Shown: positions 1 through 64,000 of the stretch, piece by piece | How the letters are laid out: every line of letters begins with the position of its first letter | Numbering within the stretch: the stretch's first letter is position 1 | Origin: Lytechinus pictus | Taxonomy: Eukaryota | Direction: 5' to 3' | NCBI RefSeq assembly: GCF_037042905.1 | Contig: NC_087251.1 | Coordinates: 25,980,001 to 26,044,000, forward strand | Length of the DNA: 64,000 nucleotides | Notes under the pieces: model-generated | What the model was told of the DNA's origin: nothing | What the model saw: only the letters and a program-made list of their open reading frames with translations | The model's database searches: none | Position numbers and translations under genes: made by a program

Positions 1-885
1 ACAAACCGAGTCGCCCTTTTCCAAAACTCCCAACCCCCCTCCCCCCATAAAAATTTGTTGCGTCTATTATTGGGCTTATTTTCTTTTTACCCAAAATTAA
101 GGGGGGGGGCTGCGTGCGCAACCTCCCAACCCCCTTGGCGACGGTCATGCAGTTGACCCACAGAAATTTAGAAAATTTATATTTTTCTTGCAAAAATGCA
201 TAAAATTTACAAAAAATTGTGCAACAAATCCTTCAAGTTCTGCTCGATTGCTTCGCTCCCTCACTTTCGAATAGGGTCTATTTTTGAAAATTGCAAGAGT
301 TTTTAACAATGATGGGATGAGGATGTTTTAAACACTCTATCAAAAGTAGGTTCAATTTTGCACCTTTACCAATGTCACACATGGAACACATTTAATGATG
401 CAAATTTGCACCTTTCAGAAAAGAAATCACCTTAAAAGGTACAGCTTAATTGCACCTATTTTTCTGAAAGGTGCAAATTTGCATCATTAAATGTGTTCCA
501 TGTGTGACATTGGTAAAGGTGCAAAATTGAACCTACTTTTGATAGAGTGTTTAAAACATCCTCATCCCATCATTGTTAAAAACTCTTGCAATTTTCAAAA
601 ATAGACCCTATTCGAAAGTGAGGGAGCGAAGCAATCGAGCAGAACTTGAAGGATTTGTTGCACAATTTTTTGTAAATTTTATGCATTTTTGCAAGAAAAA
701 TATAAATTTTCTAAATTTCTGTGGGTCAACTGCATGACCGTCGCCAAGGGGGTTGGGAGGTTGCGCACGCAGCCCCCCCCCCCCCCTTAATTTTGGGTAA
801 AAAGAAAATAAGCCCAATAATAGACGCAACAAATTTTCTGGGGGGAGGGGGGTTGGGAGTTTTGGAAAAGGGCGACTCGGTTTGT
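1..885. repeat. Long near-perfect inverted repeat (arms ~422 bp, 37-bp spacer); may extend past the window start
   Basis: 1-422 is the reverse complement of 460-885 (acaaaccgagtcgcccttttcc ... ggaaaagggcgactcggtttgt). Differences are mostly homopolymer lengths. The core 333-549 has CACTCT...AGAGTG ends. Confidence 0.95.
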
Positions 886-1750
886 TGTTATTCATATCTA
901 TGGCCTTGTTTATATATATATATATAAATATGAATAGCCTATAGCAAAAAAAAAAAAAAAAAAAAAAAGGTTTTCTTCAACACAACGGGGGCAGGAGTAG
1001 AGGGTAGGGGGTTAACAGTAACAATTGAACTGTATGTTATAGGCGCTAGGCTTGAGTGTATAACTACAATGGATAAGACTCAACGTTACTCGTTAGTGTT
1101 ACCCCCTCCCTCTGCCCCCGCCGCGCTGCATTTGCAAAATGGGCAATGCCAATCATCAGCTAAAATTAATATTATTAGGGTCTAGAGATCTGAAAATATT
1201 TAAGAACTGAACACTAACTGTATTTTTTCTGCATTTGCATGGGTTTCGTGTGTAGCTCTGGCTCTAACACTAAGTTACTAGCACAGTTCTCAACAATGGA
1301 GTCAGGTTGGTCTAGGCTTATTAGTGACTAGGCCTAGTGACACTTATATATAGGGCCCTAGCCTAGCCGGTCTATACTAGAGCATAGGCCCCAGTGCAAC
1401 GCCCCAGTGACAATGTTGTGAGGGAGTAGGGCCTAGGCCAAGGCCTATAGTACCGTTTCACACCAACAAAATAGACAAACAAAGTTAGATCTAAAGCGTA
1501 GGTCTAGATCTAAGTAAATTCTAACTTCAACTTACCCCTTCCCGTTGAAAGTTGTTAATAACTGATTGAGGCATCCCTAAACTATTAAGTATACCCTCCA
1601 TTTTCCAGATTTATTTTTTCACGATCAATAGATTCATATATATGCACCTGCACTTCAATTCTCGGAAGCAAAAAGAGCGCGCTAGCTATACGTACATGAG
1701 GATTTGCTCAGTGCATGCTCACTGCGACACGTTTATGCGCACGTACTGTA

Positions 1751-3720
1751 AAAAGTGATGATCAAATGAAAAGCGACGACCAAATGAAAAGTGCCGATCA
1801 AATAAAAGCGACGATCAAATGAAAAGCGACCATCAAATATAAAGCGACCATGTATGGAATGCCGAAACCATCAACTTAAATTGTGATGATCAAATGAAAA
1901 GCGACGATCAAAAGAAAAGTGACCATCAAAGAAGAAGTGACGATCAAATAAAAAGTAACCATCAAATAAAAAGTGATCATCAAATTTAAAGTAGCCATCA
2001 AATAAAAAATAACCATCAAATAAAAAGCGACCATCAAATTAAAAGTGAGCATCAAATAAAAAGTTAGCATCAAATAAAAAGTGACCATCAAATAAAAAGT
2101 GACCGTCAAAGAAGTGATGATCAAATAAAAAGTGATCATCTAATAAAAAGTGATCATCAAATAAAAAATGAGCATCAAATATAAAGTAACCATCAAATAA
2201 AAAGTGACCATCAAATAAAAAGTGACCAACAAATAAAAAGTGACCATCAAATAAAAAGTGACCAACAAAAAAGTGACCATCAAATTAAAAGTGACCATCA
2301 AATAAAAAGTGACCATCAAATAAAAAGCGACCATCAAATAAAAAGTGAGCATCAAATGAAAAGTGAGCATCAAATAAAAAGTGACCATCAAATAAAAAGT
2401 GACTGTCAAAGAAGTGATGATCAGATAAAAAGTGATGATCAAATAAAAAGTGACCATCAAATAAAAAGTGACCATCAAATAAGTGATCATCAAATAAAAG
2501 GTGCCCATCAAATTAAAAGCGACCATCAAATAAAAAGTGACCATCAAATAAAAATCTATCATCAAATTAAAAGTGAGCATCAAATGAAAAATGAGCATAA
2601 AATGAAAAGTGAGCATCAAATAAAAAGTGACCATCAAATAAAAAGTGACCGTCAAAGAAGTGATGATCAGATAAAAAGTGATGATCAAATAAAAAGTGAC
2701 CATCAAATTAAAAGTGACCATCAAATAAAAAGTGAGCAACAAAAAAGCGACCATCAAATTAAAAGTGACCATCAAATAAAAACTGAGCATCAAATTAAAA
2801 ATGACCATCAAATAAAAAGTGACCATCAAATTTAAAGTGACCATCAAATAAAAAGTGACCATTAAATAAAAAGCGACCATCAAATTAAAAGTGACCATCA
2901 AATAAGAATTGATGATCAAATTAAAAGTGACCATCAAATTAAAAGTGACCATCAAATTAAAAGTGACCATCAAATAAGTGATCATCAAATAAAAGGTGCC
3001 CATCAAATTAAAAGCGACCATCAAATGAAAAGTGACCATCAAATGAAAAGTGACCATCAAATAAAAAGTGACCATCAAATAAAAAGTGACCATCAAATTA
3101 AGTGATCAAATAAAAAGTGACCATCAAACAAAAAGTGACCATCAAATGAAAAGCGATAAAAAAATTGAAAGTGACCATCATCAAATCTAAAGTGGCCATC
3201 ATCAGTTCAAAAGTGGCCACTATCGAATCAAAAGCAACCATCATCAAATCAGAAGCAGCCATCATCAAATCAAAAGTGGCCACTATCGAATCAAAAGCAG
3301 CCATCATCAAATCAAAAGCAGCCATCATCGAATCAAAAGCAGCCGCCATCAAGTCAAAAGTGGCCGTCATGAAGTCAAAAGTAACCGTCATCAAATAAAA
3401 AGCAAGTAAAAAGTGGCCGTCATCAAGTCAAAAGTAACCGTCATCAAATAAAAAGTGGCCGTCATCAAGTCAAAAGTAACCGTCATCAAATAAAAAGTGG
3501 CTGCCATCAACTTACAGGTGTCCTTTTGGCGCGCACATCAGGAACGCCGAAAGGACAACATTGATTTGATGTTAGAAACTGATTTGATGATGGCTGGTAC
3601 AGAGGGATATGATGCTTAAAATTGATATGATGATGGCCACTTTTGATTTACTGATGGCTGCACTTGATTTGATGATGGCTGGTACGGAGGTCCATCAAAT
3701 CAAAAGTGACAGTGATCAAA
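1751..3720. repeat. Minisatellite: 18-bp unit (aaaagtgaccatcaaata) grading into a 21-bp unit (aaaagcagccatcatcaaatc), with a few inverted units at ~3560-3690
   Basis: Tandem units are directly visible. The repetitive ORFs (MVTFYL, KSDHQI) are a by-product of the array. Confidence 0.95.
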
Positions 3721-4976
3721 TTTTAGCCTTTCCGCGTTCCATACCCCCGGAGTTTCGGCGAGGCAGACGCTCGCTATCCGTAGCGTTGCTAGCCTCTTGT
3801 CGAGGCCCTGGCGGCTGCTTCCCGAGCGAAGCGAGGGCTTTCCTAATTCGCGAAGCGAATTAGGCCTGGCGCGAGCCAGGGCCTCTTGACATCTGAACTG
3901 AATTATATATTCATGAGGAACGTCTTTCTAATGAATATACATGAGTTATTATTACCGGTCACCGAGTAAACCAATGAAATGTCAGAGCTGTTTCGTCTTG
4001 GGTTCGGAATACTATATACTGTAGTAGTCCACTATTCTGCAGGGGATTCATTTAATTGCGGGACACTAAAGGGGATATAACCAGCAAAATGCTACAACTA
4101 ACTAGTGGTACTAACTACTATATACTACTACTACTATTACTACTGGCCGTAACAGACCCATCACCGCCCCGAAACTTCCCGGGAGATACTGCTCAGCCGC
4201 TGGTCAGACTCGAGTCAACTCCCAGCAACTCCACCCCAGCTTCCCTCACTGCACTGCACAGCGGAGATCGATAATCGACGCCCCTGATCGACAGGTGGAA
4301 TCGCATGAAATATTACATTTTTTCCATATCCTGTGGGTAGATTTAGGTAGGCACTTATGATCCAAGTTTGAAAGGAGACTCGTAAAATGACGTCAGTCTC
4401 GCCGATGAATATTCATTAGATCGTGGTCGTGCGTGTTCAATACACACTGCGTGCAGGCATGCAGATAGTTATATGCGAGGAACTTTGGCTCCAGAGACAA
4501 GTTTTCAAATAACGTGTGTGTGTGTGCGTGTGTGTGTACCATCGGCTGGTAGTATGCCATGCTGTCTAAGACTTCAAACGCGTCGGAGAGAGTGCATGGC
4601 AATTCGGTAAAACGAAGTTTCCGATATAAAGAGATAATAAAATAACACTATGTACAGTACGCCCGGGGGTGCCACTTACATTGACGAGTGGATACCATGC
4701 GCGACCAAAAAAACACGTAAAAAGGATGTCTTTTTCAAGAGAGGGCACGTTACGTACGTAACGTGATAAGGGTGTCAAAAACACAAAAATATTGAAAAAA
4801 GGGTATCTATTTCCAGTACGTTGAGAGGCAAATGTCAGATCAGGGGAGGCAGGAGTACAATCAGGTTTTTTTTAAGGGAAGAATAGTGTAGAATAAAAGG
4901 TATTATATATACCCAAATGATCTAGGTGAGGGAAGTGAACAATGATGTTTTTTAAAAAAAGAATGAATATACCTTA

Positions 4977-6450
4977 ATGGTGAAGCCAATTTAAAAGGAG
5001 GTGAGGCAAGTTTTAATGGAGGTTTTTAAAAAGAATAAACTGTATTATGGTGAAGCCAATTTAAAAGGAGGTGAGGCAAGTTTCAATGGAGGTTTTTAAA
5101 AAGAATAAACTATAAATATGGTGAAGCCAATTTAAAAGGAGGTGAGGCAAGTTTCAATGGAGGTTTTTAAAAAGAATAAACTGTATTATGGTGAAGCCAA
5201 TTTAAAAGGAGGTGAGGCAAATTTCAATGGAGGTTTTTAAAAAGAATAAACTGTACTACAAATTTGAAAGGAGGTGAGGCAAGTTTCAATGGAGGTTTTT
5301 AAAAAGAATAAATTACTGTATATGGTGAAGCCAATTTAAAAGGAGGTGAGGCAAGTTTCAATGGAGGTTTTTAAAAAGAATAAACTGTATTATGGTGAAG
5401 CCAATTTAAAAGGAGGTGAGGCAAGTTTTAATGGAGGTTTTTAAAAAGAATAAACTATAAATATGGTGAAGCCAATTTAAAAGGAGGTGAGGCAAGTTTC
5501 AATGGAGGTTTTTAAAAAGAATAAACTGTATTATGGTGAAGCCAATTTAAAAGGAGGTGAGGCAAATTTCAATGGAGGTTTTTAAAAAGAATAAACTGTA
5601 CTACAAATTTGAAAGGAGGTGAGGCAAGTTTCAATGGAGGTTTTTAAAAAGAATAAATTACTGTATATGGTGAAGCCAATTTAAAAGGAGGTGAGGCAAG
5701 TTTCAATGGAGGTTTTTAAAAAGAATAAACTGTATTATGGTGAAGCCAATTTAAAAGGAGGTGAGGCAAGTTTTAATGGAGGTTTTTAAAAAGAATAAAC
5801 TGTATTATGGTGAAGCCAGTTTAAAAGGAGGTGAGGCAAGTTTCAATGGAGGTTTTTAAAAAAGAATAAACTGTATTACAAATTTAAAAGGAGGCGACGC
5901 AAGTTTCAATAGAGGTTTTTAAAAAGAATAAACTGTACTACAAATTATGGTGAAGCCAATTTAAAAGGAGGTGAGGCAAGTTTCAATGGAGGTTTTTAAA
6001 AAGAATAAACTGTATTATGGTGAAGCCAGTTTAAAAGGAGGTGAGGCAAGTTTCAATGGAAGTTTTTAAAAAAGAATAAACTGTATTATGGTGAAGCCAA
6101 TTTAAAAGGAGGTGAGGCAAGTTTCAATGGAGGTTTTTAAAAAAGAATAAACTGTATTACAAATTTAAAAGGAGGCGACGCAAGTTTCAATAGAGGTTTT
6201 TAAAAAGAATAAACTGTATTACAAATTATGGTGAAGCCAATTTAAAAGGAGGTGAGGCAATTAGTTAATGGAGGTTTTTAAAAAGAATAAACTGTATTAC
6301 AAGTTATGGTGAAGGCAATTTGAGAGGAGGTGAGGCATGTCTACAATGATTTTTTTAAAGAATGATAAGTGTAGAATATAATTCAAATGATGAAGCCATC
6401 TTGAGAGGTGCATGAGGCAAGTCTACAATGAGGTTTCTAAAAACAATGAA
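4977..6450 (+). repeat. Tandem array of a ~70-bp unit (62-79 bp variants), inner domain of the left arm
   Basis: Unit atggtgaagccaatttaaaaggaggtgaggcaagtttcaatggaggtttttaaaaagaataaactgtatt, repeated and decaying after ~6310. Confidence 0.95.
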
Positions 6451-9400
6451 TAGTGAAGAAAAAGATCGCAATTGCTTTTAATAATCCACAAAATTGTGTA
6501 GTTATTTATTTCATGCAAATTGCTATTAATTGATTATGCTCATTTGTGCATAATTAGTATACTATACCTATTCCTCTAACTCCCTAAATAAAGCTCCAAA
6601 TGTTCTAATTTTTGGTTTAGAAACTCTTTGTGGTGTTCTTCGATAATGTATTTCTTGTGTTTTTACCTTTGTATTGCATTGTTTTTTTTCAACGATGCTC
6701 GGACTCTCGTAACAGCATAAAATAAATCAGTTTAGTTCAACAAAACTAAAAACAATTAGGCATTCATGAATTTTGGTTGAAAACGCATATTCCATTGACG
6801 TGGTACACAAATATCACAATTTTGAGCCATTTTTGTCTGATATGCACTTACAAATTGTTTGGTAATTTTCAGAACCCAGTACCCGGGCTTCGCAAAACTG
6901 GTCTCAAAACATGCAAAAGACTTTTTTTTTAAATCGCAGAGCTCAGAGCCCCCCCCCCCCCCCTGCGTAAATAGGTTAAGTTTGCATTAATTTTGAACTT
7001 TTCCATTCCCAAATACGTAATATCCCCTCCCCAAAAATGCAATTGTCACTGAAATGGAATATACATAATATATTTTTTAATAAGCCATATTTGCAAAATA
7101 ATCATCATGTCATCCTTTGTCAACAAGAAATCTGTACATGTCCTCTGGAAGAAAATAATACCTCGGCCGCCTATTAAATTCTAAGTTTTTATTTTGTAAG
7201 TATTTTACTTAGCAATTTGGCTGGCTTATCAAAATGCTTAAACTTGTATGCAGATCAGATCTCAGAATTTACCTTATCCAAATTGAACTAAATACTAATA
7301 CCCATTGTGATGTTATAAATTTTGAGCCAAATAGTGCCAAATGTGTGAATGTATTTCTGTGCGTATCATTTTTGTATATGTAGACTTAAGTCTAGTAGAT
7401 GGCTGACTTACATTTAAGCAAAATATTTAGCCAAAAAAAAATGCAATTGAATACCAAAGATTGATAAGTATTTTACTTTTGCAAAATACTGAGTAAAATA
7501 TACTTGAAATTGTGGCTTTAAGAGTAGCATTGAATACCGGCCCTGTTCCTCATCATCATTATCATCCCACTACCACACCAGTTTCTGCAGCACAAACTTT
7601 AACTTTCATAGGTTGAGTCCATTTCAAAGCCAACACTCTCACTTTAACTTTCTTTTTTCTCTTATAACATGACGTCCACACACTGCCAATCACATCCTTA
7701 CAACACCAACTGTCAGGGGACAACAGAACTGCAGTTACCATAGCATTACCCCCAAAACACCACTCAATTTTGAATTGATCCAAATGAAATATGACTGTGT
7801 TGCACAAAAAAAAGCTATGTAGTCATAGTAGATTTTATTGACTTGTACATTCATAAGGCTATGCATATATTTTGAGTAATTGTTGTGTTGTCTTCAGTGA
7901 TAGTTGGTACCCACTGTGCTTATGGCCAACTTTGGTAAAGGCATACATTGAATAAACTTTTATGTACTGAAAATGATGACAGAATATATTCTTAAAAAAT
8001 AACATTACAAATGCATGACAGGTAATACAACATATTTCAACATGAACTATTTCACAATTTGCCAACATGACAATAAAAACTAACCTTAAAAAATAGTAGA
8101 AGCCGATGTTGGATGGAAAAGAATATCTTTGTCATACAGCTTGAAAGACATTATATATGTATGCACTTAATGGTATCTACATGATCATTAAGTTCTTCTA
8201 CACAGCTTGATATAATGTTGATTTATCCAGTTTGGCAAGTACTGTTGTGGTTGAGGCAAGGTTAATGGTTTTTCTGAATACTGAACCCCATTTTGTGTAA
8301 CGAAATGAAATCTACCAGAGTTACATGACAAAGTACAATAGAAGAAAATACCAACAGCTAGGCAAGCTTTTTTACATAAATATTTTTTTCATATACTCTT
8401 TGATATTTTTTCTCAAAACAAATGTGGCCAGCCACCCAAATATCAACAATAAGTTGCCAGGGAAGGTTCGTAGAAAATAACCAAAATAGTAATTCAGTTT
8501 TCCAAACGCATATTTAGAATATTGGTTTATCCGAAAAAAAAAGAAATTTCTTCATACTGTCAAAATGTGAGGTTGTAAAAGTTGAAGACAAAATACAAGA
8601 CTTTGATATCCGTGTTTTGCTCACTGCTAAGTAGTTGAACTACATATTACACATCGCATGCTTAAGTGAACCCCAAATCTTGTTCTCTTATTTGTTGAAG
8701 CTCTCACCAAACTTCTTCTGCATTCAATGAAGTACTAGCGAGGGATATTATTGATCAATATTAACAAGATAAATAATTTTACAGCTTAGGATGTGATCGC
8801 TCAAGATCAATGATAATCTTTAAATCAATTTATTGTTGGTATAGGGGTGGCTGGACACATATAGCAATATATTCTCGCTGTTAGAAAAAACAAGTGACAA
8901 TTACATTAGTTAACAGCAAGTATTATAAAACCAATTCATGATCATGGAAAGCAACTGCAGCTTGAGTAAATAAAAATATACGCTATAATACAGTTTAAAA
9001 TACGTTTATTTTCAGTACTGGCAGGCCTAGGATCATGATAAAAGATAATAAAAGTTAGCAAGTACTGTGTGATAACGGCATGCATTCTAATCAAGTTTTT
9101 GCACAAACATCTACAAAGACTGTTGAGTGGGCAGCAAAAATGGTCGCAAATTATGTTCAAAATGATATGAGACAGTCTAAAAATACTGAATAAAACACAA
9201 AGGTCATATAATCTTGCATCAAATAGTTATCAAAGAAATTTATCAGCCTCAATGCCGATTAATGCTAACAAACAATGTATCATTATTTACACAGGTGATT
9301 CTCCATGATTTAACATTAGCAAGTATCGTAGGAATAAGAAACCCTAAGTTGAATGGATACAATTAGCCGTTGATGTTTTATGACTAACTAGATGGATTCT

Positions 9401-10209
9401 CAACTACATGCAGTCAAAATTTATGGCACTGCCTTTGCTAGACCAAGAATATATTATATATTTACATTTTTAACATGACCTTGCTGACAATAGAAATTTG
9501 ACTAAAAATCTTCACTCACACAAGAGGTAATTTTCAAATTGATCCTTTCAAAGAATTCAGGAGATTAAAAAGTTATCAGTCAGAGTGCAGATTCATCCTA
9601 ATCCTCTCGTGGCTTGTGTTTTGGTCTTCATCAAGCTCATTACATATGCAAAACATCTGTAGTCACAAATATCACTTGGAAGAAAGAATACGCTTTTTGA
9701 GGACATACTGTTATACCATGCACTTTGACCTCATGGGCTAACATTTCACCAGTCATATGCACAGATAAGCCATATTGGAAGTAGAACCCTCAAATGATTC
9801 TATAAGACTTGGGAATAGGAGATATTTTGGGTATACATGTATATTGATGTCTGTGACCTATGAACTTGAACTACTACTATTTACTGAGATTATCTGCCTT
9901 AAATGTGCATTCAGGAACCAAGCTTGAATTTCACCCTATTGACAACTGTACAGTTAATATGAAAATGAACTATTTGAATTTATATAACGACTGCATATCT
10001 GTAATCTTGCAATATAATCAGATCCTTAGCTAAACTTTGAATATGAAGTTGATCCCATCCATGATTCTTTACTGAGTTACGGCAAGAACAGGATATATTA
10101 TGTATTTGATGAGTCATTGACTTTTAACCCCAAAATCTGATCAGATCGTCTCTACTCAATTATACACACTTAGACCAAGTCTAAAGTTGATTAGACCAAC
10201 TATTCTTAA

Positions 10210-10977
10210 CCCTAAACAGGCCGGGGGGGGGGGGGTTGAATCAACTCCCCCCTCAACATTTTCTGCGATCATTCCGCCGCGCAAATTTTTTTGACTGCAC
10301 CACTTGCAAAAAAAAGTCTTGCGCATCTTTTGAGACCAAATTTACGACCCCATGTACACGGTTCTGAAATTACGCAACATTTTGTAAGTGCATATCTGAC
10401 CAAAAATTGTTCCTAAACGTGATTTTATATACAAAGTCAATGCGAATTGAGTTTTCTCATCTTAGTCATAAAGATATGATTATTTTTACTTTAAACAGCT
10501 GAAATCAATTGATTTTAGCATAATTATGCTTCAAAAAGGTTGTGCAATAAATCTGGTGAAAAAAAACAAAGAAAAACAAAAGGTTGAAAAACAAAGAAAT
10601 TCATAAGAAATTTATAAAACAATGAAATACATAAGAAATTGATTTCCAAAACAATTTTTTTTCAATTGAGATTGTTAAGAATGCTACAAAGAATAAATTT
10701 ACAAAAAATTTGCATTCTAGGAGCTTTATTTAGTGAATTAGAACAAAAAGTATGATTTATGCATAAATTAGCATAATTAACTCATATCAAATAAAATCTC
10801 ATTATTTTTGAAAATTTTATCATACAGGCTTGTAGATCACATCGCACACTACCAGCGTGCAAATTTTTGCGGCACTCGCGCCATCGGCGACCGAGGTCTT
10901 GGGGGGGGGGGGGTGGAATCAACCCCCCCCCCCCCCCCTGGCCACTGAACAGCCCTAAAAGCCCGGCCTAGTTAAGG
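10210..10977. mobile_element. piggyBac-like MITE (CC..GG ends, TTAA TSD)
   Basis: TTAA at 10206-10209 and 10978-10981. Imperfect TIR ccctaaacaggccggg / cccggcctagttaagg. Confidence 0.75.
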
Positions 10978-11333
10978 TTAAGTTGTCGGGAGATAAAATT
11001 AGCCACACAAGCTGGAATAAGCCTCCTGCAACCATTTCAAGAAGGCAGAACATAATCTTGTATATAGTTGTTAAACAATCCATATTCACATTTTGTATGG
11101 TGAAGATTAGCTTTTTCTTGAAAGAGCTGAACTTTTAAGTAAAGGTTGCAAAACTATGCTTCTACCCCTTTTGTCATTGGTGTGATGTAGTTTAATGTTC
11201 AACTTGTAATGAACTTATTGAAACAAGGTATAACTACACAATCACAGAGTAGACCTAATACAAATCAAATATTTTTTTCACAAGAGATACTGTTATGGAG
11301 TAATTTAGTACTGTTTTGCAACAATTACATTAA

Positions 11334-11927
11334 AGGACAAGTCCACCCCAACAAAAAGTTGATTTGAATAAAAAGAGAAAAAATCAACAAGCATAACACT
11401 GAAATTTTCATCAAAATCGGATGTAAAATAAGAAAGTTATGACATTTTAAAGTTTTGCTTAATTAAAAAAAAACAGTTATATGCACATCCTGGTCTGTAT
11501 GCACCTGAGGAGACTGATGACGTCATCCTCTCACTATTTCTTTTGTATTTTATTATAGGAAATATGAAATATTCTAATTTTCTCCTCATTTTTTAAGTGA
11601 TACAACGATTAATTCCTCCCTGAACATGTGGAATTAGCTTTGTTTAATACTATATGGTTCAGTCAAGTTGGTCCTTATTGTCAAATTTATAGAAAATGAA
11701 ATATTGTATAATTCAAACAGTAAAAAACAAACGAAATAGTGAGTGATTGACATCATCGACTGACTCACCTTGTTGTGTATATCACTGTTTTGTCAAAAAT
11801 AAGCGAAACTTTAAAATGTCAAAACTTTCTTATTCTACGTTTGATTTTGATGAAATTTTCAGCATTATGCAAGTTTGAATTTTCTCTATTTATTCAAGTC
11901 AGCATTTTCCTGGGGTGGACTTGACCT
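11334..11927. mobile_element. MITE with AGG..CCT ends and TTAA TSD (Kolobok-like)
   Basis: TIR aggacaagtccacccca / tggggtggacttgacct (16/17). TTAA at 11330-11333 and 11928-11931. Long imperfect internal inverted symmetry. Confidence 0.85.
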
Positions 11928-12409
11928 TTAAGCTGCCAACTGCCTTAAAGAAATACCTGTTTTACACAAATTGCATAGTCATTGAATATTTACTAGAAAA
12001 AGTCACAAACAGTGTCCCAGGGTATAAATTAATTTCATAAGAAGAAAATAAAGAATGCTTGTAAAAATACCAATCTTGCTATCACATAAAAAATAAATTG
12101 TTTATAATATGAAAAAGAAACAGCACAGCATTGATCTTCACCTGGATTTGCATAATGTGAATGGTGACGCATCATCAAAGGAGATAATGCTTTATTTATT
12201 AGATCTAGCCTTTTGACAAGGCAGCATGACTTCTTCAAGTAGTGGCTAAAATAAGGTTAGTTTGACGAAGAAGAGAAATGGCAAAACCCGCGGACACATG
12301 CGAGATCAAGCAACTTCAGTTGCGAAGCCTTATAAATTTTTGCTTTTACTGCTTGCTATGAATTATCCATGAGCATGCCGATGCGCCGATTCGCACTTTT
12401 GATGCCCGA

Positions 12410-13968
12410 TGTAGTACAGTTTATTCTATTTATAAACCTCCATTGAAACTTGCCTCACCTCCTTTTAAATTTGTAGTACAGTTTATTTTTTTTTTAAACC
12501 TCCATTGAAACTTGCCTCACCTCCTTTTAAATTGGCTTCACCATAATACAGTTTATTCTTTTCAAAAACCTCCATTGAGGCTTGCCTCACCTCCTTTTAA
12601 ATTTGTAGTACAGTTTATTCTTTTAAAAAACCTCCATTGAAACTTGCCTCACCTCCTTTCAAATTTGTAGTACAGTTTATTCTTTTAAAAAACCTCAATT
12701 GAAACTTGCCTCACCTCCTTTTAAATTGGCTTCACCATAATACAGTTTATTTTTTTAAACCTCGATTGAAACTTGCCTCACCTCCTTTTGAATTGGCTTC
12801 ACCATAATTTGTAGTACAGTTTATTCTTTTTTAAAAACCTCCATTGAAACTTGCCTCACCTCCTTTTAAATCGGCTTCACCATTGTAGTACAGTTTATTC
12901 TTTTTTTAAAACCTCCATTGAAACTTGCCTCACCTCCTTTTGAATTGGCTTCACCATAATTTATAGTACAGTTCATTCTTTTTTAAAAACCTCCATTGAA
13001 ACTTGCCTCGCCTCCTTTTAAATTTGTAGTACAGTTTATTCTTTTAAAAAACCTCAATTGAAACTTGCCTCACCTCCTTTTAAATTGGCTTCACCATAAT
13101 ACAGTTTATTTTTTTAAACCTCCATTGAAACTTGCCTCACCTCCTTTTGAATTGGCTTCACCATAGGTTGTAGTACAGTTTATTCTTTTTTAAAAACCTC
13201 CATTGAAACTTGCCTCACCTTCTTTTAAATCGGCTTCACCATAATTTGTAGTACAGTTTATTCTTTTTTTAAAACCTCCATTGAAACTTGCCTCACCTCC
13301 TTTTGAATTGGCTTCACCATAATTTATAGTACAGTTTATTCTTTTTTAAAAACCTCCATTGAAACTTGCCTCGCCTCCTTTTAAATTTGTAGTACAGTTT
13401 ATTCTTTTTAAAAACCTCAATTGAAACTTGCCTCACCTCCTTTTAAATTGGCTTCACCATAATTTGTAGTACAGTTTATTCTTTTTAAAAACCTCCATTG
13501 AAACTTGCCTCACCTCCTTTTAAATTGGCTTCACCATAATACAGTTTATTCTTTTTAAAAACCTCCATTGAAACTTGCCTCACCTCCTTTTAAATTGGCT
13601 TCACCATAATTGTAGTACAGTTTATTCTTTTTAAAAACCTCCATTGACACTTGCGTCGCCTCCTTTTAAATTTGTAGTACAGTTTATTCTTTTTTAAAAA
13701 CTTCCATTGAAACTTGCCTCACCTCCTTTTGAATTGGCTTCACCATAATTTTGTAGTACAGTTTATTCTTTTAAAAAACCTCCATTGAAACTTGCCTCAC
13801 CTCCTTTTAAACTGGCTTCACCATAATACAGTTTATTCTTTTTAAAAACCTCCATTAAAACTTGCCTCACCTCCTTTTAAACTGGCTTCACCATAATACA
13901 GTTTATTCTTTTTTTAAACCTCCATTGAAACTTGTCTCACCTCCTTTTAAATTGGCTTCACCATAATA
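12410..13968 (-). repeat. Tandem array of the same ~70-bp unit, inverted; inner domain of the right arm
   Basis: Repeated cctccattgaaacttgcctcacctccttttaaattggcttcaccat, the reverse complement of the left array unit. Confidence 0.95.
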
Positions 13969-16023
13969 TTCAGGTATATAAGGTATATTCATTCTTTTTT
14001 TTAAAAACATCATTGTTCACTTCCCTCACCTAGATCATTTGGCTATATATAATACCTTTTATTCTACACTATTCTTCCCTTTAAAAAAACCTGATTGTAC
14101 TCCTGCCTCCCCTGATCTGACATTTGCCTCTCAACGTACTGGAAATAGATACCCTTTTTTCAATATTTTTGTGTTTTTGACACCCTTATCACGTTATACG
14201 TAACGTGCCCTCTCTTGAAAAAGACATCCTTTTTACGTGTTTTTTTGGTCGCGCATGGTATCCACTCGTCAATATAAGTGGCCCCCCCGGGCGTACTGTA
14301 CATAGTGTTATTTTATTATCTCTTTATATCGGAAACTTCGTTTTACCGAATTGCCATGCACTCTCTCCGACGCGTTTGAAGTCTTAGACAGCATGGCATA
14401 CTACCAGCCGATGGTACACACACGCACACACACACACACGTTATTTGACAACTTGTCTCTGGAGCCAAAGTTCCTCGCATATAACTATCTGCATGCCTGC
14501 ATGCACGCAGTGTGTATTGAACACGCACGACCACGATCTAATGAATATTCATCGGCGAGACTGACGTCATTTTACGAGTCTCCTTTCAAACTTGGATCAT
14601 AAGTGCCTACCGTAGATTTACAAAGACATCTCGTCCTTTCAGTGCAGAGTTAATTTCATCGACTTGCAAATCCTCAAATCGGTCAGTATTCAGCATTTTA
14701 GAGGCATATCAGTGCTCTTTGATATTTCGTCGTCACTCTTCGCCAAGAATCTAAGGGTCGCCATTCAAAATTAGCTCATGAATATTTAATATGACGTAAT
14801 AGCAGCTCGCGCTCTCATTGGATGATTTTCACCGACCAGTTTTTGGTCAGTGAATTGGTAAAAACAATAAAAAACAAAAGAAAGTCGGTGAAATTCGGTA
14901 CAGATGTCCAGAGGCCCTGTCTCGCGGCGCTCTGCTTCGCTCTCTCTCCCGTGCATTGCATGTTTGCTCGGAAAGCAGCCGACAGGGCCTCGACAAGAGG
15001 CTATAGCGTTGCTTGCTTGATCGATCGGTCAATCAAATTTAGCGTTGACCCACAAAAAATCATACATATGGGACTGTAATGTCATGCATTGCCGATCTTA
15101 TGCGACAAATTTATTATCAACTAAAGTATATAATACTTCACAGTGACATCTTTTAAATTTTTTATTTAATATTAAAAAAGTAATAAAAAATATTTTTTAT
15201 AGAAATATATCCGCAAAATATTTAAACTTATTTACAAGTCACTTATTAATAAAACAGTATAAATAGTTTAACGTAGCGCTAGCGCGCGCTATCCAAAAAA
15301 CGTTATAAGTACAAAAGTGATAATATGTGTACGTACGTACGTACGTGTGAGATCTTGTGATGATCCATTATTTTTCTCCTTACAAAAATATACAGGTCCC
15401 ATCTCGCCGGCGCTCTCAGTCGAAATCTACTAAGTAGAGGGAGATCTATACCGCACTGGTCATTGCCTCTGCTCTGGTCAGCTCTGCAGAATTAAAAGCT
15501 AAATTTGCTGATGAAAGTCGAGCCCGAGAACAGTCATCGATTCAAGATAAAGACAGACAAGTCACAAAGTCTGACAAAACCATTCTTCGTAGTTCGTGTT
15601 CGTCCCAGTTTCACAGCTCAGACTCTGAGCCTCAGTCAGAGTCAGACTCACTCAGTCACACACAGCTGCATGCTGCATCAACAGACTTATCTCACTCAGC
15701 TCAGTCGTCAGTCTGTGGTTTATACCGTCCGGTATTATGTAAGAAAACTCACAATTTTAACTAACTCAACATGTTGAACTTTGATCATGTTGATTAGGAT
15801 CTATTAGTATGTGTAGGATGGGGGGGTCGGCATCAATGGTCGGGTGTTCGGACACTTTATTTTTGAAGCCTTCTGTTTTGTCTTTGGATCACACTAAAAA
15901 TATTATTAATTCAATAGGGGGCCTAGTTACAAATACAAGTAATGAAGTATAACCTCGTTCATGGGATGAGTGGTTGAAATCATCTTCTATTTTGTTCTAT
16001 ATAAGTTTTTATAATATTTTGTA

Positions 16024-17514
16024 TGGTTGGAACTACCGAACCCCTTACCAAGTACCAAACTAGGATTTTCTAAGCATCGTATCTGTGAAAATATTTATCA
16101 TTTTTACCTATTTTTCGTCTCATTTGTGCAGAAAATTGAGCAGATCAGATTCCCATGTTTCGATCGGTGACTCCAATTAAATTCGCGTATATCAGCGAAC
16201 AACGAATACAACCATTTAACATTTGCACCCTTCTTTTGAAACCGACCACCCGTGATATAGTCACGTATTGTATTACCGGACACTATTGTGATTCCGGACG
16301 CGCATATAAATGCGTTCGAAAACAATTTCGTACCGTAAGACTTCCGCAATTCATTTTCACAGATCAATACATAGAACAAGATTGCAAAAACAAGGCGAAA
16401 AAATCAAATTTCTTCCTTATTTATCTCTAAAATGACAGAAAATGCTTAAAATATCATATAACATAGTTTTGCATTAACAATTGAATGAATTGATATATTT
16501 TCTAACGGAAATATGGGCCTGATTTGCCGAATTTCAATCTCGTCGGCTCCTTCGATCGAATGATGAGGGGAGGTGTATTGTGGGTGATCGTCGACGGCTA
16601 GTTCTCAAGGTACCGTGCGCGAGGTTTACAGTGAGTAGAGCCGTCGACGATCGGCTGCGCATCGATAGAACTTGATGAGCGTCACGATACGAACGAGCAC
16701 TGGAAAGTGCCATGAAACATGCAGCTAACCAAAAAATAAAAAATAAATTAAGTTATCAAACACGAATTTATTACCAACATCTGCTCAAATTCGATATAAA
16801 AAAAGCAAACAAAAAGTTAGAATTTATTCATGATATGATATAAGAAGAAAAAAATCACAGAAATTTATTCTTACATCATTATAATCAAGGATATCTTTAC
16901 CCGTCCGGCGCGTCCGGAATCATGATGTAATTTGTCGCGCACGAAAATAATTGTTTTTCGTGGAGGGGTATGTGGCAAGTGCGATGCAAAGAAAATGGTT
17001 GGTAAATATAAAATAATTTTATCATATTAATAATTTTCATAATATTTGGAATAGCAAGTGCGAATTTTTCTTGATTGTATTTCCTCTAGTTGTCATTTTT
17101 AAAGCACTGAAATAAAGGTGTCCGGCAATAGGATACACTGCCATACACTAAGTTTACGGCCGATTCTTGTCGTGGTGGCGAAATGTTTTAACTCTTCCAA
17201 ATCAGTTCTATGATTTTAACATGCTAAATGATCGTCTCACTACCACTTCGAGCTCCGGCACATGATTCGACGGATATTTGTTCTAAAGCCGTTTCCTATG
17301 GGATTTCTTGGTATGAACAACTGTTTTTCGGTGGGGTTCGGGTCTAGTCAAAACAATTTTGATAAATTCTACTAAATTTTTACCTTTTTCCCCTTCTTTT
17401 TGTCTCGTATAATCGCCTACTCTCCTGCGCGTATCGTTTGTAATACGCAATAATTTTAATGCGCGCAAGGTGGTCAGTTTCAAAAGAGGTGGTCGATATG
17501 TGGTGGTCTCACTA
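16024..17514. mobile_element. Non-autonomous relative of the pogo-like transposon at 34111-38356
   Basis: Flanked by TA on both sides. Left end tggttggaactacc vs tggttggacctacc in the autonomous copy. Right 45 bp (17470-17514) match 38312-38356 at 40/45. No transposase ORF. Confidence 0.8.
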
Positions 17515-18259
17515 TACTAAAAATTGATGAAACTTCTTACATTTAAATTTTTCCAAATGACTTACTAAAATTGATACCCTAATTCGGACACACAACTGGA
17601 TATACAGTAGCCTTGGCCTTGGTTTGACTAACTAACGACTTACATGTATTAACAACAATTAGATCAAATCCAGAAATTCAGAATAAGCTTTCTAATAGTA
17701 GCCTAACAATATTAGTAGATTCTAGTACATACAGTCCGAAATGAAAGGCGAAACAGATGGGGGGGGGTGGTCTTTTTATTTCGCAACCAGTCAATTTGAC
17801 TATTTTCACCAAATTGATGTACCGGTACATGTAGATCTATTGGTAAATAGTCTTTCTTTAGTTGGGTATAACGTTTGACAGGACTTAGAATCTAACATTA
17901 ATCATAGACAGCTTCTCTTTTAGTAGTAGGCTCCTAATCAGCATCTATGCTGATTATAGGATGATATCTGTTTTGTTTTGCAGAATCCTTCCACTCTAGT
18001 GATTCAGAGTAGATTTACTTGCCACAGCAATTAGCATTTTCAAGAGAGATGTTGTTTGTAGATGCCACTTCCAAACCTGTGCATGTGCACCCTCCTAAGT
18101 GCTGATATCTCATAGTGCCATACCCAGGTTGGAAGAAACAACTTGGCCTAGTTACTTGATATAGGCCAAGTTGTTCCTTCCAACCTGGGTATGGCACTTG
18201 TGCACATGCTCAGGTTTAGAAGATTATTTTTGCAGAGTTTTCTCCCACAGTCCAGTTCA

Positions 18260-19015
18260 TGGTTAAACTTCCAGTAAGGGGAGTGCCACTAGGAAGAGCA
18301 TTGACAAGTGTCCTTCAGTCCTTCTTTCCATTCTATCCAATGATAGACATTGGTATTGCCCAAGTGTAAATAGAATCTCCAGATCTATTTGTCTGCTGAT
18401 AGGAATTAAGTCCAGGAGTAAGTACACAGCTTCATTTGAGCATCTTTTGGGCAAGCCTAGGACCAGCTTAAAAGAGATTTTGTGCATGATCTAGACGATT
18501 TAACGTATAACCGGTGAGGCGATGAACTTGCACTCCATATAGCATTCTATAAATACAAAATGTTTTCCACAGATGGGAGCAGAATGAGATATATATGGAA
18601 GAAGACTTTGAGAGCCCTGTTTGGTTCCTGTCAGTGGGAAGAAGGCGCTGTAGCCTTTAGATATTATGTCATTGGTGGGGTCAACTGTCAATGCGAGAAA
18701 TACAATTCATGATGATTCCAAGGTGGGGATGGTTTGAGCATTCCTTGATTTGAGTGTCCCCCAACTTCCACTGTGTAATCTCAGCTTCTTCCTTCTCTAC
18801 AATAGCACTTTTGTCTGGATCGATCTTGTAATGCCAGGCGCACAAGTATTCATAGGTGAGATTAAGCATAGCCTGAAGGTGCTGACCAATGCCACATCAT
18901 CGGTTAAAACTTTATATGGCTCCCATATAAAGTCCTCTTAATGAGCATCCAAGGCTAGCTTCTCGCAACTTCTTGATGAGACCGTCGATTAAAACTTTGT
19001 AGAGAGTTGTTGAAC
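18260..19015 (-). mobile_element. Decayed non-LTR retrotransposon reverse-transcriptase remnant (RTEX/RTE-like)
   Basis: Frameshifted minus-strand peptides STTLYKVLIDGLIKKLREASLGC, TDDVALVS, WKLGDTQIKECSNHPHLGI and LVLGLPKRCSNEAVYLLL resemble RT and post-RT segments. Confidence 0.7.
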
Positions 19016-19829
19016 TACTAGAATAATATTGAATGGGGAACTTATGCATCCATTCAGCAGAACACTACTGAGGTAGTTCTAATTAAACCTGATATGTAAA
19101 CATATCACAAAGATTGTTGGAAGATGGAAAGTAAAAAAATTAGACTTTGAACTGAGGGGAGGGAGGATTGGGAATTAAGGTCTTTTAATTTATTTTAAGC
19201 ACTCTTAATCACAGTAATTGACGTCTATGTCCCACCGGAGAAGGGATAAAAAACTGTTCTCATAAACAAGAATAATCTCAATTTATCAAGACATGATTTG
19301 TTTCCGTTTATTGGGATATCCTTGTTTTCTGGGACAATCCCAATTCTCAGACCAGCACCTTGACTGACTTAAAGCTGGTAGTGGTAGGTAGCTCAATGAG
19401 AGGTCACTCCATGAAAATACTGAAATCCCATAGCCAATTAGATGTTAGATATAGATAGAACCTTCAGTAGGAGAGTAATTAATGGCTGGAATAGGAGCTA
19501 TCTGAAAACTTGATACAATGTCAACAGACAAATTCAAAGATATAGAGATTGATACAGTTGTACAGTACTTCCATTCCTTAACTCCTCATGCAGGCTCATG
19601 AAGTAGTAATTTTCAGCAGCAATAATCCCACAAGAAGCTGAGTCAGAGTTACAGGCTCAGTCACACCTTCATGTTCATCCTGTATGAGATATTGGAGAGT
19701 TTTAGGAGCAGTGAACGAGAATGACGTAGCAGTCTTCTGATCGTTTGTGTCAACGTCGTCGTCTGCCCTTGTTCACTACAGATGCGAATACATAAGATTT
19801 CACTCGACTTAATTGTACGTGTACGTACG

Positions 19830-20290
19830 TCCACGTGAAACAGCGCGATAACCAGCAGGTCATGACACGCTGCCCGACCCGGAAGATCTGGCGTACTATC
19901 GCCTGGCGACCCGGTCGGGTGATGCAAAGGTGCAACTTGTGCACACGTGCACGTGCCCTTTCACTTGCTTTGATTATTTTTTACGCGAGTTAGGATATAT
20001 ATTTTGGAGGTCAGAAAGCGATTCCAAATATGATAAACATAGTGCATCGTACAACTTACATTAATTTTGTGAAAAGTCACTGAAAACTGTGTTTTAAAAG
20101 GGAAAGGTTGATCTTCATGCTGGGCTTGAACGGTTAAAATGACGTCACTCACGTACACGTCCACTATGATTTAGGAGAACCGCAAAATGGATGTGGCGAG
20201 GTTCTCGATTCTGATAGTGGACGTGTGTGAGGACCTGAGGCATATGGCAGGCCAAAAAATGACGTCATCTCGTACAAGTCCTCTATGTCG
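19830..20290 (+). promoter_or_regulatory. CpG-rich putative promoter of the kelch gene, with two CRE (TGACGTCA) sites and E-boxes
   Basis: TGACGTCA at 20140 and 20260. CACGTG at ~19832 and ~19945-19955. Lies just upstream of the first coding exon. Confidence 0.5.
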
Positions 20291-20516
20291 ACGTACCTTT
20301 CTAAAAGTGCTCGATGATGATGATGATCTAATTATTATTATCACATTATTTTGTTGATATCATTATACATGTACTTAATTATTAATTTATTATCATTATT
20401 GTTATTAGTAGTAATACTATGATTGCTATTTTTACTATAGTATAAATGTATGTATTATTATTTTCTGCCAGATTTTCTTGATGCTCAAGTGATTGTAAGT
20501 CAGTGCAGTGCTCTTG

Positions 20517-22145
20517 ATGATGGAGTCTGAAAGCGAAAAGATGGAGTGTTTTGCAGTGTATTCACCTACGAGCCTGCCAGTTCCTGTGAATCTAAGGTGA
20601 TCTACTGTACTTTAGTTGTGGAATATCTCAAAGCTAACTTCCAACAAATAGAATTTTACTTTAAATTAATATAAAAAAATATTAATAATACCCCATGGCC
20701 TATTTTGTTGTTTCCATGAATTCCAAGCTTGAATGAAAATGACTGTTGAAACTGGGTAAAATGATAAATCTAATTTCACCTGAGTCCATTCGAAGTAATC
20801 ATAAAAGTTTTTAGTCTGACCAACTTATTTTTCTTCCAGTTCCATCCTTATGTTTACCTAAGCTGAATAAATTGTGGTTATGGTGAATCATTAGAACAAC
20901 ACATCACCTCAGTACATCTGTTGATAAACTGGTCCCAAATATGCAATTCATGAATTTCTTTTTACTATTGGCAACACCTGTATATACACGAGTACATGTA
21001 CCTGTTGACTCGCAACTACCTGTATATTGTAAGCTTTGGGAAAAGACACAAGTAATAATTTTGTGCAATTTCGTCCTGAAGAAAGACATGATAAGTTGTA
21101 ACTCTTTTGATTCCTTTAGAGTCTTAAAAAGACTTCTATTTTCCTCATAACTCACTATGTGCTTTGAGCAATTTATACAGTAGATGTCATATTATTTTTG
21201 TTGTTTGTGAAAAATACATTTAGGCTTATGGTTGATTTTAACCATTGACCCATTTTCAATGCAGCTCGGCACTTCTCCTCCCTTCTCCATTTCCTGAAAT
21301 GGTGGCAGTGTTTGTTATCTCTTCAGAATCAACGCATGAAGATCTATCCCTAAAGGCAACAATTGTAAATCATGCCAATACGGCAGACAGTTTTGATCTG
21401 GGATCAATCACACAGGATAGCAGGTAAATATAAAGGAAGGGTAGAGTCCCTGAGTTTTTTCCCTTTTTTTCTTTCTTTTGAGAGTGCTTATATAGCTGTT
21501 GCCACACTGAAAGAGAATGTTTCTTATTTTTTGTACTTTCAGCAATGGTTTCCCCAATCTGCCCATTTAAAAAAAAGAAGCTTTTTGTTGTTTGTGTTTT
21601 TTTTAAAAAACTTTTAATGACTAAGATATTAGAGAGTCAAAAGGGGCCTAAGCTTTCGATTCTAGCAAAATGACAAACAAAGTGGAACAACCAAAATATA
21701 GACCACAGACATGCAGCAGCAACACTAGAAACAAGGAGACAAAAAGGGCATTAGAGAGTAGTGATGACCAATCAGGTTAGAGAAGGGGATAAAAGCAAAG
21801 GAGTAGGCAGACACAAAGGGAAGTTAGTGTAAGTAAGGCCAGTGAAAGACCTAAAGCTAAGAGCAAAAAGGATCTGGAACAAAATAGTGAAAGGGGTATG
21901 AGGAAGAGATGAATAACAAGAGAATTAGTGAGAGGTGGGTCAAACAGGTTACAAAGAAAGGCATAATAAACTGGTGCACAAGAGTGGGGAAAAAAGGGAA
22001 GGAATGGGGAACAACTGATAAAGTGCAAAAGACATAAGTATATATGATAAAGCATTATACAAACTAAAAGATGAATGTAAGTGTAAATATATATCTATAA
22101 GTATATATGTATATAAATATATCCAAAAAGGAATGTATATGAAAA

Positions 22146-22183
<38 letters not shown>

Positions 22184-25100
22184 TGTAACTAGTATTGTAA
22201 ATCCGCTAGGGGTGAGGGGGGAAAAAAGTTATTAAACACATATCCACCACCTTACAATTATTTTAACTTTAGTTTGAAAAACATAGCCAGACTTATGAAA
22301 TCAAGATTACTGGTGCGAATATTTTGGTCTCATTTGGGTTTTATTTCCTCCCATGTTTACCCAATTCAGAGCATTCTGCTGGCAACCACACCAAGCCAAA
22401 GACTTCACCGTTCCACTGGAAGAACACAGCTACCACCTCCACCTTGATACAGCCAAACAGGAAGCCGATCAGAGAGTCGATCAGGAAGAAACCGAGATGG
22501 AGTCTTCACAGACAGATTCTCAAGACATTACAGAATCTCAGGAAGTCACAGACTCACAACCAGAAGCAGAAAGATTGTGTTCCACAGTGGCAACATCTTC
22601 AAGTCCTTTTGTTGAAAGATCATTAAAAGACCCCAAACAAAATGAGGAGACTCCTCAGGTAACTGCATAAACTGTTTAAAAATATATGCCCTTGAAAGTG
22701 TACTTCATTTCTTTCCCTTATTACTTTCATCTCTTGTTTGTATTTGTATTGTTGCTTTATTCATATTTAAATAAATGTATATTATGTGAAGGAATTAACT
22801 ATGGAAAAGCATGTGGCATTTTGTGAATCCAATCAGTCTATCAATATCATATTGTATTCTTCTCGCACTACATTTCTTATGCTTCATTTTCTTTTTGCAG
22901 TTGTATTTTCTTGCACCACAACCTATTAAGAGAAACATGTTGGAGTGTATTTTAGGATAGGCTGCAATTTCTTTTTTATCTGATTTTCACGTTTATTTCC
23001 TGACCCATTGCTTCCTGGAACCAGCAAGTTTGTTTAAAAGGCCTATGGGAGTTACAGAATTCAGTGATCAATGGTTTAATGCGCTCTTATTAATACTCCA
23101 AACAGCTCCAAGTTCAAGGAACTCCACACCGCCCTCCTCACCTCTCCCACTCCGCTAGCAAGAAGAGGAAAACAAAACATGGAGAGGACAGTGATGTGGG
23201 CACCCCACCTAGCACCAGGAAGCGACAGTCATCAAGGCAGAGGCCATTACTGCCCATGTCATCACCACTATCGTCTAAAGTTGACAAACAAAATTCAGCA
23301 AACCCAAAACGTCCTCAGAATCCAGGAGTGAAGAAAGAAAGTGATACAGGTATTTCTCAATCTTTTCACATGACACAAGTTATTTATAAAGTTTAATAAT
23401 GAACCGAATTGGTAAATTCGTTTTAGAACAAGTAGTAATACACCATTATTTCTACCATATATCTACAATATTTCTGTACCTGGAATTGTTTCAAAGTGCA
23501 GTTACTGCATTTCTTTTTACTTTTGCTTATAAATGATTTCTTATATTTTGTTATATGTACTTTTCAAATGGAAAATGAAATAGATGTAAATTGAAAAAAA
23601 ATTGTCATTCATGAACTGTTGCGTGGATGACCCAGCTTACTCTGTTAGGGTGCATCGCCTACATTTACTGGAACTGGGTGTTCCCACTACAAAGTCTAGG
23701 GTAATTGCACAATTCAGTAATTGACAAGTTAACTCTTTGCATGCTGAATTAATTTTTGGGGGATAATAATAATGACAATTGTTGCCATGTTATTTTTTTT
23801 AATTCAAGATTTCCATATTGCACCATTGATACTTATTATGTAAATGTTATCCCAAGAACTACTAGTATTGTCTTTTATTAGCTTATTTAATTTGAAGGTA
23901 GGGGAGAAAACTAATTATTACGATTGTTGAATTTAATTGTACAAATGTGCAAGATTGCAACATCAGCGCGCAAAGGGTTAATCACATTCATTATTTCCCT
24001 TATTCAGAGCCTAGTTCCCGATGGGGTCATACCCTGTGTAACATAGGCAACCACAAGTGCTTGTTGATTGGTGGTCAAGGGCACAGACAGACCATCAGCA
24101 GGGATGCAATATGGATGCTCAATACAGGTAATTATTACAGAAATATATTTCAAGATTAAATGGTGAATTCAGAAATATATTTTAAGATTAAATGGTGAAT
24201 TCTTACAGAGATCCTTGTGTCAGAGTCCATGGGAAATTTACCAGAATTATAACCAGTGAGTTAATGTGGTTCCAAAAGGTAACAGTCTTCCTTCATTTAG
24301 AGAGCATAATTATGTTGCAGAAAACCTTTAGTCTAAATTTCCAAAACAGTTTCTTTTTTATAGCCATGCAGTAAACAAGATATAGTAAGATTTAAGCCTA
24401 TTTTTTGCAGCTGTGTCTTGCTCAGTTTCAAGTGCATCTGATCCCATGACCTTGTAGTGATGCCTTTTGTCAACCACACTTGAAATATAATAACTGTGGT
24501 AACATTGTTACACTATTTAGTAAAAAAATACACTCTATGTCATTGCCACAAATTGAGTTCAGAATTTGACAAAGAATGATATCTGAGTATTCTAAACTTA
24601 AGTTCAGAATCATATAATTGTGATTATGATGATGATGATAGTAATGATATTAGTAAGATAATTGTAAAAATCATAAGTGTGTGCAATGTTCCAAGTGGTC
24701 ATAACAATAGTAATACAATAATTATTCACATGGTAACTAACATAAAATTCAGATTATATATTGAATATATTAATTTTTATCAATATTTTTGTTTCTTTCT
24801 GTTCCATTGTCTTTGTATAAATCTTTATTTTATCATTACAAAGTGAATCTGATCAGGTGAGAGAAAAAGTCTGTAGACCACAGTTATTAAGTTGAATTTG
24901 TTCATACCTTGCAGCTTTGGCAGAAATAATATTACCTACTATTGTTCTGAAATGTATACTTATGTATTTTAAAAATGATTGATTGATTCCTCTTTGTTAT
25001 ATTGTGTTTTATTTCATTTGCCCGATAAACCATTAATATTAATGTAATAGTATGAGTGTTGCATGACCCTCAAATCCCTAATTTTCATACCTACTTCCCA

Positions 25101-28100
25101 ACAGAAACTGGTGGCTGGACCGTGCCAGAGATAGAATCATCTTCTGACAAGTTCCCCTCCCGCATGGGTCACACTGCGACCTTTGACCGTGACCTTAACA
25201 GTGTGTTTGTCTTTGGGGGATCCAAGAACCTTCGGTGGTTCAGTGACATGCACATCTTGGACCTTGCAACGATGAAGTGGTCACTTGTTGAGGTACATTT
25301 TGAATCAAGGCCTAAATGATACTATGTATACTTTCAATGATCCATTCTGTTCTTCAGAGAGCTCAACATAAAAATTCCTTTTATTGACTGTTTTGGTGTT
25401 GCATGATTAAAATGTGAACACATTATTATGAGAAAAGTAAGGGCCTTACTCTTTTTGTTTACGACGTCAAGGTAAGCTCAAATTATGATAAATTAGTGAC
25501 TTGAACTTGAAAACCAAGACATCCCTTGCCTGAGTGCATTGGAAAGATCATAAATATGTGAAAAATAGCTCTTTTCCCCAATCCATAGATTAGATAATTG
25601 AGTAATATTTACTTTGAATAGATATATTTTACCTCGCGTTTCAAATATTATGCTAATAACAGCCTTTTTGTTTTAAAATGATATGTCAGGACAGACAAGT
25701 TCTTTTTTTTTAATTTGAAAATTGCACAAATATAATAATATATCTGTAAAGCGCTTAGACACGTCGTTCCGATGTAGTAAGCGCTAAATAAAAGCGGATT
25801 ATTTTTAAATGGATAGGGTATAAATTATGTAGTTGTGAACCATAACTGATAATTATACCTTCTTTTCCTCCTCTACCTCAGGCTGCTGGTGAAGCCCCTA
25901 CCAGAGCATATCACTCTGCAACGTTCTTCCGCAATGAGCTCTATGTCTTTGGCGGTGTATATCCTAACCCTGACCCACAACCTGATGGATGTAGTAATGA
26001 TGTTGTCATCTTCAATCCAGGTGATTCAACAAGAACTACGAAAGAATACAAATGTTTTTGTCATCATTGTCAGGTTTAAAGCTGAGGATGTAAACCTGCT
26101 GCCTACAAGATCCAAGTGGTCCCTGTTCAAAGCCTATTGCGATATGAGAATTCAGTAGTCAAAGGGCCAAGGAGGTTTATGGACTATATTGTGGGGTTAG
26201 GCCTGAAAAGGATTTTGGTTTGGGAGGATACTAAGTAAAATGAAAATAAAAAGTGGATAGAGAGAGGAGTATAAAGAGAGAAGTAGTGTCAATGTGAAAG
26301 AGAAGAGAGAGACACATGCAACAGGAACCAGAAATTCTGGTATCCCTTTATTCTTGTCAAACACACTGTATATTATACATCCTGCTATAAGAGTTGTAGT
26401 TGGATGTATTTTACAATTTTATGTTTGTCTTTTTTTTCCTTTGTAGAATCAAAGAGTTGGTATAAGCCAGTAACCATGGGAACCAAACCTAAACAGAGAT
26501 CAGGGTGAGTTTAGATCATATTGTCATTTCATACAGAAGCAGATGCCATCTTTAATTTTTTTTAAGATGGCACAATCATCTTGAATACCAACATCTTTTT
26601 GCACTCCGAAACTACTCTTACCGGTCCAGACCCTTTTCCCTGAATCTAACATTTTGTATCGTGTAGTCTAATGCCCTCTTGGATGATGAATTTTTCTACT
26701 ATTTACAACTGATGATATGCAACAGAACAAAAGTATCATTGTATGCATCATAGCATTTTTCCCAAAGATCAAGTAACCATCATTGTATTACACACACCTT
26801 ATTTTCTAATAAGGTATTTAAATAAAATAAAAATGCTCTATGCATTAGCCTACTTTATATGGAACTCCTGAGAGCTCCCAATTAAGAAAATGTCATAGCA
26901 TTTTACCTTCCTTTTTATTTGAGCTATATTTGTATATGAATTTATTTTCAGCCATTCTGCCACACTACTTGGAGATCAGCTGGTTATCTTTGGAGGCTGG
27001 GATGCTCCTATATGCTACAATGATCTTCATATATTGGACCTCTGTGAGTACCCTTATCTAGATTATTTTAAAACATGAGATGGTATATTATTTTGGAACT
27101 TTTAGATATATGATTTACCGTTAATGAATTTATACTCTTTGAAAATAAAGCTCATTGTCTTTAATACCAGTACCCTAATTGTTGGCATGAATGGACACAT
27201 TCAAGATTTGATTTAGCATAAAAGGGGTCTCATTTGACCTGGTTACAATCCTTATCATAACACTTGTGTTCTTTGGCAAGAAATGGATCCTCATTTGACA
27301 CAGTCTGGCAAATTAAATTACTTAGTTGTCATTGGATTAAGTCTATTTAAGAGTATTATATATATTTTTTCAAATCAAATAATTCTATGTGAGATGGACC
27401 CATTTTGTATTGTATTGCAACAGTCATTGATTGCATAGTTCTTCATTGTTGGCATCTTTCTTTCTTGCAGGTCTAATGGAATTTACATCCCCAAAGATGA
27501 TTGGCACACCACCTTCCCCAAGGAGGTAAGTATATAGAAATAGAAATATATGATTCCACAGGGGGTGGAGAATGTGCATTCCCTATGTACAGACAAGCCT
27601 GAATCCAATGACTGGGGTACATAGGTCTATAAAGCACTTTGATAAAGTCAGATGATGATTATGACATCCTTTTGTTCCACACTGTTAAAAGGATTTAAAG
27701 AAAATTTCACAGAAATATGGAGTATGACTTTGTATCATTTAAATGATAGTATATTGTAATATTTGAAAGCCTTGTGGAGTGCCTCCAATTTTTCTATTCT
27801 TGTCTTTTATATATATCTGTCTCTGTAACAGCAACAAGACTTATTATTGAGATATGGACATAGTAAAGCACAACACATTTCCAATAAATAGATAATAGAA
27901 ATATGGTTCTTTATATTTTGTTTCCTTTTTTTTTTGTTAAGCATAAAAGGGAGTACATCATTATGGTATGATTTACACATAAGTCAATTTTGTTTGTTAT
28001 TACATTATGTTCTGTGTCATGAATCAACATGTAAGTTATAAAAATAATTATTTTCTTTCTTTTCTCTTCAAGTTGGCATGCCTCCATTGCTTTACCTGGT

Positions 28101-28905
28101 AATAAGGTTCTTATTCATGGAGGATACAATGGAAATGAAGCCTTATCTGATTCATTCATCTTTCACCTTGGTGAGTACATACCCACCCTTATCCTTATTA
28201 ATATAAATTCAGTTTGCATGAATAAAGTCCGAGCTGCTAATCCTTTGTATAGAGAGTCTTTGTGTTATTTTGATCAAAATGCACATAAGGAAATAATTGG
28301 TATCAACATTTTCCTTAGGAATTGTCATTGACACTTTTAGAAAAGGTTTATGTCATAAATGACATGACATTCATTCATTATAATCTGTAAAAGAATAAAA
28401 ATGAAACAGTTATGAATTTGAGCTAGGACCGGAATTTGCCTTGGATTTGTATATGAAATCACATTGTTTTTAAAGCAATTTGGGGTCTTAATTGCACTTA
28501 AATAATGTTGCATAATTCAAGTATTGGGTACCCAGGCATCACCTAAAATTTCAAGTAATTTTAGGGATTCTAGTAATCCTTATAGTAATTTTAATTGACT
28601 TTACCTCAGGATTCAATTGTCATTTGAAGGTAAATTTTTAATGAAATATCCCTTTTCTTTTTCCATTTCAAGATACCTATACTTGGAGCGAGGTGAAGCT
28701 GCACTCCCGTGTGCCAGTAGGGATCAGAGCAGGCCATGCCATCACATGTTACCATGGTAACAAGAGTGCATCAAAAGACGAAAAGGAAAACCATATGCCC
28801 TTGGTGGAGTCTCTTGCTATCTTTGGTGGAGGTGATAATGAGGATAATTTCTTTGGTGATCTGGTCCCATTCAGCTGGACATATTCAAATTTCTTAGATT
28901 TCTAA
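20517..28905 (+). CDS. Kelch-repeat (beta-propeller) protein, 584 aa, 12 coding exons; resembles the uncharacterised zebrafish zgc:163014-type family (recalled, not searched)
   Basis: Exons 20517-20596, 21265-21423, 22370-22658, 23106-23349, 24008-24127, 25105-25292, 25882-26020, 26447-26504, 26952-27043, 27471-27525, 28073-28170, 28673-28905. All GT-AG with consistent phases, 1755 nt. Six kelch blades: RWGH..LIGG, RMGH..VFGG, RAYH..VFGG, RSGH..IFGG, RSWH..IHGG, RAGH..IFGG. Confidence 0.93.
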
Positions 28906-30054
28906 ATACTTTATTGTCTACCTTTCAGGTTTATTTCACTGTTAACTGCTTGTTTTTTCTTTCCTTTTTATTTTTTGATCATCTGAAATGTCATTCTCTT
29001 TCAACATATGTTTTGGTTACCATTGTTATGTATATGATTTTTCTATTTTCCTTGTCTGTCACATTCCATTAAGTGTTTTGTTATTCTTTGAGTCATGGGT
29101 GGTTTCCTTATTCTACACTTGTGCATTTGTATATTATTTACTGGTGTTACTATTTAGTTTGTATAAAACTTTAATCAAAGTAGCTTCACTATTTACTTTT
29201 CATTATTAGTAAAGTATTAACCTTGGAAATCTTGATTTGTTATTGGCTGTCGATTCATTGGTACTATTCTACTATTTGTGCCTTAATGAGCCTTTTCTCA
29301 TGGATTTGGGTCTAGAAAAATTGAATGCTCATCTTGGGCCTGTAATACAAAAAAACTCAGATGATTTGCAGGTTTGATTGCAAACAGTGACAAATGTTAT
29401 CAAGCATAAAAGGTAACCCTACTATCAAGTGCTATTAAAGCGATATCGTACAGGCTCAGAATAGAGGAGTACTGTCAGTTGGATTTAGGTATGCTGCCCT
29501 ATACTGTTCACTTTATGCTGATGTGTCAGTTACCATGTCCCACAATGCATCATTGAATGGATGACATGAGCTTGGTGTGATTAATATTGACCTGTCTATG
29601 TGTATGTCTTCATTGAGAGATGTATGGAATCATCACAGCTGTGATATTCCATATGAGTAGAATAACCTGCCTATAAAGTGTGAAATGGTAGCTACCTTCG
29701 TTTGAAAATGATCAAAGATTTTCACATTGAAACGGATTCATGAATATTCATTACTTTGATCAGTATATACTCAGGCATTGACTAATTGTGTTTTGTGTGT
29801 TTTTACCTCATTATGTGTGTTGTCATTAAATAATATGTACATATGTTGTGTGATTAGATTAATATATCTATTCAACCAATCAATCCGTAATAGTGATTAT
29901 TACATGATACAAATAAAATGTAAACCTTAATATATTTTTTATAAACTCCCCCAACTTTGTCATCAGAAATTCACGCTTGCACCCAGGGTTTCATAAAGCT
30001 ATTAGTAAGTTACACATATAGTGATCTTTTCTTATGCTAAATGATGTACCCTAA

Positions 30055-30338
30055 AGGCTTGGTCCCACTTCACTTACGGATGCAAAGCAAAAGCAATGCA
30101 AATTTTTTTAAATCTTGCCATCCGTTGGAAAACGCTATGCATCCGTTGTGTACTCATTGCATATGTGTTACATATGCTCTATATCCATCGAGCATCCGTC
30201 CACTGTGATTTCATTATTCGCCAAATGTTTTCCATTTGTGGAGCGGATGAAAACGGATTGAGCCAGCCCAAAATTTTGCTTGTCCATTGTATCCTTTATG
30301 CATACGTTTCGTGTCCGTCGGCCAGTGGGACCAGGCCT
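30055..30338. mobile_element. MITE (AGG..CCT ends, ctaa/ttaa flanks)
   Basis: TIR aggcttggtcccact / agtgggaccaggcct (14/15). Confidence 0.7.
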
Positions 30339-31710
30339 TTAAATGAAAGAATTCCAATACAGAAATATCAGATTCAAAGTGATTTAGATTTGGCACCAAG
30401 AAAAGGTCACCAGATTACATAAGATCTAATCCCCCCCCCCCCCCCCCCCCCCGTAGATGGTGACATATTTTATAGCAATCTACCATTCCATTAGTTTCCA
30501 TGTCAAGTGTTTGTAATAACTAATATCTAGCATTATGAATCAGATGAAATTATAATTCTAATGAAATCACATTTACTATTGAGTGCCACATTGGTATTAT
30601 TTATTTGTGGAGGTAAATATCTGCCACAGATTGTAAATAGTCGTATGTAATTAGTGGTTGGTCACACTATCCTTGTAATCGTTTGTTACGATTTTCTCTG
30701 TAAAATTTTCAGAAGAAAATGTCTTAGACATAGTTTTGTATATTTATTGTATAACTGTGATTGGGTTTTGGCAAATAATAAAATGACTGATGAATAAATG
30801 TGTGATATATTCCATGTGCTCATTGTAGTATCGAGTCAATCATATAGCACGTTTTCTATGATATCGAGTTGCCAGATATGTCACATGTTGTTGCCAGAAT
30901 AATATTTTCTGGCTTGAGTGAGTTGAGACGAAGAAAAGAGCGATATCCCACCTAACAGTCAAGTAATTTACTGAAACTTTTGATGCACAATACACTTTTC
31001 AGTCTAAAGACATGCAGAAAACCTATAAACACTTTATGAATGTTCTCAAAGGGTTTATTTTCCTTGATCACTTTGTGTTCCAGTTTAAAGGGGTGAAAAT
31101 AATTATATCTAAATAAATGGAGTAAAACTCACCAAGCAAAATTTTGGAAATGTCATCAAAATCTGGTAACAACTAACAAAGTTATTGAATTTAAAGTTAA
31201 GCAATGGGTTTTTTTTTAAGTCATATGCACATCATGAATATTCATTAGATTGGCTTATGATATCTTTTCCCCACTTTCCTTTTTCTTGTGTTATTACATG
31301 AAATCATTTCAATTTTCCATACATATGTAAATGATATGTTTCCCTAATATGTTGAAAAATAAGTTGCAAATATCTAATGCATTGAATCAGAATAAAATAT
31401 AAAAGCACCTCTTGGGATATAGAATCACCAGTAGATTTGTCAGAAAAGTGGATGTAGGATTTGGATGACAATCCAGCATAATGTTGTCTTGCCCTCTCAT
31501 TTGAATGTATAGAAGAAAATACATCCAAACACATTATTTTGTGAGTGGATGGATCTTTATTTTTTTTTTAAATATATATATATATATATATTTTAAGGTC
31601 TCAGAAGGACATCGAGCACTGTGTATATACACAGAGTGCTCGATGTCCTTCGCAGGGAGAGCTTTGAATAATACAAGTTCCCACGGTTGACTGTAGGTTC
31701 ATCAGATTTA

Positions 31711-31758
31711 TTGCTATTCAGTTTCACGCAACCTACATGAGGTGCAATCATCAGGCAA
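31711..31758 (-). ncRNA. Minimal type I hammerhead ribozyme motif (Penelope-like), inverted copy of 32224-32273
   Basis: Minus strand reads ttgc CTGATGA ttgcacctcatgtaggttgcgt GAAA ctgaata gcaa. Stem I is ttgc/gcaa. Confidence 0.55.
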
Positions 31759-32223
31759 CTGATAAAGCTTTTCAATACCATTTCTCTATATATATGTTCA
31801 GTAATTAAAGAAAATGTATATATAGATATAATTTTCACAGTACAGTTGATATTTTATAATGATTTATGTACATTATTCATTCTGTTTAAAAAAATATTTG
31901 CCTATTATGTAATATTGAAAAAAAAATTATTATACTTGTATATACTTTGTTTTTGTTTTGAAATGTGGAAATAAAATAAATCAAATCAATTGGCGTGCTC
32001 AAAGCATGGGTGCGTAACATCATAGAACGCACATAGTGGGCGCAGGTGACCAGTGCACGCTGAGGTTTTTTTTCCATCAATTTTGAATGCTTTTCAAATA
32101 ATTAATACTCCGCGATGGGTGGTTTTTGATTAATTGAAAAATTTCATATGCTGCTATGGTGTTACGTGCTTGGCATGCCAATTCAATGCGTTGTTCGATG
32201 GTATTGATGAAAAGCTTTATCAG

Positions 32224-32273
32224 TTGTCTGATGATCGCAACTCATGTAGGTTGCGTGAAACTCTGAGTTGCAA
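32224..32273 (+). ncRNA. Minimal type I hammerhead ribozyme motif (Penelope-like)
   Basis: ttgt CTGATGA t cgcaac tcatgtag gttgcg t GAAA ctc t gag tt gcaa. Both core boxes present, 6-bp stem II, ACTC/GAGT stem III, GUU site, short stem I. Confidence 0.7.
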
Positions 32274-32286
32274 TAAATCTGATGAA

Positions 32287-32320
<34 letters not shown>

Positions 32321-32322
32321 CG

Positions 32323-32367
32323 AATCTTCCCTGAAGAAGGTAGATGTCTACCGAAAATTTGGAGATT
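32323..32367 (+). ncRNA. Minimal type I hammerhead ribozyme motif (second sequence family)
   Basis: aatcttcc CTGAAGA a ggtaga tg tctacc GAAA attt ggagatt. Core boxes, stem II, palindromic AATT stem III, stem I aatct(t)cc/ggagatt. Confidence 0.7.
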
Positions 32368-32570
32368 GAATAAAAGAACTTAACTGTTGGCACTTCAAAA
32401 ACTGCATTACTCGTGAATTTGTTTCGCATTTCTGATGTCTTATTATTATTATTGCCAATACGTGGAAAACCAAGATGCCTATATATATATATATATATAC
32501 ATTTAACACCCTTGAGGTGTGCGTATGAAACATAATGAGATGAGGACAACTCAAAAGATGACGCAGGAAA

Positions 32571-32613
32571 CCATTCTTAGCTTTCGTCTTTATTAAAACT
32601 TCGTCAGAAGCGG
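32571..32613 (-). ncRNA. Degenerate minimal hammerhead motif (third sequence family)
   Basis: Minus strand reads ccgctt CTGACGA a gttttaataaagac GAAA gcta agaatgg. AGCT palindromic stem III; stem I is weak. Confidence 0.5.
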
Positions 32614-32621
32614 TGTGAAAA

Positions 32622-32857
32622 ATACAAGGGGATACATCCAAGTTTGTCTTGCACATCAATGAATTATCAAGTTGAATATATTCCATAATCTTATTAGACA
32701 GATGAATTAATGGTGAATGAATGTTGAATATATGCCATAATCTCAGACAGATGAATGAATGATGATGAATTTATTTATTCATTCATCTGTCTAATGAGAT
32801 TCTGGAATATATTCAACTTGATGATAATGCAAGACAAACTTGGATGTTGTATCCCCT

Positions 32858-32861
<4 letters not shown>
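32622..32861. mobile_element. Foldback MITE-like inverted repeat abutting a (TA)n tract
   Basis: tacaaggggatacatccaagtttgtcttgca...ttagacagatgaat is inverted at attcatctgtctaa...tgcaagacaaacttggatgttgtatccccttgta. Confidence 0.7.

Positions 32862-32946
<85 letters not shown>
32860..32946. repeat. (TA)n microsatellite
   Basis: Uninterrupted TA run of ~87 bp. Confidence 0.97.
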
Positions 32947-32949
<3 letters not shown>

Positions 32950-33359
32950 GGCAATAACAGCAAACACTGACTGGTTTGCCTATTAAAACAGCAATGATCA
33001 GAAGTTATTTTTTTATAGAGCTGTCAGTGTCATCATACAGAATATTTGGTGGAGATCAAAATTTTGATCTTGAATGAATCAAGTTATTCAGGTAACTTTT
33101 CAATTTTACATTATCAAAAAAATTGGAAAACTCTGAAAGTATATAGAAATTGTTAGTGCATCTTTTATTTTTACAATTGAGTCACTAGATCGTTGTCGTC
33201 GTCGTTGTATAGATCTAGATCATAGAGAGTAATATCTATATCATCTAGATCCAGTTTGAGTTGGTAACATTCACATATGGCATTCCATAACATTCAGTGA
33301 TTTCGATATGATGATTGAACGCACGTGAATGACGGAGCCGGAGAGGAAAATCCACAAAA

Positions 33360-36300
33360 ATGACTTCCAATCAAGAAGATAAATCTTTGATCGAAACTCG
33401 ACCGATTGGATCGTCACAGAGTTGTATATCTAAACCAGATGGATCAGCAGTATTCACTCAGGGTAAGAATTCTGCGCGAATAGACTGTAATGTGTTTAAA
33501 TCGAGTTTAATTAGACCGGCTGCTGCGTGAAGTCTATCCCCGAGTCGATCCGTACATTTTTGGCGGAGCACACCTTTCATCGTCGCCTGCGCTTCGGGGA
33601 AGGTGACGATGAGCTCCGCCAGCAGAAAGTACCACCCTCACATAGAGATGCACAGCCACGGACCGATCCACCTGCACCTGACGACTGATACGTTTAGGAG
33701 GTTTATTTGTTTGTATCAATCGCACAAGCCAAGGTCCAAGGAATGACTGCATGCAAACTCGGTTGGAAGTTTGGAACACCATTTCCTGCCGACATGGCCG
33801 ATGTTAGATCTAAGTAACATGTGAAAATAATTATGATCAATAAATTACCACGTTTTCAATTTTGACAAAATGATTAGATCATTACTTAGCCTAGGTCTAT
33901 CGGAATCTGATTTTGGAGTAACTTTACAATCCAATGTCATAATCGATTATGGGAGCATGGATGCACACTGTACTGTCTGTAGTAGTGTTAGAACAGTGTA
34001 GAACGAGGCATCAGTTCATGACATTTGGATTCTAAAAGGTCTAGGTAAGCCCACTCGTCATCCCCGACCATTTGCCAAACAGCAAAAGGTAGGGGATGGG
34101 ACTAGAGGTATGGTTGGACCTACCCCTTATCGACCACCTAACGTTAAAATCATGATATCGACACATATATTTATCAGATTTACCTAAAAAATCACCTATT
34201 TAGAGCAAAAAATTCCGCAGATTCACGTCATCCAACTTCGACATCGGCTCGACCGCTATCAGTATGGAACGCCGCGATGTACGAAAAGCTTGTTTTTTCG
34301 TAGACCAAAAGCTTCGGTCTCTGTTATGTTGGTTGTTCAGCTGAACTCCGTTGGCTTCACTCACCAAATACAGAGACCGAAGTTCTAGCGCGATCTGTAC
34401 AGGGGACTCAATGGCCATATGTTTATGTACTTAAGATCGGATAAAACGGGGAAGTGAATTTGCGCGACAGCCGAGGTAAGTCACTGTTTTTGTTCCTTTT
34501 AACTTGATTTTTCTCCGTTTTTTGGCAATTGATGCCAAGAGGGAATATCAATTTGCATTTTGGTCGCGTGAATTTTCAAAATTTTTACTCATTAAAGACA
34601 AAAATTGAAGAGCCCCGACGGGGGGATTTTGCATTGCAAGTCCCCTAATGGTGGCTGCACGCTAGCGAGCCGTCTGTGTATGAGGAGAAATTAAAAAAAA
34701 AATAAAATGTTAAAAAACTCCTCGAAACAGACGGCTGCCAGCTGTCTAGTTTTTTCGTTGCGCTATTTTAACCCATTTTATGAACCGACCACCCGCCCTC
34801 TATTGATTATGCACGCTTAGTGAACGTGCGGTGAACGTGGTTCTTTTTTCATATACTTTTTTTCTTCACTTCCTACTTCTTTTCTTTTCCACTTTCTTCA
34901 TTTTCTTTTCTTTTCCTCTTCTTCTTTCTCCTTCCTCTTCTTCTTCTTATTTTTTTGTCATCTCTTTTTATTATTCTTCTATGTCTCCTTTATTTTCTTC
35001 TTCTGTTTCCTTTTTCTTAATGTTATTATTTTCAGAATCATTATTATCATTTTAGTTTGTCATTTTTGAAAACTTTTTTTTTTATATCATCTGTGTCATT
35101 GTTATCATGCCCATTATTTTTTCTTTAGTTTTGTCATTAATTTTACTATTATTATCATAATTATCATTATTTTTAATGTTATTATTATTGTTATTATTAT
35201 AACATCATCATCATCATGTTATTAATGTTATTATCGTATTAAATTCAGTCATTCACGCTCTTTTTTTTTAAATCAATTGATCTAAATTTTTTTTGCACAT
35301 TTACTCAAATAAACACACGCATCAAATCAACCACCCACACTCACACACACTCATGCATACACAGGGGCTCACTAGTTTGCTGTAACTGTATTTTTTTCAC
35401 TGTCTTCACACTCTCCCTTAATTTTTCTCTGTTTATATACATGTTCAACAACTGAGTAGTCGAATGTATTATTCCACATTCATAAAAGTGCTCTCATGCC
35501 ATTTACAAATCCTCAAACAACATATCAATTGTCTCTGTCGCATAGCTTTCAAACACAATAAATGATTACTGAACACGATTTTGAAATTCAACTTTTATCT
35601 GATGTAGATATATTTCTTGAATTTATTTTTCTTTTTCTTTTTTTTTTTTCAATGGCAAGGGCACATATATACATCGTCTTTTCCAAACCTCCGGCTTGAC
35701 CCCGTGCAGTACTTTTGATGGACCCAGTGTGTGCAACCCTTGCTGTCGCAAGCCACCCAGGAGAAGATCTCGACATGGTCTTGAGGAGGGTGAGGGGGTG
35801 TGTTTCTCCTGCACACACAGCATGGATTTTCATCTTCTTCATCATCTGTATTGTTGCTGGTCGGAAGATTAACGAAGAGGCGCCTGCTTGCTGCTGCTGA
35901 TGATGATGGTCCTGCCTGACTGGTAGCTTTCTTCTGCTTCCCTTTAGACAGCTTCGCTGTGCTCCTCTCCTCCTCGGCCCTGATTAGCTTGAGAAAGATG
36001 TTGTTTTCTGTTATGCTAACTCCTGAAGCCCTGTAGTATTTCTTGCAGACTGCTCTTTTCTTCTGTGTTGCTTCAGGAGGAGATGGTGTTCTCGATGACA
36101 AGAACAGATCTGCTTCACTGGGTGCCTGGTTCGTCCTTCCTTGGGTTTCGCCCATGTCACCCATAGGACCAATCTGATGTATTTCTCCTGAAGAGGTAGT
36201 GGGTGACTTCGGTGTCACGAGTGTGCTCGTCCTCGATACTTCACCAATCTTTACTGCATTCAGGTCAAGTGGAAAGATCCCTGTCTTCCGGAATGCTGCC

Positions 36301-39300
36301 TTAAGATTATCTTCCTTGAGAGCTCGAAGGTATGCTGCTGAAGAGAGCCGAGCGATTTCATATCTCGTTATCACCTGTCCGGGGTTCTTCTGCATGTACA
36401 GGGCACACTCTTGATTATATGCTGATTTCATTGCAGAAAAACAGGCGACGTCAAGGGGTTGAGTGATGTGTGATGTGTGTGCTGGCAGCACAAAGAGAAT
36501 GACTTGATTTGCCCTGGCGAAGTCAATGACCGTGGTGCTGATATGAGAGGTGTGGCCATCGTACATGAGCAAGACATATTCACCATCTTCTCTTGGAGGC
36601 AGGGATGGCACAAAGTGCTCCGTCAGGAACTTGGAGAAGACGGCTCCATTACTCCATCCTGTCTCCGTAAGTGTCATCTTTGACCCAGGTAGTGCACCAT
36701 CCATCAACTCTGGCATCATCCTCTTGCCCTTGAAGACGTAGTATGGAGGAAGAGCCCTACCAGCAGCGTTACCACAAGCCAGGACTGTGGTAGTGGCAAT
36801 CCGATGCGATGTTACCGAATTTGTTCTGGATCCTTGATCTACACAAACAACCTTCGGCGGCTTATGCTCCGCATTGATGTTGGTTTCATCAACATTGTAG
36901 ATGTGGTATGGCTTGTCTCGGAGATTGTACCTGTCCATGACCTGACGGAGTTCCTCGAAGTATTTTGACAGAACAGCTTCCGTCGTTGATTTTGCCCTAC
37001 TCATCTGAAGCTTGCTGGGTGCCACAAGACGAAGGTCTGGCCATCTTTGCCTAAAGAGACAATACCAAGTGTCTGATAGTAGTCTTCCCTTGGCCTTTTC
37101 CTCTCTTCTTCCAAGTTCATCTGCCATATTGGTAGCTAGATGAATAACCTGTAGAAAAATAAGCAAAAATTGCAAAGCATAAGAATAATGCATTCATTTT
37201 TATTTCAATTTATTCATACATCGCATATCTTTTATCAAATCATGGTTTAAAATATGATTGAAATAAAACGAAACTAATAAATTACCTGGGTTTTAGTCAG
37301 ACCATAGCCATATGATGAGAGCTTGTGCAGATGCTCAACTAGAGCCCTCTCGTCCTCCTGGGTCAAAATAGAGCCCCTTCCAAGATCCATGCTTGATTTG
37401 GTTCTTCCCCGTAATCTGTCAAGTAATGTCGTCTTGGGGATTCCATACTTGAGCGCTGCCCTCCTTACGGAGACCCCTTTCTTGACCAAGGCTAGAGCTC
37501 TCTCAAAGTTTTGTCGAGGATAATTCCTTCGACGGATACGCTGGGGTTTTGCCTACACAAAAAGAAAAACATTGATAAATGATTAATATTCTGAGAGAAG
37601 TCTTTTGTAAATAATTATCATCCAATTAAAATATTTTATTCTATGAACAGCTGTTTTCGCTTTCATCAACTACTTCTATGATTGGAACGCATTCAACAGC
37701 ATCTGTTCTCGGCACTTTCGTCACCCTGTTCTCGGCACATTCGTCACCCTTTTTCTCGGCACATTCGACGTCATCCATCCTATTTTCAACACGTTCGTCA
37801 CCCACATTCCTTTCTCTAATACAATCAAACTTTTCTTTCTTCTCTTATTTAATTTGTAAATGTTCGATTAATATCATCTATCTTTATTATTATCAATTAT
37901 ATATATCATCATCACCATCATCATCAGATATCATTATCATCATCGTCATCATCATTTATCTCTTCTTTGAGACGCCTCATAACGTGTATGAAATATATGG
38001 CATATGAGCGTAGCTGGCGACATACAGACAGCCGTATGACGTCATCATTAAATTCGGAGATTCTGTCGGCTGCGGAACATTTTGCGACAAAAAATGGACG
38101 GAAATGTGTTCTAAACGCCTCAATTGCGGATTTACATGTAAGTTCATCGAAAATAACAACATAATAATCGCATATTTTAATAATTCCATAAATTTCTTAC
38201 CTGTTTCCTCCTCATTTTGCTTGATCAAGTGAGTCTCGTTCGATCAGGTCGCGCATTGCTCGTAGTCCCACGCGTACTTAAATTATACGCATAGGAAACC
38301 ATGGTAAGAAAGTGGTCGGTTTCAAAAGAGGTGGTCGATATGTAGTGGAGTCACCATATGTGAGGCGTACTCATAGACAAAATTTGTGATAAAAAATGTA
38401 AAAGTAAGAGAGTTTGACTTACCAGTCTTTCCCCCCGAACCAAACGTTGATCTTCCTTCCGTTGTTGCTGGAATTTATCTTGGACTCAACGATATCTTGT
38501 CAATTATTCGAGGACTCTTCGGTAAATCGTCAGAATGTATGATGAAATTTGTCATGATCCTCAGCAGCGCATAGACTTCTACGTAGAGGATGTAACGCGC
38601 CCTCTTGTGCTCAATTAAAGAAAGCTAACGGAAGCGACCACACCACTGTCCTCTACAAAGCTGTATAAAAATGCTTTTCACCACAGATACCTGTTTCCGG
38701 TGATGCTTCTATTTCGGAAATCCAAGATCCAGCGATAGTAGTCTCTTTCTCCCCTGACACACAATATTTTATTTTTATTATTTTATACATCAGAATAATT
38801 TTAGCGCCATCAGCTTAGTTTATTCTATAATGAACTGTATCTTGTCGTATGCTGAAAGGAAATATGATGCCTTTTTTTTTTTGGGGGGGGGGGTTATTGC
38901 TTCTTTTCTCGATCCCCGATGCCTCTCTTTTATTGAGTACTATCATTGTAAGGGTTAATTATTAATATTATTATTTTGGTTTTCTATTATTTTTCATATT
39001 ATTATGGAATATTCATCATCATATCACTTTTGTAAGCCAACATTTTGTACCATCCTGAAATTAATATGGGTAAAGGCTGAAATGTGAAAAGAATGGAAGG
39101 GGCAAGAAACTCAAGACAAAGTGATAAAACAGAACATAATTACGTTCCAATTCTTTTTAATGAGTTTCTTTTATTTATCCAGGATGGGGAGCACATCAGG
39201 CTCGTGCCCACCCCCTCGAAAGCCATAGAACACATTTATTTTGTATCCATTTTGTTTGATAATTTGTACTGTTAATTTCATTTGATTGTAATCCTTTATG

Positions 39301-42300
39301 TTTGGATTTGAAATCAATTAAATTAACTTGAAACTTTCCCGCCCTCCCCTTGAAAATTGTGATCTACCCCTAAATAGGCCTTTGTGGTAAGTGATTTTTT
39401 ATTTTATTTATTTCTTAATGAAAATCCTTTAGGTTAGGATTTTAAATCAATGAAAACAAACTTGAAACTTCATACTGTATAGCGAGGAGCTGTTATCATA
39501 ATAAATAAATAACTAAATCAAATAAATCAAAATCAAATCATAATTGTGAAATTATTCGTTACATAAATCTCCTTCACGGGGGGGGGGGGGAGCTTGTTAT
39601 TTTTTTCTGTAAAAGAAACCACCCCCTCCCCCTTTGTAAAATCCTGGATTCTCCCCTGATTAGACCCACAGTAAAGTTTGTTATTCTGAATTTCTGTTAC
39701 ATAATAATTTGGAAATTAATGCCTAACTTTGTGAAAAGTATTTCTATCGTCAGGTTCATTAATTAGAAAAGAATAAGGGGCTTTTTCATCAAGAGTCCCA
39801 TAACAGAAAATTAACAAAATCGAAACAACTGAATTTCTCCTTAATTTTTTTTTATTTCTTACAAAAATGTCTTATTTCATTCCACTTTCACAACTACTAG
39901 TATCACTTTTGACTTTGTATAAACATGAAACAAAATTGCAAATTTGTCTTGATTGAGGCTATCAAGACTTCCTTACCAGAATTCATTACAAGCAAAGTTT
40001 CGTCGAAACATCAATGGTCAGTGGTCCAAACGGGTTGATGAGCCTCTATGGTTTCGTGAGTTCTTTTTTCTTTTTCGATTTGTCACTGTCGAACACAATA
40101 GAAGTAATGGAGGCAGTTGGATGAGGTTCACGTTGAGAAATCGGTGAGTTTTTATTCATTTTTTATATCATATTTATTAATTTAAAGTCATATCTGTCAA
40201 AATAACAGTTTACATCAACGGATCAGTTCAAGTATGAACCGATTCGCGATGCTTTGGGCAACAGATGGGGGGAAAATGACCAATGTATATTTTAACAATA
40301 GAGAGGTATACAGCCGAGAACGAGGTTATATTATAACCTCGTTCGTAGGATGAGTGGGTAAGCCCACTCATTCAATGAACAAGGGTGTCTGAAGCCACAC
40401 TGAAAAGTGTCAGCATAAAACAGGCTAATTTAGGGGAAAATATGGCACATTTTTTCGGGGAAGTTCAGGCTACTAGAAAAATGTGATCTGAATTGATTAT
40501 TAACTTGTGTTTGGCATATATGGAAAGAGAAAATTCAGGGGCTTCTTTTGACAGTAAGTAGGCAGGACAACAAGAATTTCAAAATGTGTTTGTTGTCGAG
40601 AGAATGATATCAAAATATTCCTTAATATCTAATTTATCATGTGAAACCACTTAAAACTTACGTAAAATTCATTTAAACTGTAAAAAAAAGCAAATTCATA
40701 GCACCAACATGGTCCGAAAAAGCCATAGACATCGCGGTACCTTTTTAATACACTGTACGTACTATCGATAGTTGAAACGATCACGATGTGCTCGCTAAAT
40801 GCGCGCGCCCATCGGCGTCTGCTAGCCGTCATCTGCTGTGACTCTCCAATAGCCCCGCATGTGCAATGTTTTGTAAGATCGTCCCATATGCTGTTTTTCA
40901 TGTTAGTACATACATGCGTGCACGTTATTTGCGGACGCAGATCATGTACGCATCTCCGTCGTCTGCTACGGCTCTCTTTATCAGTCCCAAGTGTGAAATA
41001 TGTGTACATGGTGTATGTTCATTTGGTCTACATGCAGTTTGCCCACTTGTCATTTAGTCTAATGCCAAATGGGCTAAACCTATTTGGTCTACTGAATTGC
41101 CATTTGGTCTACACTACACTTGGTCTAATTCTCATTTAGCGAAATGTCCAGTTGGTCTAATTTCAGCATAACCTACATAATTACAATTTTTTTACTTTGT
41201 CAAATACCGGTACATAAAATTGGCTTTATATCATGCAGTTCCAGTGTGAAATATGTATATATTCGTTTGGTCTACATGCAGTTTGCCCACTTCTCATTTA
41301 GTCTAATGCCAAATGGGCTAAACCCATTTGGTCTACACTTGGTCTAATCCTCATTTTGCGAAATGTCCAGTTGGTCTAATTTCAGCATGACCTACTTAAT
41401 TATATTTTTTTTACTTATATATATTTTTTTAGTCTTTATACCAAATGGGCTTGACCATTTGGTCTATAAATTTTTTTTAATTGCCATTTGGTCTACACTT
41501 TGTGTAATTAACATTTGGTCTACACTACACTTGATCTAATTTTGAGTCCAGTCCAGGGTCTAATTTCAACATGACCTACATCATTATGATTTTGTACTTT
41601 GTGAAAAATTTTTTTTCTTTATATAATTTCATTTCACCTTATAGTCTTAGCATTGGTTTCAAATAAATAATACTTGAACAGTGGCAAAGTCATGATAATG
41701 GAGCCAAAAGTTTTGAAAGGTCCATATATGGTGTATCAGGTAAAGTTATAAAGTTGTAAGCAGGAGAAGCAAACAACAAAAAATGTTGAAGCGGGGGGGG
41801 GGGGGGGGGGGGCGGTGTTCATTAATTTCCTTTTATTTTCCAATGCCAGATCAATCTTTGTTTTTGCTTGTCATTTTTTTTTAATGATATGTTCTGTTCA
41901 CTCTACAATTTTTACTAATGATCTTTTTTTTTTGGCTTATCATTTTTTTCAGACACATTCGCACCCGAACGGACTCTACAATTAAGGGAAGAGAAGGAAT
42001 TATTGAACCTCTTGAGAGAATATACTGGTCAAGGGCTGTAATAGTATACAGGGGCACTTCCTGAGAGAAAGTTAATTTTATTCTAATTATGTGTTTTCAG
42101 GATATCTAATATATAGTACTATTGAAATGGCGGTGAAAATTATTGCCCCTGCTGATGAGATTTTTCAGCTGCACCCCTCCTTTATTTTAGTGAATAAGGT
42201 GTGGCACTGCCCTATATGGCTATATGATTCATTTTGAATTTTAATGGGCTCCAAAATGCAGTAATTTATAAATTATAGCATAATCTTATTTCGATAAAGC

Positions 42301-45300
42301 CTTTGACATAAACAAAGCATATTTAAAACAGATTTAGTTATTGCATATCAGAATGTTATGTTTGCCTGATGTTTTCTCAATAACTCTAAGCTGTTATTAA
42401 TGAATTCTTTCTAGAAACAAAAATAAGCAATTTATTCAAACATGTCAGTTTCATTTTGTAGACATATGCATTGAATTTACCAATTCAGTATAAGGTACGT
42501 ATGCCATCTTTCACAAATGTTGATTTTAATCACTGGTGGATCTGGGGGAGGGCACATCTGGCTCACCCCCCCCCCCCCTTAGAGAGCCTCAGTCGAGATT
42601 TGTAATGAAAATATGCAATTTTCACCAAAGTATGCCCCCCCCCCCGGAAAGCAAGGCCCTTTTTTGCTTGACAAATTTTCATCATGAAAATGTGCCCCCC
42701 CCCCCCCAGGATAAATCCTGGATCCACCCCTGGTTTTTATTAAGTTTACATGTATTTTCATTTTGAAAAAAAAGGTTTCCTAGAGATTTATAAACAGCAT
42801 GATTTACACTGAGCGTGTCATACACTTCTGTGCAGAAGAATATTATCTTGAGAAATTTGGTTATTAAATTATGGAAAATATCTTTTGCAAATGAAATTAC
42901 TTGATTGCAATTATTTCTTACATTGTATTGTCATTTTACTTGATAGAAATTCATTATTTTTTATAACCATGACAGTGTTCTAATTTCATATTTGCTAAAT
43001 TGTAATAATTCTTTTGATCTTCCTTCATCTTCATGAAAGTATGAATTCTAGTCATCTGCTTCAAAGTCTGCCCAATACAATGGTTACAAAGGGCCTAAGC
43101 ATCACTTGTCATTTTTTGATAAGTAGTTAAGTCAGTAGTCAAGTAAGGGGTCAGACAGTTTGGCTGTATTATATTTGTTTAATTATCTTACTAGTGTCAA
43201 TTTACTAAACTTTTGCTGTTTGTGATTGAACCCCCAAATTGCTCGATAGTACCATTATGTTGGACAGACGTTAATATTGACTAGAGGACTATTATTACTT
43301 TCCAAACCAACCTGAAGATAATATGATACTTCACGTAGTACAGGGGTATATTGTCTCCCTTCCATTGTTGTGATGTATGGGCTGGGTAATATCATCTAAC
43401 TTGTCCTGGAATAATCATTCTCTGCAACAAGTTCCACTTCAGCGACTCTCAGTTGAACATCATCATTCCTGGCATTGGCGGCGGAAGCCAAAAATTTTAG
43501 GGGGGAACCACTTTTTGACAAAAAAAAAAAAAAAAATAGTGACCAAAAATCTTAGGGGGGGGGGACACAGGAAACAAAAGTGAAAATTGACAAGCCAAAA
43601 AAAAAAAAAAAAAAAAGGTTATCAACAAAAAATTGAGGGGGGGGGTCGTCCCCTCCCCACCTAAAATTTAGTGGGATACGTCCCCCCCCCCCACTTCCAC
43701 CGCCTATGATTCCAGGTGCTTGGAGATCTTCGAAAGGCATGCTATAACATCCACTTAAGTTCCAGTTCCTTTCATGTTTTTTCCTCATCTTAGTGAGCAT
43801 CTCCAAGTGTTCATATTTTTAGTGTCCTTTTTTAGATTTACCAAACTCAGTTTTATTACCTGATAAATGAAATTACAAAATTCTATCCCAAAAATTGAAC
43901 ACTTTGATCAAGTTTGGTTACTTAAACTTAATGTTAAATAAACTGAAAATATGTAATAAAAGGCAAAATAATAATGATGAAAAAAATACCGGTAATAAAA
44001 ACAAAAGTTACTCAAATTCACTCAAAACCATACACTTATCTACTCTCCTCAAAAATCAGTTCTCACTTTTAGGTATTGATCATTCATTCAGTCAATGAAA
44101 TAATAAAAAGAGACAGGAGATCCTCATCAAAATAAACACAAACACAGTGTCTCACACACACACTACACATTAATAGTAAAATCAGTTTGTATCTTTCGTG
44201 GGATTTGTTTTTATGTAAATCTGGATTCTTCTTGGTAGTAGCTAGGCCTTAGGTCGCTCTGACTTGAACTTAAAACTTCCAATCTCAAGAAGGCAAGATA
44301 TATCTCGGGAGATAGTCATCATCAAGATGTTTAGGAGTTCAACCTGGTGGTGAGGTTATTCATGATGGCATCTGGTATTCTGGCAGAAAGAATCAGAAAT
44401 ATAAAATGCATAAATACAATTGTTTATTTTTTTCAATACAAATTAAATTACCTGAGTCATTCAAGATAGTGGGTATTTTTTTAGGGGGGGGGGTGATGGC
44501 ATGACAAGTTTTTAGTCAAAATTATTTTTATCTTCATTTATCTTTTTTTTCCCACTTTGTATTACCATTTATTCAAAAATTGCAATAAACATATCAATAA
44601 ATGAGTTTTTAATCTAGTTGGCAAAAGAAAAACCAGTGCAAAAGTAAAGCCAGTATTGGCAGTAAAACACTGACACCACGGCACTGACACTGACAGTGAA
44701 TGTTCATTTTCCAGTGCATGCACATCACTGCCCCATCATCTTCACTCGTTTTCAGAAAATATTTAGTTATTTCTCAAATATGACCATGATTATCTTATTC
44801 ATGTCATTACTCTGGTGTTTATTCATGATTTTAAATTCAGGAAATCATTCAGCAAACGAAGAAAACAAAGCATTTCTTGACTGTGATTCCGTGTGATTCA
44901 AGTTCAATTCCATTTCTGTGTGTATCACAGGTACGCACGTACGTGACGTAATCTTAATCTCTATTATGATGTAAATTAATCATCCCGCGCGCGATTAAAA
45001 TGGCTCGAAATTCGACCAAATTCAAGGGCAGCTCAGTTTGCAAACCTCACTGAGAAGGGCTTCCCCAGCCCTTGCGATTCCCCGCGCTGCAATTTCACTG
45101 CAATACACAGAAAGGAAATCAACTCAAGTTTCACAATCAACGGAAAATCCGGAACCCTTCGAGACCCATTTTACAAGAAATACAACTAAATAAGGTAAGA
45201 ATTGAAAGCAACTCAAGACATTTTCGACTTACCAACACTTTCATGTTTATTTTCGGAAGATTTTCATGGAATTTGGGGCACGAAAATGGTATCGGTAGCT

Positions 45301-48300
45301 CGCGAAAGTCCTGTGCAATACGATGACATATTTTTCATCGCACGGGAGGACAATCACAAAGAGAAAATATCATATACATCCGCGCTAACAGGGGCTTAAT
45401 TTTGACGATATCGCATCGCTATGCGATTGCAATGATTGACACGCGAACGAAGCTTGCGTACAAATTTTGAGCACTTCCGCGACAGCGCCATCTAGTGACT
45501 ACGGCCGTGCCTACAGTAAGGACAAGTTTATATGATCATTTTAAATAAGGATTTAGACTTTTAGAGATAAATTGCAAACCCTTATTTTTGTGTGTGTTGA
45601 GATTGCCATTTCTCCATGCGTTTTCTATGGGAAAATGAAATTTCTGTTTTGCACAATTTTTTTCACTTTGTCGCAATTTTTCATTGTGATCTGGTTTCCA
45701 AATCTTTATAAAAATCATACCATCAGATAGAGCATAAAAAATCCTATTGGACTCTTTATGGACAAGTTTTTGGCATAAATAATAAATTTATAACAGCTCT
45801 CGGAAGCTAAAAATTTGGATTTGTGTGTGTCCATTTCTTAACTACACAGTCTATGGCAGAGAAATGCTGAAAATTAACCTAATTTCATTCTTCTTTTTTG
45901 CAGCCAATAATTTGATTTTTTTTCAAAAATGTTACATTTCTGTCAGTCTGAAGGTCATTTCTCTTCAAATTCACAAAGAAAATGTGATATTTTCTTGAAA
46001 TAAGAAAAATAATTTTTTTCTCCAGACATATGATATATGGGTAAGCCCTGATTTTTTTATTGAAAATATAATCTATGTAACTTAGTCTTAAGTTAGACCA
46101 AAAATTATATTTAAGAAGTAAAGAACTCTCGTCTTGACTTTGGGAAAAATATGCTTATATTTACACTGCTAGGTACGCTACTCTAGCGCGAGAGGGCGCG
46201 ATTTTCGCGTCATCATTTTCGCGTACGAAAATGGCGACAAGCTGCTTCGGCAGCCGGTGCGAGCAATAACTGCAAGCCCTATTTGAGTCTCCTGTCTAGG
46301 ATGGTAAACGTATATCAATGGGAATGAAAACGATGACATCATCTTCCCAATGCATTCAGCTATACTGCACGGTTAGCTCTTGCGACGGAGGATCGAGATC
46401 GGAACAAAAATTGCACTAAAACAGTCTGTAAGTACAGTTTATGCATCAAATCATCATTATATGTTATTTTCATGGAATTATCAGACATATTACGCTAAAA
46501 ATACATATGCTACTCGAAAATAGAAGTCGTTAGCTTTCATTTCTTACCTCATTCATGGCAGCATTTCTTGCCACCATTTGCCACGGCCGAATGTTAAACG
46601 CCCTTGCTATTTGTTTCGTGGGATTTTTTTTTAAGTTTGGCGACGCATTTCGCGGGCTAATTTATGGCGGCTGCTAGGGTTTTTGGTTGCCCGCGGTGTG
46701 TAGTCCTGCGCATTGGAATTTGTGTAGCAGACCGTCTACCGTGATATGTCTGGTAATTCTTTGATTAAAAAAAACTTTTTCTTTTTTATAAATTAGGAAT
46801 TGAAAATCAGACACAAATGTAGAAATCAGAAATATATCCCACACTGACACACATTCATTTTGATTGAATAAAATATTGAGAAAAAAAACGGCAAAATGAC
46901 GCAACAACTTTCTGAATCTTCTCGAACCTAATTTTAGCCTTTACTTTAGGTAATTTACTTTAGTCTTGATTTATTATTTGATGATTATATTCTGTTGAAA
47001 ATTCATGTAACATGATTTCTTTTGGCCTAATCAAACTTTACATTTTTATTATTTTAAAAATGAATGGCCTAAATCTTATTTAATTCATTATCATTTTAAT
47101 TTTCTTTTGTTTTCATATTTTTATTTTCATTCAGATTAATTTCTTATCTCCATTTGAGCATGGCAATACTTACTGATCTGAAGTCGAGGGGCCCAACAAT
47201 GAACAGACTTGCGCTGAGCCGTCGAATATCTGTGGTTCCAAGAAAGCGTGATGGAAATGCCGCCTTAAAAAAACCAACCCCACCTCTGCCTCTGGGCTTT
47301 GTTCTTGGCGATCCTGCATTCCATTCAGACTGCAACTTTAAGCAGGAATTGTTCTACCAACTACTTAATTATTCACAAATGTGAATTGCAGCTTTTAAAT
47401 GGACAAGAAAGAAACAATTGATTTATCTCACCCCCCCCCCCAACTGTCTTCTAACATTTTCTATCACCCCAAACTAACACTTTTTTTCTTGTATGTCTGT
47501 TTAAATATTTTTATTTAGACTTTATGTAATTTTTTCATGATTTATTTGGCACATGCAGTAGAGAAGAGAAGGAACATAGTGTTAAAAAAGGATACACATA
47601 CAGATCTGAATATTAAAATAAATTTAAAAAAGAAATGACAAATCCACACTGACACATGAAAGTATTCATTTTATTTTTTTTCCTTGTTGGCATTGGTTAC
47701 ATTAATTAACTCCACATAAAAATATAAATTGAATATTTTAACAGTATTAATGAAGTTGCTCAATGAAATTTAAAATTAGGTATTCTCATTGGAGGTAATG
47801 GTTGATACAGATGGGTGGGTGGACCTGCAGCCACTAGCGTACCTATGGGGGGGCAGACTGCCCCCCCCCCGACGAGTCACAACCCATGCAAGGGACGTAT
47901 CCCTGCCCCCCCCTGATGAGCCACCGGTGGCCCCCTCCTTTGAAGTTTAAGACCTTTTTTTTGCTTGTAATTTTTTTTCTGGTGCGAAATGTACTTAATA
48001 ACCTGTTGAGGACCTTTTTTTTTTTTTTTTGCTTGTAATTTTTTTTTCTGGTACGAAATCCTTTATTTGTGGTTGAAGACTTTTTTGCTTGTCAAATTTT
48101 TGGGCAGACGATTTTGCCCCCCCCCTGTGGAAAATCCTAGGTACGCTACTGCCTGCAGCTCTATTGTTTTATTAGATTTTCATTTTTTTATTGCTGGGGG
48201 GGGTATTATGTAGAGATGAGGCAAGATTCAATGTACAGCTCAATATGATGCATGTAAAGTGATTTATTAAACTTTTGAAATATCAATTAAGAACTGGAAT

Positions 48301-51300
48301 GATCAATGATATGAATATAAGAAATATATTAAATGCATGTAAAGTGATTTATTAAACTTTTGAAATATCAATTAAGAACTGGAATGATGAATGTTATGAA
48401 TATAAGAAATCTATTATATGCTAGTTCATCACAACTTTAGCTGGATCTTGCTGCAGAAAGTGCATCGTGTAGTTCTACAAATATCTCGGGTGAGAGGCAG
48501 TTTGGCAGAGCGGATGCAATGCTTCATAGGGCCCCTAACATTTCTGTGGTAAGGTCGAATCCAAACTGATGTTTTCATCAAATGATACAGCCTCCTGGCT
48601 ACAAAAATTTCCTGTAGATGAAAGAGAAAACAAAATAATGAATGCAATGAAATTGGGAAAAAGTGAGGCTAGAGGAGCAAAAACAAAAGCAAATGGTTGT
48701 AAAGTTAGTACAGGAGAGGAACAAAATGAGAAGAAAGGAACTCACAGAAAAGGAAACAAAACAGAGAGACAAACTTGAGACTAGCTCCTTTAAAAAAAGT
48801 TCTGTATGGTGTACTATGGATCTGTAAAAATATTTCAAAATTATGTAAAGTTTCAAGGATTGAGCATGCATAGGAAATCACGTAAAGGCAAGGATATCAA
48901 GTCACGAATAAAAACAAAAAATGAGGGGGGAAAATGGGAATTACATCACCCCCCCACCCCACCTCTCTCAAAAAAAAAAAAAAAAAACGACTTTAATAAC
49001 TTGTCAAAACTCTATCTAGTATCAGCTTATGTTATTATCCTTTTTGTTATTGTTAGGGATCGAGAGAAAGGATGAACGCGGGGGGGGGGGGGGGGGGGGT
49101 GCATTTTTCGGTTTCATACTTTCAAGCATCAGTGTACTGAAGGGGAAAATGTAACATAGGACTACAAAAAATTGCGGTGGACAGACAAGAAACAAGAAAT
49201 GATGATTAAAATGAAAGAAAAAATTCTCGTTCTCAAAACAACTTGAAAAAAGAAAGATGCAAAACCAAATGTTATCAACTCACTTACATATTATATTTGA
49301 AATCCATCCCAATGGTCTTCCATGTCGTAATTGTGCACTGTAATTCAGATAATCTAGTTAAAACATGTGAAATTAACTTTAAGTCTCAAATCAATCGTCT
49401 TGCACACTGTGCCTTGCAAAACAACAACAAAATACTCCGATATATGCGTATCATGAACACACATGCATATTTATGAGCGCCGCGAAAATGACCATTCACA
49501 AATGATGCGCACTTACGCTTCGTCACCATGCCGCGAGAAGCGTTTATGCGCGATGTAAAATCTCCGCCCCGAATTGGCAATCCCCGAATGCGCATGCGGG
49601 GTGGTGATTGATACTCGATGGTCGACAATTCGTTCGGAATGGATAATACTTAGAAATCTTTTTTTTTTTTAATCATAACTTGAGTTATTCTTCATCATAT
49701 GTCTTAATCAATGCATCATCGTAATGGGTGACACATTGTCTTTATGTTGAGGTAAGTTTCAACAGATTTGGATGAAGATTTGAATTATCAGTGGCGTACC
49801 TAACACTGCTATTACTATCTTTTATCATGAAAAGATAATGTTGCTCGTTACGTAATCGTTGGGCCGATGGGCAAGCCAGACAATTAAAACCATGCGTAAT
49901 CTACCTAGAGCTGAGGGCCTGTTTCATAAAGACCTGCAACTGTTGCCATTATGGCAACTACCATGGAAACCTTGATTCTGATTGGCTGCTGAGCCCTGTT
50001 ACCATGGTAGTTGCCATTTATGGTTACAACAGTTGCAAGTCCAATATAAAATGGGCCCTGGACTGCTACACTACTAGAACCATCACCTGTGGTCAGAGGT
50101 AGCTTACTCAGCCCAGTAGTGATGTATTCAGTATTTTTAAGGGGTTAGCTCATCTGCTGAAGGTTAATATTTTAGGGAATTTTTCCATGTCAGGAAAACT
50201 TGTGAAAAGTTTGTACTTGGTTATTTGCTATATTGTCCCTCCAAAAAAAGTAATCCAAGAGGAGTTTTTATTAGAGGTTGGTTGGAGAGAATGGTAAGTT
50301 TAGAATGAATGGTGTATTTTGGGGAAGTAGATCTCTGCGGGCTAGCCAACAGTCAGTTGTCAGAGGGGAGAGTTCATTCCATTAATGTAGAGTTCATATA
50401 AAAAGATTAATTTGCAAGGAGTCCAAAGTTGTATGTTGCTGTTGGAAATGTATTGTAGCCTACGTTCTCTTCAACCTACGGCTTGTGTGTGTGATGTGAT
50501 CAGCTACAGCCTGGTTAAACAAATATCAACTGCAGTACTTGGTTGCACTATACAAATGGGCCTATTAGTAGGATGTAAATAAATGCACTCTCAGAGCTGT
50601 GGTGCCTTCTTCTAGTCCTTCAGAATGGCAATGAGGTTAGCACCTTTTCCACATATCCTGGATACCCATCCCCGTTTAGCTTCCAGTATTGTCTCAGATG
50701 TAGAATTAATAGCAGTTATAATAAGATTTTTTTAATGCTAAACAGATGGAAAAAAAAACAGTCAAGTGTCAACCTTATTTTGAGTGTAAGGGTTCCATGG
50801 TGCTTTACAATGGACAAATACAGTTCTTTAATGAACAGAGTGCACAAGTTAAAATTCCTCCTAATGAAGTTCAGGACTCTAGTTGCATCTAGATTCATTC
50901 AAAGGTTGGTGGACTTTGGGAATCTACTCTCTGATGGTTCGTTCCATGTTCGTTCAATGACTAACATTTTTTTAATGAGAAAACAGACATTTTTCAAACT
51001 GTTGATTTCAAATTTTGCCAATTCATAGTTTCATCATTCATTCATTAGCAGACTAATGCTGTCTCTGGCTCTATTTCACTTACATTTACACTGCTAAAGA
51101 AAAACCCAAACCAGCAAAAGATAACTTGTTACTTCAAGTATCTAGGGGAGTTGAGCAGCAGGTGAAAAGGGCCAGTCTTTTTATTTTGCTCCATTGACCT
51201 TTTCATGTGGACAAATGGGAGGTCCATGTTCTTAAAAAAACATTTGGGGGGAGGGGGTCACTTGTGCTAATGAAATGACTGTTGTTTGATGTTGTTTAAT

Positions 51301-54300
51301 CCTTATTTTTGAAATCCTGTTCTGCAGGTTTTGAGTCTTTGGCAGACTTGATCTCCAGGTAATAGTCATGTGCCGGATTTACTTTAACGACCCTTGCATT
51401 AGAAATGCTACACTTGTTATTAGCATGGAATACAAAAAAAATGTATCTGCTCTTGAATTGCAAGTTGTATGAATTATCGACTGGTGTAACTTGGATGACC
51501 CAAACTTAAAGTACCTCTGTTTTCCTGGCATTTGCTCTCAGGCTGTATCAATTGGCATTCATCAGTGTTCTTAATCTGCAAGTAAAAGTCATTAGCTGGT
51601 CATACGTTAATGAGCTTCACTCACTTCGACTCTCAGCATGTTTGTATCTTATCTTGAATCGCCAATTGCCTTGATCTACAAGTAAGAGTCTTTAATATTG
51701 CATTTGCTCTCAGGCACCTCTTTATCAAATTGGGATTCATCAGTGTCCTTGATCTGCAAGAAAGAGTAATTGGCTGGTCGTACTTTAATGAGCCTAACTT
51801 TAGAAGTGCTTCTGTTGTAATCACATTGTTTAAGGGAACAATATGAAGGAGGATACTCAAAATTACTTCATATTAAGAGAGACCATTACAAAGTCTTCTC
51901 TATTGGCAGCAGGTTGAAAGGCCTGGTCTTTGTGTTATGCACTGTTGATTTGTTCTTTTGGACAATTTGGGGGTCCATGTTTGGGATTGATGAGTTTTTC
52001 TCTGAATTTTCTCCTTGTCTGCTGTTGCTGAGGTTAATCTTTGATGGATCAAAGGCAGGGCTAGATGCTGGCTCCTTGTACTTCAATTCATTTATATTTA
52101 GATATTCCAATATTAATATACAAAGATAATATGGGAAGTGCATCAAGAAGTTTGCATATATGTCAAGCAAGGTGCTGCCTTTTCAACGAAAAACAAAACA
52201 ACATTACAAAACGAATTGGTTACACAGAACATACAACACATAATACACTGATTACAACAAAAAACGATTACAATGTACAATAATAGAATACTACTTTTAA
52301 ATGTGTGTCCCAGTCTTGGATCCATCTTATTATGCTGGACTTGAAATGCCATTTTAAAGGATCTACAAGAGGTTCAAGATCCTTGATCTTAGGTGTTCTT
52401 GCAATGTTTGTGGTCAAAGTTGAACACTTTGACTCAAATACAGTACTCATGATCTCATAGGAAACAGATTTTAATTCTGGAATATCATTGTTTATCTGGG
52501 GAGGTTAAGCAACAGGGGCCCGTTGCAGAAAGAGTTGAATTAAACGCAACTCTAAAAATCATGTGCAACTTGATTTTCAACCAATCAACAGCGCGCATTT
52601 TGGACTTGCGATTGATTTTTTGACTTGCGTTTAAACGCAACTCTTTCTGCAACGGACCCCTGATCCTTTACTGGCTGTGGTTTGCAAAGGCTTATTTATA
52701 AGCTGATTTGATAGGGATCAGTCACACATAATTGGTTACCCTAAAGACTGGGAAAAAATACTTAGGCCCGTATTCTGAAGTTGGGTTTAACTTAGACCAT
52801 GGTCTAACTCCGTGCTAAAATTATGTGAAGCCAAACATTTCAAAATTTTGTTTACAGTGAATGCTTCTCATTTTAAGTGTGCTCTTCACTAATTATCTAA
52901 TGCCTTCCCAGGCAGTTAAAATGTTTTGGGAGTCAAATGAGCTGATACATTGAACCTCTACTGTTGGAGATTAAGTAACAACTGACTTTCCATAGTTAAA
53001 CCACAACTTAAAACCAGAGTTTAAATTAAACCCAACTTCAGAATACGGGCCTTAGTGAACTTTTGGTTGATACAACATAGCTCTTGAGTCACAAGAAATT
53101 CAGATATCTGCTACTTCGAGTAGCAGAGCTGCCAGAGTTACAACGTCCACTTGATTTTAAAGATATCAAGAACATTTTTTGTTTTCTAGACATAATCCAT
53201 ATATAATTGCCAATGTGATTAGCTGTCATTTTAAGTGGCATTGAGCAAGATATTCTTTTTCCTTCGATGTTTTTGTACTGCAGGTGATACATCAGTAATG
53301 GCTGCAGTTTATGGGCCTGGGGATATCAAACCAAATAAGGCTCTCATGGACAAGGCAACAGTAACAGTTACATACAAACCAAAAGTAGGAATGGCAGGTA
53401 AAGAAATTTCTCAATCAATTTTTTTCCTTTTTTTTTTCTTTTCCAACTAATGCTTTGGTCACATTTCATTGTCAATACTTAATAAAATGTTTTACAATAT
53501 TACATTCAATTTTGCGTGCATTGTAAATGAATACAGTTTTCAGCACATTTCTTCATTTTCACTGTATCTTTGTTCATTATATTTCTTTTACACATCCTAG
53601 GAGAAATGTAGTACATACTGCTATTGACTGATTAGTGGTTTCCTCATCATCTATACTTCAATCATACATTATTGTTAAGAGATCATAACATTTTTTTGGA
53701 AAGTTAAGGCTACGTGGAGATCATGTAGTGGCCTTGTATTACATATGCAGTAGGAAGGAGTAACCTGTGAAAGGGGCCTTTTTTGCACGAAGCCTGCAAG
53801 TGGACTTTCATTGCTAATCATCGCATTTCATCAAAAATCACCACCAGAAAGTTATGAAAAGCTGCATAGCTGGATTATAGCTAGATTCTGGCTAAAAGAT
53901 GCAGTATAGCCTTTTGACAAGGTGCTCAATATATACTTTCAACAGACCCCAGCCATCTTATTTATAATCTCAAATACATTAATTATTACTCATCATGATC
54001 GTATGATGTGGTTTTTTTTTTCATCAGGTGTAAGAGAGAAAGCCTTGGAGAGGATGATCAGGAATACCTGTGAGACGGTCCTCTTGACCACACTCTTCCC
54101 ACGTTCTTCTGTTGATATCATCATCCAGGAGATCCAAGATGCAGGGGCTGTATCCTTAAATTGACACACATGGGTCATGATCTGAACTCCAGTAGAATTT
54201 AAACTCTCATTTAACGATGGGTAGCCAATTGTGACACAAATCTCTAACAGTACAGGGTCAATTTACCAGCTCATCTCTTACTCAAATAATTGATAATTTT

Positions 54301-57300
54301 CTTAAAAGAATAACTGAAATAATTTCAATTACCATTAAAGAATGGGAAAAGAGCACAGTAAACAAAAGAATTGTACAATGTAAACAAATTTTGCACATTT
54401 AATTTCAAACTTGACTTAAGAATACAGAACATTGTGCACTATACAAATACCCTATTATTGTTATTTTAAGGTAATGTGTTTTTTAAACACATGTGGACAA
54501 GGCTACCTTTCTAGTGGCTTTAATTGCATGAACATAGAACTTGAAAACAAGGTTCCTGTAATGCTTCCAAGATTGGTCCATCTGTTCATTACTAGCCTGC
54601 TTTCCATCTATTTTGCAGGATCACAATGATTTTTATAAACTTTTTGGATAATAGATTATTTGAAACCGTATTCAATTGGATCAGATTAATTGGTATTTCA
54701 TTTCTTCACAACATACATTTCTTTAAATTTGCTTTTGATTTAATCTCCACAAACAATGTATCTACTTTTCCTTAGGGCATTTTCATGGAAACTGACGTGA
54801 CACGGCACAATTTTACACACCTTTCATTGTGTGTATCTCTAAAACAACAAATGATGGGAGTTTGCTTTTGATAGAGTTAATAAAGTGAACCTTGCTGTAT
54901 ACTTTGATACTAAGTTTTTCATTGTAACCACATTTGTAACGCATCAGCAAGCAAAAATGTGTCGGTAACTGACGTTACACAAAAAGGACATGCAATTTCA
55001 GGGTGTTCAGTAAAATTGAAAGATCTCATGTCCCTGAGTAGATAGAGTAATAATTTGAATATGTGAATATACCTTTGTTACTAGGTTAAGACGTGTCAAA
55101 ATATTAAATAATTTGCTTTTGTCTTTTGGGGGCTATGATAATTTTTCCACGACCATGCTGGTAACTGACATTACACTTAATTTGCCAGGGCTTCACATGA
55201 AAGTGAGCTTGATGTGGAAGTATACGTGAGTTTCTAGGAACATTTCAATAAAAAAAACTTTTTCGTTTTCTTAATTAATTTTCTTTGATTTGAATATTTT
55301 ATTATTACTTGTCGGTAACTGACATTACACATGAACATCTACCAGTGCTATATGATTTTCAAAGGCATAATTCTCTTGGTACTTATATGTAAGGCTTTTT
55401 AAAATCATAAAAGTTTCATAATACTTCACATTTTTAATTGTCAAAAGATAAGAAATGTATGTTTTACTTACTCGGGGGGGGGGGGTCATAGCAGCTACAT
55501 GTATTCCTATAGTAATTCAATTTTGTATTGACTGTACACATGGATTTTTCTGACTTTACACTCATTTATATTCATCAGTTTTATATTGACTTTTTAAACC
55601 TTTTCCATCTCCAGCCTCCCCCTCCCCTCAAAAAAGGCGAAATGAATAAGGGTCTCCTATGCAGCCATGCAGTGTTATTGATTTCTATTCTGGTCAGTGC
55701 AAGCAATGCTTGTTCATATCTGTCGGATTTCATTTCTCTTCATAATTTGTTTAATCATTCTCTTTGCTAATTTCTTTTTTAAGCTGTCAACAAAAAATAA
55801 ACTCCAGCTTCTAAACTGAAACTGAACTATTTGTAAATTAGAAAAAAAAAACACAGTTTTAGTAGATCCATGCAACATTAATCAGAACTGTCAAATTTCA
55901 CTTTTCAGCTATACTTGTAAACCAAAAACAAAAATTGTATCACACATCCACACTACTAACAGGTATAAAAACCAGGAATTTACTTTTAGCCCGGCAATGC
56001 TCAAAAGAATCCTAGAAACTAATAAACGGGCCCTGGAAACCCCCATTCATAAAAGCTTATCAAATGTTGCAGATTTAGGTAATAGGTTGGGAAAAGTACC
56101 CCCTCCCCCGAAAAACGAAGAAAAAAAATTGTCTGATACAAACAATTAGGTACTTGGTAAGTGCATGTACATACGCAAAACAATTTCATAGTAATTTTTT
56201 TTTGCACGATGGGAATGCAACTTCCTTCATAATTTTATATAGTATTCCTTGTGAACTATACCTTTTAAAAGTCAATAGCAAGCTCCTTCTGGTGTGACTT
56301 TTAAACTAAGTGAAAGACTACTGTATAACAAGTATACAATATTTCTTCACCATAAAATTGACCACACATTTGCATTTCACTACTGGTAACCAACGTTTTA
56401 TCATGGTAACTGACATTACATCTCGGTAGCTGACATTACATTTTCCTCTTGGTAACTGACGTTACACATATTTAATGGTACCCTATGGCTTGATTGTTAA
56501 TTGGTAATCTTTAATTTTGGTGTAGAAGGGAGGGGTGTTACCTAGAGAGGAAATCTACCAAGTTTCATATACCCGTAATATATCCTCTTTTCTGGGAAAT
56601 GAGAAAAAAGAGTTCATGTTTTTTGGTAACTGACATTACATACCATATCACATACTTCATCAATGTTTGTTTATCAGATAAATGAATTACTGGTGTCTCT
56701 TTCTATGGGATTTTAAAAAGTGTTATAATAGCAAGCTAAATCACAGGCGAAAACATGGTCAAACCTATTCTTTAAAAATCTGTCAAAACAAAATATGTAT
56801 CAATATACTATTTTTAACACTAATTTGTATCCTTACTTTGGCAGCCATTTTGAAATGAAAATTAAATGGCTGCCAGAATCGGAAAAAAAATTTGTCCCAG
56901 AAACTACAGGTCTTGTATTATTAAAAAACATAAAGCATTTGACATGAATATCAACTTGATTTTTTTGCCTCTGTGTCCATCTGTGGTGAAAATGCCCCGT
57001 ACTGTATCTTTCAAAATACAAAATTATCAAAATGTTCCCTATTTTCATTTTGGGAATTAAAAGGTTAAGAAGTTTGAATTACTCAGATTTATAAGTCTTG
57101 GAAATTAACATTTTTTTTTGTAAAATCAGGGAACTTTTACAATTTAGATACCAAGATTTGAATACTGTATTTTTCTTGACTTTGAATAATCTTTAGCTGT
57201 TAGCATGTTGTATCAACGCAGCTTGCTTGGCCATGATCAACGCAGGCATCCCCATGAAATGTACTGTCGCAGCTTCCTGTTGCATGATGGGTAAAGATGA

Positions 57301-60300
57301 GGACCTTGTGGTTGATCCAACCAAGGAACAGGCAAAGGTATGTCTGATTATTCCATTTGATTTGATGTTATAATACACATTTTCAATAGGTTCTAGCATG
57401 GGGCTCAATGGGTTGTACCAAAAATATATATATACAGCAGGCAGATTGCCTTGTTGAAAATTATGATAAAGTGAAGTGACATGAATGCAACTATTCTGGG
57501 CGCAAATTGGTTACATTTACATCGCTGAGAACATCTAGTCTGCAGGCATACCCTTGGTTTTCGCAATTTGCACAGTGCATAATGCAGAGTCTGAAATAGT
57601 GAGTCTAGATTCACTATGTACTGTGGCTGACTGACAGAGGCTTTGGCGTCTAGTCTTAACTCTAGACCTGTTATTGGTTAGAGCATAACATCATTGTCTT
57701 TATTCATTCCCGCACATGTTAGTATGACTGCATATGTTAGCATTCATCTCACCTATGTTACAGCTCTAACAACCTGTACTGACCGCCTAGATAAGTTGTT
57801 ACACTAACAATGCGCTAACAGAGGCCCTGTTACAACCGGTAATGTGGCAGCAATACCTAATGTTACAACAATACATTATTTACACATTGAAATAAATGTT
57901 TTGACTTCACAATCCGAAAGATGTGACTGGGATAATTGTTAGCGCTCTGCTAGGCTAACAATGTTTCTGTGTTGCCGGATCTGGCCATTTCGAAAACCTT
58001 TCTAGTAAATGTAACCCCCACTTTTTTTGTTTCCATTTCCTTTATTTTCTTTGCTGCACTATGAACATCTACTCATGATGGATACTGGCACATTAAAAAA
58101 TATTCGTAGCTTTTGACAATTGTGACCCTTGATTGTAATTTTTTTTTGGTACTTTCATGATGTTCATTAATTAGTACAAATAGCACAGAAAGTCCAACGT
58201 TGCTCAGATTAACTTGTAACAATGTAATTTTATCATGAATCAAGTTATCATTATGCCTAATCCATACAATATAGGCAAAAAATGATTTTGTGCTACATGT
58301 AATTTTCTATAAGAAATTAATTCTTTTTGTAGCTTGTGACAATAATATACATTTTCCTCCATATGTTCATCGTCTTTTTAGCTCATCCGGCCCGAAGGGC
58401 AAGATGAGCTTATGCCGTGGCGTGGCGTCCGTCGTCTGTCGTCCGTCCACAATTTCAAAATGCTACTTCTTCGCCATTTCAAGTCCGATTTCAATTCTGT
58501 TTGCTTTATATGATAGCACTAGGTGGGGGATTCAAAATTTCTACACAGAATTTTGAAATTCATTAAATATGCTAATTTATGCACATTTTTCAAAATTCAC
58601 AAAAAATGCTTCTACTTTATTTGTTGACCGATTTTGAATCTTTTGCTTCCATCTGGTAGAGCTTCATGAGGTTCACCATACTTCTACACAGAATTTTGAA
58701 ATTTTGACCAGAGCAATATTTATGCTAATTTATGCGAAATTAATTTATGCAAATTTTTAAAAATTCACATAAAATGCTTCTACTTTATTTGTTGACCGAT
58801 TTAGATTTTTTTTCTTCCATCTGGTAGAGCTTCATGAGGTTCACCAGACTTCTACACAGAATTTCAAAATTTTGTCTAGAACAATTTTTAGGCTAATTTA
58901 TGCGAAATTAATTAATTCATATTTTTAAAAATTCACATAAAATGCTTTTTCTTCTTTAATTGTTGACCGATTTGTTCTTCCATCTGGTAGAACTTCATGA
59001 GGTTCACCATACTTTTACACAGAATTTTGAAATTTTCAGTAGAAAATTATTTATGCTAATTTATGCAAAATTAATTCATAAATCACAGAAAATGCCTCTT
59101 CTTTATTTGTTGACCGATTTTGATTTTTTTTCTTGCATCTGGTCGAAATTCATGAGGTTAACCAAACTTGTACACAAAATTTTGTAATTTTGTCTGGAAA
59201 ATTATTTATGCTAATTTATGCAAAATTTATTCATAAATCACAAAAAATGTTTTTTCTTCTTCATATGTTGATCAATTTCAATTTTGTTTGCTTAATATGA
59301 TAGCTCAAGGTTGTGATACAAAATTTCAACACAGAATTTTGAAATTGATTAAATATGCTAATTTATTCATATATTTTTAAAACTCACAAAAATTACTTAT
59401 TTATTTGTTGATTGATTTTGATTATTTTTGTTCCATCTGAGAGCTACATGAGGTTCACCAAGGTTCTACACGGAGTTAAGAAATTTTGACTAGAAAGTTA
59501 TTTACGCTTAATTTATATGAAATTTATTCATAGATCACAAAAAATGCTTCTATGTCATTTCTTCATCAATTTCAATTCTACAGTGCGTATAAAAAAAAAC
59601 GGGACAGATTTGAAAAGTCTATAAAATTTTTGTTTCAAATTATGATCTCTATATTTTGGTGTCAATAGGTGCTCTGAAGTCTTATCCTTCAAATGCCAGT
59701 AAAATAATTTAGTTTTGTTCATGCTTGAGCGAACACGGAATGTTTTTGTCTGGGGTTAAAAAAGAGACTTGCGCCAAAATGGCATAAAATGATAAATATG
59801 ATGGTCAGACTTCTTGCTAATCAGAAGACTTCCTCTTAACCTTTTCATTATCTTTGCCATAATTTTCGAATTATGCGGTCAAAATGTATTTCCAAATCTT
59901 CTTATTTGCTTGAATAGTTCTGTTGTTCCTTTTTAATATGTTCTCTTTTAGCTTTGAATATCCTTCTTTAGGCAAGAATTTTTTTTATTTAAGCCGAAGT
60001 ATGGGAGAGCGTGTGTTTTTTTCAATTACTTTCATTGTGTGCTACAAAGGTTATGGTGCCATTGTACAGCACTTGGCATACTGATGGGTGGGGGCTCGGG
60101 GTGATCCCCCCCCCCCAAATAAAAAAAATCATGACCAAGAATAAAAAGTGGAAAGGAAAATAACAGAAAACATAGAAATTGAAATATGATATCATTTATT
60201 GAATATTATGTCAAAATCACAAAATTTGATATTTTAATAAAAAAGTGGAAATTTTTGCTTGCTCGCTTCACAACCTTTTAATACAATTTACCCGATCTGC

Positions 60301-61856
60301 CATATCTTGCTCCTTCAAAATTGACTCAACACCATTGCCATTGAAAGACATGAATCCTTTCCTGTTTGTCCTGTCAAGCACATTATTAAACTTGGTGAAG
60401 GATTCAATAACCCCTTGAAAATAGGATTCATGTCTTTTATAGGTACCATAAAATAAATTGTTTCTCATACCAGTAATAAAAGGATTTGAATAATTACACA
60501 TTCTCCCAATTAATAATGCAAATCTTCTTACTTGGGTTGACAAAAAGTCTTCTTTTCTTATTAAGGAAAATTAAAAGGTAAAAGAAGTTTAAATGAAAAA
60601 CAAAATAATTGAGGTAAATAAATAATTTTGTAAGTGAAATTTGACAGCATAATTCGAAAATTATGGCAAAGAAAATGAAAAGATTAAGAGCAAGTGTGCT
60701 GATTAGCCAATCATCAAATTTCTAATTTCTGCCATTTTGGCGCAAGCCTCTTTTTGAACCCCCAACAAAAACGTCCCGTGTTCGCTCAAGCATGAACAAA
60801 ATTTATTTTTTTTAATGGCATTTCAAAGATAAGACAGAGCATCTATTAACATAAAAATATAATTTGAAACAAATTTTTTATAGACTTTTCAAAACTGTCC
60901 CGTTTTTTTAATACGCACTGTATATCCTCAATTTCCGCACCAATATAATTCACTACAGTGTCAACTGGGCTGAAATTAAAATTGTGTTAAATTTCGTTAC
61001 GAGATGCCGGATGAGCTCCACATCATTGATGTGCTAGTTTATTCATCCAAAGCTGTTGACCTCTGACCCGAAATGTTTGCTGAATCTTGTTGCCGAGCCT
61101 TGTTGTGCCTTGTCTAATCAAAACCTTAAGAACCAAATACAAACAATCTTTCCCAAGTAAATTTAATAAAAGATGAAACATTACAGAGGATTGTATCACA
61201 AGATGTCTGCTCATATTTGTTTCTTGATTATGCAGTTTCAAAAAACTATTTCATTATTTGTAGTAGAATTCTGTGTTATGCAAGTTTGGCATTATCGGTA
61301 ACATTGAGATGTAAAAAAAAAACCTTTGCTCCATTAATCTTATTTGTAAATAAATCAGGGAATAAACAGTGTGATGTTTTCATTGTTCTTATTGTGTGAA
61401 AATCTCTTATTTGCATTTTAAAGGTAGATTTTAGCTATGGCAACCTTTGCAAAATGAATTCAAACAGAAGCCAAGAAAATGACAATTAAGTGTACGTGTA
61501 CCTTATTTTCAACATGCTAGGTTTTCAGCTAGTTAAAATTATTTCGCAAAATATTGCTTTCTCAAACTATACCAGAACGTACTTTTAGTAGATCTAGAGC
61601 TATGTTATGATGATATAATAATTCACCTTGTTTATTTTCAAAGACTTTTGATCCGGCCCTTGAAATTGTTTGCTGACTGCGTCTACTCTAACTTAACTCT
61701 GGGGTTTAATTTCATTATTTCTGGATTCTTTCTAATTTTGTCAGTATTTTCATCTCATTCTTATAGGATGCTGATTGCATATTAACAGCGGCCATTGACA
61801 GTTCATCACATAACCTCATCACATCTAGCATGCAAGGCAGCTGCACTGTGGAACAA
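33360..61856 (+). CDS. EXOSC5: Exosome complex component RRP46 (RNase PH family), exons 1-5; last exon lies beyond the window
   Basis: Exons 33360-33462 (MTSNQEDK...SKPDGSAVFTQG), 53284-53397 (DTSVMAAVYGP...YKPKVG), 54028-54149 (EKALERMIRNTCE...FPRSSVDIIIQEIQDAGA), 57197-57337 (LLACCINAACLAMINAGIPM...VVDPT), 61767-61856 (DADCILTAAIDS...GSCTVEQ). Phases are consistent and the hallmark RRP46 motifs are present. Confidence 0.92.
34111..38356 (-). mobile_element. Apparently autonomous pogo-superfamily DNA transposon (4,246 bp) in EXOSC5 intron 1
   Basis: TA at 34109-34110 and 38357-38358. Imperfect TIR TGGT-N13-TATCGACCACCT / AGGTGGTCGATA-N12-ACCA. Encloses an intact transposase gene. Confidence 0.8.
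35649..38215 (-). CDS. pogo/Fot-like DD35D transposase (psq-type HTH + CENP-B-type HTH region + DDE_1 + C-terminal PHD-like finger), 593 aa, 3 exons
   Basis: Exons 38215-38201 (MRRKQ|GTAAG), 37552-37286 (AKPQRIRRRNY...SVRRAALKYGIPKTTLLDRL...TKTQ), 37148-35649; both introns phase 0. Catalytic motifs YNVDET, MYDGHTSH and QPLD, with 35 residues between D2 and D3. Ends CCVC...WVACDSKGCTHWVHQKYC...YMCPCH. Exon 1 is the least certain part. Confidence 0.9.
40986..41600. repeat. Local ~240-bp tandem duplication built on a catttggtcta motif
   Basis: The block gtgtgaaatatgt...tttggtctacatgcagtttgcccactt...gcgaaatgtccagttggtctaatttcagcat occurs twice, plus a partial third copy. Confidence 0.8.
42531..42732. 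mobile_element. Small hAT-like MITE
   Basis: Imperfect TIR cactggtggatct / ggatccacccctg, internal poly-C tracts, imperfect 8-bp flanks. Confidence 0.55.
42990..43860 (-). pseudogene. Decayed coding-like segment, possibly a DNA-transposase remnant, interrupted by a MITE
   Basis: Acceptor (tttatcag) followed by broken peptides EHLEMLTKMRKKHERN, RNDDVQLRVAEVELVAEND, YITTMEGRQYTPVLREVSYYLQ, TTYQKMTSDA*ALCNHCIGQTL. Multiple stops and frameshifts. Confidence 0.35.
43473..43708. mobile_element. hAT-like MITE
   Basis: TIR cattggcggcggaag / cttccaccgcctatg. 8-bp TSD attcctgg/attccagg (7/8). Confidence 0.8.
47832..48151. mobile_element. hAT-like MITE
   Basis: TIR cactagcgtaccta / taggtacgctactg. 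Perfect 8-bp TSD CCTGCAGC at 47824-47831 and 48152-48159. Confidence 0.88.
49914..50058. mobile_element. Small foldback MITE (PIF/Harbinger-like ends)
   Basis: agggcctgtttcata / tataaaatgggccct, plus internal inverted tgcaactgttg and atggcaactaccatgg segments. Confidence 0.65.
50340..50930 (-). mobile_element. Decayed LINE (CR1/L2-group) 3' fragment
   Basis: Minus-strand peptides ATRVLNFIRRNF...IKELYLSIV, WNPYT and WNELPS, typical of post-RT C-termini. Confidence 0.55.
52516..52659. mobile_element. Small foldback MITE
   Basis: gggcccgttgcagaaagagttg / caactctttctgcaacggaccc (21/22). Flanks cag/ctg. Confidence 0.8.
52765..53051. mobile_element. Tourist-like (PIF/Harbinger) MITE
   Basis: Perfect 26-bp TIR ggcccgtattctgaagttgggtttaa, with a TTA TSD on both sides. 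Confidence 0.9.
54150..57196 (+). other. EXOSC5: U12-type (minor spliceosome) GT-AG intron 3 of EXOSC5
   Basis: Donor GTATCCTT matches the U11 consensus. Branch-like TTTTCTTGAC at 57171-57180, with the A 17 nt before the acceptor. Weak polypyrimidine tract. Confidence 0.88.
54775..56997. mobile_element. Probable non-autonomous TIR element (~2.2 kb) with a reiterated GGTAACTGACRTTACA motif
   Basis: 11-bp TIR GGGCATTTTCA / TGAAAATGCCC. About 9 co-oriented motif copies. No clear TSD. Confidence 0.6.
58378..61039 (+). mobile_element. Helentron-associated non-autonomous element (HINE/DINE-1-like) carrying ~145-170 bp tandem repeats
   Basis: Inserted in a T run. subTIR agctcatccgg (58380) has inverted partners at 58403-58410 and 61007-61017. 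(gtcc/gtct)n microsatellite. 3' hairpin cacatca-t-tgatgtg followed by ctagtt. Confidence 0.85.
59581..60920. mobile_element. Tc1/mariner-like non-autonomous element nested in the HINE
   Basis: TA TSD. Ends cagtgcgtat...acgggaca / tgtcccgt...atacgcactg. Imperfect inverted arms of ~300 bp. Confidence 0.88.
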
Positions 61857-63214
61857 GTGAGTGTTCTAAAAGTTGATTTTTAAAGCTGTTTATAAAATTA
61901 TGCATAACCTTACAAAAGATTGGAGTGTGGTAAGCCAAGTCAGTGGCGTAACAGGGGGGGGGGGGCAAGCTGCCCCCCCCCCCTGGCGGATTTCACCGGA
62001 AAAATTAAAAAAAACGGGGGAAAAAGAAAAGGAAGGGGGAAGGAAAGGGGAAAGGGAAGGGGAAAGGGAAGGAGGAAAGGGAAAAATCAAAAGAAAACGA
62101 AGAAATTATCATTTTTTTTAATGGAAAAGGAAGGAAAGCGGGAAAAGGAACGAAAGAAGAACATTTGAGAAAGAATAAATCATTCCGAAATAGGCCTATG
62201 GAAAGCAATAGCATGATGGGAAATAAATTTAAAGATAACAAAATGGCAAACAATAGCGGGAAATGAAGGTAGAATGGAATTAGTCAAAAGCTAACTTGGA
62301 ATACAAAGAAGAACAAGAAAAAAAAACTCTTAAAAACACGACAGGGCTGCCGAGGATTGAAGATAAAGAGCGGGAAGAAAGATGGATTGCATGCATACAA
62401 CATTGTGCTATAAGCTTGCTAAATTTTATGCAAAAAAGCTACCAGGGCTTTGCCCCAGACCCGACGCAGTAGGGGCTCTTCATCTATAGGCCTAACATTC
62501 AAATGGCTCTATAACGCCCCCCCTCCCCCTGTAGGGACCCTTCCTACATTAAGCTTTTCATTTAATCATCACTGGCGTACAGGCATGGGGGGGTCTTGGT
62601 TCCACACCCAATGGGAAATAAAAGAAATTATAGGAGACAAAGTAATGAAACGAATGGAAACAATGAAATGTGTTATTTGCTGAATATAATGGAAAATCTA
62701 TCACATAATTAGAATTTGATTTCAATAGGCAATTAATTTTTTACCAGCTCGCTTTGCTCGCTGGCGACTTTTTACAAATTTTCCCACATCGCTATGTTTT
62801 GCCTTCTCAAAATATTTGGTTCATTACGCAACTGGGTTGAATAAATGTGTTGTGTAAAAGCTATATCCTGTATATACCCGCGATTTGATTAAAAATAGCG
62901 ACAATCTGCGAGGTTTAAATGGCTCTGATATAAAAAAGTTCCGGGGGCTCCGCCTAGGACCCCAACCGCATAGCACTGCCGTATGTGAGTATGGTAGGGT
63001 TGGGCCATTGCCCCAAAAAGTTCTGCAAACAAGAAAAAGGAGGAAAGAAAAGCAAAGGAAAAGTGTAGGACTATGATTTTATTTACTGAATATAAAGTCA
63101 AAAATATCTCAAAGTTAGATTTTCTAGAAAAGGTGATTTTTCTCTCGCTCGCTTTGCTCGCTCGGGATTTATATTAAGTGGCTTTTTAGCACATGCGCCA
63201 TACTGCACCCCTCG

Positions 63215-64000
63215 TTTTTGTCTCACCTGCATAGCAGAGTGAGACTATAGGCGCCGCTTTTCCGACGGCGACGGCGGCGGCGGCGGCGACGGCGGCGACG
63301 GCGGCGGCGGCGGCGACGGCGACGGCGGCGTCAACACCAAATCTTAACCTGAGGTTAAGTTTTTGAAATGACAGCATAACTTAGAAAGTATATGGACCTA
63401 GTTCATGAAACTTGGCCATAAGGTTAATCAAGTATTACTGAACATCCTGCCTGAGTTTCATGTCACATGACCAAGGTCAAAGGTCATTTAGGGTCAATGA
63501 ACTTAGACCATGTTGGGGGAATCAACATCAAAATCTTAACCTAAGGTTAAGTTTTTGAAATGTCATCATAACTTAGAAAATATATGGACCTAGTTCATGA
63601 AACTTATACATAAGGTTAATCAAGTATCACTGAACATCCTGCATGAGTTTCACATCACATGACCAAGGTCAAAGGTCATTTAGGGTCAATGAACTTTGGC
63701 CGAATTGGGGGTATCTGTTGAATTACCATCATAACTTTGAAAGTTTATGGATCTGATTCATGAAACTTGGACATAATAGTAATCAAGTATTACTGAACAT
63801 CCTGTGCAAGTTTCAGGTCACATGATCAAGGTCAAAGGTCATTTAGGGTCAATGAACTTTGGCCAAATTGGGGTATTTGTTGAATTACAGCCATAAATTT
63901 GAAAGTGTGTTGGTCTAGTTCATAAAACTTGGACATAATAGTAATCAAGTATCAGTGAACATCCTGTGCGAGTTTCAGGTCACATGATCAAGGTCAAAGG
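63215..64000 (+). mobile_element. Second HINE/DINE-1-like element (5' part; runs off the window)
   Basis: T run, then gtctcac...gtgagac stem, (GGC/GAC)n microsatellite at 63263-63330, then ~160-190 bp tandem repeats containing caaggtcaaaggtcatttagggtcaatgaac. Confidence 0.8.

What the first reader, a model, noticed from the sequence alone, without database searches (positions are those of the whole stretch)
4337..14620. 10.3 kb non-coding foldback transposon with ~2 kb modular arms (unique outer domain, satellite inner domain)
Seen: perfect 9-bp TSD. Each arm has a ~630-bp near-identical non-repetitive outer domain plus a 1.4-1.6 kb array of ~70-bp units. The ~6 kb core has no transposase ORF. 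Established: 9-bp TSDs and long TIRs typify Mutator/Foldback elements, while the classic Drosophila FB and sea-urchin TU elements carry short repeats in their arms, in TU in the outer domain. Inference: a possibly undescribed large foldback family with the reverse arm layout, able to spread a satellite and cargo.
Basis: partly seen in the sequence, partly recalled or inferred. Interest (0 to 1): 0.72.

Follow-up and report, generated by a model that had tools for sequence, protein, structure and literature searches.

The report
Sea-urchin foldback transposon with satellite arms
This is a real 10.3-kb gene-less jumping element in a sea urchin genome, with mirror-image arms that carry a tandem repeat resembling the element's own end; it is a clean new example of a layout already described in fruit flies and beetles, not a new kind of element.

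Summary
Observation confirmed. The element spans 4346-14611, with an exact 9-bp TSD, ~630-bp tips 98.7% alike, ~70-bp arrays of 19 and 22 units and a 6-kb core without detectable coding sequence. The genome is Lytechinus pictus by a neighbouring gene. The element splits a 939-bp repeat that has its own 9-bp TSD, so all 10.27 kb moved as one unit. Correction: the outer domain is not unique. It holds a 150-bp piece of a very high-copy repeat at the same site in both arms; public contigs hold the arm without it, so one arm was copied from the other. The array unit resembles TIR positions 13-45, probably a multiplied transposase site. The 'reverse layout' is already described for Tetris, Galileo and Rehavkus. 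Mobiliser: probably a Mutator-type (MULE) transposase, not shown. No genome was held, so other copies with TSDs were not tested. The scan earlier noted several other foldbacks in this genome, none matching by sequence.

The parts
4337..4345 (.). Left target-site duplication, GTAGATTTA
4346..4976 (+). Left arm, outer non-tandem domain (631 bp), starts GGTAGG
4358..4390 (+). TIR positions 13-45, similar to the array unit (24 of 33); candidate transposase-binding motif; mirror copy at 14567-14599
   Evidence: function inferred
4662..4813 (+). 152-bp terminal fragment of a very high-copy dispersed repeat inserted in the left tip, flanked by a 7-bp direct repeat
4977..6450 (+). Left array: 19 units of 62-78 bp, with a 345-bp five-unit duplication (2 mismatches), then two degenerate units
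6451..12409 (.). Core: AT-rich, no coding sequence detected, several nested older MITE-type elements
6508..6979 (-). Truncated relative (about 78%) of the 10206-10981 element; runs out next to the left arm
8422..8860 (.). Nested element with 35-bp inverted ends, 86% complementary
10206..10981 (.). Nested TTAA-bounded element (piggyBac-like ends; label recalled)
11330..11931 (.). Nested TTAA-bounded element with 165-bp inverted arms, 82% alike (Kolobok-like; label recalled)
12410..13978 (-). Right array: 22 units, 359-bp higher-order repeat, abrupt inner end
14142..14291 (-). The same repeat fragment (150 bp) at the same site in the right tip, flanked by CGTACTG at 14135-14141 and 14292-14298
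13979..14611 (-). Right arm, outer non-tandem domain (633 bp)
14612..14620 (.). Right target-site duplication, GTAGATTTA
3790..4336 (.). Left half of the host repeat (939 bp when empty; inverted ends; own 9-bp TSD TAGCGTTGC at 3781-3789)
14621..15003 (.). Right half of the host repeat (TSD at 15004-15012); multi-copy in public contigs

Best explanation
A non-autonomous foldback-type cut-and-paste DNA transposon of Lytechinus pictus, most likely moved in trans by a Mutator-superfamily (MULE; Rehavkus/Phantom-type) transposase. Shown: the whole 10,266 bp inserted as one unit into an older 939-bp repeat and duplicated 9 bp; the arm is multi-copy; the array unit resembles the element's own end; a secondary 150-bp insertion sits in both arms. 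Inferred: a transposase encoded elsewhere recognises the terminus, and the roughly 37 same-orientation copies of the end-like motif in each array are extra binding sites that help pair the ends of a long element; one arm has been copied from the other at least once (conversion or rebuilding from two copies of one arm); the arrays then changed unit number and order by unequal exchange faster than the tips mutated; the core is old passenger DNA with no role in movement.
For: Exact 9-bp TSD at the TIR boundary (chance 8e-6). Flanks are two halves of one element with inverted ends and its own 9-bp TSD; contig 19 of run X9 matches 14612-14898 and leaves the stretch exactly at the TIR boundary with 289 letters to spare, as an empty paralogue would. 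In run X12 two contigs over the inner tip have depth 761 and 679, against 18-34 for the eight X12 pieces listed: collapsed repeat. X9 contig 17 joins 14134 to 14292 with no substitution listed in about 420 bp, leaving one copy of the 7-bp repeat; X12 also has a contig lacking the insert. Unit versus TIR 13-45: 24 of 33, 0 of 1000 shuffles of the terminal 60 bp, 23 of 1000 of the terminal 300 bp; motif counts 37 and 39 in the arms, 0 in the core, 1 in the other 53.7 kb. Only 2 unit types are shared among 12 left and 19 right types. Literature: MULE TSDs 8-11 bp, Rehavkus 9 bp (PMC6446971); subterminal repeats strengthen Muta1 binding and excision (PMC5499845); Galileo repeats hold extra binding sites (PMC3688188).
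Against: No transposase or remnant in the element, so the superfamily rests on one TSD and on structure. No second full copy with a TSD was seen: no genome was held, and loose ends at 14611 were not among the rows shown. The first array motif lies about 640 bp from the end, much further than in Muta1 (145-bp TIR). The motif pattern was written after seeing both sequences, and the 300-bp control is only 23 of 1000. Contig depth is not a copy number, and X9 and X12 carry organism labels other than that of the runs identical to the window's first exon. The letters by which X9 contig 19 continues were not shown.
Confidence: 0.68

Rival explanations
1. The same foldback element, but moved by a non-MULE transposase: Merlin (GG termini, 8-9-bp TSD) or a P/Galileo-type enzyme.
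For: Termini start GG and the TSD is 9 bp, both fitting Merlin; several Merlin families carry internal tandem repeats (PMC8101967). The foldback shape has arisen in both MULE and P lineages (PMC3169594; PMC4079207).
Against: Merlin TIRs are given as 24-462 bp, against about 2.1 kb here. Galileo makes 7-bp TSDs (PMC3573991). Most foldback elements are placed in the Mutator superfamily.
Confidence: 0.2
2. On the origin of the core: the element is a composite. Two copies of one arm came to flank about 6 kb of host DNA in inverted orientation and then jumped together, carrying that DNA as cargo. The alternative is a decayed native interior whose arms are kept alike by conversion.
For: The derived 150-bp insertion is in both arms. 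The core holds at least four nested elements with arms only 82-86% alike, against 98.7% for the tips. An old element is cut off within about 60 bp of the left arm and lacks the last 184 bp of its relative; the right array ends inside a canonical unit. No transposase remnant.
Against: The left array fades through degenerate units, as a native arm-interior boundary would. Nested-element arms may be imperfect by nature, so their mismatch is not a clock. The truncated element is only about 78% like its relative. No source locus for the core was found: none in the window, none among earlier findings; no captured exon was identified.
Confidence: 0.45
3. Two unrelated solo-arm insertions around resident DNA with a chance 9-bp match, or an assembly artefact (fold-back chimera).
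For: Single copy examined; no long read or contig across the whole element was seen (laid 13975-18100 only). The 345-bp duplication in the left array has only 2 mismatches, so unit counts could be assembly-dependent.
Against: The core is not local DNA: removing 4346-14620 restores one 939-bp element with inverted ends and a TSD. The arms differ by 8 substitutions, 2 indels and different array order, which a chimera would not give. Chance TSD 8e-6.
Confidence: 0.02

Closest known systems
Tetris, foldback transposon of Drosophila virilis (PMC4079207; passages and section 19 read)
   Same: Non-repetitive outermost domain (up to 866 bp), then tandem repeats, non-coding middle, 8-10-bp TSDs, non-autonomous, assigned to Mutator on TSD size; outer domain and repeat share a 37-bp stretch at about 80% (here 33 bp at 73%).
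   Different: Unit about 220 bp there, 62-78 bp here; Tetris has an inner non-repetitive TIR domain, this element has none; TIRs up to 1.7 kb against 2.1-2.2 kb; sequence similarity was not tested.
Rehavkus elements (MULE outgroup; PMC6446971 passages; Tribolium preprint 10.1101/2024.12.02.626372 passages)
   Same: [quoted passage not shown]
   Different: Reported from arthropods and annelids; defined by a transposase with a PHD finger, absent here.
Galileo, P-superfamily foldback of Drosophila (PMC3688188, PMC3573991; passages)
   Same: TIR of 1.2 kb with internal tandem repeats holding secondary transposase sites hundreds of bases from the end; TIR extension and chimeric copies by recombination and conversion.
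   Different: 7-bp TSD and THAP-domain transposase.
Muta1 of Aedes aegypti (PMC5499845; passages) and Tm1 of root-knot nematodes (PMC3169594; passages)
   Same: MULE foldbacks with 8-9-bp TSDs and repeat-bearing TIRs; repeats shown to aid binding and excision in Muta1.
   Different: Short TIRs (145 bp in Muta1) with 12-14-bp repeats starting close to the end; transposase known.
TU elements of Strongylocentrotus purpuratus (seen only as a citation in PMC4079207; features recalled)
   Same: Sea-urchin foldback with modular long TIRs and a variable middle.
   Different: As recalled, short repeats lie in the outer domain and the unique domain is inner; not tested by sequence.

Membership tests
Foldback-type element (structural class) | Long modular TIRs with internal tandem repeats | tested here: met
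Foldback-type element (structural class) | TSD at the TIR ends, showing insertion as one unit | tested here: met
Foldback-type element (structural class) | Dispersed family with several copies | tested here: inconclusive
   Arm is a collapsed repeat in X12 and is assembled in X9; no second full copy seen; no genome held
Mutator/MULE superfamily | TSD of 8-11 bp | tested here: met
   9 bp, one copy only; range from PMC6446971
Mutator/MULE superfamily | TIRs long for a DNA transposon | tested here: met
   about 2.1-2.2 kb
Mutator/MULE superfamily | MULE DDE transposase in an autonomous partner with the same ends | not testable with these tools
   none in this copy; no genome held
Rehavkus | Subterminal tandem repeats and 9-bp TSD | tested here: met
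   features
Rehavkus | Transposase with PHD finger | not testable with these tools
   copy is non-coding; partner unknown
Merlin | 5'-GG termini and 8-9-bp TSD | tested here: met
   features from PMC8101967
Merlin | TIR 24-462 bp | tested here: not met
   tips alone are 631-633 bp
Merlin | DDE_Tnp_IS1595 transposase | not testable with these tools
   none in this copy
Galileo/P | 7-bp TSD (Galileo) | tested here: not met
   9 bp; 7 bp from PMC3573991
TU elements | Short tandem repeats in the outer TIR domain (recalled) | tested here: not met
   outer 630 bp has no tandem array
Catalogued Repbase/Dfam family | Sequence match to a library consensus | not testable with these tools
   no such library is offered

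The most novel reading that the evidence does not exclude
The arm itself is the mobile module. Pairs of identical arms, each a landing strip of about 37 end-like motifs, can bracket arbitrary multi-kilobase host DNA and carry it off as a composite transposon, so different copies of the family would share arms but hold unrelated 5-10-kb cores. This would be an animal counterpart of bacterial composite transposons and plant Pack-MULEs, with the shared 150-bp insertion marking the lineage of arms.
Probability: 0.25. Interest if true: 0.6.

Novelty: new member of a known kind. Interest (0 to 1): 0.33.

Why it matters
It is a tidy, young example of how foldback transposons carry tandem repeats and old DNA to new places, and it holds a rare internal marker: a secondary insertion present in both arms that records arm-to-arm copying. 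It sits about 780 bp upstream of a transcribed exon, so if it is polymorphic it could vary expression in a model sea urchin, and pairs of such arms are substrates for inversions. The architecture and the proposed binding-site role are already described in insects, so a specialist would find it useful, not surprising.

Tried and rejected
No whole genome is held, so genome-wide pairing of ends was impossible. Terminal 18-mer in metagenome contigs: 13 loci, 13 of 13 with matches of only 18-22 bp, i.e. chance. Terminal 17-mer in viral contigs: 0. Rfam on 1-20000: 0. Pfam on core frames: three sub-threshold hits (E 0.006-0.095) among 62, rejected. Codon-usage scan: best core segment 10.5 bits against 11.6-17.5 in four background stretches, but 5 of 11 true exons scored under 5, so it cannot exclude short exons. 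Splice scan gave minus-strand candidates at 7643/7702-7794 and 12142-12245; the 86-aa frame 7565-7822 found nothing at E<=10; one read-through frame of 7000-10200 (1 of 6 frames) found 0 at E<=0.001 among 1.84 billion proteins. A suspected relative at 32622-32862 shares only 11 bp with the terminus, rejected. The terminal 115 nt has no unusual fold (z 0.36). No RNA holder was listed by the run search; the lay showed depth 0 at 13975-14112 in X1 and X23 (about 6 in 100 of X23 read), weak evidence only. Earlier findings by sequence of tip, array and core, and by place: nothing relevant. Marquez and Pritham 2010 (Phantom) is not held and was seen only as cited. Paper searches listed no paper on a Lytechinus foldback family; one search listed only 10 of 5,585. 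Supplements were not opened; those of PMC6446971 may list echinoderm MULEs, and those of the bioRxiv preprint are closed.

Full report
What is there. The inverted repeat begins at 4346 and ends at 14611, and is bounded by GTAGATTTA at 4337-4345 and 14612-14620; among lengths 5 to 15 only 9 gives a direct match, with a chance of about 8e-6. The outer domains (4346-4976; 13979-14611) align with 621 matches, 8 substitutions and 2 indels. Inside them lie arrays of 62-78-bp units: 19 regular units plus two degenerate ones on the left, 22 on the right.

Where it is. A 62-aa exon at 25107-25292 is 100% identical to a protein named 'rab9 effector protein with kelch motifs-like [Lytechinus pictus]' and 87% to its Strongylocentrotus purpuratus relative; twelve coding segments map to 20517-28902. 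A contig of run X1 is identical to 15395-15738 and stops at a GTAAG donor, and RNA reads of X23 cover that stretch in one orientation. I infer this is the gene's untranslated first exon, about 780 bp from the element; the splice link was not seen.

It moved as one unit. The flanks are inverted relatives of each other at 3790-3904 and 14892-15003 (74%). They form the ends of a 939-bp element with its own exact 9-bp TSD, TAGCGTTGC. Removing the foldback and one TSD restores it. In public contigs its right half is a dispersed repeat, and contig 19 of X9 matches 14612-14898 (11 other letters) and leaves the stretch exactly at the TIR boundary with 289 letters left. That fits an empty paralogue; the continuing letters were not shown. 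The core has no long match elsewhere in the window. So the 10,266 bp came from elsewhere.

The arm is a repeat family. In run X12, which has no depth over the first exon and so is probably a related species, two contigs over the inner tip have depths of 761 and 679, while the eight X12 pieces listed have 18-34. Run X9 holds the tip and neighbouring repeats but not the first exon; two other runs of its sample hold next to none of the words, so its nature is unresolved. Depth is not a copy number, and no second full copy with a TSD was seen.

The outer domain is not unique. Positions 14142-14291 and 4662-4813 draw very high depth in X1, X12 and X23 and raised depth in X9, with heterogeneous loose ends at 14288-14292 (agreement 0.34-0.47) and a consistent continuation at 14142 (0.76-0.80). 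This is one end of an abundant dispersed repeat. It is flanked by a 7-bp direct repeat. X9 contig 17 runs from 14560 to 14292 and continues directly at 14134, with no substitution listed, which leaves a single copy of the 7-mer: the pre-insertion state. X12 has a diverged contig that also lacks it (joint 14131-14315, depth 78). Insertion is the simpler direction, and an insertion happens in one arm. Its presence in both arms means one arm was copied from the other somewhere in this lineage, by conversion or by rebuilding from two copies of one arm. Related rearrangements are described for Galileo (PMC3573991, passages).

The array echoes the terminus. The unit aligns to TIR positions 13-45 at 24 of 33; 0 of 1000 dinucleotide shuffles of the terminal 60 bp and 23 of 1000 of the terminal 300 bp score as well. 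A pattern around CAAGTTT-AA-GGAG occurs 37 times in the left arm and 39 in the right, once at position 18 of each and otherwise in the arrays, 0 times in the core and once in the other 53.7 kb. The pattern was written after the fact, so the counts describe and do not test. In Muta1, more subterminal repeats give stronger binding and more excision (PMC5499845, passages); in Galileo, repeats 560-720 bp from the end hold functional secondary sites (PMC3688188, passages). I infer the same role. The arrays change faster than the tips: only 2 unit types are shared among 12 left and 19 right types, the left has a 345-bp duplication with 2 mismatches, the right a 359-bp period.

The core is passenger DNA. 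No Pfam family reaches its cut-off in 62 open frames or in six read-through frames; the same scan found a pogo-type transposase and a Kelch exon elsewhere in the window. One read-through frame of six found nothing among 1.84 billion proteins, and the best exon candidate found no homologue. Short exons are not excluded. At least four older MITE-type elements are nested in it, two bounded by TTAA, with arms 82-86% alike where measured. One is cut off beside the left arm and the right array ends inside a unit. This leans towards captured host DNA, but a decayed native interior is not excluded.

Comparison. Works like: a non-autonomous foldback. The supposedly reversed layout is that of Tetris: outer non-repetitive domain up to 866 bp, tandem repeats, non-coding middle, 8-10-bp TSDs, and a 37-bp stretch shared between outer domain and repeat (PMC4079207, passages and section 19). 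Rehavkus elements have long TIRs with subterminal repeats and seed satellites (preprint passages) and 9-bp TSDs (PMC6446971, passages). Membership: the structural class is met; MULE is met on TSD and TIR length but its transposase is untestable; Merlin fits GG ends and TSD but not TIR length (PMC8101967, passages); Galileo fails on TSD. TU and FB features are recalled, not read. Earlier notes of this scan list several other foldbacks in the same genome with units of 57, 181 and 227 bp; they are unchecked, and none matched by sequence.

Verdict. Real, young-looking, non-autonomous foldback transposon, probably MULE-driven (0.68 for the whole account; about 0.95 that it is a transposon that moved as a unit). 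New member of a known kind; prior cataloguing in Repbase/Dfam could not be checked. Interest 0.33. The most novel open reading, arms that bracket and carry unrelated host DNA, has probability about 0.25.

Noticed in passing
window 3781-15012: The host repeat (939 bp empty, TAGCC termini) also has an exact 9-bp TSD, so two 9-bp-TSD elements are nested.
   Followed up: partly
window 14527-14664: Summed contig depth 142,487 in run X12 against about 4,000 in the next bin, not seen in X1, X9 or X23; X9's tip contig stops at 14560. Possibly a very abundant short element sharing the terminus in that species; unexplained.
   Followed up: no
window 1-885: Near-perfect palindrome (96% over 892 columns) that runs to the window's edge; a foldback MITE or an assembly feature.
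   Followed up: no
window 1749-3730: 1.4-kb array of an 18-bp unit grading into 21-bp units, followed by an inverted degenerate copy at about 3560-3680.
   Followed up: partly
window 35649-37552 (-): pogo-type transposase: HTH_psq (E 4.5e-11) and DDE_1 (E 5e-22) in two frames, with a C-terminal Cys/His-rich tail.
   Followed up: partly
window 15395-28902 (+): RABEPK-like Kelch gene; probable untranslated first exon 15395-15738, coding exons 20517-28902.
   Followed up: partly
window 15769-17840: Dense, nested multi-copy repeats in the probable first intron, with joints such as 16254-17143 and 16004-17515 in several runs.
   Followed up: no
window 32622-32862: 240-bp hairpin element with internal 49-bp repeats, abutting a (TA)43 run.
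   Followed up: partly
window 58457-60922 and 63331-64000: Tandem arrays of 155-168-bp and 163-192-bp units, and an inverted pair 59579-59986 / 60542-60922 (77%).
   Followed up: no
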